The notes beneath the pieces are model-generated. The model did no database searches. It was not told the origin of the DNA and saw only the letters and a program-made list of their open reading frames with translations. The translations under genes were made by a program, and so were the position numbers. 64,000 bases of DNA from an uncultured Bacteroidota bacterium (GTDB lineage: Bacteria > Bacteroidota > Bacteroidia > Bacteroidales > GCA-2748055), in NCBI GenBank assembly GCA_963716765.1, contig CAVQUO010000024.1, positions 1,491-65,490 of the forward strand, read 5' to 3'. Of the stretch, positions 1 through 64,000 are shown one piece after another. Within the stretch, counting starts at the first letter, position 1. The number at the start of each line of letters is the position of its first letter.

Positions 1-1245
1 GCAGCAAGGGCCAATGCAAAGGAGTATGGCTACCAGGGAGCCATGTTCCCCTGGCAGAGTGGAAGCGACGGAAGGGAAGAGACTCAGGTGATTCATCTCA
101 ATCCCTTGTCGGGCGAGTGGGGAGAAGATTACAGCTCGCTGCAGAGACATATTTCTCTGGCCATTGCCTACAATACCTGGAACTATTACCATGCTACAGG
201 CGACCAGGAATTTATGGAAGAGCTACGGGGCTGAAATGCTTCTGGATATATCCTTATTCTGGGTCAGCAAAGCCAGGAAAGATGAGGCAGGAGAAAGATA
301 CCATATCGACAAGGTCATGGGCCCCGATGAATTTCATGAGAAATTACCTGGCAGCACTGAGGGGGGGCTTACTGATAATGCTTACAGCAATATCATGGTG
401 AGCTGGATGCTTGATAAAGCCTTTCGTATTCTTCAGGTTTTGTCACAGAAAAAAGGTCCGGGTCTCTCAAAGCTGAAGATTTCGAACAACGATCTGGAAA
501 GGTGGAAGGATATTATGCATAAACTTTCGCTAAATCTAGATGGTGATGGAGTGATTGAGCAGTTTTTAGGATATTTCGGTCTGGCGGAACTGGACTGGGA
601 TCATTACATGGATAAATATGGTGATATTCATCGCCTCGACAGAATATTGAAGGCCGAAGGGAGGTCTCCCGATGAGTTTAAACTGGCCAAGCAGGCCGAT
701 CTGCTCATGAGCTTCTATAACCTGGGCGAGGAGGATGTCAGCATCTATAGAATTCCATGGGCTATGCTCTTCCCAAGGATTACATGGAGACCAATTTTGA
801 TTACTATATAAACCGCACCTCCCACGGATCCACACTTAGTCGTTTGGTTCACGCCAGGTTGGCCTGGCAAATGGGCAGGAGGGAAATGGGCTGGGAGCTA
901 TTTATGGATGCATTAAGAAGCGACCTGGTGGATATCCAGGGTGGAACCACCGGGGAAGGAATACATTGTGGCGTAATGGCAGGCACCTTGTGCGATGTGA
1001 TATTTACTTTCGGAGGAGTGAATCTGAAAGGTGATTATCCCTCTATTCATCCTGTATTGCCCCATCACTGGACCGGCCTTAAATTTGCTTTCACCTTCAG
1101 GGGCACTCATTACCAGCTTGCTATCACTGGTGAAAAGCTTATGATTTTTGCTGAAAATGCAAAAAAGGAAAAATTAATAGTTGATCTTTGCGGAGTTCAA
1201 ACAGAGCTTCCCCAGGGAGAATGGAGAACGATAAAATACAAATAA
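1..1245 (+). CDS. Glycoside hydrolase family 65 disaccharide phosphorylase (maltose/trehalose/kojibiose phosphorylase type), 3' part. The 5' end is outside the window and the frame is broken twice (about 225-235 and 760-810).
   Basis: Frame 1 from nt 1 reads YGYQGAMFPWQSGSDGREETQ...YYHATGDQEF. It continues in frame 2 (YGAEMLLDISLFWVSKA...) and returns to frame 1 (INRTSHGSTLS...GGTTGEGIHCGVMAG). These are conserved GH65 catalytic and C-terminal blocks. Confidence 0.8.
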
Positions 1246-1257
1246 AAAGAAGGAATA

Positions 1258-1926
1258 ATGTTAGGAGATATACTTCTGATAAATGATATGCACAAAGATG
1301 CAGCTCAGAGCATTTTTGAGCAGGTTCAAAAGGCCCGCGAGAACGTGGATGAGCCTTACCGCTACATTATTGCAATTTCAGGCGAATCCGGGTCCGGAAA
1401 ATCAGAGCTTTCTCATGCCCTTGGGAAATTGCTGAAGGATTCTAATGTGCGTGTAAAGATCATACATACCGATAATTATTATAAGATTCAACCCTTGCTT
1501 CGAGAGGAGTGGCGCAGGAACAAAGGCTTTGATAAAATTGGTCTCAATGAATATGACTGGATCAAGATTCGTAAAACCATTCGTGATTTTAAGGAGGAGC
1601 AGGAGTGCATGATTCCGTGTATTGACCTGATCCCAGAACAGGTGGATAAGCTTATCACCGACTTCAGTAAGATAGACCTGCTTATAATAGAAGGGCTTTA
1701 TGCCATTAATACACCCGAAGTTAACATGAGGGTGTATATCGATCTGACCTATCATGAGACCAAGATTAACCAGATCATCAGGATGAAAGAGGCCATGAGC
1801 GACTTTCGTATGGCTATCCTCGAAAAGGAACATCAAGCAGTAATATCCCTGAAACCACAAGCCGATCTGATCGTAGATAAATCATACCAGGTGGTAACGG
1901 CGGAGGAACACAATAAAGGCATTTAA
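1258..1926 (+). CDS. P-loop kinase of the uridine kinase / phosphoribulokinase family
   Basis: Intact 222-aa ORF starting 13 nt after the GH65 stop. Walker A ISGESGSGKSELS is followed by IIHTDNYY, a uridine-kinase-like pattern. Confidence 0.65.
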   Translation: MLGDILLINDMHKDAAQSIFEQVQKARENVDEPYRYIIAISGESGSGKSELSHALGKLLKDSNVRVKIIHTDNYYKIQPLLREEWRRNKGFDKIGLNEYDWIKIRKTIRDFKEEQECMIPCIDLIPEQVDKLITDFSKIDLLIIEGLYAINTPEVNMRVYIDLTYHETKINQIIRMKEAMSDFRMAILEKEHQAVISLKPQADLIVDKSYQVVTAEEHNKGI

Positions 1927-1936
1927 GACCTGTTTT

Positions 1937-2311
1937 ATGCAAATGCCCAAAATACTTTATGTGGATGATGAGGAGATCAATCTTGAGTTGCTCCAACTTA
2001 CATTCATGAACGACTTGGAAGTGATCACTGCTAAATCTGCAAAGGATGGATTGAAGATACTCGAATCGCATCATGATATTCAGGTGGTTATTTCGGATCT
2101 GAAGATGCCGGTAATGAACGGACTCGACTTTATCAAGGAGATTAAGCAGAAATACGAGAACAAAGTATGCATGTTACTGACCGGCTTTATGGAATCTGAA
2201 ATAATGATGGAAGGATTTAATAAAGAATTGATATTCAGGTATTTAATGAAGCCATGGAAAAAAGACGCATTAATGGAAGCCATTCTGCAGGCTTTGGACA
2301 GGCAAGCCTGA
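1937..2311 (+). CDS. Stand-alone response regulator receiver (CheY-like) protein
   Basis: 124 aa with ILYVDDEEINL, phospho-acceptor context VVISDLKMPVMNG and the conserved Lys in YLMKPW. No output domain. Confidence 0.85.
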   Translation: MQMPKILYVDDEEINLELLQLTFMNDLEVITAKSAKDGLKILESHHDIQVVISDLKMPVMNGLDFIKEIKQKYENKVCMLLTGFMESEIMMEGFNKELIFRYLMKPWKKDALMEAILQALDRQA

Positions 2312-2312
2312 A

Positions 2313-3700
2313 CTAAGAGACCTCAGGCACTGTCCAGGCTGGTAAAAACACATCAAACCTGACGGTCCCGGGTAAATTTTTAACTTCCAGTTTCCCCCCG
2401 TGTTCCTTAATAATCATGTAGCTGAGCGACATCCCCAGGCCTACACCCTCTCCAGCCTCCCGGGAGGAAAGAAGGGGTCGAAGATGTGTTTGAGATCTTT
2501 TTCCGGGATAGCCGGCACCACTATTACAAAAGGAGATCCTGGTGTAGGGCCTGCGATTGTGGCTCTCCCGGGCAGCTGAAATCTCGATCGTTTCACGGCT
2601 TCTTTTCTCCTTGGATTCCAAAGCATCGATGGCATTCCTGAGTATATGAGTAAACACCAGTTTTAACTGCTGCTCGTGGCAGCTAACCCTCAGGTCTTTT
2701 TGAATATCAGTGGTCAGGTCAATATAGTAAGGGAGCCTGGATTCAATGCTTCGTAATACAGATTGAATTAATGTTTCCACGTTTATCTCTTCTTTCTCCT
2801 GGTTTGATTTTGGATTGGCAAAAAAATCAAGTTTGGATATAATATTACTGGCACGCTCCACTCCCTCGAAGGATGAACTCATCACATGATCTAATAGCTT
2901 GATGATATCTTTTTTCTCGTCGTTTGAGTTAGTATCAAGGGTGATATACCTCTCCTTTAGTGAATTAAGCACATTCAGGCTCCCTGAAATAAAATTCAGC
3001 GGATTGTTGATCTCATGGGCAAGACCAGAGGTGAGTATTCCCAGGGAAGCCATTTTTTCCGACTGGACCAGCTCGTCATGCTGCTTATCCAAAATCATTT
3101 TGAATTGGAGGTTCTTGACAAAAAGAAGACGCAGGGCTAAGTTTACAAAGAGAAAAAGGAAGGCAGGAATAAGCCTGTAGTAAAAGTGGTTCTCCAAAAC
3201 AAAGGGGATGATTTTTTCCGATCCATCACTCAAGTAGATGAGATAATTTATCAATAAAGATCGTTAAAAACAGATAGATAGCCAGCGTGATATAGAGAGG
3301 AAGCCATTGGCGGATCGGGTGAAGGATGAAGTGGGGGATGATCGACAGGCCAATGGGGATATAGGGGAACCAAAAGTAAAACTCATCTGAAAACACCCCT
3401 CCCAGGGGTGGCAGAATCAGGATAAGAAAAGGAAGGGAAACAAGGATAAGCGCACGGGCAGAGTTGACACGGCGTTTTCGAAGGAGCCAAAGATTCAAGA
3501 TACTCAACAGAATGATGGTATGATAGCGATAAGTAATTACTACACAGATCTTCATCCATGCTATGAAGCAAAACCACCACAATTCCGAACAGAACAATCA
3601 GGGCATAGTTAATGGCCACCAGAGAAAAGGCCTCTCTGTCCAGGTCAAAGCTATAACCCAGTAAAAATCTGTCAAAAAAGGATTTCCTGAATCTGATCAA
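2313..3700 (-). CDS. Membrane-bound sensor histidine kinase (multi-TM N-terminus, HisKA, HATPase_c). The frame is broken about 3250 and 3590, with an additional compensated double frameshift about 2468-2510.
   Basis: H-box LTSGLAHEINNPLNFISGSL, G2 box GEGVGLGMSLSYMIIKEHGG, and hydrophobic N-terminal pieces in ORFs 3383..3700 and 3226..3597. The alternative frame 2441..2635 carries the expected IPEKDLKHIFDPFF block. Confidence 0.8.
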
Positions 3701-3829
3701 AACAAAGTCAATATATCATTGAATTTACGTCATTCTCCTAAGTCCTCAAAACCCTGTGGCACAATCTTTGAAACCAAAGCCCCCGGTATTACGTAAACCC
3801 ATCAGTAATTTGAACAAAAACAAAGAGAA

Positions 3830-4636
3830 ATGAAACAGCAATTAAGATTTACACTTGTCATTGCCGCCACCTTATTATTTACAGTATTTTCATGTGACAA
3901 TGAACCGGTCGATCAGCAGCCAGAGCTTCCTCCCGTGGAGAGCATGATGATGGATTTTTCAGATTTTTCTGATCAGCCTGCAAGCGCCAAGGGCACAGCT
4001 GAAACCTACCAGAACTTTTCGCGATCCTACATAACAGTAGGGTTTTGGAATATCTCGGTTACACTGGTCTCTGCTCTACCTGTGGCCGCATATGCCCATG
4101 CACTGCAACAACAAGCTATTTACCAGGGAGACAATACCTGGGAGTGGTCATATGAATTCTCATTGAATAATGTGAGCTATTCAGCAAGCCTCACCGCCAA
4201 AAGGATCAATAACGAGGAGTTTTCCGTGGAGATGTTGATAGCCTTTTCAACTTATCCGGATCACAGTGTTAAGTGGTTTGATGGGGTGGTCAGGTATGAT
4301 CAAACCAAAGCCGATTGGACCTTTTATAAGGATGGAACCATTCCGGTTCTTGAGATCGACTGGAACAAGGATTTTGAAAGCGAGGCTGCCGATCTGACTT
4401 ACACCTATACTGAGCCCGGTCAAGCTGAGAGTGGAAGTTACATCATGTGGGAGTATATGCCGGGAGCGGTATACGATGCTGCCTATAAGGTTTCCATGTC
4501 GGCAGGAACAAGCAACATAGAGTGGAATATCACGACCCTCGAAGGACGAATCAAAGACGCTGAATTTTTCGGAGATGATGCATGGCATTGCTGGGATTCC
4601 TACGTAAACGGACTGGCAGACATGGAATGCAACTAA
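3830..4636 (+). CDS. Exported lipoprotein, unknown function
   Basis: Intact 268-aa ORF with signal peptide and lipobox (LLFTVFSCDNEP). I recognise no family motif. Confidence 0.6.
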   Translation: MKQQLRFTLVIAATLLFTVFSCDNEPVDQQPELPPVESMMMDFSDFSDQPASAKGTAETYQNFSRSYITVGFWNISVTLVSALPVAAYAHALQQQAIYQGDNTWEWSYEFSLNNVSYSASLTAKRINNEEFSVEMLIAFSTYPDHSVKWFDGVVRYDQTKADWTFYKDGTIPVLEIDWNKDFESEAADLTYTYTEPGQAESGSYIMWEYMPGAVYDAAYKVSMSAGTSNIEWNITTLEGRIKDAEFFGDDAWHCWDSYVNGLADMECN

Positions 4637-4676
4637 GGTTCTGCTACTCAATCAATACCCTGCCCTTAGAAAACAG

Positions 4677-4716
4677 AAGAGGATGCCCCTTTTGAGACAT
4701 CCTCTTTCTGTTATTT
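4677..4716 (+). terminator. Rho-independent terminator between convergent genes
   Basis: A perfect 9-bp stem AAGAGGATG (4677-4685) / CATCCTCTT (4698-4706) with a 12-nt loop, followed by TCTGTTATTTTT. Confidence 0.65.
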
Positions 4717-4805
4717 TTACCTCCCAATCCGGTAGGAGATCTTCAACAGGACCGTATTCCCGGGAAAACGCAGATAAAAAAAGCCACTTGCGACAAAAAA
4801 TCCAT

Positions 4806-5456
4806 TTATAATACGAAGATGGAGTCGATCAGAACCTGCTTTATGAGGTATTGACCACTGTCGGGAAGCGCCTGTATTCGGCGCACCACATCCATTCCTT
4901 CCATCACTTTTCCAAAGGCCGCAAAACCTGCACCGTCGGGGTTCCGTCCACCCCCATAATCAAGCGAGGGTTGATCTCCCACGCAGATGAATATTTCTGT
5001 GGAGGCCGTTCCCGGTTCCATTCTGGCCATGGAGATCACCCCATCGGCATGAAGGATGCCGGTAAAATTGGTCGTTTCATGTTCAATGGGGGTATAGCTT
5101 TCAATCAGATCATCATCAAACAATCCTCCCTGGATAACCTCGATTTTTACCCTACTGTTTGGCTGGTTATCGGGTCGGACTACTCTGTAAAATGTCGCCC
5201 CCGTATATACCCCCTGCTCAACAAGGGATAGAAAATTGGAGGCAGTTATGGGCGCTTTTTCAGTTTCGATTTCCAGGGTAATATCGCCCAGTTCAGTTCT
5301 TATGACCACCTGCTCGGTTTCGGACCGGTCACAGGAGACCAGTCCGGCCGACAGAATCATTAAGGCCCAAATACCGAACCTATGCAAGTTTATGTTTTGT
5401 GAGAAAATCATTGAGGACTCCTTCCAGATTTGGTTCGCCAATTTCCTGAAGGTCAT
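4806..5456 (-). CDS. Cyclophilin-type peptidyl-prolyl cis-trans isomerase, exported/lipoprotein form
   Basis: GDITLEIETEKAPITASNFLSLVEQGVYTGATFYRVV and MARMEPGTASTEIFI are cyclophilin blocks. Lipobox SAGLVSCD. The true start is probably the internal Met at 5411. Confidence 0.85.
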   Translation of the reverse strand: MTFRKLANQIWKESSMIFSQNINLHRFGIWALMILSAGLVSCDRSETEQVVIRTELGDITLEIETEKAPITASNFLSLVEQGVYTGATFYRVVRPDNQPNSRVKIEVIQGGLFDDDLIESYTPIEHETTNFTGILHADGVISMARMEPGTASTEIFICVGDQPSLDYGGGRNPDGAGFAAFGKVMEGMDVVRRIQALPDSGQYLIKQVLIDSIFVL

Positions 5457-6721
5457 AGTAGACCCTGGTGAATGGTTTTTTAATGTGAATGATCCTGCTC
5501 AGGTCAATGGGCGTGCCGATCACAACCGCATCACAATCGGAATTGTTAATGGTAGTTTCCAGGTCCTTTAGCTGTTGTTCTCCGTAGCCCATTGCTGGTA
5601 AAAGAACACCGATATTGGGATAGATCTCAAAGGTTTCACTCAACTTTCCAACAGTAAACGGACGAGGATCGACCAGCCCGGAGGCTCCGAACTTCCTGGC
5701 TGCAACAACACCGGCCCCAATTTTCATCTCGCCATGGGTGAGGGTCGGGCCATCTTCGACCACCAAAACCCTCTTCCCTTTAATCACTCCAGGATTGTCC
5801 ACCCGTATGGGAGAGGCACCATCAATTACGATGGCGCCAGGGTTCACCTTTTCGATATTTTCTCTGACTTCCTGTATCCCCTCAGGAGATGCGCTATCCA
5901 TTTTGTTGATCACTACTACATCGGAAGTACGAAGAACAACCTCTCCGGGATAGTAGGAGAGCTCGTGACCGGGCCGGTGGGGATCCACAACACCAATGGT
6001 CAGATCAGGTTTATAGAAGGAAAAATCGTTATTCCCTCCATCCCAGAGGATGATGTCACATCCATCGGGATCCTGCTCAGCAGCCCTGACAATGGCCTCA
6101 TAGTCGACCCCGGCATAAATCACGTTCCCCCGAACCACGTGAGGTTCATATTCCTCCATCTCCTCGATGGTACATTTATGCTTCTTAAGGTCCTCCACAC
6201 TTGCAAAACGCTGGACCCTCTGTGCCACCAGGTCGCCATAAGGCATGGGGTGCCTGATGGCCACAACCTTAAGCCCTCTTTTCCATGAGTATTTCTATGA
6301 CTCGTCTTGAGGTCTGACTCTTTCCGCAACCCGTCCTTACCGCACAAACAGAAATCACCGGCAGTGTGCTTTTAATCATGGTATCATTGGTGCCCAGAAG
6401 GACAAAGTTGGCTCCCGCGGCATTTACAATCGCACTCATATTCATAACCCTTTGGTAGGGAAGGTCGCTGTAGGAAAAAACACAGGTTTTTATATTCAAT
6501 TCTTCAATCAGGCTGCTAAGCTTCTCTTCAGCGTATATGGGGATCCCCTCGGGATATAAACTACCTGCAAGTTCAGCAGGATACTTTCTTCCGTCGATAT
6601 CCGGAATCTGGGCAGCTGTAAATGCAAGTACATTGTACTCTTGCCTGTCCCTGAAATAGGTGTTGAAATTATGAAAGTCTCTTCCGGCAGCTCCCATAAT
6701 CAGAATATTTTTCCTTGTCAT
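5380..6721 (-). CDS. Cyclic 2,3-diphosphoglycerate synthetase-like P-loop protein (often annotated as a GTPase). One frameshift about 6264-6290.
   Basis: The N-terminal ORF 6269..6721 (ILIMGAAGRDFHNFN, P-loop CAVRTGCGKSQTSR) continues in ORF 5380..6264 in another frame (MPYGDLVAQRVQRF...VINKMD). Confidence 0.65.
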
Positions 6722-6891
6722 AAATAGGTAGTTTAAAAATGGAGTTTCTCAAATTTATATCAATATGCCATAGCGTGTTACCGAATATGCTGTATAATAG
6801 CTGTGCTTGAAAACATTTTTATAACTTCAGCGTATTACATATTAATAGGTTTTTCGAAATTTTATATATTGAAAGTCAAAAAATTGGGAAA

Positions 6892-7510
6892 TTGAACTTT
6901 CTGGCACATACATACCTGTCCGGAAACAATGAGGAAATCATTGTTGGGAATTTTATGGGTGATTATGTAAAGGGAAGGGATTATATGATTTTCCCGGAGC
7001 AGGTGAAAAAGGGATTTTGATTGCACCGTGATATCGATTCCTTTACCGACATGCACCTGATTACCCGAAGGAATAAGTTGCGGGTTTCTGCGAGGTATCA
7101 TAAGTATGCCGGCATCATTATCGACATTTTTTACGATCATTTTCTGGCTTCCCTTTGGGACCAGTATTCAGATCTTACCCCTCCAGGATTTTGTAAATCG
7201 CACCTACGATCTTTTAAAGCGAAATTACAAGGTGCTGCCCGAGGCCATTAAGAGGTGGTTTCCCACCTTCCTGGAAAATAACTGGATGATGGCTTACCGG
7301 AAGGTGGAAGGAATTGAACTGGTCCTGGAAAGGATGTCTGCCAATACTTCGCTGCCCAACCATGCAGGATATGCCATTGAGGTACTCAGGGAGCAGTACT
7401 CGGTCTTTGAAGAAGATTTCCAGGAATTTTTCCCTTTGATGGTTGCCTTTCTTGAGGATAAGTACGAGATTTCCATTAACGAAACGAGGGGTAATTACCC
7501 CGATTCCTAG
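6892..7510 (+). pseudogene. acpH: Acyl carrier protein phosphodiesterase (AcpH) with an in-frame TGA at 7018-7020 and a frameshift about 7110-7250
   Basis: A TTG start gives LNFLAHTYLSGNNEEIIVGNFMGDYVKG...KKGF*LHRDIDSFTDMH (AcpH N-terminal signature). The C-terminal part lies in ORF 7106..7510. Confidence 0.7.
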
Positions 7511-8933
7511 CTCAGGATTTCAAGTCTGCTTGCATCCAGCCTGAGAAAGATGAACAGGAACATGGAGAAGGCCCAAAGCGAGGACCCCCCGTAGCTGAAA
7601 AAGGGTAGAGGGATTCCAATCACTGGCAGGATTCCTATGGTCATCCCAATGTTGACAAGGAAATGGATGAAGATTATCGAGACGAAGCAGTATCCGAAGA
7701 TCCGGCTGAATGCCGACCGTTGTCGTTCAGCCAGGAAAATCATTCTTAGCATAAGTCCCAGATAAAGCAGGATAACAAATGTGGTGCCCAGGAAACCCCA
7801 CTCTTCTCCAACCGTACAGAAAATGAAGTCGGTACTTTGCTCCGGAACAAAATGAAGCTTGGTCTGGGTGCCATTCAGATAGCCTTTTCCCTTAAACCCG
7901 CCCGAGCCGATGGCAATCTTGGATTGGTTCACATTGTATCCCACCCCCTGAGGATCATCATCCATGCCAAGGGTTACATAGATCCTGTGTTGCTGGTGAG
8001 GTTTCAGGATATTATTGATGGAATAGTCTACCGAGATCATAAAAAGGACAGCAATGACCACTCCTGCCAGTATTTTAAGGTGATCGTACATTCTGGATTT
8101 GAGCCCCTTGATGAACAGGACTATGGTAATGGGAATTAAAGAGAACAAGTCCGATGGTGAAGGTCGAAAAACCTGTATTCAGCAGTCGGTTGATTCCATA
8201 GAGTGCTCCAAAGGTGAGCCCAGCCAGGCCCCGATTGATGGCAGCCTTTTTGGTCGATTTGGCCACGAAGGCATAGATTAGCAAACCCATAAACACAAGG
8301 ATCAGCAAAACAAGTGCCTTATCCGTTACAAGTGTGGCAAAAAAAAGGAACAGCAGGGCGGCCAGCAGTAGCATGATATTGGCCGAGAATCCCTCCCGGA
8401 ATAATACAAATATAAAGGCAAAGTATACCAGGGTTGATCCCATATCGGGTTGCAGAAGGATCAGGGCAGGAGGTATGAATATAATCACAAAGGCTTTAAA
8501 CAGATCCCGAATCTTCTCAGTTCGAAGTTGTGAGATGTAGAGAAGTTTTGCAAGGGCCAGCGCGGTCATGGGTTTTGCAAATTCGGATGGTTGAAACTGG
8601 AATCCTCCTATCACAAACCAGCTCTTTGCCCCGTTCACCTCTGTTCCGAATAAGCAGGACCGCCATCAGAATCACGACCATAATGATGTAGAGGATGTAA
8701 GAGAAGTAGATGTAGAATTTCGCATCAAGTATCAGCAATAGGATGGCCAGGACGATGGAGGCCCCTATCCATATAATTTGTTTCCCAAATCGTTGCGAAA
8801 GGTCAAATATCCCACCCTCTGCTTCCATGATGTTTGCAGAATAGATATTCATCCAGCCAAAGGAGAGAATCACGAGCCACAGGAGAATGGAGATCCAGTC
8901 GATATTTGCTAATGTGTTATTTCTAGGATCCAT
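7507..8933 (-). CDS. rodA: Rod shape-determining protein RodA (FtsW/RodA/SpoVE family), split into three ORFs by two frameshifts (about 8120 and 8630)
   Basis: The C-terminal block is FVPEQSTDFIFCTVGEEWGFLG...IGIPLPFFSYGGSS. The middle part has NGAKSWFVIGGFQFQPSEFAK, and the N-terminal part is TM segments. The gene follows mrdA. Confidence 0.9.
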
Positions 8934-8937
8934 ATTT

Positions 8938-10822
8938 TTACTGGCTTTGTTCGCTTGAGTCCACTTTTATTTCGCTTGTGTCAGCAACTGGGTTTGTTTT
9001 TTTTACCACAGGGGGGATTTTCCCCATGACATAGTTTTCGTACCAGGTACGTTTCACCTCTCCGGTAAGATATTTTTCGATCATCAGGCTGGCAATTGGG
9101 GCAGCATAGGTGGTCCCGAATCCCTGGTTCTCCACATATACGGCAATGGCAATTTTCGGATCATCTTTGGGAGCAAAGGCGATAAATATTGAATGGTCAT
9201 TGCCATGCGGGTTCTGGGCGGTCCCGGTCTTCCCGCATACAATGATGTCAGCGATCTTTGCATTACGTGCCGTGGATCCCGGCCCGCCGTTAACCACCAG
9301 TTCCATCCCGTCAACGATGGGTGCGTAATTAACTGAATCGATGCTTGTGTAGTGCCTGCTTGTATAAGCCTCATCGATTTGATCAACCCCCTCAATTTCT
9401 CTCACCAGGTGCGGAGTGATGTAGTAGCCCCGGTTGGCCAGGGTCGCCGTCATGTTAGCCATTTGAAGAGGAGTGATGAGTATTTCCCCCTGTCCTATAC
9501 CAAGAGATCGGATGGTCACATAGTTCCAGTGATTTTCTCCGTATATCCGGTCATAATATCCTGCTTCGGGAATGTTCCCGTTCAGTTCGTTTGTAAGCTC
9601 AATTCCCAGGGGATTCGCAAAGCCAAAGGACAGCAGATGGTTTCTCCAATTGGTATATGCTTCAGCAGTGGAGGCGAATTTCGCATCCTGGAGAATATTT
9701 TTAAGGGTTTGGATGAAATAGGTATTGCAGGAGTGCTGAACCGCCTCAATCAGGTTCAGGGGTGTTTCATGCAGGTGACATCCGGTATGGATACTTCCAA
9801 TATAGAAACCGTAGTAGCAATGCTGCTCGGTTGATATCGAAATGACGTTCTCCTGAAGTCCGATGAGCCCCATCATTGTTTTAAAGGTTGATCCAGGAGG
9901 GTACTGTGCCATCAGAGCCCTGTTAAACAAAGGATTAAGGGTGTCGGAAGCGAGTTCTCCAAATCTCAGTCCCAGGTTTCTTCCCACCAGCAAATCGGGA
10001 GGAAAGGAGGGGGCGCTCACCAGGGCAAGAACCTCCCCTGTCGCGGGCTCAATAGCTACCACACTGCCCACATAGGGTTTCATGAGCAATTCACCATACG
10101 CCTGTAGACTTGCATCCAGGGTGGAAACCAGGTTTTTACCCACTTCAACCGATCTGTCCAGTTTTCCCCCCTGGTAGGATTCAATGGTTTGGTTGTGGAC
10201 ATCCTTCAAAAATACATTCTGTCCCTTTTCGCCTCTTAAATAGGGCTCATAGGCTTTTTCGATACCAGAAACACCTATGTAATCGCCCAGTTGATAATAG
10301 GGATCCCTGTCAAGAATCCGCTGATCCACTTCCCCCACATAGCCAAGGGCATGTGCTGCAATCGGAGCTGTGTATTTCCTGAGGGTTCGCGTCTGAACGT
10401 AAAAGCCGGGGTACTGGAAAAGCTTCTCCTGAAGCAGTGCTGCATGCTCGATAACTTAACTGTTTCATGAAGACCGACGGAACCCGGTAAGAGTAGGCTT
10501 TGGCCGCCCTCAATCGTTCTTGAAGGTTCTCCCGTGTGATGTTGAGTATCCGGCAAATCTCAGTTGTGTCGAATGCTTCCACCTGACGCGGCGTAACCAT
10601 GATGTCGTAGGCCGCCTGGTTGTACACCATTATTTCCCCGTTCCGGTCATAAATCAAGCCTCTGGCAGGATAGATGATCCTTACACTCTGGGCATTGCTC
10701 AGGGCAAACTGTTCATAGGATTTATCCAGGATCTGGAGGTGAAACAATCTGGCAATATATACCAGGCATACCAGAGTGATGATCACAGTAAAAACGTACC
10801 TTCTGTCAGTGAACTGGTTCAT
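8938..10822 (-). CDS. mrdA: Penicillin-binding protein 2 (elongasome transpeptidase), one frameshift about 10455
   Basis: N-terminal anchor and dimerisation part lie in 10310..10822. The transpeptidase part in 8938..10338 has STFK (PPGSTFKT), the SxN region and KTGTAQ. I traced the junction as ...MKQLS / IEHAALLQEKLFQYPGFYVQ. Confidence 0.9.
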
Positions 10823-11326
10823 CTATTTCCGGAATACAAAATACTGGCTCAGAACAATGGTTGAGGCGGAAAGGGCCGTGCTGAGGATTACCCGGAGCAA
10901 GGTACTTAAAAAATTCTGCAACTGGAACACCTCCAGGTAGAAGAGGGCCAGGTGATGCACCAGCACAATAAGCAGTGTGTATTTAAGAAACCAGGCAAAA
11001 CCATAGTAATAGATTCGAGGAAAGGTTTCAGGTTCATATCCATCCCGAGGGGCAAGAAGGTTCAGAATGTAGGGTCGGACAAATGCAATCAGGACCGTTG
11101 CTGCAGTATGCATCCCGGGAGTGTGCTCAAACAGATCAATCCCAAATCCAAGTATAAAACCCGATAATAAAACGATCCACCTGGGCGTATCAAAGGGCAT
11201 AAGAAGGATGAACAGGAGATAAATGTAGGGCACCATATACCCATTAATCATCACATTATCCATCACCAGGATCTGGAAAGCGATCACCACAAAAAAGCGG
11301 AATATATTTCTGGCAATGATGTACAT
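10823..11326 (-). CDS. mreD: Rod shape-determining protein MreD
   Basis: MYIIARNIFRFFVVIAFQILV... is a polytopic small membrane protein. Its ATG overlaps the reconstructed mreC stop (TAATG). Conserved position between mreC and mrdA. Confidence 0.8.
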   Translation of the reverse strand: MYIIARNIFRFFVVIAFQILVMDNVMINGYMVPYIYLLFILLMPFDTPRWIVLLSGFILGFGIDLFEHTPGMHTAATVLIAFVRPYILNLLAPRDGYEPETFPRIYYYGFAWFLKYTLLIVLVHHLALFYLEVFQLQNFLSTLLRVILSTALSASTIVLSQYFVFRK

Positions 11327-12147
11327 TATCCCGATTGGCCCTCCAGGTTTAACTGCTCCTCCTTTTGATAATTTCGAATCACATTTACATGGAAAAGGCT
11401 TTGAAAGGCGGTCGAGAGCCTTACCTTGATTTCGTAAAAATTTCCTTGCTCCAAGTGAGAATGATTCAATGGTGCCCACTTCGATTCCTTCTGGAAATAT
11501 TGAGGAAAATCCACTGGTGACAATCGTGTCGTTTTCCAGCAGATCAACGTGAAAGGGGATCTCATTTAAATCTGCAAAAAGGGGCGATTTTCCACCCCAT
11601 TGAAGAATTCCCGCATAGTTACTTGACTTCAGTTTAACACTGAGCCGAAAGTCAAGGTTGATAATTGGAATAACCGTAGCAAAGTTGTCCGAGGTTTCCA
11701 GCACGATCCCAACCACCCCCTGGTCGGAGATTACCCCCATATCCCTGAATACCCCGTCCTTTTCTCCATGATCAAGGGTGAGGTAGTTGTATTGTTTGTA
11801 GACGCTGTTGTGAATCACCCGGCTGGGGACAAAATGGTACTGGTACGGATCATTGAATTCAGAGAGAACCACTGAAGAATCCAGGCGCTGTTCCATTTGT
11901 TGGAGGCTGTTTCTCAGTTGGGCGTTTTCCTCCACAAGTATATTATTTGTTTCCTTCAGAAAGAGGTATTCCCTGGACCCGTCCACTTTGGTGTACATGA
12001 AACCGGATAACTGCTCTGTTAAGGCCGATGATTTTAGATCGCTGAAAGCCATTGCCCTGTACCATGAGTATTAACGCTGCCGTTTCAAGAACCAGAAACA
12101 AGCAGGAAGTCAGAATACTTCTGAATGAACCTGAGCAGTGTCCTCAT
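11326..12147 (-). CDS. mreC: Rod shape-determining protein MreC, about three frameshifts (about 12100, 12030, 11460)
   Basis: The true N-terminus MRTLLRFIQKYSDF/LLFLVLETAALILMVQGNGFQRS lies upstream of the 12052 Met. It is followed by a coiled-coil (LVEENAQLRNSLQQMEQ) and a beta-barrel core. The C-terminus is restored by alternative frame 11326..11565 (EQGNFYEIKVRLS...). Confidence 0.85.
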
Positions 12148-12169
12148 ATTTTCTCACCAGTGATCCTGC

Positions 12170-13189
12170 CTAACGCATCAGGAAGGGGTATTTGTCCACA
12201 TTCCTGAGAGCAATACCTGTCCCACGAGCTACAGCGGTTAAAGGGTCCTCTGCAATATGGAAGGGGATGGAGATTTTTTCGGACAGACGTTTATCCAGTC
12301 CCCTAAGCAGGGCTCCGCCTCCCGCAAGGTAAATCCCTTTAGTTACAACATCTGCATAAAGTTCGGGAGGAGTTTGTTCAAGTACCGAAAGAATGGCTGT
12401 CTCAATTTTGGAAATGGACTTATCCAGACAATGCCCTATCTCCTGGTAAGAGATGGGAATCTCAATGGGCAGGGCAGTCATCAGGTTAGGACCGCGCACA
12501 TAAAAGTCCTGTGGTGGCTCATCTAGCTCGGGAAGGGCTGAACCTACCTGAATTTTAATCTCCTCAGCGGTGCGTTCACCCACTTTAATATTGTGCTGGT
12601 GGCGCATGTAGGTCTGGATATCATAGGTAAAACCGTCGCCGGCTACTCGAATGGACTGGTTACAGACAATCCCACCCAGGGCGATGACGGCAATTTCGGT
12701 GGTACCTCCTCCAATATCCACCACCATACATCCTTCAGGGGCCTCCACATCAAGGCCAATACCAATGGCTGCAGCCATTGGTTCAAAGATCATGTATACA
12801 TCACGACCACCGGCATGTTCGGATGAATCGCGTACGGCCCTACGTTCCACTTCTGTACTTCCGGATGGAATGCACACGACCATTTTTAATGAAGGGGTAA
12901 AGAGTCGTTTCTTGGTATTGATCATCTTGATCATCCCCCTGATCATTAACTCCGCAGCCTGGAAATCAGCAATAACTCCATCACGAAGGGGTCTGATGGT
13001 TTTTATATCCTCATGTGTCTTGCCATGCATCTGACGGGCTTTCTCACCAACGGCTATCAGTTTCCCGGTGTGTTGATCAATGGCCACAATTGATGGTTCA
13101 TTGACAACAACCTTTTCATTGTGAATGATGAGTGTGTTGGCTGTGCCGAGGTCAATGGCAAGCTCCTGTTGAAAAGAAAATAATCCCAT
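12170..13189 (-). CDS. mreB: Rod shape-determining actin homologue MreB
   Basis: Intact 339 aa with DLGTANTLI, VVCIPSGSTEVERRAV, VDIGGGTTEIAV and GIYLAGGGALLRGLD. Confidence 0.97.
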   Translation of the reverse strand: MGLFSFQQELAIDLGTANTLIIHNEKVVVNEPSIVAIDQHTGKLIAVGEKARQMHGKTHEDIKTIRPLRDGVIADFQAAELMIRGMIKMINTKKRLFTPSLKMVVCIPSGSTEVERRAVRDSSEHAGGRDVYMIFEPMAAAIGIGLDVEAPEGCMVVDIGGGTTEIAVIALGGIVCNQSIRVAGDGFTYDIQTYMRHQHNIKVGERTAEEIKIQVGSALPELDEPPQDFYVRGPNLMTALPIEIPISYQEIGHCLDKSISKIETAILSVLEQTPPELYADVVTKGIYLAGGGALLRGLDKRLSEKISIPFHIAEDPLTAVARGTGIALRNVDKYPFLMR

Positions 13190-13208
13190 ATAATATATTC
13201 TTTAAATT

Positions 13209-14737
13209 TTAATGTTTGAAATGTCTGATTCCCGTAAATACCATGGCCATCCCATGCTCATTGCAATAGTCAATGGTTTCCTGGTCGCGAACCGATCCGC
13301 CTGGTTGAACCACTGCTGTAATTCCTGCTTTCCCTGCAATCTCCACACTGTCCGAAAATGGAAAAAATGCATCAGAGGCCATCACGGCTCCCTTCAGATC
13401 AAATCCAAAATGTCTGGCCTTTTCAATGCTCTGCCTGAGTGCATCAATGCGTGAAGTCTGACCAACACCCGAGGCCAGCAATTGTTTGTTTTTGGCCAGC
13501 ACAATGGCATTGGATTTGGTATGCTTTACAATCTTATTGGCAAAGACCAGGTCATCAAGTTGGGATGCATCCGGGGTGACCATGGCAGTAACAGGTTTCA
13601 TGTCACCCTGCGGATTCTGTGCCACGATCACGATCCTGGAGGATCACTCCATTGAGAACGGTCCGAATCATTTTTTCAGGGAGTTGAGTTTCCTTTAGGA
13701 CGAGAATTATCCGGTTCTTCTTCTGTTTCAGAATATCCAGGGCATCCTGGTCATATCCAGGTGCGATAATCACTTCGAAAAAGATCTTGTGCATCTCTTC
13801 GGCTGTGGCAGCATCGATGGTTCTGTTGGTGATCAGAACTCCACCAAATGCAGAAACCGGATCGCCGGCCAGTGCATCATTCCAGGCATCAACCAGCCTA
13901 TCCCTGGATGCAAGTCCGCATGCATTATTGTGCTTCATGACCGCAAAGGTTGTTTCTTCAAAATCACTTATCAGGCAAACGGCAGCGTCAATATCCAGCA
14001 AATTGTTATAGGAAATTTCCTTGCCGTGCAACTGTTCAAGAATCTCTTCCAGGTTTCCGAAAAATTTTCCATCCTGATGAGGATTTTCACCATACCTGAG
14101 CGTGCTTGCCATTGGAATTACTCACTTTCAGTGCTGAGATCTTGCCCTCGTCAAAATATTTGAATATTTCAGCATCATAGTGGCTGGAGACCTGGAATGC
14201 TTCGGTGGCAAAGGCCCTTCGCTGTTCGAATGAGCTTGTTCCATTGCCCGATTCAAGAAGTTCCAGCAGAGGCCCATACTGGTCCATGGATGCTACCACC
14301 AGCACATCTTTATGATTTTTTGCAGCGGCCCTGATCAGGGAGATTCCCCCAATATCAATTTTTTCAATGATGTCCTGGTCCGGGGCACCAGAGCGAACCG
14401 TATCCTCGAAAGGATATAGATCCACGATAACCAGATCAATTTCCGGAATCTCATATTCTGCCAGTTGGTCCAGGTCTCCCTGGTTTTCCCTTCGGCCAAG
14501 GATTCCCCCAAAAACTTTTGGGTGCAGCGTCTTTACACGTCCGCCAAGGATGGAAGGGTAGGAGGTGAGCGCTTCGACAGCATTTACAGGGATTCCCAGC
14601 CCTTCAATGAAGCTAAAAGTACCCCCTGTGGAATAGAGCCTTACGCCTAGTTCATTGAGTTTTTTCACGATCTTGTCAAGTCCTTCTTTGGAGTATACGG
14701 AGATAAGTGCACTTGAGATTTGTTTCAGGGTGGTCAT
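13209..14737 (-). CDS. purH: Bifunctional AICAR formyltransferase / IMP cyclohydrolase PurH, split into three ORFs by two frameshifts (about 13620 and 14100)
   Basis: [11 protein letters not shown]...GGRVKTLHP (MGS-like domain), LRYGENPHQ, and the C-terminal [32 protein letters not shown]. Confidence 0.93.
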
Positions 14738-14826
14738 GGTGTATAATTAAAACTATCTTACTAACTTTAACTTCTCTGCAAAAGAAGCGGTTTCCGGTGA
14801 CAATATAAAGCGAATAGCAACAAATT

Positions 14827-16097
14827 ATGAATAAAGAGATGCAATTGATTCGCCTGATATGGGAAAGTCTGATTATGGCTGTGCATGCGGTTACCACAAA
14901 CAGGCTCCGGGCATCACTTTCTCTGCTTGGAATTACCATCGGAATATTTGCCATTATTGCTGTTTATACGGTTGTGGATTCACTCGAAACAAATATCCGG
15001 GAGAGCTGTGAATAGCCTGGGAAGTGATGTGATTTACATTGAAAAGTGGCCCTGGACCTCCGAAGAGGGAAATGAGTATCCCTGGTGGAAATACATGAAC
15101 CGGCCACTGGCCACCCTTGATGAGTATGAATTCATCAAGGCCAAAAGCAAAAGCACTGAACATGCATGTTTTATTTCGGCGGTGGGAAGAAGGATTGAGT
15201 ATAAGAATAACAACATCGACCGGGCCGATGTTTTCGGGGTTTCCAACGGATTCCAGGATATTCGCTCCTTTGAAGTAAGCAAGGGGCGCTACTTTAATCA
15301 TGTGGAGGCCAAAACAGGTCGGAATGTAGTGGTCCTTGGAAGCAAGATAGCCACAGAACTTTTTGAAGGAGCCAATCCCATTGGGAAATATGTAGAGTTA
15401 ATGGGCCGAAAGGTGATGGTGATCGGTGTATTGAAGAAAGAGGGGAAGGGTACATTCGATACCTTCATTCTTGATGAGGTAGCTATTTTACCCCTGGGCT
15501 ACTATATGAGCTTTGTGGATATCCGGCGTGAATGGGCCAACCCTCAAATCTGGGTCCAGGCAAAAAAAAGTGTTGGGGTTGACGAGCTCACCTTTGAGAT
15601 CAGACAGATCCTGAGGTCTTACAGGAGGATTCAACCCTCAGATGAGGATAATTTCGCTTTGAACCAGACCAGTCTGATCAACAATCAGTTGGATAAACTT
15701 TTTGCGGTGTTGAAAGTGGCTGGTACCTTGATTGGTATCTTCTCCATTATCGTGGGAGGATTTGGAATCGCTAATATTATGTTTGTTTCCGTGAAGGAGC
15801 GAACCCATATCATCGGAATTCAGAAGGCCCTTGGTGCAAAAAAATATTTCATCCTGCTACAGTTCCTTTTTGAATCACTGATGCTCTCCATAGCAGGGGG
15901 TATAATTGGCTTGCTGATTGTATTCCTGGGATCAGCCGCAATCTCACTTATCCAGTGACTTTTCAATGTACCTGACCATGCATAATATTATGGTGGGTAT
16001 AGTGATCTCCAGTGTAATAGGGCTGGTAAGCGGGATATTTCCAGCATGGCAGGGGGCCAGGATGAATCCGGTTGTGGCCATCAATACCTCTTTTTAA
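14827..16097 (+). CDS. ABC transporter permease, MacB/FtsX family, two frameshifts (about 15005 and 15955)
   Basis: The N-terminal part is NRLRASLSLLGITIGIFAIIAV, followed by a periplasmic MacB-like core and the FtsX block VKERTHIIGIQKALGAKKYFILLQFLFESL. The last TM plus GIFPAWQGARMNPVVAI is in a third frame. Confidence 0.85.
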
Positions 16098-16103
16098 GTC
16101 TTT

Positions 16104-17465
16104 TCAAATAAAAATGCCGTAGAGGATCCTTCCCATGAGGAAGTAAATAATCAGTCCCATGATATCGTTCATGGTGGTGATGAAGGGACCTGTGGCCAGG
16201 GCCGGATCAATTTTGACCCGGTTCAGTAAAAGGGGAATCAGGGTCCCAAAAAGGGCGGCAAAGATGATCACTACAAAGAGTGATGTACTCACTGTAAAGG
16301 TGAGCGCCAGGTTATCACTCACGAAAAAATTGTAGAGAAACAGGAGTCCCGAAAGGATCAGTCCATTGAGTAAGGCAACCAGCAATTCTTTAAAAAGCTT
16401 CTTTTTTGTGCTTTCCAATCCAAGGCTGTTGCTCGCAATACCCTGTACAATGATGGCTGAAGACTGAATCCCCACATTCCCGGCCATGGCAGCAATCAGG
16501 GGAATGAAAAATGCCATTTCCGGATTAATCTGGATGTCTTCTTCGAAACGGCCAATCACAGCGGCCACAACAATGCCCCCAAAAAGGCCGATGATCAGCC
16601 AGGGCAGTCTGGCTCTTGAGAGTCTTGCAGGTGAGTCGGTGGTCTCCACGTCTGTGGTGATACCGGATGCCAGCTGGTAGTCTCTTTCAGCCTCTTCCCT
16701 GATCACATCCACCACATCGTCGATGGTGATTCTTCCCATGAGCCTGCCTATGGAGTCTGTTACCGGGAGTACGATGAGGTCGTACTTCTCCATAATCTGA
16801 GCAACCTCTTCCGAACGTGCATCTGTCTGAACCGATCGGATATCTGCGTTGTAAATATCTCTCACCTTGGTGGATGCACTTGCCAGCAGCAATGCCTTGA
16901 GGGAAAGAATTCCCAAAAGCACATTCTCATTGTTCACCACATAGATGTAGTAGATCTCATCCAGGTCTTCGGCTTGTTTCCGCATCTCCCTGATGCAGGT
17001 TGCAACGCCCCAGTTTTCATTGACACGGATCAGCTCTTTGGCCATCAGTCCTCCTGCCGTATCCTCATGATAACCAAGAAGATCCACGATGTCTCCAGCT
17101 TGTTCAACATCGTCGATATGGAGAAGAATCTCCTGCTTTTTTGCTTCGTCAAGGTCCCCGATTACATCGGCAGCATCGTCCGAGTCCATGTGATCGATAA
17201 ACTGACTGGCGATCAACTCAGAAGGAAGCGAATTCAGGAATTTCTCCCGGTCATTTTCTTCCAGCTCCACCAGTACATCCGATGCTATCTCCGGATCGAG
17301 CAGCATATAAAGGTAGGTGGCCTCTTCGATGCTGAGCTCATCATAAATCTCTGCAATATCAGCCGGGTGCAATAATTCAAGCAAAACCACTGAAGCAGCA
17401 TCATCTCGGATTTTGATGGCCGCCAGCATTTCGTCCAGGAATTCGCGGGTTAGTTTTTGGCTCAT
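16104..17465 (-). CDS. mgtE: Magnesium transporter MgtE
   Basis: Intact 453 aa with an N-domain, tandem CBS region (VLPVTDSIGRLMGRITIDDVVDVI) and a 5-TM MgtE channel (GNVGIQSSAIIV, ATGPFITTMNDI). Confidence 0.93.
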   Translation of the reverse strand: MSQKLTREFLDEMLAAIKIRDDAASVVLLELLHPADIAEIYDELSIEEATYLYMLLDPEIASDVLVELEENDREKFLNSLPSELIASQFIDHMDSDDAADVIGDLDEAKKQEILLHIDDVEQAGDIVDLLGYHEDTAGGLMAKELIRVNENWGVATCIREMRKQAEDLDEIYYIYVVNNENVLLGILSLKALLLASASTKVRDIYNADIRSVQTDARSEEVAQIMEKYDLIVLPVTDSIGRLMGRITIDDVVDVIREEAERDYQLASGITTDVETTDSPARLSRARLPWLIIGLFGGIVVAAVIGRFEEDIQINPEMAFFIPLIAAMAGNVGIQSSAIIVQGIASNSLGLESTKKKLFKELLVALLNGLILSGLLFLYNFFVSDNLALTFTVSTSLFVVIIFAALFGTLIPLLLNRVKIDPALATGPFITTMNDIMGLIIYFLMGRILYGIFI

Positions 17466-17478
17466 TACTTTTCCGATT

Positions 17479-18265
17479 TTACGGATCAGAGCTAAGTACC
17501 AGCTGCTCTGCCACCCAGAGGGTCAATTCGATGAATTGTTGAATATCCAGTTGTTCAGGCCTTTTTGAAAGCAATTCGTATTCGCTGTCCAAATTTAGTA
17601 AAATAGATTGGATGGAGTTCCTGATCATTTTCCTGCGTTGATTAAAAACTGCTTTAACGACTTTTCGAAATAGTTCTTCGTCACATGGCAGTGCTTTTCT
17701 GTCGTTTCTTGTCATGCGAATAACACCTGAAGTAACTTTCGGGGGTGGGTGAAATGAGCCGGGTTTTACCGAAAATAGATACTCGATATTGTAGTAAGCC
17801 TGCAACAAGAACGCTCAGGATTCCGTAACTTTTTGTTCCATGTGGAGATGAAATCCGCCGGGCCACCTCTTTTTGCAGCATACAAACCACCGAATCGACG
17901 CGATGCCTGTTTTCCAATACCTTGAAGAATATCTGGCTGGAGATATTGTAGGGAAAGTTGCCTATGATATGAATTCTTTCACCGGGAAATTGATCCAGAT
18001 CCAGTTTCAAAAAGTCTCCTTCCACCAGTTTACCGTCCAGCTGGGGCCATCGGGCAAGCAGGTGCACCACTGATTCCCTGTCGATCTCCACCGGAACAAA
18101 AGGCAAATTTTTCTCCAGGAGCCATTCGGTCAGGACTCCGGTACCTGGCCCCACTTCAAAAACAACATCCTCAGGTTGAGAATGCATTGCCTCAACAATT
18201 CTCTGTGCGATGCTAGGATCGGTCAGAAAGTGTTGTCCTAAATGTTTTTTTGGTCTTACCATCAA
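17479..18265 (-). CDS. rsmA: 16S rRNA (adenine1518/1519-N6)-dimethyltransferase RsmA/KsgA, one frameshift about 17805
   Basis: KKHLGQHFLTD, SAM site VFEVGPGTGVLTE and GNFPYNISSQI. The C-terminal part QAYYNIEYLFSVKPGSFHPPPKV is in ORF 17479..17808. Confidence 0.9.
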
Positions 18266-18309
18266 TTACTCAAAGTTAAAAGGATTTAGGTATTTTTGGA
18301 ACTTTAAAA

Positions 18310-18801
18310 ATGATTGAGATGATCAAATTGAAGAATCCCTATGCCACCAAGGAGGGATATAACTGTTTTGGATGCAGTCCCACCAATCCAATCGGACTAA
18401 AGATGGAATTTTTTGAAGATGGGGACGAGGTGATATGCAACTGGAGTCCGGAAAATGGTTTCGCAGGCTTCCATGATATCCTGCATGGCGGGATCCAGGC
18501 GACCATGATTGATGAGATTGCCAGTTGGGTTGTTCTCGTTAAACTGGACACATCGGGTGTCACCTTTCGCTTGAATACCCGCTACCGGGAACCTGTTCGC
18601 ATTTCCAGAGGTGAAATCTCCCTTCGTGCCAGGCTAAAGGAGGTGCGCAGGAGAATCGCAACAATCGAGGTGGAGTTAATGGATGGGGAGGGAAAGGTGT
18701 GTTCTGAAGGTACAGTTGACTATTTCCTGATTCCCAGGGAAAGGGCAGTTACTGAATTTCATTATCCGGGTAAAGAGGCTTTTTATACTAAAACAAAGTG
18801 A
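18310..18801 (+). CDS. PaaI-family hotdog-fold thioesterase
   Basis: 163 aa with CFGCSPTNPIGLKMEF and FHDILHGGIQATMIDEIASW, typical of the PaaI/YdiI hotdog family. Confidence 0.7.
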   Translation: MIEMIKLKNPYATKEGYNCFGCSPTNPIGLKMEFFEDGDEVICNWSPENGFAGFHDILHGGIQATMIDEIASWVVLVKLDTSGVTFRLNTRYREPVRISRGEISLRARLKEVRRRIATIEVELMDGEGKVCSEGTVDYFLIPRERAVTEFHYPGKEAFYTKTK

Positions 18802-19976
18802 TGCAATACGATTTTGACAAATATATCGAGAGGAAAGGCAGCGACAGTGTTAAATATGACCTGAATGGGATTATTTTCGGAAAAGAAGATTTGCTCCCCA
18901 TGTGGGTGGCTGATATGGATTTTGAAGTTCCCGGTTTTATCAGGGAGGCGATTAATGAGAGGGCTAATCACCCCGTTTATGGATATACCTTTCGTCCCCG
19001 CAGGTTCTTTGAATCAGCGGCCAACTGGATGAGCAAAAGGCATGGATGGGAGGTAAGTCCCGATGCTTTCAGCTTCAGTCCGGGAATCGTTCCGGCCCTG
19101 AATATGATTGTAATGGAGTTTAGCGAGCCGGGGGACCGCATCCTTGTTCAGCCTCCTGTCTATTTTCCATTCTTCAATGCAATTACAAACCACAAAAGGG
19201 AGTTGGTCTATAACCAGTTGATTGAGCAGAACGGGGAGTATGAGATCGATTTTGATCAGCTAGAGCAGGAGTTTAAAAAGGGGATTAAGATCTTTTTCCT
19301 TTGCAATCCCCACAATCCCGTTGGCAGGGTCTGGTTGAAAGAAGAACTCAGTCGACTAGCCGCCCTGGTGGTAAAGTACCAGGTTCTTGTGATCAGTGAT
19401 GAAATTCATTCCGACCTGCTACTGTTTGGAAACAAACATATTCCTTTTGCCTCCCTGGGGAAGGAGGTGGCTGATCTTACCTTCACCTGTGTGGCGCCTA
19501 GCAAAACATTCAACCTGGCCGGGCTCTATACATCGGTGGTAATTGCCAGCAATCCCAGTCTGAAAATGGGTTATGAGCGCATTTTGGATGCGGTACATGT
19601 GGGTGGTGGTTGTCTGTTTGGACAGGTCGCTTTTGAAGCTGCCTATAACCATGGAGCAGATTGGCTCCGGCAATTAAATGCCTACCTGGAGCAGAACTTT
19701 ATCTTGCTCAAAGAATTTTTGGGGTCTGCCCTTCCAGGTGCAGTGGTCTCACCTCTTGAAGCAACCTATCTGGTGTGGATAGATTTTGCTTTCCTGGGGA
19801 AGGATGAGAAGGGATTAAAACAATTTATCATTGAGGAAGCCGGGCTGGGCCTGAACGATGGTCCCATGTTTGGTCCGGGTGGAGCAAATCATCAAAGGAT
19901 GAATATTGCCACTACCCGGGAAGTACTCTTGAAGGGTCTGGAACAGTTGGCCACGGCAGCGGCCCCTTATTTCTGA
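18798..19976 (+). CDS. PLP-dependent C-S lyase (MalY/PatB cystathionine beta-lyase family, aminotransferase class I/II)
   Basis: DKYIERKGSDSVKYD, LPMWVADMDF, CNPHNPVGRVW, VISDEIHSDL and SKTFNLAG (PLP Lys). The likely ATG at 18801 overlaps the upstream stop (TGATG). Confidence 0.85.
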   Translation: MMQYDFDKYIERKGSDSVKYDLNGIIFGKEDLLPMWVADMDFEVPGFIREAINERANHPVYGYTFRPRRFFESAANWMSKRHGWEVSPDAFSFSPGIVPALNMIVMEFSEPGDRILVQPPVYFPFFNAITNHKRELVYNQLIEQNGEYEIDFDQLEQEFKKGIKIFFLCNPHNPVGRVWLKEELSRLAALVVKYQVLVISDEIHSDLLLFGNKHIPFASLGKEVADLTFTCVAPSKTFNLAGLYTSVVIASNPSLKMGYERILDAVHVGGGCLFGQVAFEAAYNHGADWLRQLNAYLEQNFILLKEFLGSALPGAVVSPLEATYLVWIDFAFLGKDEKGLKQFIIEEAGLGLNDGPMFGPGGANHQRMNIATTREVLLKGLEQLATAAAPYF

Positions 19977-20044
19977 CCATTTTGATTACATCACAAGAAA
20001 GAGGTATATTTAAAAAACTGTTCATCAGATATTATTCTTAAAGC

Positions 20045-21178
20045 ATGAAACTCAGGTTTTCATTCTCACTGAAGTTCCTTTTGCCTTACCTGCTTTTCGC
20101 TACCCTGTTCTTGTTGGTCTTTTTCAGAGTGCGAAAGAGCGGGGACCAGTTGCTTATTTTACTTTCTCTTTGTGGTGCCATCATCAGCATCCTGGCAGGG
20201 GTGATTCAAAATTTCTGGTTAAAAAAGCCTTTATACAAGGTAAGAAGTCTGTTGGCTCAACTTACCCGTGGGCAATTGCCGGCTTTTAGTGCTTCAGATT
20301 CGGCCGATGAGATTGGAGATCTTGAGAGATACCTTGGAAAACTGGTGGAGAACCTTCGATCACTTACCTTCTTTGCCAGGTCATTAGCCTCCGGTGATTT
20401 TTCCAGCAATTATGAACAGCCTGGTGCCGATGATGAGATTGGCGAAGCCTTGCTTTCTCTGAAGGGGAGCCTGATGGCCTCGCGAAAGGAGAGTGAGAGC
20501 AGGCGGCGGGATGAAGAGAACCGGACCTGGGCCGCACATGGCCTGGCGAAATTCAGCAAGCTGTTCCAGGAGGCTGAAGATGACCTTGAGGAGCTCTCCA
20601 GGGAGTTGATGAGGGAGCTTGTGGAATACACCGAGGCAGATGTGGGTGCCCTGTTTATTGTATCGGATAGTCAGCCACCCGAACTACAACTCTCAGGTAG
20701 TTATGCCTTTGATAGAGAGAAGTTTATTGCCAAATCATTTGAGTTTGGAGAGGGGCTTGTTGGAAGGGCTGCACTGGAGAAGGATATTATCTATGTGAAC
20801 GACCTTCCAGAGGGATATATGAAAATTCGTTCGGGTTTGGGTGAAGATCTTCCCTCTTCTCTCCTCCTTGTACCTGTCATTCTTGATCATAATGTGCTGG
20901 GTGTAATTGAGCTGGCCTCTCTGGGTGAAATCCCGGCCTTTCAGGCAGGCTTTATCCAACAGCTGGCCGATTTAATGGCTACAACCATTGCCAAGGTGAA
21001 GGCAAATCATAAGAACAGGGAGCTGTTCGAACAGTCCAGGCTACAGGCCGAGAAGTTAGCCTCTCAGGAGATGGTTTTCAGGCAAAAGCTTGAGAAACTG
21101 GAAAAAGCAGTCCAGGATCATCTAATGAATGAAGAACAGTTTAAAAAGGAGATAGAAGACTTGAAGAAAAAAAACTGA
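20045..21178 (+). CDS. Membrane-anchored HAMP + GAF domain protein with coiled-coil tail and no enzymatic output domain
   Basis: Two N-terminal TM segments, a HAMP-like linker, a GAF-like block (VGALFIV...GEGLVGRAALEKDIIYVNDLP...VPVILDHNVLGVIELASL) and a KE-rich C-terminal helix. Confidence 0.7.
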   Translation: MKLRFSFSLKFLLPYLLFATLFLLVFFRVRKSGDQLLILLSLCGAIISILAGVIQNFWLKKPLYKVRSLLAQLTRGQLPAFSASDSADEIGDLERYLGKLVENLRSLTFFARSLASGDFSSNYEQPGADDEIGEALLSLKGSLMASRKESESRRRDEENRTWAAHGLAKFSKLFQEAEDDLEELSRELMRELVEYTEADVGALFIVSDSQPPELQLSGSYAFDREKFIAKSFEFGEGLVGRAALEKDIIYVNDLPEGYMKIRSGLGEDLPSSLLLVPVILDHNVLGVIELASLGEIPAFQAGFIQQLADLMATTIAKVKANHKNRELFEQSRLQAEKLASQEMVFRQKLEKLEKAVQDHLMNEEQFKKEIEDLKKKN

Positions 21179-21346
21179 TCTTTTCCTCTCATTTTGACAT
21201 TCGATAATCAAACGCTATGCCATAATGGCGCAATTAATTTATTTAAAAGCGACAATATGACATGATAAATTGACTGGCATATGCTTTGCCCTATGATGGA
21301 CGATGTTTAAAAACAAATATGAACCAATCAATAGGAGGAAAGAAAA

Positions 21347-21847
21347 ATGTTAGCAAGAATCAACAGAAATTATGTTCCCGCATATTGGGATGATTTTTTT
21401 AATGACAAGTTTTTCAATGGTGTTGCACCAGCGATAAAGAATGGCAACTCGCCTGCAGTAAACGTAATTGAGGAGGATAATTCCTTCAGAATTGAGGTAG
21501 CTGCTCCCGGTGTTGCTGCAGATGATTTCAAAATCAAGCTCGAAAATGATATGCTTACCATCTCAAGTGAGCAGAAAGAGAACAAGGAAGATGTAGAGCC
21601 TAAGTACCTGCGAAGAGAGTTTTTTTACAGTTCGTTTAAAAGAAGCTTCCAGTTGCCAGATACTATCGATGCCGGAAGCATCAGGGCTAAACATGACTCA
21701 GGAATATTGAGCATCGAGCTTCCTAAAAAAGCAGAGGTAGTTCAGAACGCTCACAGAGAGATTGAAGTAGAAAGTGGAAAGTCGAAAGTCGAAAGTGGAA
21801 AGTCGAAAGCTGAAAGTGGAAAGTCGAAAGCTGAAAGTAAGAGTTAG
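21347..21847 (+). CDS. Hsp20/alpha-crystallin small heat-shock protein with a repetitive C-terminal tail
   Basis: Alpha-crystallin core (PAVNVIEEDNSFRIEVAAPGV...FKRSFQLPD...AKHDSGILSIELPK), an IXI-type motif IEV, then (V/A)ESGKSK repeats. Confidence 0.9.
   Translation: MLARINRNYVPAYWDDFFNDKFFNGVAPAIKNGNSPAVNVIEEDNSFRIEVAAPGVAADDFKIKLENDMLTISSEQKENKEDVEPKYLRREFFYSSFKRSFQLPDTIDAGSIRAKHDSGILSIELPKKAEVVQNAHREIEVESGKSKVESGKSKAESGKSKAESKS
21767..21844 (+). repeat. In-frame 21-nt tandem repeat (3 full copies plus a partial copy) encoding (V/A)ESGKSK
   Basis: The unit GT(A/C)GAAAGTGGAAAGTCGAAA / GCTGAAAGTGGAAAGTCGAAA occupies 21767-21787, 21788-21808 and 21809-21829, with a partial copy at 21830-21844. 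Confidence 0.9.
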
Positions 21848-21873
21848 GATAGTGTAAGTTGGATTGTGGGATT

Positions 21874-21915
21874 AAGGCAGGGGCCATTTCAGGTTCCTGC
21901 CTTTCTTTTATTTTT
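21874..21915 (+). terminator. Rho-independent terminator downstream of hsp20
   Basis: An 8-bp stem AAGGCAGG (21874-21881) / CCTGCCTT (21896-21903) followed by TCTTTTATTTTT. It overlaps the 3' end of the convergent EamA gene. Confidence 0.6.
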
Positions 21916-22878
21916 CATTTTCCCCCAGGTCAGTACAATGACTCCAACAATAGTGATTATCCCCCCTGTCACCTGCAGCATTTCAGGCAGAATGGAAAGG
22001 TAAATCATGGAGCCAAGCAATACAAAAAGGCTCCTGGTTGACTGGATGATCATGGTTCGGGAAGCTTCAATATATTTTAGTGCTGAGTATTGGGCGAAGC
22101 CGGTTAGAAAGGGGCCCAGTAGAGATCCGATGGCCATGTTAATGGCTGCACTTACCGGGATGTGAAAGCTCTCCTGGCGGAGGAGCATGGCTGATACTCC
22201 GAACAGAAAAATGAATATCACCCGATTCAGGGTCAGTATTCCCGGGTGAATGTCCTTGATCCGGCTTTTGGCAGTAATGATACTCGCCGATGCAAATATG
22301 GACGAAACCAGGATCCATCCTGAGCCTTTTCCGAAAAATTCACTGATACTGGTATCTCGAGTATAGGAGATCAGGATGACTCCCCCAATGGTGAGTATGA
22401 TGCCAATGGCCTCCACAGCGTTAAAGCGTTCCCCCAGGAATTTGATACCTAGGATGGTTACAAAAATGGGGGTGAGATTGGACAAAAAGGATATGGTGGT
22501 GGGGTTATCGGCGAGTTGAATGGCAAGGAACATCATGGTTGACGATCCCAATTCCAGGAGCCCGATAATTACCAGGGTAATGTTGGAGGAGCGGCTAAGC
22601 TTTGGAATTTTCCTGATGATTCCGGTAATGAACAGAAAGGGCAGAATCCAGATCATTGCAAAACCAAACCAGTAGAATTGAAACTGAAAATAGGAAACTT
22701 CCATCAGGGCCGCTTTGGAGAACACATACACATTTGCCATTCCAAGGGTAGCCAGGAAAGCAAGTGATATACCTTTTACGGTGGGATTGATCCGGGAAAG
22801 AAAGTCCTTCATATATATTATAGGCTTACACCCTGCGATGGTTTCGGGGGAGATGAAGTCATTAAATGGTGGCCGCAA
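21889..22878 (-). CDS. EamA/DMT-family transporter
   Basis: About 10 TM segments in two EamA-like halves. The probable start is the Met at 22812 (MKDFLSRINPTVKGISLAF). Confidence 0.75.
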   Translation of the reverse strand: MRPPFNDFISPETIAGCKPIIYMKDFLSRINPTVKGISLAFLATLGMANVYVFSKAALMEVSYFQFQFYWFGFAMIWILPFLFITGIIRKIPKLSRSSNITLVIIGLLELGSSTMMFLAIQLADNPTTISFLSNLTPIFVTILGIKFLGERFNAVEAIGIILTIGGVILISYTRDTSISEFFGKGSGWILVSSIFASASIITAKSRIKDIHPGILTLNRVIFIFLFGVSAMLLRQESFHIPVSAAINMAIGSLLGPFLTGFAQYSALKYIEASRTMIIQSTRSLFVLLGSMIYLSILPEMLQVTGGIITIVGVIVLTWGKMKNKRKAGT

Positions 22879-22959
22879 AATAAAGATATAATCCCTATAT
22901 TCGCAAAATCTGGCTGCTTTTTAACGATGCCGTAAGTGAAATAATATACCCAACATCTC

Positions 22960-24597
22960 ATGAAAATCAGACACATTACCCTCCTGGCCTTTCTTTTGTC
23001 GCTGATTGTTCTTCCTTCCTTCGGACAGAAAAAGGGACTCGAATCCATTAACGCCCATGACCTTAAGATGCATATGAAATTTCTTGCTTCCAACGAGCTT
23101 GAGGGGAGGAATACCGGTGAACCCGGACTTCTGATTGCCGCACGATATTTAGCCGGTCAGGCCGAACAGCTTGGATTACAGGCGGCTGATGCTGAGACGG
23201 GTTATTTTCAATATTATACCATTGTTGAGAAATCAAATGATTTAGCCAATAGTGCGATTACCATTTCTGAGGCCGGTAAAGAGGACCTTGTCAACCGGGA
23301 TCCCTTTTACATGATGAGCCCCATGGAGGGAGATTTGATCAGCCTGGAGGGCCAGGTGGTTTTTGCCGGATACGGGATCAGTGATGAAGAGAATAACTAC
23401 GATGATTTGGAGGGGATTGATATCTCCGATAAGATTGTAATGATTATGAACGGTGCACCCAAAAACGAAGATGGTAGTGAGTATCTTTTTGGTGAACAAA
23501 AATACACGGGAATGCGGGCTATGCAGTATAAAATGCAGGCCATATTTTCTCAGCAGCCTAAGGCTGTAATGATCGTACAGGATCCCAAGTCGGGATTTTC
23601 TTCCATTGATGAGGAGATGCCGGGGATAGCCAACTATCTCGGACGCTCCAGGAGCCTTAAGGGAGAAGAAGGCGGCAGGCGAAGCCGGAGTGGTCCTGCA
23701 ACCATTGTTTTTATCAACAGAAGCGTGGCCGACCAGCTGCTTGCAAGCTCTGGAAATAATCTGAAGGATCTGCAAATAGGAATCGATAGCAAGCTTACGC
23801 CCAATTCTTTTGCTGTGGACAGTGTCGATCTAAAAATCGAGTTGAAGAAGGAGGTAAAAGACATTATTGTTTCTAATGTTTTCGGACTCATCGAAGGCAG
23901 TGATCCGGTACTAAAGGATGAGGTGCTTATTTACGTGGCTCATTACGATCATATTGGGACCGACGGTGAAGGCGGAGTTTTTAACGGAGCTGATGATAAT
24001 GCATCAGGAACCGTGGCACTTATTGAAATTGCCCAGGCTTTTATGAAGGAGAAAAAGAGGCCGGCAAGGAGCGTCGGGATCCTGTGGGTTTCGGCCGAGG
24101 AGATAGGGCTTTATGGCTCAAAGTATTTTTCAGATCATCCCCTGGTAGCAGAGGAGCAGATCGCCGCTGTGATTAATCTTGACATGGTGGGGCGTACCCG
24201 TACCATTGAAGATGAGCAGAGCGACAGGCCTGGTCTTACCATTGCAGGCGGAGACACCGTTAAAGTCATTGGTGGATTGCAGAGCGAGGTCCTGATGGGA
24301 ATTAATGTGAAGACCCTCGACGAAATGGACCTGATTGGGAATTATGAATACAATGACCTGACTCACCCAGAACGTTATTTCTACAGGAGCGACCATCTCA
24401 ATTTTGCCCGCAAGGATATTCCGGTGCTTTTTTACTCCACAGGTACGCATAAAGACTACCACATGGTCACCGATGAGGAGAAGCTGATCGACTATGATAA
24501 ATTTGTAAAAATGACACGCTTCTCATACAAAGCCGGGTACAATGTAGCAGACTACAAAGGTTCCATCGAGGTTGACAATCCCATGTCAACCTGGTAG
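22960..24597 (+). CDS. M28-family zinc aminopeptidase with PA-like insert, exported
   Basis: Signal peptide, EGRNTGEPG, VAHYDHIG, NGADDNASGTVALIEIAQAF, SAEEIGLYGSKYF, NLDMVG and FYRSDH. Confidence 0.85.
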   Translation: MKIRHITLLAFLLSLIVLPSFGQKKGLESINAHDLKMHMKFLASNELEGRNTGEPGLLIAARYLAGQAEQLGLQAADAETGYFQYYTIVEKSNDLANSAITISEAGKEDLVNRDPFYMMSPMEGDLISLEGQVVFAGYGISDEENNYDDLEGIDISDKIVMIMNGAPKNEDGSEYLFGEQKYTGMRAMQYKMQAIFSQQPKAVMIVQDPKSGFSSIDEEMPGIANYLGRSRSLKGEEGGRRSRSGPATIVFINRSVADQLLASSGNNLKDLQIGIDSKLTPNSFAVDSVDLKIELKKEVKDIIVSNVFGLIEGSDPVLKDEVLIYVAHYDHIGTDGEGGVFNGADDNASGTVALIEIAQAFMKEKKRPARSVGILWVSAEEIGLYGSKYFSDHPLVAEEQIAAVINLDMVGRTRTIEDEQSDRPGLTIAGGDTVKVIGGLQSEVLMGINVKTLDEMDLIGNYEYNDLTHPERYFYRSDHLNFARKDIPVLFYSTGTHKDYHMVTDEEKLIDYDKFVKMTRFSYKAGYNVADYKGSIEVDNPMSTW

Positions 24598-24612
24598 CCT
24601 TGAGAGTGGAGA

Positions 24613-25266
24613 TTACAAAACTTCCAGGTAGACATTTCTGAACTGCATGGGTGATCCCTCGGACTGAAGAAGAATATTTCCTTCAGTAAGTGTCATGTCA
24701 GTTCCCAGGTTTTGTAGCACCCCGTTTACGCTTGCCTCCAGCTTACCATCAAGGGAGGTAATATCGTAAGTATTCCATTCGCCCTTTGGATTTTCACTGA
24801 CTTCTTCAAATTTTGGAAGAACCTTATATCTATTCTCCTCCGATTCGATCAGGTAGGTGCTGTCTTTTATCGTAATTCCAGACCCTTTTCCTATCAGGAC
24901 CACATCTCCGGCCTTTTCATGCATGAGCTGGCACTCAATGGCAAGGGGCCAGATCATATCATTGCCTGTTACGTGCAGCAGCACTCCACTATTGGTGGGT
25001 TCATCTATCCAACGCCATTCGACGTGGAGTTTGTAGTTGCTGTAAATCTCCTTCGTACGGATGTAACCATGCGGCTTGCCGGAGGTTGAAATTAAACCAT
25101 CCTCCACCCAGAATAAATTTTCGGGCTGAACATCGGGTGAGCTGACAAAAATGTCCCAGTTGTCAAGGTTGTCTCCGTTGAACAACATTACCTTATTGTC
25201 GGTTTTGAAGGAGAAAATAACAAGGGAAAGGGCAAAAAAAGCAGCGGTTTTCAGGATTGTTTTCAT
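24613..25266 (-). CDS. DUF1080 (3-keto-disaccharide hydrolase-like) exported protein
   Basis: LFNGDNLDNW, YSNYKLHVEWRW, NSGVLLH and ILLQSEGSPMQFRNVYL are the family pattern. It has a paralogue at 56821..57513. Confidence 0.75.
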   Translation of the reverse strand: MKTILKTAAFFALSLVIFSFKTDNKVMLFNGDNLDNWDIFVSSPDVQPENLFWVEDGLISTSGKPHGYIRTKEIYSNYKLHVEWRWIDEPTNSGVLLHVTGNDMIWPLAIECQLMHEKAGDVVLIGKGSGITIKDSTYLIESEENRYKVLPKFEEVSENPKGEWNTYDITSLDGKLEASVNGVLQNLGTDMTLTEGNILLQSEGSPMQFRNVYLEVL

Positions 25267-25348
25267 GGGTGCAGAATTCTTTTAAGGTTAGAATGCACCA
25301 ATTTACAAAAAAAACCAAGTCATAAAACTTGCGTCCCTGGCACCTGCC

Positions 25349-26134
25349 TCAGTAAATCTCGGGAACAAAAGTCTGCTCCGAAATGGGAGGTCTTACATAG
25401 CCTGTCATGTTGATGGGGGGCAGTTTGATCTTTTTATGTACAATCTCCTCGTAGGGAACCATACTTAGAAAATGGCTTATGCAATTTAGCCGGGCTTTCC
25501 TTTTGTCATCGGCATGGACAACGAGCCAGGGGGAGACTTTGCTGTCGGTATAAGCGAACATCTCATCTTTGGCTTTGCTGTATTCGATCCACTTGTTTCT
25601 GGATTCAAGATCAGTCACACTAAATTTCCATCGTTTTAGCGGATCTTCAATGCGTTCCCTGAATCTTCGATCCTGCTCTTCATCACTGACAGAAAACCAA
25701 TATTTAATCAATATGATTCCAGAATGGATTAACATCTCTTCAAAACGAGGACAAGAACGCAAAAATTCCCAGTACTCTTCTTCGGTGCAATATCCCATCA
25801 CACGTTCAACCCCGGCACGGTTATACCAGCTTCGGTCGAAGAGGACAATTTCTCCGGCCGCAGGAAGGTGGGTTACATAACGCTGAAAGTACCACTGGGA
25901 TTTCTCTTTTTCAGTGGGAACACCCAGGGCAACTACCCGGGCAATCCTGGGATTCAAACGCTGGGTAATCCTCTTTATTACACCGCCCTTGCCGGCGGCA
26001 TCTCTTCCCTCGAAAAGAACCACCACCCTTAGGTTTTTGGCTTTCACCCATTCATGCATTTTCACCAATTCAAGTTGGAGCTTTTCCAACTCATGGAAGT
26101 ATTTCTCCTTATCAAGCTTTTTGTTCTTACTCAT
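25349..26134 (-). CDS. ppk2: Polyphosphate kinase 2 (PPK2)
   Basis: VVVLFEGRDAAGKGGVIKRI (Walker A), FDRSWYNRAGVERVMG and KRWKFSVTDLESR. Confidence 0.9.
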   Translation of the reverse strand: MSKNKKLDKEKYFHELEKLQLELVKMHEWVKAKNLRVVVLFEGRDAAGKGGVIKRITQRLNPRIARVVALGVPTEKEKSQWYFQRYVTHLPAAGEIVLFDRSWYNRAGVERVMGYCTEEEYWEFLRSCPRFEEMLIHSGIILIKYWFSVSDEEQDRRFRERIEDPLKRWKFSVTDLESRNKWIEYSKAKDEMFAYTDSKVSPWLVVHADDKRKARLNCISHFLSMVPYEEIVHKKIKLPPINMTGYVRPPISEQTFVPEIY

Positions 26135-26189
26135 TATTCAATGCTTAGTAGAATAAAAGTATGGTTTTCTTGCTTAACAGCCACATACA

Positions 26190-26810
26190 CTACTTTGTGC
26201 CGAAGAGTCGGTCGCCTGCATCACCAAGCCCTGGCATGATATAGCCCAGTTCATTGAGTCCTTCATCCATGGCAGCAAGGTAAATGTCAACATCGGGGTG
26301 TTCATCTTCAATCCTGCTAACACCCTCCGGTGCTCCGACAATACAGACCAGTTTAATAAAGCTTGCACCCTCTTTTTTCAGGGTGCTAATGGCCAAACTT
26401 GCGCTGCCCCCTGTGGCCAGCATTGGATCCAGAATCATGACCACAGCCTCGGCAACGTTTCCCGGGAATTTGGCGTAATAATTCATGGGCTTAAGGGTAA
26501 GATGATCCCTGTATAATCCTATGTGTCCCACCTTTGCAGTGGGGATCAGGTTTGTGATGCCATCCACCATTCCTAAACCTGCTCTAAGAACGGGTACCAG
26601 CACGATCTCCCTGGCCAGCTCTTTAGTGAAACATTTTTTCAAGGGTGTTTCAATTTCAATGTCCTGGGTGGGCAGATCGCGGGTGATCTCATAGGCCATC
26701 AGTCCCGCAATCTCATCCAGGTTCTCTCTGAATTCTTTTGTGCCGGTCTCTTTTTTTCGAAGCAGGGTTAACTTGTGCTGGATCAGTGGGTGTTGAACAA
26801 CTGTTAGCAT
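26190..26810 (-). CDS. upp: Uracil phosphoribosyltransferase
   Basis: [22 protein letters not shown], the PRPP loop [12 protein letters not shown] and the C-terminal [17 protein letters not shown]. Confidence 0.95.
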
Positions 26811-26824
26811 GAATAGGCCTTTTT

Positions 26825-28363
26825 TTATTTAAAAACGGAAGGGTCGGTTTCCCGCTCATTTCCTCTGAATGCAGCTACAAACGCCTGGTTATATCCTGAA
26901 GACTTGCATTTGGTTCTGAAGGAGAGCGCATCCTTTAGATTGTTGAATTCACCTACGGTTATCCTGTAGGCCCCCTTATAATAGTATTCCCAGCTTGAGT
27001 AAGCCGATCCGGAAATTGTTACCGATGGCTGACTTTTTGGTTTTGAACTTGAAAGAATCTGAACCCTGAAAACAACCTGGTTGGGATCTGTTGCCTGAAC
27101 CACTGCTTGTTCGGGTTCAGGTACGGATGGAGGTATAGCCACCACTGGGGCAGGTTCTGTTTCCTGCACCTCAGGAATAATTACTGGCAAGGCAGTTTGC
27201 ACTTCTGGCTCAGGTTCTGGCTCAGGTTCAGGCTCAGGTAGTTGTGCCTGCACTTTTTCAGGCTCTTCTTCCTTATCATCGCGTCCGAGAAGGGGAAGGG
27301 CCGTCAGGTTGAATCCGGCCTCAATCTCCAGTTCAGATGCTGCACCAAAGGTAGCCGAGGTAAATCCTGAAGTGATCATGTCCTCCAGTAGAAGCGACAT
27401 ATCCTGGTTTTTAGTGTCAATACCCGCAGATATGAAGGCGCTGTTATTCAGACCCATTTTAAGAACCTCTTCGGAAAGGGTTTCGCCTTCGCCTTCGGAA
27501 GTAAAGAGGGCGATTTTTCTTCCTGGATGAATGGAGAATCCTAATTCATTTTTTTCAGAGTTTACGAAATCACTCAGGTTTTGAGGCTTGTCCCAGCCAT
27601 CTCCATTAAAAAGGCAGACATAGATGTCATATCCACCATATCCCATATGGCCCGATGATGAGAAGAATAGATTGTTGTGCTGGTCCAGGAAGGGATACCA
27701 TTCATGCCCGCTGGTATTAATTTCAGGTCCAAGGGAGACCGGAGTCATCCAGCCACTGGCATTTCTTCTTGAGACAAAAAGATCCAATCCCCCGCTGGAA
27801 GGAGTAAGATCCGTTGCCATAACCATATACTCTCCGTCGGTGGATATTGCCGGATGCATAAACCTGGTGGGCCCTGCTGTGAAGGGCAGCTGCTTGTAAG
27901 TGCTTACCTCACCGTTGATAATGGTGGCCTCGAAAATTTTTTCCGGCATTAGATTGCCGGGAACCTCGATCTTTTTTGTGAAATATACAGTCTGATAATC
28001 CCTGGTATAGGAGGTTCCGGCCGGCGAGTAGGGAAAAGGATCGTTCGTAAATAGTGGTCTGCTGCTTTCCAGTGCAATATATTCCAGGGGAACAAAGTAG
28101 GAGGCTATTTCCCCAAAGTTGATGTGATCGGGAAGCATCTTCTGATGGTATTTAGTATTGGAAAGGAATACAATCCCGTTGAGATAAAATGTCACGTCGA
28201 TGGAGGGCCCCTTGATTTCTAATGCGACAGTATCCAATACCAGGAGCTCTCCAACCCTGATAGAATCATCCTGTGCCCCCGATGCAGATGACATCATTAG
28301 TAGCGCACCAAGCAGGGGGATCAGATATTTGAACCTTGTTATCTTTGGCATGATCTGCTTCAT
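26825..28363 (-). CDS. Exported PD40/TolB-like beta-propeller protein with a Pro/Glu-rich linker and a C-terminal SPOR-like peptidoglycan-binding domain
   Basis: Signal peptide. PD40-like repeats ([11 protein letters not shown]..., [18 protein letters not shown]). A linker with [13 protein letters not shown]-terminal VFRVQILSS...[34 protein letters not shown] is typical SPOR. Confidence 0.7.
27203..27238 (-). repeat. (Pro-Glu)6 coding microsatellite in the linker of the PD40-SPOR protein
   Basis: The plus strand reads TTCTGGCTCAGGTTCTGGCTCAGGTTCAGGCTCAGG, which is (CCn GAr)6 on the coding strand. Confidence 0.85.
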
Positions 28364-28374
28364 TAATCTTGTTT

Positions 28375-29334
28375 TTACCAGTGTCGGTGCTGGGTAAACG
28401 TTGGGCTTCCCTTCCCAATGTTCATGCCCGCTGACACTTCGAAAATAATATTCTCATCGTTCAGGTAACCAACCCTGGGGAATTGAAGGAAAACTCCGGC
28501 ATAAAATTTCGGAAATTGGTATTGAAAGAAGAGTGCAAATATGTCCAGGTCCTTCAAATAGGATCCAATGTAAAAATTATTCAGGTAGACCTTCAGGTAG
28601 GGTACAATTTGATTGAGGGGTTCGCTGATGGTCTCAGAGTCGAGAGTTGTGAGAAGGGATGGCTCAATTACAATGCCCAATCTCTTGCTTATCAAAAACT
28701 TGTATCCAACCTGAAAGTTATACTGACGGCTAAAATCGGAATAATTTAAAGTGCTGTCGCCATTAATATTGGTTCCAAAGAGAGTCGTAATTGATATTCC
28801 GGCAAATACCTGGGGACCATAATAATAGACCCCTATGTCCATGTTTGGCCTGAATTTAGTGCTTAGAGAATCGGAGGGTGACTCGGAACTTGTTTTGGGT
28901 ACTGCAAATACTCCCTTTAATGTGGCTCCAACAGAGATGAAATTTATTTTTTGAGGATCCAGGGAAAAATGATAGGCGCCTGCCAGGGCCAATCCCGTAT
29001 TCCATGAGATATCAAATTGCTCCTGAAAGGCATATGCACCGATACCAAGTTTGGAGAAAAGACCATCGGGTGAGAGTAGGCGAGTATTGAAGTTTATAAT
29101 TTGAGTGTCAGGCTGCTTGGATGCCTTAGTTGTCAGGCTGATGCTTGTGAAATCTTTGCTGCCCGTAAAGGCAGGGTTCAGTACCATAGGGTGATAGATA
29201 GGTATGGAATGAAGTTTAGAAGGAGCGCCCTGTCCGTGAAGCGAAGTGCCCGTTCCAAACACTAAAAAAAGAGCCAGGCTGATTGCTACAGCCCTGCCCC
29301 CCACACAAATGAATTTTCTCCATCCCATAAACAA
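28375..29334 (-). CDS. PorP/SprF-family type IX secretion system outer-membrane protein
   Basis: Signal peptide, then HSIPIYHPMVLNPAFTGSKDFTSISLTTK. Alternating beta-strand pattern throughout and C-terminal ...GKGSPTFTQHRHW. This is the family signature of PorP/SprF. Confidence 0.8.
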   Translation of the reverse strand: MFMGWRKFICVGGRAVAISLALFLVFGTGTSLHGQGAPSKLHSIPIYHPMVLNPAFTGSKDFTSISLTTKASKQPDTQIINFNTRLLSPDGLFSKLGIGAYAFQEQFDISWNTGLALAGAYHFSLDPQKINFISVGATLKGVFAVPKTSSESPSDSLSTKFRPNMDIGVYYYGPQVFAGISITTLFGTNINGDSTLNYSDFSRQYNFQVGYKFLISKRLGIVIEPSLLTTLDSETISEPLNQIVPYLKVYLNNFYIGSYLKDLDIFALFFQYQFPKFYAGVFLQFPRVGYLNDENIIFEVSAGMNIGKGSPTFTQHRHW

Positions 29335-29341
29335 ACCGGGC

Positions 29342-29809
29342 TCAGTAGAGCAGTTCCGAAACTATAAACTGGGACTCCTGGTAAAACTGACCTTCCGTCA
29401 GGAGATTGCCGCTGTAAATCTTACCATCTTTTTCCAGATCAGAATAAGCTTTAATGCTTCCGGAGGCAATCACAATAAAGCGTTCGTGACCTGTGGTGTC
29501 TGCCGATACAGTGTATGTCTGTGACAGCCCTCCACCACTAATTGAACTTACATCAATGATGGTTCCGTTGAGGGTGTTGTAGATGGCCAGGTCGCCCGAA
29601 AACTGATAAAGAGTGGCAATATTTCCGGCGACTGTTATCTGCGGATTAGTATTAATCAGGCTGGTTGCAATTATTTTTTGATCCATTACGTGAGCACTGA
29701 TTTGGACAGTGGGATTGATGGTCATTATAGACTCCTCATCCAGATTCAGGCAACTGTTTAGAAGCAGAGACATGAGAAGCAGGGTGATAAATGTTATCTT
29801 CATTTTCAT
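29342..29809 (-). CDS. Small lipoprotein, unknown function (operon member)
   Basis: 155 aa with lipobox LLLNSCLN and a beta-rich sequence. The start abuts the upstream stop (0-nt spacer). Confidence 0.6.
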   Translation of the reverse strand: MKMKITFITLLLMSLLLNSCLNLDEESIMTINPTVQISAHVMDQKIIATSLINTNPQITVAGNIATLYQFSGDLAIYNTLNGTIIDVSSISGGGLSQTYTVSADTTGHERFIVIASGSIKAYSDLEKDGKIYSGNLLTEGQFYQESQFIVSELLY

Positions 29810-30304
29810 CTACATTTGTATTTTAACCTTTTTTTCCGAATAGTTCTTGTACTGTATCAACAAGCCAAGACATCCGATGTTTTCTTTGATTTCTTCTTCG
29901 GAGGAACCCCTGGCCAGTACGTCTATCTTGATGGTCAGCGATTTTGTGACATCAAATCCAAGCCCCAGCGACTCCAGGTATTTGTCATCTTCATTATCAT
30001 AGAGCACCTGTTGGGTCTGCTGGTCGATCAGAACAAAATGGATGGGGTACATTTTTTTATGTGTGCAGAAAGACAAAATGTAATCTTTCTGTCCGTAAAA
30101 CACCGCGTTCAACTCAAGGGTATCCAGGGGAGACATGCTGGCTGAATGCGATTGACTATATATTTTGTATCCTTTCTGAATGTCATAGCGACAGTCTCCA
30201 TCCATGTGGTGATACTCACAATCCTGAGAAAGGAGGTGAGCAGGTAGTAGCAGAAACAGTAGAGCCAGTAATTGTGTGTATCCTTTGTGTTTCATCTTTT
30301 CCAT
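29810..30304 (-). CDS. Small exported Cys-containing protein, unknown function (operon member)
   Basis: 164 aa with signal peptide ...LLLPAHLLSQD and Cys pairs (DCEYHHMDGDC, FC, GC). 3-nt spacer to the upstream gene. Confidence 0.6.
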   Translation of the reverse strand: MEKMKHKGYTQLLALLFLLLPAHLLSQDCEYHHMDGDCRYDIQKGYKIYSQSHSASMSPLDTLELNAVFYGQKDYILSFCTHKKMYPIHFVLIDQQTQQVLYDNEDDKYLESLGLGFDVTKSLTIKIDVLARGSSEEEIKENIGCLGLLIQYKNYSEKKVKIQM

Positions 30305-30307
30305 TTA

Positions 30308-31234
30308 TCAGTTTGCTTCAACGATACGGGTTCTCAATTCTGTCACCGCTATCTTAAGAGACTCAAAATCCTCTTCCGATAGGCTGGGTGGACTGGAGTC
30401 GGGCGATCCGCCAATGACCAGTTTTTTGGGCTGGTTCTCAGAGCCTTCCGAGGACCTTACAGAGACTTCTCCTTTGGCTGGCTCAATTCTGTTATATATA
30501 GCATGAATTTTTTCCAGATCCCGGATGGTGGATTTTACGCCAGGATCATCACTGTCTACACTCTGGGCAAACATCATGAAGTTATCGATGGTGTATTTCT
30601 GATCGGCCAGGTGTTGAAGTAGCTGGCCAGCTGTTCCGTAGTCATCTATCATGTTGACTGCCAGGAAAAGGCTTTCAGTGAAGGCTCCTGCAGAGAGCAT
30701 TACCACCGTATTGGACCTTTCATTTATTTCGCAGAAAGAGAGGATATTCATGAAAGCGTCGTTGGAGATGACATAGAGCGAGTCCAGGTATTCCACATTT
30801 TCCTTTGCCTTGGTGATCATGGCCTCATCAACGGCCTCATTGATACTGATCTCTTCGGAGAGCGATTTCACGGTCTCCAGGTAATTAAGTGTTTCTTCAT
30901 GCCTGTTGAATAGAGCAGCATAGGCCAGATCGGTCATATAAACTCCAAGAACATAGGTCTTTGATTTGGAGTCAAGATACTGATCCGCCCTTTCCACGGG
31001 ATTTAGAAGAGAGCCATTAAATTTCATATGGGTCATGTCAATGACACCCAACATCTCTGCAGGAGATGGATAGAGATGGTAGATTTGATTGAAGGAAGCA
31101 ATGCCCCCCGAATTTTCTAATTGGTCCAGATCCTGGATCAGAACCGGGGATCCCTTTTTCCCCGATTGACATGCTCCGAACATCATCATCATCATGAAAA
31201 CCAATGGGATGTATTTATTAACTGTATATTTCAT
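30308..31234 (-). CDS. Lipoprotein, unknown function (operon member)
   Basis: 308 aa with lipobox MMMFGACQSG, a predicted helical body and an acidic/Ser-Pro-rich tail. Confidence 0.6.
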   Translation of the reverse strand: MKYTVNKYIPLVFMMMMMFGACQSGKKGSPVLIQDLDQLENSGGIASFNQIYHLYPSPAEMLGVIDMTHMKFNGSLLNPVERADQYLDSKSKTYVLGVYMTDLAYAALFNRHEETLNYLETVKSLSEEISINEAVDEAMITKAKENVEYLDSLYVISNDAFMNILSFCEINERSNTVVMLSAGAFTESLFLAVNMIDDYGTAGQLLQHLADQKYTIDNFMMFAQSVDSDDPGVKSTIRDLEKIHAIYNRIEPAKGEVSVRSSEGSENQPKKLVIGGSPDSSPPSLSEEDFESLKIAVTELRTRIVEAN

Positions 31235-31283
31235 TTTCTATTATTATTGAATTCGACATTCAATTTATCACAAATATACCACT

Positions 31284-34200
31284 TTAAGCTCCTGCTGATC
31301 TTTTTCTTCTGAGATTTCCGAAGTATTCAAGTCCTTTTTTCAATAGCCTGAATCTCAAGAATACGGAAAGGATCAGGGTCATGATCCAGATGATTAAAAT
31401 GTTAAAATAGAGAGTTGGAATATAAATATTCCCAAAAATCTTAACCGAGGCATAAAAATGGGAACGACCATTTCTTTTGGTTGGATAGGCATATACAGGA
31501 TCCAGCTTTCTTAGCAGGATGCCCTCTTTCTTTATTATTTTGTGAAGGTCATTTCGGTTGAGTACCAGATCCGCAAGCTGATCATTATATGTGCCCCTCT
31601 TTTCCTGTAAAAAAGCCTCAGATCCCCCTGCCTCCTTTAGTAATGAATCGATCAGCAGATCTTCTTCCAGTATCAGGCGGTCGCGGTGCAAGCGAAGTGC
31701 AGACTGGTATTTTTGCAACCAGCGAATGAGTTCATCGCCCTTCGATTTGTAAAACTGATCAATGCTAATTCTTTCAGGGTAAGGATAGGGTGTGGTAAGG
31801 CGGATGGAGGCGAGTGCATTTTTTATGGTGTACAGACTGGCCTTCAGTTCCTCTTCGCTGCCTTGCTCCTGAAATGTTATGGCGTCGTCAAGCTCCTGAG
31901 TAAGAGCCGGTATGAGGAACTGCATGTCATAGGTAATATTGCTCTCCAGTCTTTCTGTTTCAAAGAGTGGTTTCTGGTAGGCATTGTTTGCAAACTGGTT
32001 TACGACCAGGGCTTCATATGCCCAGCGACTGGCCATAAAATCTCCGGACAAGGGGACCACTATGGCTGATGCAAATTTGTAATGAAGCTTGTCGAATTTC
32101 ACAATTACCCCGGCCAGAAGAATCTGGGGGACCAGAAGAAAAGGGACAATGACATAAATGGCAACCACCGATTTCAAGCCATCGGAGATAAGAAGGCCAA
32201 ACATATTTGCAAAACAGGCAGTTGAAAACAGGATCAGCCAGTAAGAAAGTGTCATTCCCTTGATCTCCATAATCAGGTTGCCAATCACTACAAACATCAA
32301 CATCTGGATACCCGACAGGATAAAAAGCAGGGAAATCTTAGAGAGCAGGTAGGCGGTGCGACTAAGGTGAAGGAATGATTCCCTTTTCAGAATCCGACGG
32401 TCACGGTGAATCTCTTCCGCAGCGATAATCAGTCCCAGGAAAAGTGCCACGATCACACTCATAAACAGGTATGCAGGAAGGTTCTCATTCTGACTGAAGA
32501 GATAATGATGAGGGTTGCTTTCATCCCCGGAAACGTACTTGGAAAAGAATCCAAGTATCAGGGCCAGAAGGGGGGCCACCAGGAGTGCAATGGACATGAA
32601 CTGGCGGTCGGCCAGTTTGGAAAGCAGGTTTCTTTTGAAGAAAATCAGGAATTGCCTGAATGCTCCCGGAATCCTGAATTTATTAGCAGGGATAGGACAT
32701 TTTTCCGAAGAGAACTCCATTTTGGCTTCAATCTTCTGCTGATAGAGGGAATACCACGAATCGGGATCGGATTTTCTTTTGGCTGTAAATGCTCCTGATT
32801 CATCGACCTCCTTTGCCTCTATGATTTTGAGGATATCATCCGGATTCACGTGACCGCAAGTATGGCATTCACTCTCAGAGGCATCTACTCGACCTGCCAG
32901 TTTTTTGAAATAGGTGATTCCGTCAATGGGATTTCCCGAATAGACCGGGTAGCCACCTCTGTCGAGTACGATCAGGTGATCAAATTGCTTGAAAAGCTCT
33001 GATGAGGGTTGATGAATGGTTGATAGTACCAGTTTCCCCTTTAGGGCCTGTTCTTTCAGAAGGGAAATCACATTCTCGGAATCGGTCGAGGAAAGGCCGG
33101 AGGTGGGCTCATCTACAAAAAGCAGGTGGGGTTCACGAATCAGTTCAAGGGCAATGTTTAGCCTTTTTCGCTGACCGCCGCTGATGTATTTATTTAGTGG
33201 TGATCCCACCTTCAGGTCCCTGGCATTAAAAAGATCCAGCTCCTTAAGAAGATTTTTGACTGCCAAATCGATCTCCTCCTTGCTGTGTCCGTCCAGGCAT
33301 AAGCGGGCATTAAACAGGAGATTCTGGTATACGGTCAGCTCTTCGATCAAGAGGTCATCCTGGGGAATATATCCAATCATTCCTTCCAGCTCCCTGGTTC
33401 GGTATTGCAGATTGAGACCATTGATGTAAATACCTCCGGAAACAGGCTTTAGTCCACCATTTAGTAACTTCAAAAGTGTCGATTTGCCGGCTCCGCTTCC
33501 CCCCATGATACCTACCAGCTGTCCGGATCTGCCCTGAAAACTGAATTTTCTGATCCCGTGGGGTGAATTCTTAAAATGGTACTCTATGTCCCTGGCGCAA
33601 AAGTTGACTGGCTGATTGTTTGTGTCCAGTATGTATCCTGATACTATGTCAGAATAGTATATGGGAGAGAAGCCTTCTCCTCTGATTGCTCCTCCCCGCG
33701 GAAAGATATAGACATGCCTTGGGAAAATATATCTTTCATTGCTTTCCAACCTGGCCCTACCCACATATTGAAACAGGTAGATTTCTGCCCGCGCAATTCT
33801 GAGGATCAGGATTTGTCCGGGGAGACCATCTTTTTGAAGATGCTTCACTTCTCCCTCCATGAATTCCGGATCATCGCTTACAAGGAGCAACCGTTCCTTG
33901 TTGGGTACCTGGTAGAACTTGTCTCCAATGAAAGCGGAACAATTATCATATTCATCCGGAGTAATAAGCAAACCATCGGCAATGGTACGAACCGCGTCGG
34001 AAATGGTATCGGAAAACTCAAAACCCTGAGTTGCAGTATCAGAGAAAAATTTTTTAAAAGTGATCAGGCTAAGGAGGATCATGAATCGCTGGGTGATGTT
34101 CAATTCATCCACAACCTGGTTGCAAATAACCAGAAGTTTAACTGACCACGAAGAAATTTTTTTTTCTCTTTGCCCAGTTCCCATTATCTGGTACTCACTT

Positions 34201-34367
34201 GCATACTGGTCAAAGATGAGTAAGTATTTGTTGGCCAAAGATTGACTGAATTGCTGAGTGAGATAGGATTCAACGAAATTCCTGGCAAGGAGATGCATGG
34301 CTCCCCTGTTGATGCTTACCATAATGGCAAACAATCGCATCAGGGAATTTAGCATGGACTCATTCAT
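31284..34367 (-). CDS. Single-polypeptide ABC transporter (ATPase + ABC-2/ABCG-like permease) with a 290-aa N-terminal extension and a long C-terminal extension ending in an extra TM helix
   Basis: Intact 1027 aa. Walker A GIMGGSGAGKSTLL at about residue 290, signature ISGGQRKRLNIALEL, Walker B LLFVDEPTSGLSS, H-loop STIHQPS, about 6 TM segments, then about 200 aa more and a terminal TM. Confidence 0.85.
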   Translation of the reverse strand: MNESMLNSLMRLFAIMVSINRGAMHLLARNFVESYLTQQFSQSLANKYLLIFDQYASEYQIMGTGQREKKISSWSVKLLVICNQVVDELNITQRFMILLSLITFKKFFSDTATQGFEFSDTISDAVRTIADGLLITPDEYDNCSAFIGDKFYQVPNKERLLLVSDDPEFMEGEVKHLQKDGLPGQILILRIARAEIYLFQYVGRARLESNERYIFPRHVYIFPRGGAIRGEGFSPIYYSDIVSGYILDTNNQPVNFCARDIEYHFKNSPHGIRKFSFQGRSGQLVGIMGGSGAGKSTLLKLLNGGLKPVSGGIYINGLNLQYRTRELEGMIGYIPQDDLLIEELTVYQNLLFNARLCLDGHSKEEIDLAVKNLLKELDLFNARDLKVGSPLNKYISGGQRKRLNIALELIREPHLLFVDEPTSGLSSTDSENVISLLKEQALKGKLVLSTIHQPSSELFKQFDHLIVLDRGGYPVYSGNPIDGITYFKKLAGRVDASESECHTCGHVNPDDILKIIEAKEVDESGAFTAKRKSDPDSWYSLYQQKIEAKMEFSSEKCPIPANKFRIPGAFRQFLIFFKRNLLSKLADRQFMSIALLVAPLLALILGFFSKYVSGDESNPHHYLFSQNENLPAYLFMSVIVALFLGLIIAAEEIHRDRRILKRESFLHLSRTAYLLSKISLLFILSGIQMLMFVVIGNLIMEIKGMTLSYWLILFSTACFANMFGLLISDGLKSVVAIYVIVPFLLVPQILLAGVIVKFDKLHYKFASAIVVPLSGDFMASRWAYEALVVNQFANNAYQKPLFETERLESNITYDMQFLIPALTQELDDAITFQEQGSEEELKASLYTIKNALASIRLTTPYPYPERISIDQFYKSKGDELIRWLQKYQSALRLHRDRLILEEDLLIDSLLKEAGGSEAFLQEKRGTYNDQLADLVLNRNDLHKIIKKEGILLRKLDPVYAYPTKRNGRSHFYASVKIFGNIYIPTLYFNILIIWIMTLILSVFLRFRLLKKGLEYFGNLRRKRSAGA

Positions 34368-35469
34368 GCGGAAAAACCATTTTCATCACTCCACTCCCTT
34401 TGTCTGTTTTCTCAAAAATCAGATGTCCCCCGTGGGCCTCCATGATTATCTGGGCAACAGACAATCCGATCCCCATAGTCAGGTTCAGGGAAATATCCTT
34501 TGTTGAAAACTGATCAGAAAGTAGTTCAAAAAGCGCGTCAGAATAGTTTTTCCCCTGGTCCTCTACTCGGCATTCCACAATTCCGTTTTGTTTTGTGGAA
34601 GTGATAAGAATCTCTCCTTGATTGCTGGTATGTTCCTTTGCGAAACGAATCATACAAACCAGACAACTTACAAGCAGTCCGGAATCACCTTCAATATAAA
34701 GATCGTTCGGGGAGTTATCTTTTTTTAAGCTGATATTTAACTCCTTAAGCTCTTCGCTGGTCTCGATAGCACCAAACTGAATCACCTGATTGATGGAGAC
34801 CTGCTGTTCGTTCAGAGAAAATTCGGAAGATTTTAAGGTGGAAATCTGGCGGGCCAGCAGAGAGAACTGTTCCAGCTTAAACACAGATTGCCCGAGGATA
34901 TTCACCACGTCGGAAAGTTCATCTCCTTCAATTTTGGATTTCAGCATATGTAAGGTCCCCATGATCCGGTTCAAGGGCTCACTGATTTCATTGCTAATGG
35001 AAGAGATGATTTCGGATTTCAAAACGTCCATATTAAGCAATTCGGCATTCACGCTTTCCAGTTGCTTCAGGATTTGCCGGTTTTTTATCCTCAGGTGGTA
35101 GGTTTCAAGGGAACCTTTAATGGAAGCCCTGACTTCATCTGCATCCATCGGTTTCTTGATGTAGCCGTGAACCCGGCCCACATTTACTGCTTCAATTACA
35201 GTTTCTGTATCGGTAAAGGCGGTTAAAAGGTAGCTGCGGATATCGGGGTATTTTTCAGCGACAATTTCAAGCAGTTCGGTGCCGCTCATCACCGGCATTC
35301 GCTGATCTGAGATCAATATCTGTACCTCTCGCTCCTCGAGAATCTTCAATACCTCAGCGGGGAATTCAGTGAGGATTAAATTATAGTCATTCCTGAAAGT
35401 TGCTTCAAACAGTTTCAGGTTCATCGGCAGGTCATCTACATAAAGCACTGTAGGCTTATCCTGGACCAT
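34360..35469 (-). CDS. Hybrid receiver + histidine-kinase-like protein with degenerate H-box and N-box (putative pseudokinase)
   Basis: The REC domain is intact (LYVDDLPMNL, ILISDQRMPVMSG, YIKKP). The H-box position reads KSEIISSISNEISEPLNRIMG (Asn where His is expected). The N-box reads CMIRFAKEHT. G2 is MGIGLSVAQIIMEAHGG. The stop overlaps the ABC start by 8 nt. Confidence 0.75.
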   Translation of the reverse strand: MVQDKPTVLYVDDLPMNLKLFEATFRNDYNLILTEFPAEVLKILEEREVQILISDQRMPVMSGTELLEIVAEKYPDIRSYLLTAFTDTETVIEAVNVGRVHGYIKKPMDADEVRASIKGSLETYHLRIKNRQILKQLESVNAELLNMDVLKSEIISSISNEISEPLNRIMGTLHMLKSKIEGDELSDVVNILGQSVFKLEQFSLLARQISTLKSSEFSLNEQQVSINQVIQFGAIETSEELKELNISLKKDNSPNDLYIEGDSGLLVSCLVCMIRFAKEHTSNQGEILITSTKQNGIVECRVEDQGKNYSDALFELLSDQFSTKDISLNLTMGIGLSVAQIIMEAHGGHLIFEKTDKGSGVMKMVFPHE

Positions 35470-35618
35470 AATTTAAAATTATAAATAGGTTGAATGGCTA
35501 TTTCAAAGATAGTAGATTTTCATATACACTTTGTATTTGCAAATCTGTCAATATGTTAAAAACTGTCTCAGGAATTTCATATCTTGCTTATCAATGTTTT
35601 CACTTAAACTAAATAATT

Positions 35619-35999
35619 ATGAAAAAATTAGTTGCTTCGCTTTTTGTTTCCGGGATTCTTTTGGTCGCATTTCAGTCCTTTATTCTAAAACCCGGTCCAG
35701 GTCCTGATGCTCCCGACGAAGTGAAGGAGATTCTGAAAAACTCCTGCTATGGATGTCATTCCAATGAATCCTCCAACAAAAAAAGTGTGGGTGCCCTGAA
35801 TTTTGACGAATTTGATGGTTACAAGGTGACAAAGAAGATTTCCAAGCTGGACGCGATCCATGAAGTGATTACCGAAGGTAAGATGCCGCCGGAAAAATTT
35901 CTGAAAGGAAATCCCGATAAAGCCCTGAGCGATGATCAGGGAACACTTGTAGGAAATTGGGCTTTAGAGGAGTCAGAAAAACTTATGAAAGAGAATTGA
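35619..35999 (+). CDS. Haem-binding-domain (CxxCH) exported protein
   Basis: 126 aa with a signal peptide, NSCYGCHSNESSNKK and GKMPPEKF, the pattern of small haem-binding domain proteins. Confidence 0.65.
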   Translation: MKKLVASLFVSGILLVAFQSFILKPGPGPDAPDEVKEILKNSCYGCHSNESSNKKSVGALNFDEFDGYKVTKKISKLDAIHEVITEGKMPPEKFLKGNPDKALSDDQGTLVGNWALEESEKLMKEN

Positions 36000-36490
36000 T
36001 GCGCAAAGGTGTTAAAATCACCGGGCTGATGCTTGTCGGGGCCCTTATCGTGGCCCAGTTTATACAGCCAGAGAAGAATCTTCATGAGGGCCCACAGGAT
36101 AATGATTTAATGAACACTCTTGATGTTCCTGAGCTGGTGGCCGACCTGTTGATAAACTCTTGTTATGATTGTCATTCCAATAACACCCGCTACCCATGGT
36201 ACAGTAAAATTTCGCCAGTATCATGGTATCTTCACAAACATGTGGAAGAGGCAAAGGAGGCCGTAAATTTTGATGAATTCGGACTGCTTGCTCAGCGCAA
36301 AATGATTGGAACCCTCTCAGATATTTGCGAGCTTATCGAATCGGGTTCCATGCCACTCGTGAGCTACAGGATCATTCACAGGGATGCAAACCTTGATGAG
36401 GAGGCCATGAGGACTATCTGCGACTGGACCCAGGCCGAGGCAGAGAACTTGATGAGGGCTGGTGCTAATCCGGTGGGTGAAAAACCCTGA
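35999..36490 (+). CDS. Haem-binding-domain (CxxCH) membrane-anchored protein
   Basis: The ATG overlaps the upstream stop (TGATG). TM anchor, then INSCYDCHSNNTRYPWYSKISPVSWYLHKHVEEAKEAVNFDEF and GSMPL. Confidence 0.7.
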   Translation: MRKGVKITGLMLVGALIVAQFIQPEKNLHEGPQDNDLMNTLDVPELVADLLINSCYDCHSNNTRYPWYSKISPVSWYLHKHVEEAKEAVNFDEFGLLAQRKMIGTLSDICELIESGSMPLVSYRIIHRDANLDEEAMRTICDWTQAEAENLMRAGANPVGEKP

Positions 36491-36689
36491 AGCCCTGTTA
36501 AAAAAGTGAAATTTTGACTAAGGCAGTGTTTTTAGTGATAATTTAATAGGATAGAATCCTGATCCTTTGTCACCAAAATCAAACATTTTGTAAAAATCCG
36601 TCGGTATTTTAGCAGAATATGTTGATTTTGAGTAGGCTCAGGACTATCTTTATTTTTTACTCAAATAGAAACTAAACCTTTTAGAAATC

Positions 36690-37250
36690 ATGAAACATAT
36701 TAAAAAACTTGCATTATTGATGATCGTAGTACTTGGAATGAGCTCATGCGGTCTGTTTAACGTAGATGTCGATTCCACTCTCAGTGGCGTTGTGGATGTT
36801 TATGTGGAGGAAGATATGGCCAAGGGAACAGCCGATGATTGGTATCCATGTGGAGGAGTGGCACTTATTGATGCTCAAGAAGATGAGGATGTTCAGAAGT
36901 ATTCCGACAATATTGATGAGATTAGCGTCAACGATATTGTTGCCACAGTTGAATATGTGAGCACTGGAGATATATTACTCCAGGAGAACGCAGTTTTTTA
37001 TATTACACATCAAGAAGACTCTGTTGCCTGGACCCAACCAGAAGAATGGCCCCTAAAGGAAGGTTCCACTTTCAATTTTGATAATCTGGGTAGCAGTTAT
37101 GATGATGCTTCTGCAATTATTCTGAATGCAGCTTCAAATGAAGATGCCAGCGTAATCACTGTGGGAATGGTTGGGAAAAGCTCAAAGGCTGGAGTTAACT
37201 TTAAAATTAAGATTGAATTCGGCACTGTTTTCACAGCGAGCATCATATAA
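36690..37250 (+). CDS. Lipoprotein, unknown function
   Basis: 186 aa with lipobox VLGMSSCGLF and an acidic sequence. No motif recognised. Confidence 0.55.
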   Translation: MKHIKKLALLMIVVLGMSSCGLFNVDVDSTLSGVVDVYVEEDMAKGTADDWYPCGGVALIDAQEDEDVQKYSDNIDEISVNDIVATVEYVSTGDILLQENAVFYITHQEDSVAWTQPEEWPLKEGSTFNFDNLGSSYDDASAIILNAASNEDASVITVGMVGKSSKAGVNFKIKIEFGTVFTASII

Positions 37251-37389
37251 TCTGCTCTAAGGCTGAGCTGAATCAGGAATGAACTGCTCTGGCACTTTTG
37301 CTTAAAAAAAGTTCTTGAGAAAAGTAAATATCTGATCCGCTTATTATATATCTTGCGTTACCAGCCAGATATCTAACTAAGATCAGAAT

Positions 37390-39853
37390 ATGTTTAGCCC
37401 CAACAAAGTATTATCAGGGAGTGTCATTTTTCTATGGCTCTCCCTTCTTTTTTCCTGTAGCCATACAAAGCCAGCACGACTTCTTCCGGGAGGGAGATTT
37501 TAATGCTGACTGGAAATTTCAGATGGGTGATATTCCGGATGGAGCCCATCCGGATCTGGATGATTCGGGGTGGAAGACCGGTTCATTTGCCCCACGATTG
37601 GAGTGTCCTGGATTATGAGTTCAGGATTCTCTTCACCAGGGTCCCTTTTACAAAGACCTCCCCGGAGGGAGCGATGTGGGCTATCTGAGAGATGGGGTGG
37701 CCTGGTATCGAAAGGAGTTTGAGACACCCGCAAAGCTTGGATAAAAAACGGGTTATTCTTGATTTTGACGGGGTCCAGACCCAGATGGAGCTCTGGGTGA
37801 ATGGTGAGCTAAAATTGGGGGAGCATGTATATGGCTATACTCCCTTTCAAGTTTGATATCACGCCGCATCCCTCAATGGGGAAGGAGAGACCAATATCAT
37901 AGCTCTTAAGAACCATCAATGCAGGCGAAAATTCAAGATGGTTTGCTGGCGCTGGCATCTACAGGCCTGTTCATATTTCCATCTTAGACCCGGTATCCAT
38001 CGCCCCATGGGGTGTGCAGATCACCACTCCGGATATATCCGGGGAATCGGCAAGTGTGAATTTCAGGTAAGGATTGATAAGTTGCCGGAGGAGGATGCGC
38101 TTTTAGAGTGCGAGGCAGAGGTTATTTCACCTGAGGGAGAAAGCATCAGAACTGGATCCAGTGGACGCTAAAAGCGGATGGAGGGTCATCGCCCGTCCTG
38201 AATCTCTCAGGCAGGATTAGAATTCCACAGCTCTGGAGTATTGATCAGCCCAATCTCTACCAGGCCATTGTTACCTCTTTACTGCAATGGAAAGGAGACA
38301 GACCGTTATGAGACCACATTCGGTATCCGGTCCATTGCTTACAGTGCAGAGGATGGATTCCTGTTGAACGGAGAGGAAATTCTGATGAAAGGAGCCTGCA
38401 TGCATCATGACAATGGTTTGCTTGGTGCTGCTGCCTTTCCGGATGCTGAGTACCGCAGGGTAAAGAGGATGAAGGAGAATGGCTACAATGCCATCCGCAC
38501 CAGCCACAATCCTCCATCCAGAGACTTTCTGAATGCCTGTGACGAGCTTGGAATGCTGGTGATCGACGAAGCCTTCGATCAATGGAAGAAACCCAAACGC
38601 CCCAATGATTACTCCAATTATTTCGAGGAGTGGCATAACAGGGATGTACAGGCCATGGTTTACCGCGACCGGAACCATCCCAGCGTGGTCATGTGGAGTC
38701 TTTGGAAACGAGGTCCAGGAGCGGGCCGATCCCGAGGGAGTTGAAATAGGGAAGCAGGCTTATTGAAGCCATCAGGGAGGTGGATGATACACGACCTGTG
38801 ACGCAGGCCATATGTGCTTTCTGGGACAATCCCGGAAAGGAGTGGGATGATACTGAAGGGGCATTTGAAAACAGGATATCGGGGGCTACAATTATCAGTA
38901 CATGGAATATGAAGCGGATCATGAGAAGTTTCCGGAACGCATCATGTACGGATCAGAAACCTTTCCACAATATGCCTGGGAGAACTGGGAGATGGTAAAA
39001 AGACATCCTTATGTAATTGGAGATTTTGTCTGGACCGGGATGGATTATATCGGTGAGTCGGGGATTGGTCATGTTGATATCGTAATAAGGAGGCGGAAAT
39101 GAGCTTCCTGAAACCATGGCCCTGGTACATCTCCTGGTGTGGGGATATCGATATCCTGGGAAACAAGAAGCCTCAATCCTATTACCGCGATGTGCTTTGG
39201 GGGGAGAGCAAGCTGGAAATCATGGTGTCCACACCCGTTCCGGAAGGGAAAATGCCCGATATGCTACTGGGGCTGGTATGACGAATTGAACAGCTGGAAC
39301 TGGGAAGGCCATGAAGGCAAAGCCATGAAAGGTAAAGGTATATTCCTCTTTCCCGGAGGTGAAGCTGGAACTGAATGGAGTGCCGTCGGAAGTAAGATAA
39401 TGACGCCGGAGGATCAGTATATAGCCGAATTTGAGGTGATGTATGAGCCCGGTGAGCTGAAGGCCCTTGGAGTAGACGGGGATAAGAACAGAGACTGTTT
39501 CACTCTTCACGGCAAAAGAGGCAAGTCAGCTGATCCTTAGCCCCGAGAAGGAAGTGTTTTCTGCCCACACAAATACACTTGTTTTTATTCCGGTAGAGGC
39601 CCGGGATGAGCAGGGAGTACTGGCGCCAAATGATCAATCGGAAGTAAGGGTGGTCGTCGCAGGAGAGGGAGAACTGCTGGCAGCAGGGAATGCAAATCCT
39701 CTTCATGAAGGAAGTTTTACCGATGGTGTATTTAAATTGTTTCGGGGCAAGGGAATGATCATTGTTAGGTCAACCGGCACCCAGGGTGAGATTATTGTAG
39801 AGGCTACATCCAAAACCATGTCTTCGGAAATGGTTATTTTACGCCCACTTTAA
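37390..39853 (+). pseudogene. Glycoside hydrolase family 2 (beta-galactosidase-like), heavily degraded: at least 10 frame changes or stops by my tracing
   Basis: GH2 blocks are scattered over all three plus frames. They are a lipoprotein signal at 37390, WKFQMGD...DDSGWKT, VHLPHDWSV, GVAWYRKEF, ILDFDGVQT, IRSIAYSAEDGFLLNGEEILMKGACMHHDNG...IRTSHNPPS...DEAFDQW...HPSVVMWS, VIGDFVWTGMDYIGESG and the C-terminal VVVAGEGELLAAGNANP. Confidence 0.85.
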
Positions 39854-39864
39854 TTGAAAACAGG

Positions 39865-42093
39865 ATGAAAAGATCAGTTTTATTGTGGATAGGATTCACT
39901 ATTTTTCAAACACTTATTTCCCAAAGCACTTTCTTGCCGGCTGAAAATGTGTTCAGACAGATGGGAACCGACTTTGCCACACCAAATGTATACCGGAATG
40001 CAGCGGGAGCCCCGGGTCCCATGTACTGGCAGCAGCGGGCAGATTATAAGATCAGAATCACCCTGGATGATCAGAAGCAACAGATTCATGGAAGCGAGGT
40101 GATCACCTATTTTAATAACTCTCCCGATGCTTTGAACTATCTATGGGTTCAGTTGGATCAGAATGTGAGAGAAAAAGGGAGTTTGAAAGATCTTACTACC
40201 CCAAACTATATGCCGGAAAGACCAGCTTCATCCGGAAATGGAGGCTTTGCTGCTTTGTTGTCGGAGGAGTCCGAATATCGTTTCACTGAAGATCTGGATG
40301 GGGGTTTTAAAATCGGGGAAGTGAAAGACGAAAGTGGTAAGGATTATCCTTACACCATCAACTATACCATGATGCGTATCGACCTGGAAGAGCCCCTTGG
40401 AGCTGGAGAAAAGAAGGAAATCCACATCAGCTGGTGGTATAACATCAATAATCAGGCCACCCACTTTGGCCGCTCGGGCATGGAGTATTTTGCCGATGAC
40501 GACAACTATCTCTATACCATTGCACAGTTCTATCCAAGGATGGCTGCCTACACAGATTTTGAGGGTTGGCAGAACAAACAGTTCCTGGGTAGAAGTGAAT
40601 TTGCACTGACCTTTGGTGATTTTGACGTGGAGATTACCGCACCCTCTGATCATATTATCGGGGCCACCGGAGTGCTGGTAAATGGAAACGAAGTTCTGAG
40701 TGAGGAGCATCGCCGGCGCCTGAAAATGGCCGCTGAATCAGAGGAGAACCCAGTGAGCATTTTTTCAGCGGAAGAGGCAAAGGGTGCCATGAAGAATAAA
40801 TCCAAAAAGACATCCACCTGGCACTTTAAGGCGGAAAATGTACGCGACTTTGCTTTTGCCAGTTCCAGGCGTTTTATCTGGGATGCCATGGCAGTTAAGT
40901 TCGGGGATCGGACTGTAATGGCCATGTCGCTTTATCCGCCCGAAGGAAATCCGCTTTGGGAGCAGTATTCCACCAGGGCAGTGGCTCATACACTTAAAGT
41001 TTACTCCCGTCATACCTTTGATTATCCCTATCCTGTGGCCTGGTCGGTGCATGGCTTCACTGCCGGAATGGAGTATCCCATGGTTTCATTCAACCCGGGT
41101 CGACCTTTCTCTGATGGTACTTACTCTGAGGCAACCAAGTGGGAAATGATCGGGGTAATTATACATGAGGTGGGGCATAATTACTTTCCCATGATCGTTA
41201 ATTCTGATGAAAGACAGTGGACATGGATGGATGAAGGCCTGAATTCTTTCCTGCAAGGAATTGCTGAAAGAGAGTGGGATCACGAATGCCCTGCTCCCAT
41301 GGGAAGGCCCCGGGATATTGTTGATTACATGAGGGGAGATCAGACTCAGGTGGCACCCATTATGACCGACGGCCATCTGATGGTTCAATTCCTGGCCAAC
41401 GCTTATTTTAAGCCGGCTACCGGATTGAACATCCTGCGTGAGACCATCATGGGCAGGGAGCTTTTTGATTTTGCCTTCAAGCAGTACGCCCTGAGATGGA
41501 AATTCAAACACCCCACGCCTGAAGATTTTTTCAGAACCATGGAGGATGCCTCGGCAGTGGATCTGGATTGGTTCTGGAGGGGCTGGTTTTACGGCACCGA
41601 TCATGTGGATATTTCCATTGAGAATGTAATCGTGTTTACTGAAGGTTTAGGGTGGCCTGAGGCTGAGATTCCTGAGGAAATCGCCGTTCAGAGAAACCGG
41701 AAAGAGAAACAATCTGTTGTGGAGCAGGATCCTTCCATGCGCGATTTCTATGACAGCTACGAAAATCCGGAAGGATTGAAGGAGGAGATGGCCGTAGAGA
41801 CCTCAAACACGAATTATATCCAAATTAACTTCAGGAATATTGGTGGAATGATTATGCCACTGATCATTCAGTTCTCTTTTAGCGATGGCACTTCTGAAAT
41901 CCGTCGTATTCCCGCAGAAATATGGTCCAGAAACAATCTGGAAACAAGCAAAGTATTTTCTTTTGAAAAGGAAGTGAATTCTATGGTGCTGGATCCCTTT
42001 CTTGAGACAGCCGATTGCGATTTATTTAATAATAACTGGCCCCGAAAAAGCACCCCCGGCCGTTTTGAACTTTATAAAAACAGGATGAGATGA
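39865..42093 (+). CDS. M1-family zinc metallopeptidase (aminopeptidase N-like), exported
   Basis: Intact 742 aa with GMEYPM, HExxH + E (IIHEVGHNYFPMIVNSDERQWTWMDEGLNSF) and a signal peptide. Confidence 0.9.
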   Translation: MKRSVLLWIGFTIFQTLISQSTFLPAENVFRQMGTDFATPNVYRNAAGAPGPMYWQQRADYKIRITLDDQKQQIHGSEVITYFNNSPDALNYLWVQLDQNVREKGSLKDLTTPNYMPERPASSGNGGFAALLSEESEYRFTEDLDGGFKIGEVKDESGKDYPYTINYTMMRIDLEEPLGAGEKKEIHISWWYNINNQATHFGRSGMEYFADDDNYLYTIAQFYPRMAAYTDFEGWQNKQFLGRSEFALTFGDFDVEITAPSDHIIGATGVLVNGNEVLSEEHRRRLKMAAESEENPVSIFSAEEAKGAMKNKSKKTSTWHFKAENVRDFAFASSRRFIWDAMAVKFGDRTVMAMSLYPPEGNPLWEQYSTRAVAHTLKVYSRHTFDYPYPVAWSVHGFTAGMEYPMVSFNPGRPFSDGTYSEATKWEMIGVIIHEVGHNYFPMIVNSDERQWTWMDEGLNSFLQGIAEREWDHECPAPMGRPRDIVDYMRGDQTQVAPIMTDGHLMVQFLANAYFKPATGLNILRETIMGRELFDFAFKQYALRWKFKHPTPEDFFRTMEDASAVDLDWFWRGWFYGTDHVDISIENVIVFTEGLGWPEAEIPEEIAVQRNRKEKQSVVEQDPSMRDFYDSYENPEGLKEEMAVETSNTNYIQINFRNIGGMIMPLIIQFSFSDGTSEIRRIPAEIWSRNNLETSKVFSFEKEVNSMVLDPFLETADCDLFNNNWPRKSTPGRFELYKNRMR

Positions 42094-43458
42094 ATAAAGT
42101 GATTAAAAGGATATTATGGTTCTTGTTGTTTGCTGTTCTTGTTGCCGTTACATGGTTTGCCTGGCCCAGGCTGCCCATTATCACGGCTTTGCAGCAAAAG
42201 GGATGTGTTCCAGCGTTTTCCTGGCAGGAAAAACTCCTGAAAGGGTCGAAGCTGAGGACCTCTCCTTTTTCCCCATCAGCCTGGCAAAGTGTACAATAGA
42301 TTATGAGGAGAAATCGGTTACCGCAAGGGTTCTGGGCCTGGCAAAGCGGAAGGCGGTATTCAGGGAAGGACTTGGGTGCTGTTATGGTACTGGATAAACC
42401 CGAGGAGGAGCTGATGGCTGAATCATATAAAATTCCCGATCCCGGTTATAGTCAGGATACCATTCCCTGGCCCTTGGGCGATGTGATTTCTCACTTCAAT
42501 GCCTGAAGGGGTGGATTATGAAAAACTGGAAAGCATCCTGAAAGAAGCCATTGATGAGCCAGGGAGTGAGCCGTTCAAAAAAACCTTGGGAGTTGCAGTG
42601 GTATATGAGAATCAGCTGATCGGAGAGCATTACCTGGATGGCTATGATGCATGGACCAAATTTCATGGCTGGTCCATGACAAAAACGGTTACCGGAGCCA
42701 TGGCCGGGATTACTGGTGGAAGAGGGAAGGATGGATATGAACGCCAAAGGGGTATTCCGGATTGGGCAGGTGATGAGCGTAAAAATATCACCGTTGAAGA
42801 TATCATTTCATATGAGCAGCGGACTGAAATGGGTGGAGAACTATTTTACCATCTCTGATGCCACGGTGATGCTGATGCAAAGTGACGATATGTTCTCTTC
42901 GGTTACAGGCTGTGAGCTGGAGCATGAACCCGGAAGCTTCTGGAACTACTCTTCGGGCGATGCCAACTTGCTTTCCGGCCTGCTCAGAATTGCTATCGGA
43001 GATGATGATGAGTACCATGGTTATCCTATACACAGGTCTGTTTCATCGCATCGGGATGCTTGAATACAATGGTGGAAACCGATGCCAGTGGACTGTTTGT
43101 TGCTTCTTCCTTCAGTTATGGTTCGACCCGGGACTGGGCCCGCTTTGGTTGCTCTTCCTGAATCATGGAATCTTTGAAGGTGATACGGTGCTTAGTCCCG
43201 AATGGGTGGAGTATATGAAAGCTCCTGCTCCGGCATCGGATGGCTACTATGCAGGCACCTTCTGGTTGAAGGAACCCGAATGAGGAGAATGCCCTGACGG
43301 ATGTCCCGGAGGATATTTTCTTTGCTGACGGTTTCCTGGGACAGCGGGTTTATATCATACCCTCAAAAAATCTGGTGGTGGTTCGTATGGGCTACAGCCT
43401 GTCCAATTTCAGTATGAACGATTTTCTCAGGGATATCATAGCGACCCTTCCTGTGTAG
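42090..43458 (+). pseudogene. Beta-lactamase-family (class C-related) serine hydrolase, fragmented by at least 5 frameshifts
   Basis: Fragments lie in three frames. They are an N-terminal anchor MNKVIKRILWFLLF, AAKGMCSSVFLAG, the SxxK motif in FHGWSMTKTVTGAMAG, WNYSSGDANLLSGLL and the C-terminal FFADGFLGQRVYIIPSKNLVVVRMGY. Confidence 0.75.
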
Positions 43459-43499
43459 TCCTAAAAAATTTACTACTTTTCGGGTGGATTTTAGTTTGC

Positions 43500-45271
43500 A
43501 TGAAGAAAGTTTCCTCAATAAGCGTTGCAGGTTATTCCGGATTCACCCTTGTTCTGGTTTACCTGTTCTATTATCTGAAGAAGGTGGATATTTCGCTGAT
43601 TTATAACTGGCAGCAAACCATCCCTCTTTCTTTCGCTGAGTCCCTGAAATTTCCGGGAGGAATATCCACCCTTCTGGCCGACCTGATCCTGGAGTTCACT
43701 ACCCAGGCTATTTATGGGAAGGTCATGTTTGCCCTGCTTCTCGTGGTAGTGTTTTTCTCACTGAAAACAATATTCCGGAGAGACCGTGATAATCCACTTT
43801 TTTTTGCGCTGTTATTCGCTTCACTGATTCCTTTCATTTTACTCTTTTCTCACTACCGCTTACCTTTTGAATTGGTAACCAGCATTACTACTGCTTTATT
43901 CTTAGGAATGTCCTATAGCTATTATCGCCCCCGAAATCTGGGGCTTAGGACCCTGAGTAATTTTTTTGCAGGCATTGTGGTATTTATTGTTTCAGGAGTG
44001 CCAGGACTCGTTGTACTTCTTCAGCTTTTCTTGATACAGGCGCTGTATTCGAAACGATATTTAGACTTAATTTCAGTTCTTCCAGTCTTGATTCTTCCCC
44101 TGCTTTATCTCCCATTCAACATTGCTGTCACCATCAAACAGGCATTTTATGGCCTGTTCCTGATTTCGGGATATGATGAAATTCCACCCATATTTTATTA
44201 TAGCCTTTTTTCTCCCTTATTGCTTTTCTGGGACTTTCACTTTTGAGTTTTATCATTTCAAAATTCACTTTGAAACGACCTCTGTTAATCTCTGTAAGTA
44301 CTATTATCATTGCCATTATTGCAATGGCATACACCACTAATGAGAAATTTAGTGTAAAAGAAAAGAATGGATATTCGATCATACAGGCAAGTTTCGTTGG
44401 GGATTGGGATAGGGTATTGCAACTCACTGAAGAAGTAAAATACATCAATAACCTGGTGCAATTTGAAGTCAACAGAGCCCTTTACGGTACAGGGCAGTTG
44501 TTGGATAAAATGTTCTATTATCCGCAGCAATTTGCAGAGGAAGGGGTTTTTCTTGATGGATTTATTTCAAGCCAGGTGGCGATACATACTGCTGCCTTTT
44601 ACTATGATCTTGGATTTGCAAACGAAACAAGACACTGGGCCACTGAAGCACAGATGGTACTTGTAGAGCATCCAATTGTACTGCAGCAGCTGGTTATGTC
44701 ATATATAGCCATTGGCCAGGAGAAAACGGCAATTAAATATTTAAATGTGTTGTCAGGATCCAGACTTTATACAGGATTGGTGTAATCATGTTTATGGGAT
44801 GTTAGAGAACCATCAGGCTGGAGAGGATCCTGACATTAAGTTTTTCAGGGACAATAATCCCACCAGAGATTTCTTTGCCGGGACAAAGGACCCGGTTGAG
44901 AAACTTGAGAAGTTTTATAGCAGTAATAAAAGCAACAAAATGGCTTTTGAATTCCTGGTGGCAGGGCATTTATTAAACATAACATTGGTGCAGTGGTTTC
45001 TCTTGTTCCCCAGTTCAAAAATCATGGACATGAATCATTTCCACGGGCCGTTGAAGAAGCACTTATGGTATACGTGGCCAAGGGTGGAACCCAGACTTCA
45101 ATCCTGTCCGACTATGCCATCAGCAAAACTACAGTAGAGGAATTCAAGGATTTCAACAAATTGCTTGGAAGCGTTGAAAGCAAGGCCGAAAGGATGAAGA
45201 AGGTTTCTAAATACAAAAACACTTACTGGTTTTATTTATTATTCAGCAGTCCCTATGCTAACAAAAAATAG
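43500..45271 (+). CDS. Large polytopic membrane protein with a soluble C-terminal domain (resembles DUF6057-type proteins), about 3 frameshifts (about 44240, 44760, 45000-45130)
   Basis: ORFs 43500..44246, 44243..44785, 44745..45137 and 44993..45271 read as one protein. It has many TM helices followed by a helical-repeat-like domain ending KYKNTYWFYLLF. Confidence 0.55.
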
Positions 45272-46804
45272 CCTAATATTACTTTTTTTGCTCACTCTGC
45301 TAATGGGGTGTAAGCGCTTGCCCGGCGAGTTTGAGCAAATCGAGGAAGATCCGGAGCTCTATCCTGATTATACTTCGATCACAATTCCCTATAACATCGC
45401 ACCTTTAAATTTTCAGATATTAAACAAGGGTGACCGTTTTGTAGTGGAGGCAGCAAACAGCCTGAACAGGAGTATTAGAGTGGAAAGTAAAGATGGTAGT
45501 ATTCAGTTTCCCCTGAAGGCCTGGAAGAGACTTCTGGACAAGGGCAAGGGAGGGACTCTGACTATTTCGGTATACAAAAAGAATAAGGGAGAGCGCTGGG
45601 AAGCTTTTACTCCGGTAAGAAATGAAATTTCCGGAAATAAGATAGATCCATACATTGCCTTTCGAAAAATTCCTCCGGCAAATATTGTATGGGAAGAAAT
45701 GGGGATTTATCAGCGCTCTCTTGAAACCTTCAAGCAAACACCCATCATGGTCAATTCCGTGACCGAAAACAACTGCATGAATTGTCATATGTTTAATGCA
45801 GGCGATCCGGAACAGGTATTGTTCCATATGCGCGGGCCCTATGGGGGAACGGTAGTGGCTAACAATGAGAATGTTCAATTTGTGGATACAAAGACTGAGC
45901 AAACGCGCAGTGCAGGGTCATATCCTTCATGGCATCCCAGTGGTGAATTGATCGCCTTTTCGGTAAATCAGATCAGTCAGTCCTTCCATTCGAAAATAGG
46001 AAAACTCTACTACGTAGTAGACAAATATTCAGATATTGTACTATACGATGTGAAGAGCAGGAGTGTTACCAGGCCTGCTGAACTGGCCACAGCAAAACTT
46101 GAGAATCTCCCTTCATGGTCCAATGACGGGCAGAGTTTATACTATATCTGCGCTGACGAGGGTGTTGATTCATTACCATATTATTCAAGGGTTTACCATT
46201 TGATGAATATTGGTTTCGATGATGGAGACACGAAAGTTTGGACCATTCTGACACACTGATCAGCGCCAGTGTTTTCGGGAGAAGCATCACTCACCCAAGG
46301 GAGTGTCCTACAAAGGATATTGTCTCATTTATTGGTGTTGATTATGGCTACTTCTCCATTTATAATCAGGATGCAGACGTCTATCTCTACAACAAAAAAA
46401 CGGGGTCGATCACGAAGCCCGGGATTAATTCAGATTTTACTGAGAGTTATCCTTCCTGGTCGAGAAATGGTTCATGGCTTATGTTTGTAAGTAAACGTGA
46501 AGACGGACTCTTCTCACAGGTCTGGTTCAGCCATATTGATGATAATGGTATCGCCGGGAAACCATTTGTTATGCCCCAGAAGGAACCCGATTTTTCTGCC
46601 GATTACCTTTTCAATTACAATAGACCGGAATTTATTTCAGGGAAGGTTGATTGGACCCCCAGGAAAATATTCTCCATAGTTAAAGCAAAACCCTTACCCA
46701 GCTCCTTCGATGAAGCCTCAAGTGTTAGCATTTCATCAGGAGCCACCAGATCGGCCAGTCCTGAGGATCCAGCCGGTGGCCAGGAACATTACCATCACGA
46801 TTAA
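45255..46804 (+). CDS. Lipoprotein with a single CxxCH motif and a PD40/TolB-like beta-propeller, one frameshift about 46240
   Basis: Lipobox LLMGCKR, NNCMNCHMFNAG and PD40-like repeats (SYPSWHPSGELIAFS, NLPSWSNDGQSLYY, SYPSWSRNGSWLMFVS). The start overlaps the upstream gene end. Confidence 0.65.
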
Positions 46805-49479
46805 CTATTGCGATTTTAAAATTTTTATGGGAAATCATTTTTCGGCCAGCTTGCTGCATGGTAAGGAAATAGAGGCCGGCCGATGCCTGAATGCCTGGTG
46901 CCCATTCAATAGTCCCCTGCCTTGAGCTCACATCCATCCTAACTCTCTTTTCGATTAGCCTTCCATTTGAATCATAGAGGGAAAACTCGATGGGTGAATG
47001 ATCGGGCACAGAATAGCTCAGTGTAAAGACCTCTTTGATCGGGTTCGGATTTACCGATAGCGAGTATCCCGACGATAATGATAGCTCCTGGTTCATCGAT
47101 GTTGGAATGAATTTCACGAAGTTGATCCAGTTCATGCTCCACCCACCCGATGCTGCATATATCCGCAGTGTTTGACTACCCTGCGCCAGCGAAATGGTAT
47201 CTGTAAGAGTGACCCAGGTTTGATCTCCCCCGGTAGACTCAATGATCATGGATGAGAGAACGGACTGGCTCATTTTTCTGAGCTCGAGTTTCCCTCCGTC
47301 TGAAATGCTTGCTACCCTGTATTCAATAAGGTAGTCGCCCTCCTCCTGTACATTTAAGGAATAATCGATCCAATCTCCGTTTTCAATGGAAAATATATTT
47401 AGTCCCCCACCCGCATCAGAAGTGCTTTGGGTATGTCACCCCTGACATTCGATAATAGTTTTCGGCTTCAACTTTTCCCGGAACTGAAAATATTTCGTAA
47501 TAGGAGAAGGGATTAGTTAAGCCGGTGGCAAGACCGGCGTTATCGTAGGCCATTACTGTGATGGTATGCGAACCGAAGGGGAGCGAGTCAATGGTCCATT
47601 CAAATTCGCCATGGGTGCTTGCCTCAACAAAACGGGAATTGACGTAAAGTTCAACTTTCGCTAAACCGTCAGGATCATCGGCTATCCCATTTACAGTCAA
47701 TGCTTTGTCGGAACCCAGGCGGGCATCATACCTGGGGGAGCTAATTGCAAGTGCGGGTGGATTATTGGCAAAAACAGGCACCTTAAAACTTAACTCCGAT
47801 CCATCACCCAATACCGCATCCACGCCAGCAAGCAATACGGTCAGAGGCGAATTCCAGTTGATACAGATTTCGTTGGAAGCATAACTGGCCTCTTCATCAA
47901 TGTAAGATTTGGCCGGATTGCTGAAAGGATATTTCTGCCTGTCCTCCTGGTTCATGTTGGGCCCACCGGCTAAATATCCGGGTATGGGCTGAATAATTCC
48001 GTCGGCACTTGAGGGTCGGTCGTGAAAATGCATGGGTGTGCGGGCTCCGTAGGAAGACATGAAGGAAAAGCCTGTTCCGTTCTTTCCCAGGATATAATCG
48101 GCACACTCTGCGGCACCCTTGATGTATTTATCATCATCTGTCAGGATGTGGGCATACAGAAGTCCGACACCTATATTGGAAATACTGGCGTTGGATCCCC
48201 AGTAATATCCAAATTGGGGGATGCGGCTCTCGCTGGATTCGATCTGGTTCAGCCAGTAATCGGATTTGGAAATGATGGAGTTTCGGATCGTGTTGAGAAG
48301 CGCTTCAGATAAACCATTGGCCCTGGTTGCCAGTGACAGGGATGCCAGGGGCTGAACATTCGGCCAGCCTGGCTCACCGTTATAGCTAAGTGAATTGCTT
48401 TTGCTTTCCAGGTAGGATTTAAATTCTGCTTCTCCGGTGCTGATAAACAGTTCGGCTGCGGCCCAGATAAATTCATCACTCACATCTCCATCCCCGTAAT
48501 TACCCGTGGAAACGTCAGGGGGATTATTAAAATAGATGGCAGGGTTCTCTTTGGCCCAATTCCAGGCCTCTATGGCGCGTGCCATGCAATCATTGGCATA
48601 GTCGGCATCATATTCCTGGTAGATTCGTCCGGCCATGGCCATCATTGCAGCAAAATCGAGGGTGGAGGCCGTAGATTTCCCGATCACATAGCGGTCTCTG
48701 CTCGCGTCTTCCGGCATGATCGTTCCCGTGAAGTTTAAAGTTGTCAGTTTATGAAACACACCACCATCTTCGTCCTGCATGGTTTTCAACCAGTCCAGTT
48801 CGTACTTCACCTCATCCAGCAGGTCGCTCTGTCCGTTCCCCGATTCCGGAATGATGGTGCTGCTGTCGCTAAAAAAAGCGCTAAAATTCTCATGAAATGA
48901 AAGCATGGTCGCAACGGAAATCCCTGCATTAACCACGTATTTTCCGAAATCTCCCGCATCATACCATCCTCCCGGCGACGAGATTTTTCCACTTTTTCCC
49001 GTTGACGAATGCAGGATACAGGACGTGTCAGGATGTCCGGCACCCCTGGCCCATAGTCCGGCGTAAGGATTTGTCAGTTCATAGGAACAGCGTTTGTAAT
49101 AGTAAGATTTTAGGGAAGCATAGGCTGCGTTTCTCAATACGGTATTTGAAATCTCAAATTCAAATGATTCTCCGAAGCCAGGAATCCTGATCCTGTAGTT
49201 CCCGGGTTTGGTGAATGTTGAAAAATCGCAAATCTTCAGGCTGTCACCAGCGTCGGCCCAGTACTTTTGAGGAGACATGTTTCCCGAAAATTCAAGGCTG
49301 CCGTCGAGTGCATTTACTAGCTCGAAAGTGCTTGCCTGCGTATGGATCACCAGGGCCATTTTATTGGCTGCCGGGTAATAACCCAGCTGGTTGATCCGGA
49401 TGTTCCCGGTTTGCGAATATGCGATCAACGACAAGCAGGTCAACAAAGACCCAATCATGGCTTTTTTGGGGAGATTCAT
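46725..49479 (-). CDS. GH9 endoglucanase with N-terminal Ig-like domain, Ig-like spacer, CBM6-like module and T9SS C-terminal sorting domain. One frameshift about 47430.
   Basis: INQLGYYPAANK (CelD_N-like), GGWYDAGDFGKY, DEVKYELDWLKTMQ and YLAGGPN. CBM6 is EAENYY...DAGGGLN...GDWIDY...GGWSMNWINF. The CTD is LSVNPNPIKEVFTLSY...GLYFLTMQ. Confidence 0.85.
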
Positions 49480-49611
49480 TTTGATCAGATTTGGAGGACA
49501 AATTAAAGAAAATCTTTGTTACGCGCCTGGAGAGGGATCTAATCTTTTAACAGAAAATCATGGGTATATAGTCGAATAATACCTAATTTTCGCGGCTAAA
49601 ATTTATACTCC

Positions 49612-50628
49612 ATGAATTCAAAGTTGCTATCAGGAAGGTTTTTTGTACAGGTAATGGTCCTTGGCGTGTTGTTATTAACAGCCTCTGCCCGAGGATTACA
49701 AGCGCAGGAAAAAACCGAGGGAACCATGACATTTACTGTCAGAACCGTTACCGTGAATGGAAACTTTTCACCCAGACATGTACTGGCAATATGGGTGGAG
49801 GATGCAAATGGCTTTGTCCTTACAAGGAAGTTAAGAGCTGAAAAGAGAAAACAATACCTCTACACCTGGAATGTCAAATCGGGGGGCAATGTGACAGATG
49901 CAACTACGGGAGCCACTCTTTCCAGTCATCAGACCCATACGGTGATATGGGATTGTAAAGACAAAGACGGAGCCCTTGTTCCGGATGGAGAATACAAGGT
50001 ATATGTTGAATTTACCGAGGCACATGTTCAGGGACCATTGAGAATGGTAAGCTTCACAAAGGGCCCCGAAACAGTTTCTATCTCACCGGCCGATGAAACA
50101 AACTTCAAGGATATGGCTTTACAGTTTGAGCCCACAGTAACAGTCACTGCCGGATTTACCTTCGTCGCAGAAGAATTGCTTGTTAATTTCACCTCCACCT
50201 CCACTGGAGCAACTTCCTATGACTGGGATTTTGGGGATGGAAATACAAGCCAGGAGGAGAACCCCTCGCACAGCTATGCCTCTGCGGGAACTTATTCCGT
50301 GAGCCTGAAAGCAACAGCAGGTTCAAACAGTGCCACTGAAGCCCAGGAGATCACTGTTTCCAGCACTGTTGGAACAGGAGGAACCTTACTTGATACACCG
50401 CAGATCTATCCCAATCCTACAAGTGGAGTTTTCACAGTCTCTCTGGATAAGGATGCGGGTATCTCTTCCATCAAGGTATTTGCTAGCAACGGTAGCCTGG
50501 TATATTCAAGGGAGATAGTTGGTAAGGATTCACACCAGGTCAACATAGAAGCTTCTGAAAGTGGCACTTACATTCTGAAGGTTGAAAATCAGCATGGGTT
50601 CTATAGCCAAAAGATAGTTATGGAGTAG
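49612..50628 (+). CDS. DUF2271-like + PKD domain protein with a T9SS C-terminal sorting domain
   Basis: FSPRHVLAIWVEDANGFVLTRKL..., PKD (FTSTSTGATSYDWDFGDGNTSQEENPSHSYASAGTYSVSL) and CTD (IYPNPTSGVFTVSL...GTYILKVEN). Confidence 0.75.
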   Translation: MNSKLLSGRFFVQVMVLGVLLLTASARGLQAQEKTEGTMTFTVRTVTVNGNFSPRHVLAIWVEDANGFVLTRKLRAEKRKQYLYTWNVKSGGNVTDATTGATLSSHQTHTVIWDCKDKDGALVPDGEYKVYVEFTEAHVQGPLRMVSFTKGPETVSISPADETNFKDMALQFEPTVTVTAGFTFVAEELLVNFTSTSTGATSYDWDFGDGNTSQEENPSHSYASAGTYSVSLKATAGSNSATEAQEITVSSTVGTGGTLLDTPQIYPNPTSGVFTVSLDKDAGISSIKVFASNGSLVYSREIVGKDSHQVNIEASESGTYILKVENQHGFYSQKIVME

Positions 50629-51763
50629 CCTGATGGGCTATGGCCCGGAATAATTCCAGGATTACTTTCGGATCAGCGTAGGGATTTTCCTTCTCATTGA
50701 ACCTGTGATTGGCAGAGTTCACGGCGATAACTGTTCTGCTTGTTGGGTTAATGTAGATATACTGATTGTAAACCCCCATGGCCAAAAACTCTCCTTCTTT
50801 TCCCTTGGGGATCCACCATTGATAGCCGTATCCAAATAGTTTGTTGTTTTCTGGCATAAGGTGTTTGGCATCGGGTTTCACAGAAGCAATCGACCACTCC
50901 CTGGGAAGGATCTGCTCCCCTTGCCAGCTTCCCTGGTCCAGGTACAGTTGGCCGATTTTAGCGTAGTCCCGGAGTGCCATATTTAAGCCACCCAGGGCAA
51001 CCTCCATTCCGGAATCATCACAGAGCCAATAGGCATTATATTCCATACCCATTGGCTTCCATAATTTCTCTTCAAGATATTTGCTTAAGCTTTTTCCGGT
51101 GGTCCTTACAATAATCATCCCCAGGACATGGGTATTGATGCTCACGTAATGCAGATGAGTTCCGGGTTCCTCCTCCCGTTTCAGTGTTGCCGCAAATTTG
51201 TTCTGGGAGCGTCCAAAGGCAAAGCTTCGGCCCCACTTATTGATGTCCGACATAAATGCTCCGTAGTCTTCATTAAATTTCACGCCGGAGGACATTTGCA
51301 ATACATCCTTAATGCGTACTCCCTCATATCCCGACCCGATTAGTTCGGGCAGGTAAGTATCAACAGTCTGATCCAAACTATGAATATATCCTTCTTCCAT
51401 GGCTATGCCGAAAAGGGCCGATACAACGGATTTGGCCATCGACCAGCTGATATGCTGGGTGCTTTCACTGTTGCCCGGAAAATATTTTTCATAAACCAGG
51501 CTGCCGTTCTGAATAACCAGGAATCCTCTGGTAAAGGAAGATTTGAGGTACTCAATGCTTTTGTAGCGCTTTCCCTCAAATGAAAATTCTTCGGGTAGAT
51601 TTTTTGACTCCCCCTGGGGAAACCTGAAAGGATGATCGGATGCTACGATCTTATTTGCGGTAATTTTATGATACATCCCCATGAAGTTTCCAGCGATCTT
51701 ATCTTTATCAAAAAGATGCATGACCCAATAGACCCTTCGTAACTTGTTAAAGAAAATTCTCAC
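50618..51763 (-). CDS. Beta-lactamase-family serine hydrolase (intact paralogue type)
   Basis: 381 aa with the SxxK motif in ISWSMAKSVVSALFG, YVSINTHVLG and GYGYQWWIP. Confidence 0.8.
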   Translation of the reverse strand: MRIFFNKLRRVYWVMHLFDKDKIAGNFMGMYHKITANKIVASDHPFRFPQGESKNLPEEFSFEGKRYKSIEYLKSSFTRGFLVIQNGSLVYEKYFPGNSESTQHISWSMAKSVVSALFGIAMEEGYIHSLDQTVDTYLPELIGSGYEGVRIKDVLQMSSGVKFNEDYGAFMSDINKWGRSFAFGRSQNKFAATLKREEEPGTHLHYVSINTHVLGMIIVRTTGKSLSKYLEEKLWKPMGMEYNAYWLCDDSGMEVALGGLNMALRDYAKIGQLYLDQGSWQGEQILPREWSIASVKPDAKHLMPENNKLFGYGYQWWIPKGKEGEFLAMGVYNQYIYINPTSRTVIAVNSANHRFNEKENPYADPKVILELFRAIAHQATP

Positions 51764-51823
51764 AAAAGCAAGTTAGTTTTTTTTAGATAAGCAGGATGGG
51801 GGAAATGGGTACCTTTGTAGTCC

Positions 51824-53056
51824 ATGGAGAAATATGATGTCATTGTGGTGGGCGCTGGTCCCGCTGGCTTACTGGCGGCCGGAAGTGCTGCGGAAAAGGG
51901 TGCCCGGGTCCTTGTTCTGGAGAAGATGAGACAGCCGGGCAGGAAGCTCCTGATAACAGGGAAAGGACGATGTAATATTACCAATAGTGCAGAGCCTGCA
52001 GAATTTGTCAGCCACGTATATCCCAATGGTCGTTTTCTTCGCTCTGCCTTTGGACATTTTTTTTCCACTGATATTCTCGAACTGCTGCATCGATATGGTG
52101 TGGAGACTACCTGCGAAAGAGGTGGCCGTTACTTTCCCTCAAGTAATAAATCTGCAGATGTATTGTCAGCCTTGCTGATGTGGGTGGATGAATTGAAGGT
52201 TGAAATTAGATGTGGAGAGCGGGTAGAAAAACTGCTCATCGAAGATCAAGGCATGAAGGGAGTTCAGTCCAATGGAAGGGCGTTTTTAGCTGGCAAAGTT
52301 ATTCTGGCCACCGGAGGCAAATCCTATCCTGCCACCGGATCCAATGGAGATGGATATGAACTGGCCCGGACAGCCGGGCACTCTCTTACGCGGGTGCGAC
52401 CATCGCTGGTCCCCCTTGAAACGGTAGGAGGTATGGCTCAAAAACTACAGGGCCTCACCTTGAAAAATGTGACAGCAACGGTATGGATCGACGGCAAGAA
52501 AAGGGGAGAGGATTTTGGAGAGATGATTTTTACCCATTTCGGATTGTCGGGACCCATTATTCTCACCCTGAGTCGGATTGTGGTTGATGCTTTGTTTCAG
52601 AATAGTAAAGTTGAGATCTCCCTTGATCTGAAGTCTGCCCTGGATGATCAGAAGTTGGATGCCCGACTGCTGCGGGACCTGGATGAACTGGGAAAGAAAA
52701 GGTTATCCAATATATTTCGTGAATGGCTCCCGGCGTCGATGATCCCTGTTTTTATGGAGATCCTTGGACTCGATCAGGAAAAGGAAGGTCATCAACTATC
52801 ATCAAAGGAGCGAAAGAGCATTCGGAACCTGATGAAGGATTTCCGTTTTACGATTTCTGGTCACCGATCCTTCAAGGAGGCCATCATTACCGCAGGCGGT
52901 ATTCCTACAGATGAAATCTCACCCAAAACCATGGAGTCCAGGTTAGTGTCCGGGCTCTTTTTTGCAGGAGAAATGATCGATCTGGATGCCAAAACCGGAG
53001 GATATAACCTGCAAATTGCATACTCCACAGGTTGGCTGGCGGGAAAGTCAGTATAG
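51824..53056 (+). CDS. NAD(P)/FAD-dependent oxidoreductase, HI0933/BaiN-like flavoprotein family
   Basis: YDVIVVGAGPAGLLAAG (Rossmann), LATGGKSYPATGSNGDGY and the C-terminal FFAGEMIDLDAKTGGYNLQIAYSTGWLAG. Confidence 0.85.
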   Translation: MEKYDVIVVGAGPAGLLAAGSAAEKGARVLVLEKMRQPGRKLLITGKGRCNITNSAEPAEFVSHVYPNGRFLRSAFGHFFSTDILELLHRYGVETTCERGGRYFPSSNKSADVLSALLMWVDELKVEIRCGERVEKLLIEDQGMKGVQSNGRAFLAGKVILATGGKSYPATGSNGDGYELARTAGHSLTRVRPSLVPLETVGGMAQKLQGLTLKNVTATVWIDGKKRGEDFGEMIFTHFGLSGPIILTLSRIVVDALFQNSKVEISLDLKSALDDQKLDARLLRDLDELGKKRLSNIFREWLPASMIPVFMEILGLDQEKEGHQLSSKERKSIRNLMKDFRFTISGHRSFKEAIITAGGIPTDEISPKTMESRLVSGLFFAGEMIDLDAKTGGYNLQIAYSTGWLAGKSV

Positions 53057-53069
53057 AATGACGCCAATC

Positions 53070-53448
53070 TCAGGCTTGAGGAGATAAAAATGAGCGCAGA
53101 CCCTTGTCCAGGTCAGCTAGAAACTGATGTATCTCTTCCACAAAAATTTCCTGCTTCTTTTCCCGGTTGATGGAGATGGACCACCAGTTTATCCCTGGCA
53201 GGAGGATAGCCCCAGGTGATGGTCCAGGCCAGGGCATTGGGACAATCCAGCATTGAAAACCTAAGCCCGCCCATGATCTTGTCTCGCCGGAGTGTGAAAT
53301 CTCCCCACATTCCACCTATGGTGCATAACTCATCTCCCGCATCAAGGGGAAAGATACTTTCACAGAAATATTCAAGATTTTTCAGGGTAAGCTTTTCCTT
53401 GATCTCCTTCTCACTTGCCTGAACATTGACTATTTTAAAAAATTCCAT
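53070..53448 (-). CDS. Small cytoplasmic protein, unknown function, one frameshift about 53180-53195
   Basis: ORF 53113..53448 (MEFFKIVNVQ...TITWGYPPARDKLV) continues more plausibly in frame 53070..53315 (SISINREKKQEIFVEEIHQFLADLDKGL). Confidence 0.45.
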
Positions 53449-53486
53449 TCACAAAAATAGGATTCCAGGACAACAATGAAGAATTT

Positions 53487-53630
53487 CTAGTATGTTGCTT
53501 TTGCTGCTATTTCACTGTCCGGTTTTTTGTTCAAATCTTCAGTGACTAAGTCAAACAGGGCTGTCAATACAAGGAAGAGTCCGACAGCACCTCCAAGTAT
53601 AATCGACACTGCAAGGCTTGTGTAGATCAT
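53487..53630 (-). CDS. 47-aa single-TM microprotein, translationally coupled to the upstream methyltransferase
   Basis: The ATG overlaps the methyltransferase stop (TAATG at 53628-53632). The sequence is MIYTSLAVSIILGGAVGLFLVLTALFDLV..., one hydrophobic helix. Confidence 0.5.
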   Translation of the reverse strand: MIYTSLAVSIILGGAVGLFLVLTALFDLVTEDLNKKPDSEIAAKATY

Positions 53631-54691
53631 TATTTGATGGCTATAACCGCACTTGAGGGACCGGTTAAACTCATGGTTGATGTTTCCCCAAAACCGGCAT
53701 CCCATGCCCACTTTTCAAAATCGGAAGCTGTAAAGTCATATCCTTCAGTAGTTTCGATTAACATATTCAGAGACATCATTAAACCAAAAGCATTTTCGCG
53801 TCTTTCATTGTCAATGATATTCTCGATAACAACCAGGGCTCCTCCTTCGGGAAGTGCATCATATGCTTTCTTTATTAGTAATTTTTTATCATCTGTACCC
53901 CAATCGTGCAAAATATTTCCCATGCATATTATATCTGCTTTTGGGAATACATCCGTAAAAAAGTTCCCTGAAACAATTTTAACCCTGTCGGCTACGCCCA
54001 TTTTACTTACATTCTCATAAGCGATAGGACTTACTGGTGGAAGATCAAAGGAGATGCAGTTCATATGTGGGTTGTGAATTGCGATTTGGGCAGATAAAAG
54101 TGCTCCTGCTCCGCCGATATCACACATACTATTGTAATCGGAAAAGTCAAATTGTGTTGCAAACGTGATAAAATTTCCTGCCTGAGCTCCACCCATGGCA
54201 TTGACAAATTCACGGGTCTTATCTGTATCTGAATAGATTTTTTCGAAAAGGGATGATTCACCAGTTCTGATCTCATTTTGAGGCGTGCCCCTTTTTAACG
54301 CTTCCTCGAGGAAATTCCAGAAGGGATAAAGGCGATTGTTGGCCATTTCCAATAATCCTCCCATGTAAGAGGCCTTGTTTTTGTCCAGAAAGAAATCAGC
54401 ATCTTCAGCATTGGAATACACTGCAGTTTCTTTATTCCCTTTCTTTTTCAAAAATCCCAGTGCCACAAGGGAGTCTAAAAAGTCATACAGCCCTCTGCTA
54501 TTTAAACATAGTTGCAGTTTAACTTCCTTCCCGGTTAAGGGTTTAACTGCCAAATGAGTAAAAAGTTCCATCTTAACAGCTGTCAATAATATTTTAGAAG
54601 CCCAGAAACCCATGCCAATCTGCATGATATTTGAAGGATCAACCTTTTTCCCAGTCTTAACTTTTTGCTCTGTTGTATTTCCCATGACCAA
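53630..54691 (-). CDS. Class I SAM-dependent O-methyltransferase (Methyltransf_2 / plant-type OMT fold with dimerisation domain)
   Basis: Intact 353 aa. N-terminal winged-helix/dimerisation part (GFWASKILLTAVKMELFTHL), SAM motif I CDIGGAGALLSAQIA, and FDLPPV...GNFF...MGNILHDW. Confidence 0.8.
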   Translation of the reverse strand: MVMGNTTEQKVKTGKKVDPSNIMQIGMGFWASKILLTAVKMELFTHLAVKPLTGKEVKLQLCLNSRGLYDFLDSLVALGFLKKKGNKETAVYSNAEDADFFLDKNKASYMGGLLEMANNRLYPFWNFLEEALKRGTPQNEIRTGESSLFEKIYSDTDKTREFVNAMGGAQAGNFITFATQFDFSDYNSMCDIGGAGALLSAQIAIHNPHMNCISFDLPPVSPIAYENVSKMGVADRVKIVSGNFFTDVFPKADIICMGNILHDWGTDDKKLLIKKAYDALPEGGALVVIENIIDNERRENAFGLMMSLNMLIETTEGYDFTASDFEKWAWDAGFGETSTMSLTGPSSAVIAIK

Positions 54692-54852
54692 ATGAATTTG
54701 TGCATAGGAAAAATACGATCATTATTTGGAATGAATTAAAATAGAGGAATGATTAACATCTATTTAACTGCAGATGATATTTATAGTTTACAGCTACAGC
54801 TACACCCATGGCAATCAAGGCAATAGTGCTGGTGATGAAGAAGAGGGGGAGG

Positions 54853-55569
54853 CTATTGTGTATAGCCGTCATCAATCCACTTTTGCAGCAGAGAAATATC
54901 GCAATCGGATAATGGTTTGGTGGTCGGCATATTGGCAAATCCGGGATCCCATCTGACAGAACCCATTAAGCTGCCATTTTTGGCCAGTGCGACCAGGTCA
55001 TCAAAACCTTCGATAACAATCCCCCCACCGGGAAAGCTTGAATTATGACAGCCTTTGCAATTCTTCTCCATTATGGGCCAGATTACCTGGGCAAAAGACG
55101 CATTCGAGGAGGCACATCCTTCCTGGCATTCATTGTTCTTCGCGCCTTGTTTGATCCATTTCTCAAGCATCTGGATTTGAGTGAGGGAAAGTGGATCCAG
55201 AGGAGGAGGAGGCATCAGGTCTTCATCATTGTTTGTTAGACTCTCAAAAAACTCACTGTCTCCAGGTTTTCCGGGTTTAATTTTACCCGTTTTTATGATG
55301 GAGCTATAGTCTGTCAGTATGATACCGTCCCTGTGAGACTTTTTATCATGGCATCCTGTAGTTGCACATGAGGAAACTACCAGAGGAAGGATGGTATTCT
55401 GAAAGTATACCGTATCCGGATCACAATTTGACTGTAGCTCCGATTCCGGATTGGAACTATCGTCAATAAAAACATCATTCTTTATCTGATAATTTGTGCA
55501 TGAAGCAATTACAAGTACTATGAAGGTAAAGGCCACTACAGGTGCTTCGCTGAATCTGACTTTTCGCAT
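54853..55569 (-). CDS. Lipoprotein with two cytochrome-c-like Cys/His motifs (PSCyt-like domains)
   Basis: Lipobox LVIASCTN, ILPLVVSSCATTGCHD and VIWPIMEKNCKGCHNS (CxxCH). This is the pattern of planctomycete-type cytochrome c domains. Confidence 0.6.
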   Translation of the reverse strand: MRKVRFSEAPVVAFTFIVLVIASCTNYQIKNDVFIDDSSNPESELQSNCDPDTVYFQNTILPLVVSSCATTGCHDKKSHRDGIILTDYSSIIKTGKIKPGKPGDSEFFESLTNNDEDLMPPPPLDPLSLTQIQMLEKWIKQGAKNNECQEGCASSNASFAQVIWPIMEKNCKGCHNSSFPGGGIVIEGFDDLVALAKNGSLMGSVRWDPGFANMPTTKPLSDCDISLLQKWIDDGYTQ

Positions 55570-55723
55570 GGGGATTTGTTTTAACTGTTATGGTGTATTC
55601 CTGTTTGTCAATTAAACGCCATCTGTTGAATTCAAGTTGTTGGAAATTTGGCTTTTCAGGGCTGATTAGAATTTGTCTAAATAATACCTGCTACCTTTGT
55701 ATTGGAATCAAGAAGATTTGTAT

Positions 55724-56208
55724 ATGCTGATTGTCATTGATCTTGACTTTACTATATGGGATGCGGAGGCAGCTGGTGTGATCAGACCACACCTCCATTC
55801 AGACTGGTTGAGGAAATCATCAAGGATGCTGAAGGGAGCGTCATATCTCTCTATCCGGAGGTGTTGGATATCCTCGGACTTTTATCACAGAAAGGGGTTC
55901 CGCTGGCAGTGGCATCCAGAACCTACAGTCCGGAAATTGCAAGAGAATTAATGGATCTCTTCGGGATCCGGGCTTATTTTCAGTACGAGGAAATCTATCC
56001 AAGCAGTAAGGTGAAGCATTTTGAGTCGCTACGCAAAAGGACCTGCATTCACTACCCGGAGATGTATTTCTTTGATGATGAGCCCAGGAATGTTGCCGAA
56101 GTAGGTAGTCTGGGAGTAAATGCTTTCCTTGTTAAATCAGGATTAAATTGGGGGGAAGTAGAAAAGGTCCCCGGTCTTTCCCGCATTTTACCAAAAAAGG
56201 AAAGCTGA
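55724..56208 (+). CDS. HAD-superfamily phosphatase, magnesium-dependent phosphatase-1 (MDP-1)-like, one frameshift about 55765
   Basis: MLIVIDLDFTIWDA (DxDxT) / GGSWCDQTTPPF...LAVASRT...FFDDEPRN. The junction is consistent with loss of one G in a G-run (GCGGGA to GCGGA). Confidence 0.7.
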
Positions 56209-56213
56209 CATCA

Positions 56214-56672
56214 CTATAAGGCCTGAAGAACCTTCTTAAGTTGCTTGGTTACATTATTAGAATAGGTGGTGATATTTTCATTCTTAGCGAGCGATATAAT
56301 CACTGTTGGATTCATCATTACTACCTCGGATTTCTCTTCAGCAAGATATTTGACAATGATCTTGCAGGGAAGAAGCAAGCCAACATTCTCTTCCATCTTC
56401 AACATTTCATTGGCATATTTAGCATTACATGCGCCTATTACGATGTAAGGATCCATATCTGAACCAGGAATTTTTGCGTTTATGGTCTCATGCATGGCTG
56501 TTTCAGAAACGACACCAAAGCCCTCTTCCTTTAAGGCAACTTTAAGATTTTCGATGGCTGTTTCGTAGGATACATCCAATGTCTTTGAAAAATAGTACGA
56601 CTGATCCTGGGCATTTGCACCAAGGATAGAAATAGATAATAATAGTGCAGTAATAAATATTCTTGTTTTCAT
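56214..56672 (-). CDS. DUF302-domain exported protein
   Basis: 152 aa with a signal peptide, FGVVSETAMHETINAK and LLPCKIIVY-like (LLLPCKIIVKY), typical DUF302. Confidence 0.7.
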   Translation of the reverse strand: MKTRIFITALLLSISILGANAQDQSYYFSKTLDVSYETAIENLKVALKEEGFGVVSETAMHETINAKIPGSDMDPYIVIGACNAKYANEMLKMEENVGLLLPCKIIVKYLAEEKSEVVMMNPTVIISLAKNENITTYSNNVTKQLKKVLQAL

Positions 56673-56820
56673 TTTTATCGAGATTTAATTTTTTTATTCA
56701 TATGGCAGGTACAACAACGAAAAAGACATCTTGTTCGGCAATTATATAATAGGGAAGTATAGAAATACGTACCTTGCTATGGTATACACATTTTTATTAA
56801 ATCAGCCTAAGTTCAATTCT

Positions 56821-57513
56821 ATGAAAAGCAGACTAATTATCCTTTTGATTGCACTCGCATTTTACTCCTGTAATTCTGAGCAAGAAGCACAGAGTCTTTT
56901 TAACGGAACAGATTTGTCGGGATGGCATGTGGATGTTCCTGCCATGGACTCCAATCCTGACACCCTCAATCCTTTCATTGTGCGGGATGGAATGCTGGTT
57001 AGCCTGGGAACACCGGGCGGCCATTTAATCACTGATGATGAATTTCAAAATTACAGTTTGTATATAGAATATCGTTTTGCCGGAGAACCGGGAAATTGTG
57101 GGGTATTGGTCCATGCAAGTACGCCTCGGGCACTTTACAAAATGTTTCCGAAATCAATGGAGGTGCAGATGCAACATACTCATGCTGGTGATTTCTGGTG
57201 TATAGTTGAAGATATTACGGTTCCTGATATGGAAAGTCGGCGTGGTCCTCAAGAAAACTGGGGCATCACCGAAGGGAAAGGCCGGAATATAAAGAATCTG
57301 ACTGACGATTCCGAGAAGCCAGTTGGCGAGTGGAATACCATGCTTATTGAGGCTGTAGGCGGTGAGATTAAGGTGTGGGTAAACGGAGTTGTGGTAAATC
57401 ATGGCTTTGAATGTACTGCCGAAAAGGGGCAGATTGCTTTACAGGCAGAGGGCTCGGAAGTTGAATTCAGAAAGATTGAACTCAAAGCAATTACAGAGAT
57501 TACGGAGATATAA
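56821..57513 (+). CDS. DUF1080 (3-keto-disaccharide hydrolase-like) lipoprotein
   Basis: Lipobox LAFYSCNS, LFNGTDLSGW, FQNYSLYIEYRF, NCGVLVH and IALQAEGSEVEFRKIEL. Start chosen at the Met at 56821. Confidence 0.75.
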   Translation: MKSRLIILLIALAFYSCNSEQEAQSLFNGTDLSGWHVDVPAMDSNPDTLNPFIVRDGMLVSLGTPGGHLITDDEFQNYSLYIEYRFAGEPGNCGVLVHASTPRALYKMFPKSMEVQMQHTHAGDFWCIVEDITVPDMESRRGPQENWGITEGKGRNIKNLTDDSEKPVGEWNTMLIEAVGGEIKVWVNGVVVNHGFECTAEKGQIALQAEGSEVEFRKIELKAITEITEI

Positions 57514-57532
57514 GGTAAGCCTATACTGTGTT

Positions 57533-58759
57533 TCAATATACCCTTACCATCACTGCACCATGCGATGGGACCTCGGCGGAGTAGGAGCCGTCAAATATGC
57601 CCATCTCCTTTTTTTGCCATAAATCACGGACATGTAATTTCATATTTTGAAGCATCCCCACTTCAAACCACTCAAATCCGATTTCCTGATTAGTTTCAGA
57701 ACGGTTAAAGAGCAGGACAGCGCGGCTGCCATCCTGTAGTTCCTTACTCCAGACCTCTAAGTCTCCGTCATCACGGATTTTTTTTCCCTGCCTTCCGAGG
57801 GGATCCTGGTTTACAGCAATTACTTCTTTATTGGTAATAATTTCAAGTACTTCATCCGACATAGATCGTATATCATTCCCCAGCATCAAAGGGGCTGCCA
57901 GGATACACCAGAGACTAAAGTGTGCAACATTCTCATCGTAAGTCAGTTCTCCATTGCCCACTTCAAGCATGTCCGGATCATTCCAATGTCCGGGTCCCGA
58001 ATAAGCTTCCAGTCCAACCTGTTGGTCCAGAATTTTGGTGAAGCCAAGAAAGTTTTCAATCTGCACTCCACGGGAATGACCTTTTACTCCACAGTCCCAG
58101 CAAGGACGGATATCAAAGGTTGTTCGCCATAGATTTCCTACCCCCGGGGCCCAGGTCCAGGGTTGTGAAGTTCCCCATTCACAAATACTGAATACAATCG
58201 GACGTCCAGCCTTGACCAGGGCATCCTTCATGAGTTTATAACTGTCAGGGGCATTCTGGCTCCCCGGTGTTACACCAATCGTACTTCAGATAATCCACAC
58301 CCCAGCTGGCATAAGTCCGTGCATCCTGGTATTCATAGCCAAGACTCCCGGGGAACCCCCCGCAGGTAAGGTATCCGGCATCAGAATAAATCCCGAATTT
58401 TAAACCTTTGGAATGGACATAATCCGCTGTTGCTTTTATTCCAGATGGGGAATTTTTCCTGGTTTGCAATAATATTTCCCTGCTCATCCCGGTCAATCTG
58501 CCAGCCGTCATCCATGACGATGTATTCATAACCGGCATCCTTCAAGTCCTTTTTCAAGGAATAGATCAGCGATTTCCCTTACAAGTTCTTCATGGATATT
58601 TAAACGAAAGGTATTCCAGCTGTTCCATCCCATGGGAGGCGTGAGTGCCAGTCCGTCAAAACCCGGTTGTGAGAAAATAGTCAAAGTGTTTGACACAATC
58701 AGGATAAGGATTATGACAGATCTTTTCATGGCGTATTTCTTGTTTTTATTGTGCCCCAT
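57533..58759 (-). CDS. GH27 alpha-galactosidase, about three frameshifts (about 58238, 58450-58480, 58530)
   Basis: [14 protein letters not shown], ([14 protein letters not shown] in a third frame), [31 protein letters not shown] and [10 protein letters not shown]. Confidence 0.88.
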
Positions 58760-59149
58760 CCTATGATTGAAACCTGATTATTTTGGTGCGAATTTTTTGG
58801 AATCGAGCTAACGAAGACACTTAAATCTTTTTTCTTGACTTATGGAAACAGGTTTTATCTCAGGGAAACATGACCTGATCCAGCGTTAACACAAATATAG
58901 TGATTGTGATGGAATAGGTTTGGGGGGGGTATTAATACGATCAATGCGACAATCACCACAAAACTAATATAGCTTGCAATCCTCCAGGAATTCGATGTAA
59001 CAGTCTCCCGCCTTATTAGATTCTTTGAACGGTTTGGTTTTTCAATACCTTTGGTAGATCAAAAATTCATGAGAAAATGATGGCCAGTGGCAAACCTGTG
59101 GCCAGAATCGGGATAGCTTGTTGGGATCACATGGCATTCGATCCAGAAG

Positions 59150-59189
59150 TTGCTTATATGCAATTTACCAACTAATAGTATATGAGTCA
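59150..59189. repeat. Left copy of a 40-bp perfect direct repeat
   Basis: TTGCTTATATGCAATTTACCAACTAATAGTATATGAGTCA is identical to 60759-60798. Imperfect similarity extends a few nt on both sides. Confidence 0.95.
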
Positions 59190-59213
59190 TTAATATGCAA
59201 ATGAGTTGAAGCC

Positions 59214-59372
59214 TTACTCTTCTTTGGATTTCTTGTTCGATTGAAACCTCCAATATATGATTGAAGCGATGATAAATGCTATGGAAAGGTACATGAGGAT
59301 TGGGACAAATAACAACAGGGATATTATGAAGAATATAATCCCAACGATATTGAGTATTTGAGCAGTTGACAT
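59214..59372 (-). CDS. 52-aa hydrophobic microprotein (below the ORF-track length cut-off)
   Basis: Hand translation gives MSTAQILNIVGIIFFIISLLLFVPILMYLSIAFIIASIIYWRFQSNKKSKEE, two predicted TM helices plus a basic tail. It is co-directional with the neighbouring genes. Confidence 0.4.
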   Translation of the reverse strand: MSTAQILNIVGIIFFIISLLLFVPILMYLSIAFIIASIIYWRFQSNKKSKEE

Positions 59373-59412
59373 ACTCCTAAGTTTTGCCCCATCCTTTTGT
59401 ATCCTGTGAATA

Positions 59413-59850
59413 TTATATTGGCCTTTTTTTGGGAAAAATCTCGATCTGAACTTTGCCTTCGTGGACCTCTATGGTGACTTCCTGACCATTCTCCCAATTA
59501 TAGGTCATCTCCTTCTTTTCTCCAAGATCAAGTTCAGTGGTCCTGTATTTTACAGGGCCTATTTTCTCATCCGGGAGCGGGGTGCCATTTTCTGCTACAT
59601 GAAAAATGATTTTAGCGGGAGCATCAGATAGGTTGGTATAGTTCACTACCGAGTGAACCTCATAGTCAATGAAAAAAACAACTTTGGTCCCGGCCCCAAA
59701 TGTTTCACTTACGGGAAGGGAGCGCTCTGCAAGGACCCATGATACATCTTGTCCAAAGGCTGTAAAGACAACAAATATTCCAAGGCCGAAGAATATGGTT
59801 TTCATTTTTAAGAAGCTTTGCTTTAATGCAATCAACTTTAAATCTATCAA
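59413..59850 (-). CDS. Small exported protein, unknown function
   Basis: The likely start is the Met at 59805 (MKTIFFGLGIFVVFTAFGQD, signal peptide). Beta-rich, with no motif recognised. Confidence 0.55.
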   Translation of the reverse strand: MIDLKLIALKQSFLKMKTIFFGLGIFVVFTAFGQDVSWVLAERSLPVSETFGAGTKVVFFIDYEVHSVVNYTNLSDAPAKIIFHVAENGTPLPDEKIGPVKYRTTELDLGEKKEMTYNWENGQEVTIEVHEGKVQIEIFPKKRPI

Positions 59851-59897
59851 TTATGAAATCGGCTTTTTTTACAAGAACACTTCTGGTAGTTGGAGTA

Positions 59898-60729
59898 TTA
59901 ATTTTTCAGAACTTTAAATGACATCTTAGCCTGTGATCCAAGCTGAATGTAATACATTCCATTTCCCAGTTGATTAATGTCAACCGTGGTAGTCATAGAG
60001 CTAATTATTCCTGTCAGAACTTGTCTGCCTGCCTGGTCTATTACGTAATAAGAGGAGCCAAGAATGCTGTTGTCCCCATCAATAATTACAAAGTCACTTG
60101 CAGGATTTGGATAAACGGAAATTTTCGGTCCATTATCTGAAATGATCTGTTATGCTGGTAATAAACTCATTGATGCTTAGAATTGAAGCCATAATTGTGT
60201 CACCGCTTGTTCTGCCATCCCCGTTAGCTATGTTAAATACACCGTAAAAATTAACCTCTCCTGAACCTTCAGCAGGCGCGGTCCAGTCAAATGTCCAGGA
60301 TATAGAATCGCTGCCAGCCGTTCCTGAAGAAGACTGGGAAATGTAATTTGGATCTGAGGCCAATTTGGTATTTGTGCCTGTATTGACCAAAGTTCCCAAA
60401 AAGTTCCCAATACTATCTTGTGGGGAAATCTGAAAGCCAAATATGGTGTGACCCACACTTTTTGCTTTGGCTGTTATTGTGTAGGTTGACTCAGGGACAT
60501 ATCCACTTATCGGAATGTTAGAGGTGATCCACCCTGTTTGGCTTTGAACTTCCGGGCCTGAATGGCAGCTCGTACAGTTTTTGTTACCACCTGCTGGATC
60601 TCCAGAGTGTCCTGCTGGTGGTCCGCCGGAATACAAAATCGAAAAATTATTTTCATTCTCACCAAATGTAAATGCCATTATACCGATTGCAGTGACAATA
60701 ACTGTTAAAGTAAAGGTTGCCGTTTTCAT
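59898..60729 (-). CDS. Exported CxxCH-motif protein with a T9SS C-terminal sorting domain, one frameshift about 60130
   Basis: Signal peptide, GGPPAGHSGDPAGGNKNCTSCHSG and WTFDWTAPAEGSGEVNFY. The CTD is in another frame (ISVYPNPASDFVIIDG...GMYYIQLGSQAKMSFKVLKN, stop at 59898). Confidence 0.7.
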
Positions 60730-60758
60730 GGAAATTCATTTTTTGGTTAGAACAGAAC

Positions 60759-60798
60759 TTGCTTATATGCAATTTACCAACTAATAGTATATGAGTCA
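60759..60798. repeat. Right copy of the 40-bp perfect direct repeat
   Basis: Identical to 59150-59189. It lies 30 nt upstream of the 60729 start codon and 25 nt from the 3' end of tRNA-Thr. Confidence 0.95.
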
Positions 60799-60823
60799 AA
60801 TAGGACTGCAAATACTTTAATGA

Positions 60824-60899
60824 TGGAGCCTCTCAGGGGACTCGAACCCCCGACCTGCTCATTACGAATGAGCTGCTCTACCAGCTGAGCTAAAGAGGC
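60824..60899 (-). tRNA. tRNA-Thr (anticodon CGU), CCA encoded
   Basis: The reverse complement is GCCTCTTTAGCTCAGCTGGTAGAGCAGCTCATTCGTAATGAGCAGGTCGGGGGTTCGAGTCCCCTGAGAGGCTCCA. It forms a 7-bp acceptor stem, D and T arms (GGTTCGAGT) and anticodon loop TTCGTAA. Confidence 0.93.
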
Positions 60900-60921
60900 G
60901 GGATTTTGCTGCGTTTTCTAA

Positions 60922-61314
60922 TTATTCAAGGTACTTTTTCGTAAACCAATCCGGAATGGCCAGCGGTCGACCTGTATTCTCATTAAAAATAACCATTCTT
61001 GTGGACCCTTCCGCATATATTAATCCGCTTTCCTCATTCTTAAAAAGATAGAGTATGTCGCAGGATGTTGGTCTGACCGGAGCGAAACTCACATCACATA
61101 CAAGCTTATCGTTTAGCTTTACAGGTCTGTTATATTTGCAGTGAGCTTCAGCCACAACAAATTGTACTCCTTCAGCGTGGTAGATAATCATTTCATCCAT
61201 GAGCACAACTGATCTTGCATTTTCCATATATGTGAAATAAACAGCATTATTCACATGATGGTTCATGTCGATATCTTTGAAACGTATCTGAATGGGAATG
61301 CTTTGATGTGTCAT
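60922..61314 (-). CDS. Acyl-CoA thioesterase, 4HBT/YbgC-like hotdog fold
   Basis: 130 aa with IQIRFKDIDMNHHVNNAVYFTYMENAR, matching the YbgC/FadM-type catalytic Asp region. Confidence 0.8.
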   Translation of the reverse strand: MTHQSIPIQIRFKDIDMNHHVNNAVYFTYMENARSVVLMDEMIIYHAEGVQFVVAEAHCKYNRPVKLNDKLVCDVSFAPVRPTSCDILYLFKNEESGLIYAEGSTRMVIFNENTGRPLAIPDWFTKKYLE

Positions 61315-61321
61315 GAGAATC

Positions 61322-63087
61322 TTATGAAATCCATTCAGCCACCTGCTCCATGGTCACGGTCCCGATCTCCAGTTTGTTCTTCTTCCGGTAACCCATCATC
61401 TCCTGGTGGAGTTTGCCGGGTTTTTCCAGTTCCTTGATTTTGTCAATGGTATCGTATCCCAGTGCTTTCAAGGCGTCCACCCACTCTTCCGGAACCCCCA
61501 GCGCTAAAAAATCATTCTTTTGACTTTCGACTTTAGGCTTTTGACTCGATGCGACTTCTGGTCGCATCTGCGGGAAGAAGAGTACCTCCTGGATGCTGGT
61601 CTGGTTGGTCATGAGCATGACAAGCCGGTCCATGCCCAGTCCCATTCCCGAGGTGGGGGGCATGCCGTATTCAAGGGCGCGGACAAAGTCCATATCGATG
61701 AACATGGCCTCATCGTCTCCCTTCTCGGATAGCTTCATCTGCTCCTGGAACCTGGACAGCTGATCGATGGGGTCGTTCAGTTCTGTGTAGGCATTACACA
61801 GCTCTTTACCATTGACCATTAGTTCGAACCTTTCGGTGAGTTCGGGATTGTCACGGTGCTTTTTACAAAGGGGTGACATTTCCACGGGGTAGTCGATGAT
61901 GAAGGTGGGCTGAATCATATGTGGCTCAGCCTTTTCACCAAAGATCTCGTCGATGATTTTGCCCTTGCCCATGGAGTCGTCGAGCTCCACATTCAGGTTT
62001 TTGGCCACCTCCCTGAGGCCGGCTTCATCCAGTCCTTCAATATCGTATCCGGTGCTTTCTTTAATGGCATCCTTCATGGTGATGCGTTTGAAGGGACTTT
62101 TGAAATCGATCTCCTGATCACCCACCATCAGCCTGGTAGTACCATGAAGGTCCAGGGCTACCTTCTCGATCATTTCCTCGGTGAAGTCCATCATCCATTT
62201 GTAGTCCTTGTAGGCCACATAAATCTCCATCACCGTGAATTCGGGATTGTGGGTCCGGTCCATCCCTTCGTTCCGGAAATCTTTGGAGAATTCATATACG
62301 CCATCGTATCCACCCACGATCAGCCTCTTCAGGTAAAGTTCATTGGCAATACGAAGGTAGAGGGGGATGTCCAGGGAATTGTGATGGGTGATGAAGGGTC
62401 GGGCAGCTGCGCCTCCCGGGATGGGTTGAAGAACCGGGGTCTCAACCTCCAGGTATCCTCTTTCGTTAAACAGCTTCCGCAGGGTGGTGTAGACCTGTGT
62501 GCGTTTCCTGAACAACTCCCTTGATGAAGGATTCACAATCAGGTCAACGTAACGTTGCCTGTAGCGAAATTCGGGATCGGTTACCGCATCATAGACTTTT
62601 CCGTCGGCTTCCTTCACAATGGGTAAGGGCCTGATCGATTTACTGAGAATATAAAGTTCCTTGACATGGATAGAGATCTCACCCACCTGGGTGCGGAAGG
62701 CATGGCCTTTGACTCCGATGATATCACCCCATATCCAGGAGCTTCTTGAATACCGTATTGTAAAGGGTTTTATCTTCGTCCGGGACAGATTTCATCTCTG
62801 TTCAGGTAGATTTGAATCCTTCCTGCCGAGTCCTGGATTTCGGCAAAGGAGGCCTTCCCCATAATTCGGCGGCTCATGATCCGTCCGGCCAGGGAAACAT
62901 CCTGCAGCGCCTTTTCATCCTTCTCAAAGATTTTTTTTATTTCGAGGCTATTGTGGCTAATTTCGTAGGTCTCCGGGGGGTAGGGATTGATGCCCAGGCT
63001 TTTTATTTCTTCCAGTGAAGATCTCCTGATTTGCTCCTGTTCGCTGAGTTCGGGATTGTGCATTTTTGGATTTATTTTTCTGCTCAC
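61322..63087 (-). CDS. lysS: Lysine--tRNA ligase (class II) with a Bacteroidota-type C-terminal extension. Two frameshifts at about 62700 and 62745.
   Basis: OB-fold N-terminal part ([31 protein letters not shown]), traced junctions [41 protein letters not shown], and the class II core ([26 protein letters not shown]). Confidence 0.93.
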
Positions 63088-63161
63088 AAAGGTATAAAAA
63101 AGATTATGTTAATTTTGCAGCGAAGGAAGGGTGAAGACTGCCTGCTGTACTTGATAACATC

Positions 63162-64000
63162 ATGAAAAAAAACTGGGTAATAAAAGCACAGGGCGATGAG
63201 GAATTAATCGCCTCTTTATCCAGCGAGCTTACCATTACCAAGCCTCTGGCCCAGTTACTTATTCAGCGCGGAGTTTCCACCTTCGATGAGGCAAAAGCCT
63301 TTTTCCGTCCTGATCTTGCCAACCTTCATGATCCCTTTTTGATGAAAAATATGGATCTTGCCATCCACAGGATTCATGAGGCGATTCAGTCGGGTGAAAA
63401 GGTGATGATCTATGGCGATTATGATGTGGATGGTACCACCGCTGTTTCCCTGGTATATTCCTTTTTCAAGAATTACTTTAAAAATATCGATTATTATATT
63501 CCGGACCGCTATGATGAGGGTTATGGAATTTCAGTAAAGGGCATCGACCTGGCAGCACAGGGAGGTTTTACCCTGATCATTGCTCTGGATTGCGGGATTA
63601 AAGCGGTTGAAAAGGTCGAATATGCCCGTGAAAAGGGGATCGATTTTATTATCTGTGATCATCATAACCCGGGCGAAAAAATTCCCAATGCCGCTGCCGT
63701 TCTGGATCCAAAACAGCCCGGTTGCCATTATCCCTACAAGGAGCTTTCAGGCTGTGGTGTGGGATTGAAACTGATACAGGCCTTTGGCATTGATGCCAGA
63801 CTTCCCCCAACGCTTGCATACGATTATCTGGATCTGGTTGTGGTCAGCATTGCTTCTGATATTGTTCCCATTACAGGTGAAAACAGGATCATGGCCCATT
63901 TCGGGCTTAAAAAACTAAATGAGAATCCTTCCATCGGACTAAGGGCCATCTGTGATGTGGCTGGGATCGATTCAAAAGGTATTGATATTGAGGATATTGT
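63162..64000 (+). CDS. recJ: Single-stranded-DNA-specific exonuclease RecJ, 5' part (runs off the window end)
   Basis: Hand translation from the ATG at 63162 gives MKKNWVIKAQGDEELI...HDPFLMKNMD...VMIYGDYDVDGTTAVS (DHH motif I-II), IALDCG, ICDHH and LSGCGVG. Confidence 0.9.
   Translation, partial: MKKNWVIKAQGDEELIASLSSELTITKPLAQLLIQRGVSTFDEAKAFFRPDLANLHDPFLMKNMDLAIHRIHEAIQSGEKVMIYGDYDVDGTTAVSLVYSFFKNYFKNIDYYIPDRYDEGYGISVKGIDLAAQGGFTLIIALDCGIKAVEKVEYAREKGIDFIICDHHNPGEKIPNAAAVLDPKQPGCHYPYKELSGCGVGLKLIQAFGIDARLPPTLAYDYLDLVVVSIASDIVPITGENRIMAHFGLKKLNENPSIGLRAICDVAGIDSKGIDIEDI

Follow-up and report, generated by a model that had tools for sequence, protein, structure and literature searches.

The seven-gene run g1–g7 in an uncultured Bacteroidota bacterium is a composite block of two units, not one indivisible machine: g1–g4 form a widely conserved, undescribed four-gene envelope set of Bacteroidota, and g5–g7 are a variant of the known type IX operon kind that combines a type-B cargo, a PorP(SprF)-like carrier, and a PorE-like anchor. 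Such anchor modules have been joined to g1–g4-type sets several times in Bacteroidota. The g1–g4 unit is proposed to be a regulated exporter that services static, anchored outer-membrane complexes or is tied to them via g3 and g4, a reading whose chances we put at about even. The window analyzed is a stretch of 64,000 nucleotides (assembly GCA_963716765.1, contig CAVQUO010000024.1, positions 1,491 to 65,490), to which all coordinates below refer.

Gene Organization

Seven intact open reading frames, all on the minus strand, run head to tail with spacers of −8, 49, 3, 0, 7, and 11 nt:

35470..35618, minus strand: intergenic region upstream of g1, 149 nt, shared with divergent heme-binding-domain genes
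35469..34360, minus strand: g1, 369 aa, receiver and pseudokinase
34367..31284, minus strand: g2, 1027 aa, ABCG-type half-transporter
31234..30308, minus strand: g3, 308 aa, all-helical lipoprotein
30304..29810, minus strand: g4, 164 aa, Sec-exported four-Cys protein
29809..29342, minus strand: g5, 155 aa, small lipoprotein
29334..28375, minus strand: g6, 319 aa, TTG start, outer-membrane beta-barrel of the PorP/SprF family
28363..26825, minus strand: g7, 512 aa, PorE-like PD40 propeller with a SPOR-like end

Reading of the ORFs reproduced the seven genes, the spacers, and the overlap of the g1 stop with the ABC start that a first-pass annotation had reported, with CAT GAA TGA in g1 (...H E stop) being read as ATG AAT GA. 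in g2 (M N E...). The part list given there was also correct, domain profiles being found for g1, g2, g6, and g7 and none for g3, g4, and g5. The housekeeping gene upp (26810..26190) lies 14 nt beyond g7 and is followed, after 55 nt, by ppk2. The block had further been said to occupy the only long stretch of the window free of frame disruptions; in the part of this claim that was checked, a nearby GH2 gene (about 37.9–39.85 kb) and a beta-lactamase-family gene (about 42.1–43.3 kb) were each found to be broken across several frames. A type IX cargo gene of the same organism, encoding PKD and Por_Secre_tail domains, is located at 49612–50628.

The 149-nt region upstream of g1, the sole gap of more than 49 nt in the run, is a weak candidate for the promoter region. 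TAnnTTTG is the −7 promoter motif of Bacteroidota, and it is matched by TATCTTTG at 35511..35504. A sigma-70-type scan found TTGAAA-17-TATAAT at 35506..35478, the total of such matches equaling the shuffle expectation, and scans for consensus promoters and terminators did no better than chance. The two units are probably cotranscribed in the window.

The Signaling Protein and the ABC Transporter

The g1 protein matches Response_reg (62 bits) and HATPase_c (31 bits), with HisKA reaching 20 bits, under the cutoff of 26.9. As the first-pass annotation had proposed, an intact receiver (aa 8–117, with D12, D13, D55, T83, and K105 all present) precedes a degenerate kinase, which is a DHp-like/CA-like pseudokinase with degenerate N and G1 boxes and with Asn160 at the position of the H-box His. 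In a 27-sequence alignment, this column contained no conserved His, the orthologues displayed having N, K, Q, or R. A response regulator of the g1 family was found in 51 of the 52 loci with both flanks.

The g2 protein (ABC_tran, 104 bits; ABC2_membrane, 61 bits) has intact Walker A (289), signature (396), Walker B (416), and H-loop (451) motifs and six transmembrane (TM) segments, and its membrane helices are very strongly conserved. Its residues 274–761 align with residues 103–577 of the ABCG1 chain (7r8c, E 4e-40). Three further regions are predicted:

33918..34367, minus strand: g2 aa 1–150, predicted cytosolic seven-helix N-domain (AF2 model, pLDDT 86, pTM 0.84)
33633..33890, minus strand: g2 aa 160–245, predicted cytosolic FHA-like beta-sandwich (AF2 model and Foldseek)
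31413..32087, minus strand: g2 aa 761–985, predicted periplasmic insertion separating TM5 (and its re-entrant helices) from TM6 (hydropathy and positive-inside rule)

Foldseek matches to the N-region were confined to the beta domain, with no relatives detectable for aa 1–150. The top 20 PDB matches, and nearly all of the first 50, are FHA domains, including those of Rad53 (FHA1), MEK1, CEP170, KIF1A, and DgcB (E 0.03–0.3, probability up to 1.0, target TM score 0.4–0.5). Pfam FHA gave no match in g2. The FHA-like assignment of aa 160–245 is a tentative one, as the E-values from Foldseek are weak and none of the canonical phosphothreonine-binding motifs was identified. The periplasmic loop comprises about 225–233 residues and retains its length and several motifs across 30 orthologues. 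Alignments with ABCG1 and ABCG2 end at query 756–761, and the insertion is an EL3 loop of the ABCG kind enlarged to giant size.

The Periplasmic Pair g3 and g4

The g3 protein has a lipobox Cys22 followed by QSGKKG, with no acidic surface-export signal, and was modeled as all-helical, with 12 helices (AF2 pLDDT 75). It has 328 homologues outside any Pfam family, sharing the invariant motifs PSPxE, G.Y..DLAY, and ESLY, and stands as the founding member of an unnamed family. Neither sequence searches of the PDB nor a fold search, which was carried out for g3 only, returned a relative, and no structural relative pointing to lipid binding was found. The Foldseek comparison suggested in the first-pass annotation thus yielded FHA-like matches for the g2 extension, but no fold relative for g3. 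The g4 protein has four conserved Cys (C29, C38, C80, and C145; alignment numbering of the first sequence) in alignments that took in Marinilabiliales and 30%-identity relatives; sequence searches of Pfam, NCBIfam, and the PDB found no relative.

The Anchor Module g5–g7

The g5 gene occupies the "cargo" position ahead of the PorP-like gene. Its product has a lipobox Cys19 and an acidic E-E-E-P at +4 to +7, conserved in 18 orthologues, and is possibly a surface-exposed lipoprotein. The two lipoproteins and one Cys-containing secreted protein noted earlier are thus borne out by Cys22 of g3, Cys19 of g5, and the four Cys of g4, and profile HMM searches (Pfam and NCBIfam) placed none of the three in a family. 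[quoted passage not shown] A tandem g5 relative was observed in an unrelated polysaccharide/type-A-cargo context.

The g6 protein matches PorP_SprF (PF11751; 80.9 bits, cutoff 22.3) and reaches 73.3 bits with TIGR03519, under 90.55. Its C-terminus, ...GKGSPTFTQHRHW, is without the Cys-x-Cys tail known as the CxC motif of SprF (PMC12635249). The g7 protein is Sec-exported, with a PD40 propeller (aa about 117–294; PD40, 27 bits, detected in 12 of the 14 orthologues), a linker rich in Pro and Glu (aa about 365–420), and, where PorE carries an OmpA_C-like domain, a SPOR-like C-terminal domain (aa about 428–512). It scores 97.5 bits with the PorE model NF052230 (E 6e-28, under the cutoff of 600) and 75 bits with the CHU_0125 model. 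The SPOR-type end described earlier is the weakest domain call: a C-terminal profile matched the SPOR structure of CwlC (1x60, E 0.0015) as the sole sensible PDB match, but Pfam SPOR remained under its cutoff (14.5 bits, E 0.047) and, at E 0.01, went undetected in 13 orthologues.

Conservation and Modularity

Each of the seven proteins is conserved at 45–86% identity, the number of species-level genomes ranging from 14 to more than 40. Of about 130 related loci, with identities as low as 30%, nearly all retain the g1–g4 set, with the g1-g2-g3-g4 order present in nearly all 43 genome loci and in metagenome contigs down to 30–45% identity, and with a g1/g2 overlap of −8 or −4 nt in most loci. 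The invariable partner on the downstream side of g3 is g4, which immediately follows it in 98 of the 110 cases with room; the ABC gene immediately precedes g3 in 57 of 78. A g3′→ABC′ paralogue pair occurs in loci L019, L051/52, L073, and L135.

The block had been expected to recur as a whole, and the full g1–g7-upp-ppk2 order was indeed found in 17 of 43 species-representative loci and in 4 metagenome contigs, all of one Bacteroidales MAG clade. Its two parts proved separable, however. About 19 loci with enough downstream sequence contain g1–g4 without g5–g7, followed by oligopeptidase B/MutS2, flavoprotein, or other genes; L135 has g5-PorP-PD40/SPOR-upp without g1–g4; and L010 and L040 have unrelated genes inserted between g4 and g5 and between g5 and g6. 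In the g3 tree, adjacency to g5–g7 is confined to one clade, with two nested losses, and the module has parted from the core at least twice. Tight spacing is no evidence of shared function here: upp and ppk2, at 14 and 55 nt, are equally syntenic; the g5–g7 adjacency in clade A may likewise be inherited. Furthermore, in the sister clade and in the distant group (L117–L128), most loci lack a PorP or PorE gene within 10 kb, so that the core is able to function with no anchor module next to it.

Recurrent Neighborhoods with Type IX Anchor Genes

At least five distinct gene arrangements bring the g3-g4 pair next to PorP, PorE-like, or type-B-cargo genes. The first is the window's own gene order, in clade A. 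In the second (Saccharicrinis carchari, two further genomes, and Labilibacter sediminis), PorP→PorE(OmpA)→ABC form one operon, and the divergent side reads PKD/CHU_C cargo→response regulator→g3→g4→hybrid histidine kinase; Saccharicrinis and Labilibacter are cultured Marinilabiliaceae. The third, in a Salinivirgaceae MAG, places g4′-g3-g4 next to a CHU_C cargo gene and a PorE-like gene. In the fourth (L095/L036), g4′→response regulator→ABC→g3→g4 is closely preceded by CHU_C cargo→PorP (247 bits) and by a GldN-like gene. The fifth is a direct cassette of g3″→g4″→PorE-like (TPR-PD40-OmpA) genes with gaps of 8–142 nt (L020, L079, L101, and L105). Signaling genes are also found nearby, namely the hybrid histidine kinase of the Marinilabiliaceae operons, a histidine kinase inserted in L010, and a CheB/CheR-histidine kinase beside g3-g4 in L037.

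On rough gene densities from F. johnsoniae, these five associations in about 13 contexts were estimated to be above chance. Given the recurring arrangements, a functional link to cell-wall-anchored type IX surface complexes is likely, and the tie of the ABC set to PorP/PorE-type envelope proteins seen earlier in the window gains independent support from other gene arrangements. The PorE-like partner may not be type-IX-specific, since TPR-PD40-OmpA proteins include general outer-membrane-integrity ones (CHU_0125).

Proposed Function and Alternative Readings

At the center of the g1–g4 unit, g2 would act as a homodimeric ABCG-type exporter gated by the translationally coupled g1, whose receiver would be phosphorylated by a separate histidine kinase that thereby controls ABC activity. 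The periplasmic loop of g2 is proposed to act together with the periplasm-facing lipoprotein g3 and the disulfide-bonded g4; the transporter would either pass an envelope molecule, lipid-like or amphipathic, on to them or move them mechanically, and contacts of this assembly may extend to the PorE-like protein. In the second unit, the lipoprotein g5 would take the cargo position, and a SPOR-like peptidoglycan-binding domain would stand in place of the OmpA_C-like domain. Since g3-g4, with or without the ABC gene, neighbor PorE-like, PorP-like, or type-B-cargo genes in independent orders, the g1–g4 unit most likely services static cell-wall-anchored outer-membrane complexes or is physically tied to them via g3 and g4.

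Alternatively, two unrelated units could have been juxtaposed, with g1–g4 being a self-contained exporter under two-component control, its substrate an amphipathic molecule such as a lipid, a pigment, or a toxic compound, g3 and g4 its periplasmic accessories, and the PorP/PorE module a mere inherited neighbor in one clade. This would fit the core standing alone in the roughly 19 genome loci, as it does in most of the distant loci from metagenomes, the occurrence of g5–g7 without g1–g4, upp following g7 as closely as g5 follows g4, and the nearest sequence relatives of g2 being ABCG/PDR lipid and drug exporters. We nevertheless regard it as somewhat unlikely: at least five gene orders put g3-g4, with or without the ABC gene, beside PorE-like, PorP, or CHU_C-cargo genes, among them the single PorP→PorE→ABC operon of cultured Marinilabiliaceae and the direct g3→g4→PorE-like cassettes, a recurrence that chance hardly accounts for if each genome has only a few PorE-like operons (PMC12618676).

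It is distinctly improbable that g2 is a mechanotransmitter or inside-out signaling device in the manner of FtsEX, MacB/LolCDE, or LapD and not a substrate transporter, with phosphorylation and ATP hydrolysis moving the loop, thereby changing the state of g3/g4 and, in turn, the PorE-like tether or surface-protein retention. The large conserved periplasmic loop with its two dedicated partners and the heavy signaling input (receiver-pseudokinase, hybrid histidine kinase, and the kinases in L010 and L037) speak for such a device, and the g3-g4-PorE-like cassettes without an ABC gene suggest that the anchor is what g3/g4 act upon and that they do not serve to carry a transported substrate. However, g2 has the ABCG fold, whereas the known mechanotransmitting ABC proteins all have the MacB/FtsX fold and none the ABCG fold; the very strong conservation of the g2 membrane helices is as expected for a translocation path; and the set lacks a gene for a periplasmic protease, hydrolase, or similar enzyme.

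A single trans-envelope machine with all seven proteins as obligatory subunits, or membership in a Gld ABC, Lol, Lpt, or Tol-Pal system as the first-pass annotation had considered, agrees with the head-to-tail spacing of −8 to 49 nt, the synteny of the whole block in 17 genome loci, and a set of parts that reaches from the inner membrane through the periplasm and cell wall to the outer membrane, but is very improbable, the single seven-subunit machine being largely refuted by synteny (separable units, with unrelated inserts in L010 and L040), every Gld, Lol, and Lpt threshold being missed (GldA, LolD, and LptB models at 82–85 bits versus cutoffs of 240–403), homologues of GldF/GldG, LolC/E, LptF/G, and TolQRA being absent from the block, and g6 lacking the track-coupling CxC motif of SprF.

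Comparison with Known Systems

The combination had been thought to correspond to no described system, and no match to it was found. The best PDB sequence matches of g2 are ABCG1, ABCG2, ABCG5/8, Pdr5, and Cdr1 (NBD and TMD, E 1e-31 to 1e-45), and g2 shares with eukaryotic and fungal ABCG/PDR proteins the NBD-then-TMD order, a re-entrant segment after TM5, and a ...W.YEAL..N.F... motif. Unlike these, g2 carries roughly 180–225 inserted residues in its last external loop as well as an N-terminal extension of 260 residues, has a bacterial context and a lipoprotein partner, and reaches 255 bits with TIGR00955, under the cutoff of 736.

Tol-Pal (the TolQRA motor, the TolB PD40 propeller, and the Pal OmpA_C-type anchor) likewise links the outer membrane with the wall by means of a PD40 propeller and a module that binds peptidoglycan, in genomic coupling with an energy-using complex of the inner membrane. 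A SPOR-type domain would point to septal peptidoglycan, which is also the Tol-Pal site of action. In the present block, however, the inner-membrane partner is an ATP-driven ABC protein instead of a proton-driven TolQR stator, TolA is absent, propeller and anchor domain are fused in g7, and no sequence membership was found.

[quoted passage not shown] By contrast, g2 is a single fused ABCG-type polypeptide (GldA model, 82 bits versus a cutoff of 403) without GldF/GldG homologues, and g3 and g4 are unrelated to Gld proteins.

In Mycobacterium tuberculosis, PknF-Rv1747 consists of a signaling gene upstream of an FHA-ABC exporter that is controlled by phosphorylation (PMC3138270). Rv1747 resembles g2 in being an NBD-first ABC-2/ABCG-type half-transporter with cytosolic N-terminal FHA-type domain(s) and a signaling gene immediately upstream. 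The differences are that g1 is a two-component-type receiver and pseudokinase, not a Ser/Thr kinase, that g2 has a single divergent FHA-like domain after a seven-helix domain, together with a periplasmic loop of giant size and a dedicated pair of partners in the periplasm, and that phylum and envelope type are different.

The type IX operons of F. johnsoniae (Fjoh_3952-3951-3950) and P. gingivalis (PG1035-PorP-PorE) comprise, as do g5–g7, a small exported protein encoded directly ahead of a PorP/SprF barrel, and, directly after the barrel, a PorE-like PD40 propeller whose end binds peptidoglycan. Unlike in these operons, g5 has a lipoprotein signal and is without a type-B CTD, and g7, far under the PorE model cutoff (97 versus 600 bits), has no TPR match or lipobox and a SPOR-like domain in place of the OmpA_C-like one. 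No ABC transporter, receiver protein, or g3/g4-type proteins are reported for the type IX anchor operons in PMC9143113 and PMC12618676. The g5–g7 gene order and static, cell-wall-anchored logic are as described there for cargo/SprF-like/PorE-like operons, which form static cell-wall-anchored complexes (PMC9143113, PMC12618676), and the canonical operon form, with a CHU_C cargo, is present in the related loci of Saccharicrinis, Labilibacter, and L095.

The Gene Block and Its Surroundings

The first-pass annotation had proposed seven genes running head to tail on the minus strand, and an ORF listing of the window agrees exactly with that proposal.

Genes of the block
35469..34360, minus strand: g1, receiver/pseudokinase protein, 369 aa
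34367..31284, minus strand: g2, ABC protein, 1027 aa
31234..30308, minus strand: g3, lipoprotein, 308 aa
30304..29810, minus strand: g4, four-cysteine exported protein, 164 aa
29809..29342, minus strand: g5, lipoprotein, 155 aa
29334..28375, minus strand: g6, PorP/SprF barrel, 319 aa, TTG start
28363..26825, minus strand: g7, PorE-like protein, 512 aa

The spacers from g1 to g7 are −8, 49, 3, 0, 7, and 11 nt, followed by 14 nt to upp and a further 55 nt from upp to ppk2; the g1/g2 overlap, CATGAATGA, encodes both the end of g1 (...His-Glu-stop) and the start of g2 (Met-Asn-Glu). All seven proteins are conserved (45–86% identity across 14 to >40 species-representative genomes), and the genes are thus regarded as real. 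Their close spacing is no argument for a common function, because upp and ppk2 are equally spaced and conserved. Rfam and tRNA scans of the region detected no RNA families, tRNAs, or repeats in the block, and a consensus scan yielded as many promoter-like and terminator-like matches as expected from shuffled sequence, with all terminator-like sites inside coding sequence and none intergenic. The only sizeable non-coding stretch of the block is the 149 nt upstream of g1, in which TATCTTTG (35511..35504) matches TAnnTTTG, which we take to be the Bacteroidota promoter motif.

Divergent from g1, on the plus strand, are genes for two paralogous Haem_bd proteins (PF14376, CxxCH; 35619–35999 and 35957–36490) and a 186-aa lipoprotein (36690–37250). 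This trio is syntenic upstream of g1–g4 in many loci of clade A, the window's own Bacteroidales clade, and lies downstream of a paralogous ABC gene (ABC′) in the related locus L019; a redox or heme tie between the trio and the ABC system is possible. Beside the intact operon, genes for a GH2-type glycosidase (37900–39853) and a beta-lactamase-family protein (42116–43283) are each broken into several overlapping frames. Both are intact in related loci (819 and about 455 aa, respectively), and the breaks could reflect either real pseudogenes or indel errors in long-read assembly. Similar frame breakage was observed within the ABC gene of three related MAG loci (L009, L011, and L042).

A search of the window with the seven proteins found no paralogs elsewhere except a second receiver domain (1946–2299, plus strand), which shares 36% identity with the g1 receiver over 118 residues. 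Encoded at 49612–50628 on the plus strand is a 338-aa protein that combines DUF2271/FlgD_ig and PKD domains with a Por_Secre_tail (a type-A type IX CTD), and the organism therefore uses type IX secretion. When the window was searched for type-B cargo, that is, type IX-secreted surface proteins, with Saccharicrinis cargo as the query, only this PKD/type-A-CTD protein at 49.6–50.6 kb was found.

A Conserved Core and a Separable Module

The seven genes had been read as one machine that should recur as a block, and a scan for the g3 family with one genome per species, which gave 43 loci from uncultured Bacteroidales/Bacteroidia and two Saccharicrinis MAGs, bears this out only in part. The order g1-g2-g3-g4 is found in almost all 43 loci, usually with a g1/g2 overlap of −8 or −4 nt, whereas g5-g6-g7-upp-ppk2 follows this core in 17. 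In about 19 loci with enough downstream sequence, the core is followed by oligopeptidase B and MutS2, by an opposite-strand flavoprotein, or by other genes. In a neighbor-joining tree of g3, all loci bearing g5–g7 fall into one clade, within which two nested sublineages have lost the adjacency; the sister clade and basal branches are without it. Furthermore, unrelated genes, encoding a histidine kinase and a 496-aa NAD-binding-type protein, interrupt the block at g4/g5 and g5/g6 in L010 and L040, and L135, a contig found via a g5 relative, carries g5, PorP, PD40/SPOR-like, and upp genes in this order without g1–g4, adjoined divergently by a paralogous g3′-ABC′ pair.

A metagenome scan added 80 further loci, in which the ABC-g3-g4 triad is kept down to 30–45% identity and the receiver gene is sometimes divergent.

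Composition of the loci, all annotated with profiles built from their own sequences; the counts are not phylogenetically independent
g4 immediately following g3 (cases with room): 98 of 110
ABC gene immediately preceding g3 (cases with room): 57 of 78
Loci with a receiver gene, among those with 4 kb or more on either side: 51 of 52
Loci with a PorP, PorE-like, or type-B-CTD gene, among those with 4 kb or more on either side: 29 of 52

The conserved unit is g1–g4, with ABC-g3-g4 as its tightest core, and g5–g7 is a separable module.

The paralogous pair consists of g3′ (about 276–283 aa) followed by ABC′ (about 1020–1040 aa, 42% identical to g2), without g4 or a receiver gene. In clade-A relatives this pair is often found upstream of g1 in divergent orientation; the window does not have it.

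Loci with the g3′-ABC′ pair
L019, 1568–5474
L073, 1766–5558
L051, 2414–6410
L052
L135, 2–1171

Two contigs of MAG MFD03804.bin.1.39 (L041 and L042) together hold a core of the sister-clade type that continues into oligopeptidase B and, in fragments, a clade-A block that includes g5-g7-upp, which reflects either two paralogous systems per genome or a mixed bin.

The Receiver-Pseudokinase and the ABC Exporter

The earlier description of g1 as an intact receiver joined to a degenerate kinase stands. The receiver domain (Response_reg, 62 bits) has D12, D13, D55, T83, and K105, all conserved in at least 90% of orthologs. It is followed by a DHp/CA-like region with the H-box S-N160-E-I-S-E-P-L, in which the phospho-acceptor His position is occupied by Asn160 in the window and by N, K, Q, or R in the orthologs displayed; no conserved His was found there in a 27-sequence ortholog alignment. 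The HisKA score (20 bits) is below the cut-off of 26.9. HATPase_c, at 31.2 bits, is above its cut-off of 26.4, yet in g1 of the window the N-box (CMIRFA) has lost its Asn and the G1 box reads DQGKN, with G2 (GIGL) kept. Given the intact receiver, the absent H-box His, and the degenerate N and G1 boxes, g1 is regarded as a response regulator with a pseudokinase output.

The g2 protein exceeds the cut-offs for ABC_tran (104.5 bits), ABC2_membrane (61 bits), and ABC2_membrane_7 (32.5 bits). Its Walker A (289), Q/signature (396), Walker B (416), and H-loop (451) motifs are intact, and the nucleotide-binding domain (NBD) precedes a six-TM ABC-2 domain, as in ABCG/ABC-2 (type V) exporters; ABCG1 aligns over both the NBD and the transmembrane domain. 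The best NCBIfam match, TIGR00955 ("pigment precursor permease," White/ABCG subfamily), was rejected at 255 bits against a cut-off of 736. Six TM segments are predicted from hydropathy and the positive-inside rule, the last at 986–1004 and followed by RRKR, and the alignments of ABCG1 and ABCG2 to g2 stop at residue about 760. From this layout, the last external loop is predicted to contain a periplasmic insertion of 233 residues (760–992); the same two observations rule out a C-terminal tail.

Extra domains had also been noted in the ABC protein, and the N-terminal ones were partly recognizable. The high-confidence model of residues 1–262 (pLDDT 86) comprises a seven-helix domain and a beta-sandwich (aa 160–245), for which the top 20 Foldseek PDB matches, and nearly all of the first 50, are FHA domains, albeit at weak scores (E 0.03–0.3, target TM 0.4–0.5); Pfam FHA gave no match. 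As judged from our reading of the ortholog alignment consensus for pThr-binding residues, the conserved motifs G203-K/R, N210-G, and P-R-H218 stand in a non-canonical order relative to GR ... SxxH ... NG. Overall, g2 has the look of an active ABCG-type exporter, with regulatory domains on its cytosolic side and a large loop in the periplasm.

The Orphan Exported Proteins

Pfam and NCBIfam profile searches gave no family for g3, g4, or g5, in agreement with the first-pass annotation. In the g3 lipoprotein, Cys22 is followed by QSGKKG, clearly without an acidic surface-export signal. Its predicted model is all-helical (pLDDT 75), and Foldseek returned nothing from the PDB below E 0.7; PorX (E about 2, probability 0.1) was rejected as a fold match, as was Endotoxin_C2 as a family, with only 24 residues matched at E 0.005. 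The g4 protein is Sec-exported and has four cysteines conserved in ortholog alignments; no sequence relatives were found in Pfam, NCBIfam, or the PDB. PDB profile searches with g3 and g4 gave chance-level matches only. Thus, g3 and g4 represent two unnamed families without a sequence relative among solved structures, and g3 is also without a PDB fold match.

The g5 lipoprotein begins with C-(L/I/V)-x-(L/I)-E-E-E-P, conserved in 18 orthologs, which places an acidic run at +4 to +6 after the lipidated Cys, as compared with +2 to +5 in what we take to be the consensus of the Bacteroidota lipoprotein export signal. The family is tiny, with 19 relatives among 1.84 billion representative proteins. 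BamI was rejected for g5 (signal peptide only, E 0.03), and matches to giant repeat proteins (DUF5801/RTX, Cyt-b5 repeats, Ig_7, and Big_13) were heterogeneous and judged compositional. Weak matches in the block to BppU_N, RsgA, and Trypan_PARP were also discarded, the last being to the PEPEPE linker of g7. None of g3, g4, and g5 has a C-terminal CHU_C/TIGR04131 (type-B CTD) domain at E 0.1 in Pfam and NCBIfam, in a search that detects the cargo genes of loci L045 and L095, and all three were rejected as type-B type IX cargo. Elsewhere, in L133 (8001–15049), a g5 relative (283 aa, 31% identity) occurs as a tandem duplication, with genes for polysaccharide synthesis/export (epimerases, Wza-like, and Wzc-like) on one side and two type-A-CTD cargo genes (peptidase M6 and cadherin-like) on the other, a context indicating that the g5 fold is not bound to the ABC genes.

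The PorP/SprF Barrel and the PorE-Like Protein

That g6 is a PorP/SprF protein, as first annotated, is upheld by PF11751 (PorP_SprF; 80.9 bits against a cut-off of 22.3); the stricter TIGR03519 model gives 73.3 bits, below 90.55. In SprF, a Cys-x-Cys motif in the periplasmic C-tail bonds to GldK, tying SprF to the gliding track (PMC12635249). The C-terminus of g6, ...GKGSPTFTQHRHW, contains no Cys, and an SprF-type mobile carrier was rejected on the absence of this motif.

The g7 protein matches only the propeller part of the PorE model (NF052230 positions 229–403, 97.5 bits against 600), and likewise the propeller part of the CHU_0125 model, far below the cut-off. Neither TPR nor OmpA domains (Pfam) nor a lipobox Cys were found, and g7 is therefore classed as PorE-like rather than PorE proper. 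The SPOR-type end proposed in the first-pass annotation fares less clearly: PF05036 scores 14.5 bits, below 21, and is not detected at E 0.01 in 14 orthologs, but the C-terminal ortholog profile matches the CwlC SPOR structure 1x60 (E 0.0015), its only sensible PDB match. A SPOR-like C-terminal domain is likely but not proven. Between the propeller and this domain, at aa about 365–420 (27100–27270), lies a Pro/Glu-rich PEPEPE... low-complexity linker whose length varies among orthologs, g7 being 507–584 aa. The module itself is known, but g6-g7 is a novel form of it, in which the PorE-like protein has a SPOR-like end and neither a lipobox nor a TPR match.

Recurrent Linkage to Type IX Anchor Genes

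F. johnsoniae has five or six operons of a known type encoding a type-B cargo, a PorP/SprF-like carrier, and a PorE-like anchor, the products of which have been proposed to assemble into static surface complexes tethered to peptidoglycan (PMC9143113, PMC12618676). The g5–g7 module has the gene order of these operons.

Outside clade A, g3-g4 adjoins type IX anchor genes in four more arrangements. In Marinilabiliaceae (Saccharicrinis carchari, two other large genomes, Saccharicrinis MAGs, and Labilibacter sediminis), PorP, PorE-like (OmpA), and ABC genes form one operon, the ABC protein being 980–996 aa with an N-extension as in g2, and a second, divergent run encodes a PKD-repeat/CHU_C cargo, the receiver protein, g3, g4, and a hybrid kinase. 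In a Salinivirgaceae MAG, g4′-g3-g4 (g4′ being a g4 paralog) abut a CHU_C cargo gene, a 346-aa gene, and a PorE-like gene. In L095 and L036, genes for a CHU_C cargo, a PorP (247 bits), and a GldN-like protein lie just upstream of g4′-receiver-ABC-g3-g4; the GldN-like protein of L095 (3008–4213, minus strand; 401 aa, GldN-domain match 45 bits) is encoded between the cargo/PorP pair and that run. Finally, the paralogs g3″ and g4″ are followed by a PorE-like gene (TPR-PD40-OmpA, about 790 aa) at gaps of 8–142 nt and without an ABC gene, the most direct genomic tie of the g3/g4 families to PorE-like proteins.

Loci with the g3″-g4″-PorE-like cassette
L020, 1–2899
L079, 3–2423
L101, 2–2697
L105, 2596–6385

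Adjacency of g3-g4 and anchor genes was thus found in five of roughly 13 distinguishable contexts, which, as a rough inference rather than a formal test, is far above chance provided that a genome holds only a few PorE-type operons, as does that of F. johnsoniae. Separately, L037 (9959–15601) contains a g3-g4 pair without an ABC or g1-type gene, flanked by an ECF-sigma/FecR/TonB-receptor/DUF4249/MFS cluster and by a CheB-CheR-PAS fusion and a histidine kinase; it is a further case of g3-g4 beside signaling proteins.

Possible Function and Rival Explanations

The observed parts are an ABCG-type exporter, a translationally coupled receiver-pseudokinase, two dedicated periplasmic partners, and, downstream, a PorP-like barrel and a PorE-like cell-wall binder. 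Phosphorylation of g1 would come from a separate histidine kinase, for which candidates are encoded in the Marinilabiliaceae operons and inserted in L010, and phosphorylated g1 would control the ABC protein via the g2 N-domain. A parallel may be drawn with Rv1747, an FHA-ABC exporter controlled by PknF, which is encoded upstream (PMC3138270). The ABC protein may then extract a lipid-like envelope molecule and hand it to g3/g4, or may move g3/g4 mechanically. A connection of g3/g4 to PorE-like anchors would imply that the system helps to assemble or anchor a static surface complex of the type IX kind, or to regulate its display. This combined reading, a regulated ABC-g3-g4 set serving PorE-like-anchored surface complexes, is given about an even chance; the functional coupling is far less certain than the anatomy and modularity.

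Somewhat unlikely, in our judgment, is a stand-alone regulated exporter merely juxtaposed with an anchor operon: the many loci without nearby PorP/PorE genes speak for it, but the recurrent independent associations of g3-g4 with anchor genes weaken this explanation. We regard as improbable a mechanotransmission or inside-out signaling device rather than a transporter, which would suit the signaling load and the ABC-less g3-g4-PorE cassettes but sits poorly with the ABCG fold and with the very strong conservation of the membrane helices. An indivisible machine of all seven proteins, or a member of the Gld, Lol, Lpt, or Tol-Pal systems, both raised in the first-pass annotation, is highly improbable, being contradicted by the synteny that separates g5–g7 from g1–g4 and by the model scores of g2, which fall far below the cut-offs for GldA (82 vs. 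403 bits), LolD (85 vs. 308 bits), and LptB (83 vs. 240 bits); Pfam and NCBIfam searches also found no GldF/G-, LolC/E-, or LptF/G-type genes in the block.

The combined reading can be taken further, to a speculative and rather unlikely form: ABC-g3-g4 would be an unrecognized ATP-driven, phosphorelay-gated inner-membrane partner of PorE-like cell-wall-tethered outer-membrane complexes, controlling assembly, anchoring, or release of type-B surface proteins, and in the window's lineage it might act at the septum via the SPOR-like domain. If so, Bacteroidota would possess, in addition to the proton-driven GldLM/PorLM motor, a second energized link across the envelope, one with a Tol-Pal-like logic.

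Significance and Comparison with Known Systems

The analysis defines a conserved Bacteroidota set of a receiver-pseudokinase, a putative FHA-like ABCG exporter with its giant loop in the periplasm, and two families of orphan periplasmic proteins. It shows repeated, independent physical linkage of this g1–g4-type set to PorP, PorE-like, and CHU_C-cargo genes, a link open to deletion tests in the cultured Saccharicrinis carchari and Labilibacter sediminis, and adds a PorE-like variant with a probable SPOR-type end. These findings bear on the assembly, anchoring, and regulation of type-B substrates and PorP/PorE-like carriers, and on the role of ABC proteins (GldAFG) in type IX secretion and gliding. 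Built entirely on comparative genomics and predicted structures, the whole may serve as a testable lead for type IX specialists.

The source annotations of the proteins read only "ATP-binding cassette domain-containing protein," "hypothetical protein," or "Lipoprotein," and the type-B/PorP/PorE literature searched contains no description of an ABC transporter, a receiver protein, or g3/g4-type proteins. The component classes are familiar. What appears to be undescribed is their conserved combination, together with the giant loop of the ABC protein, the orphan families g3 and g4, and the recurrent coupling to type IX anchor modules. Although a member of neither system, g1–g4 resembles Rv1747/PknF in its regulatory logic and GldAFG in its biological neighborhood.
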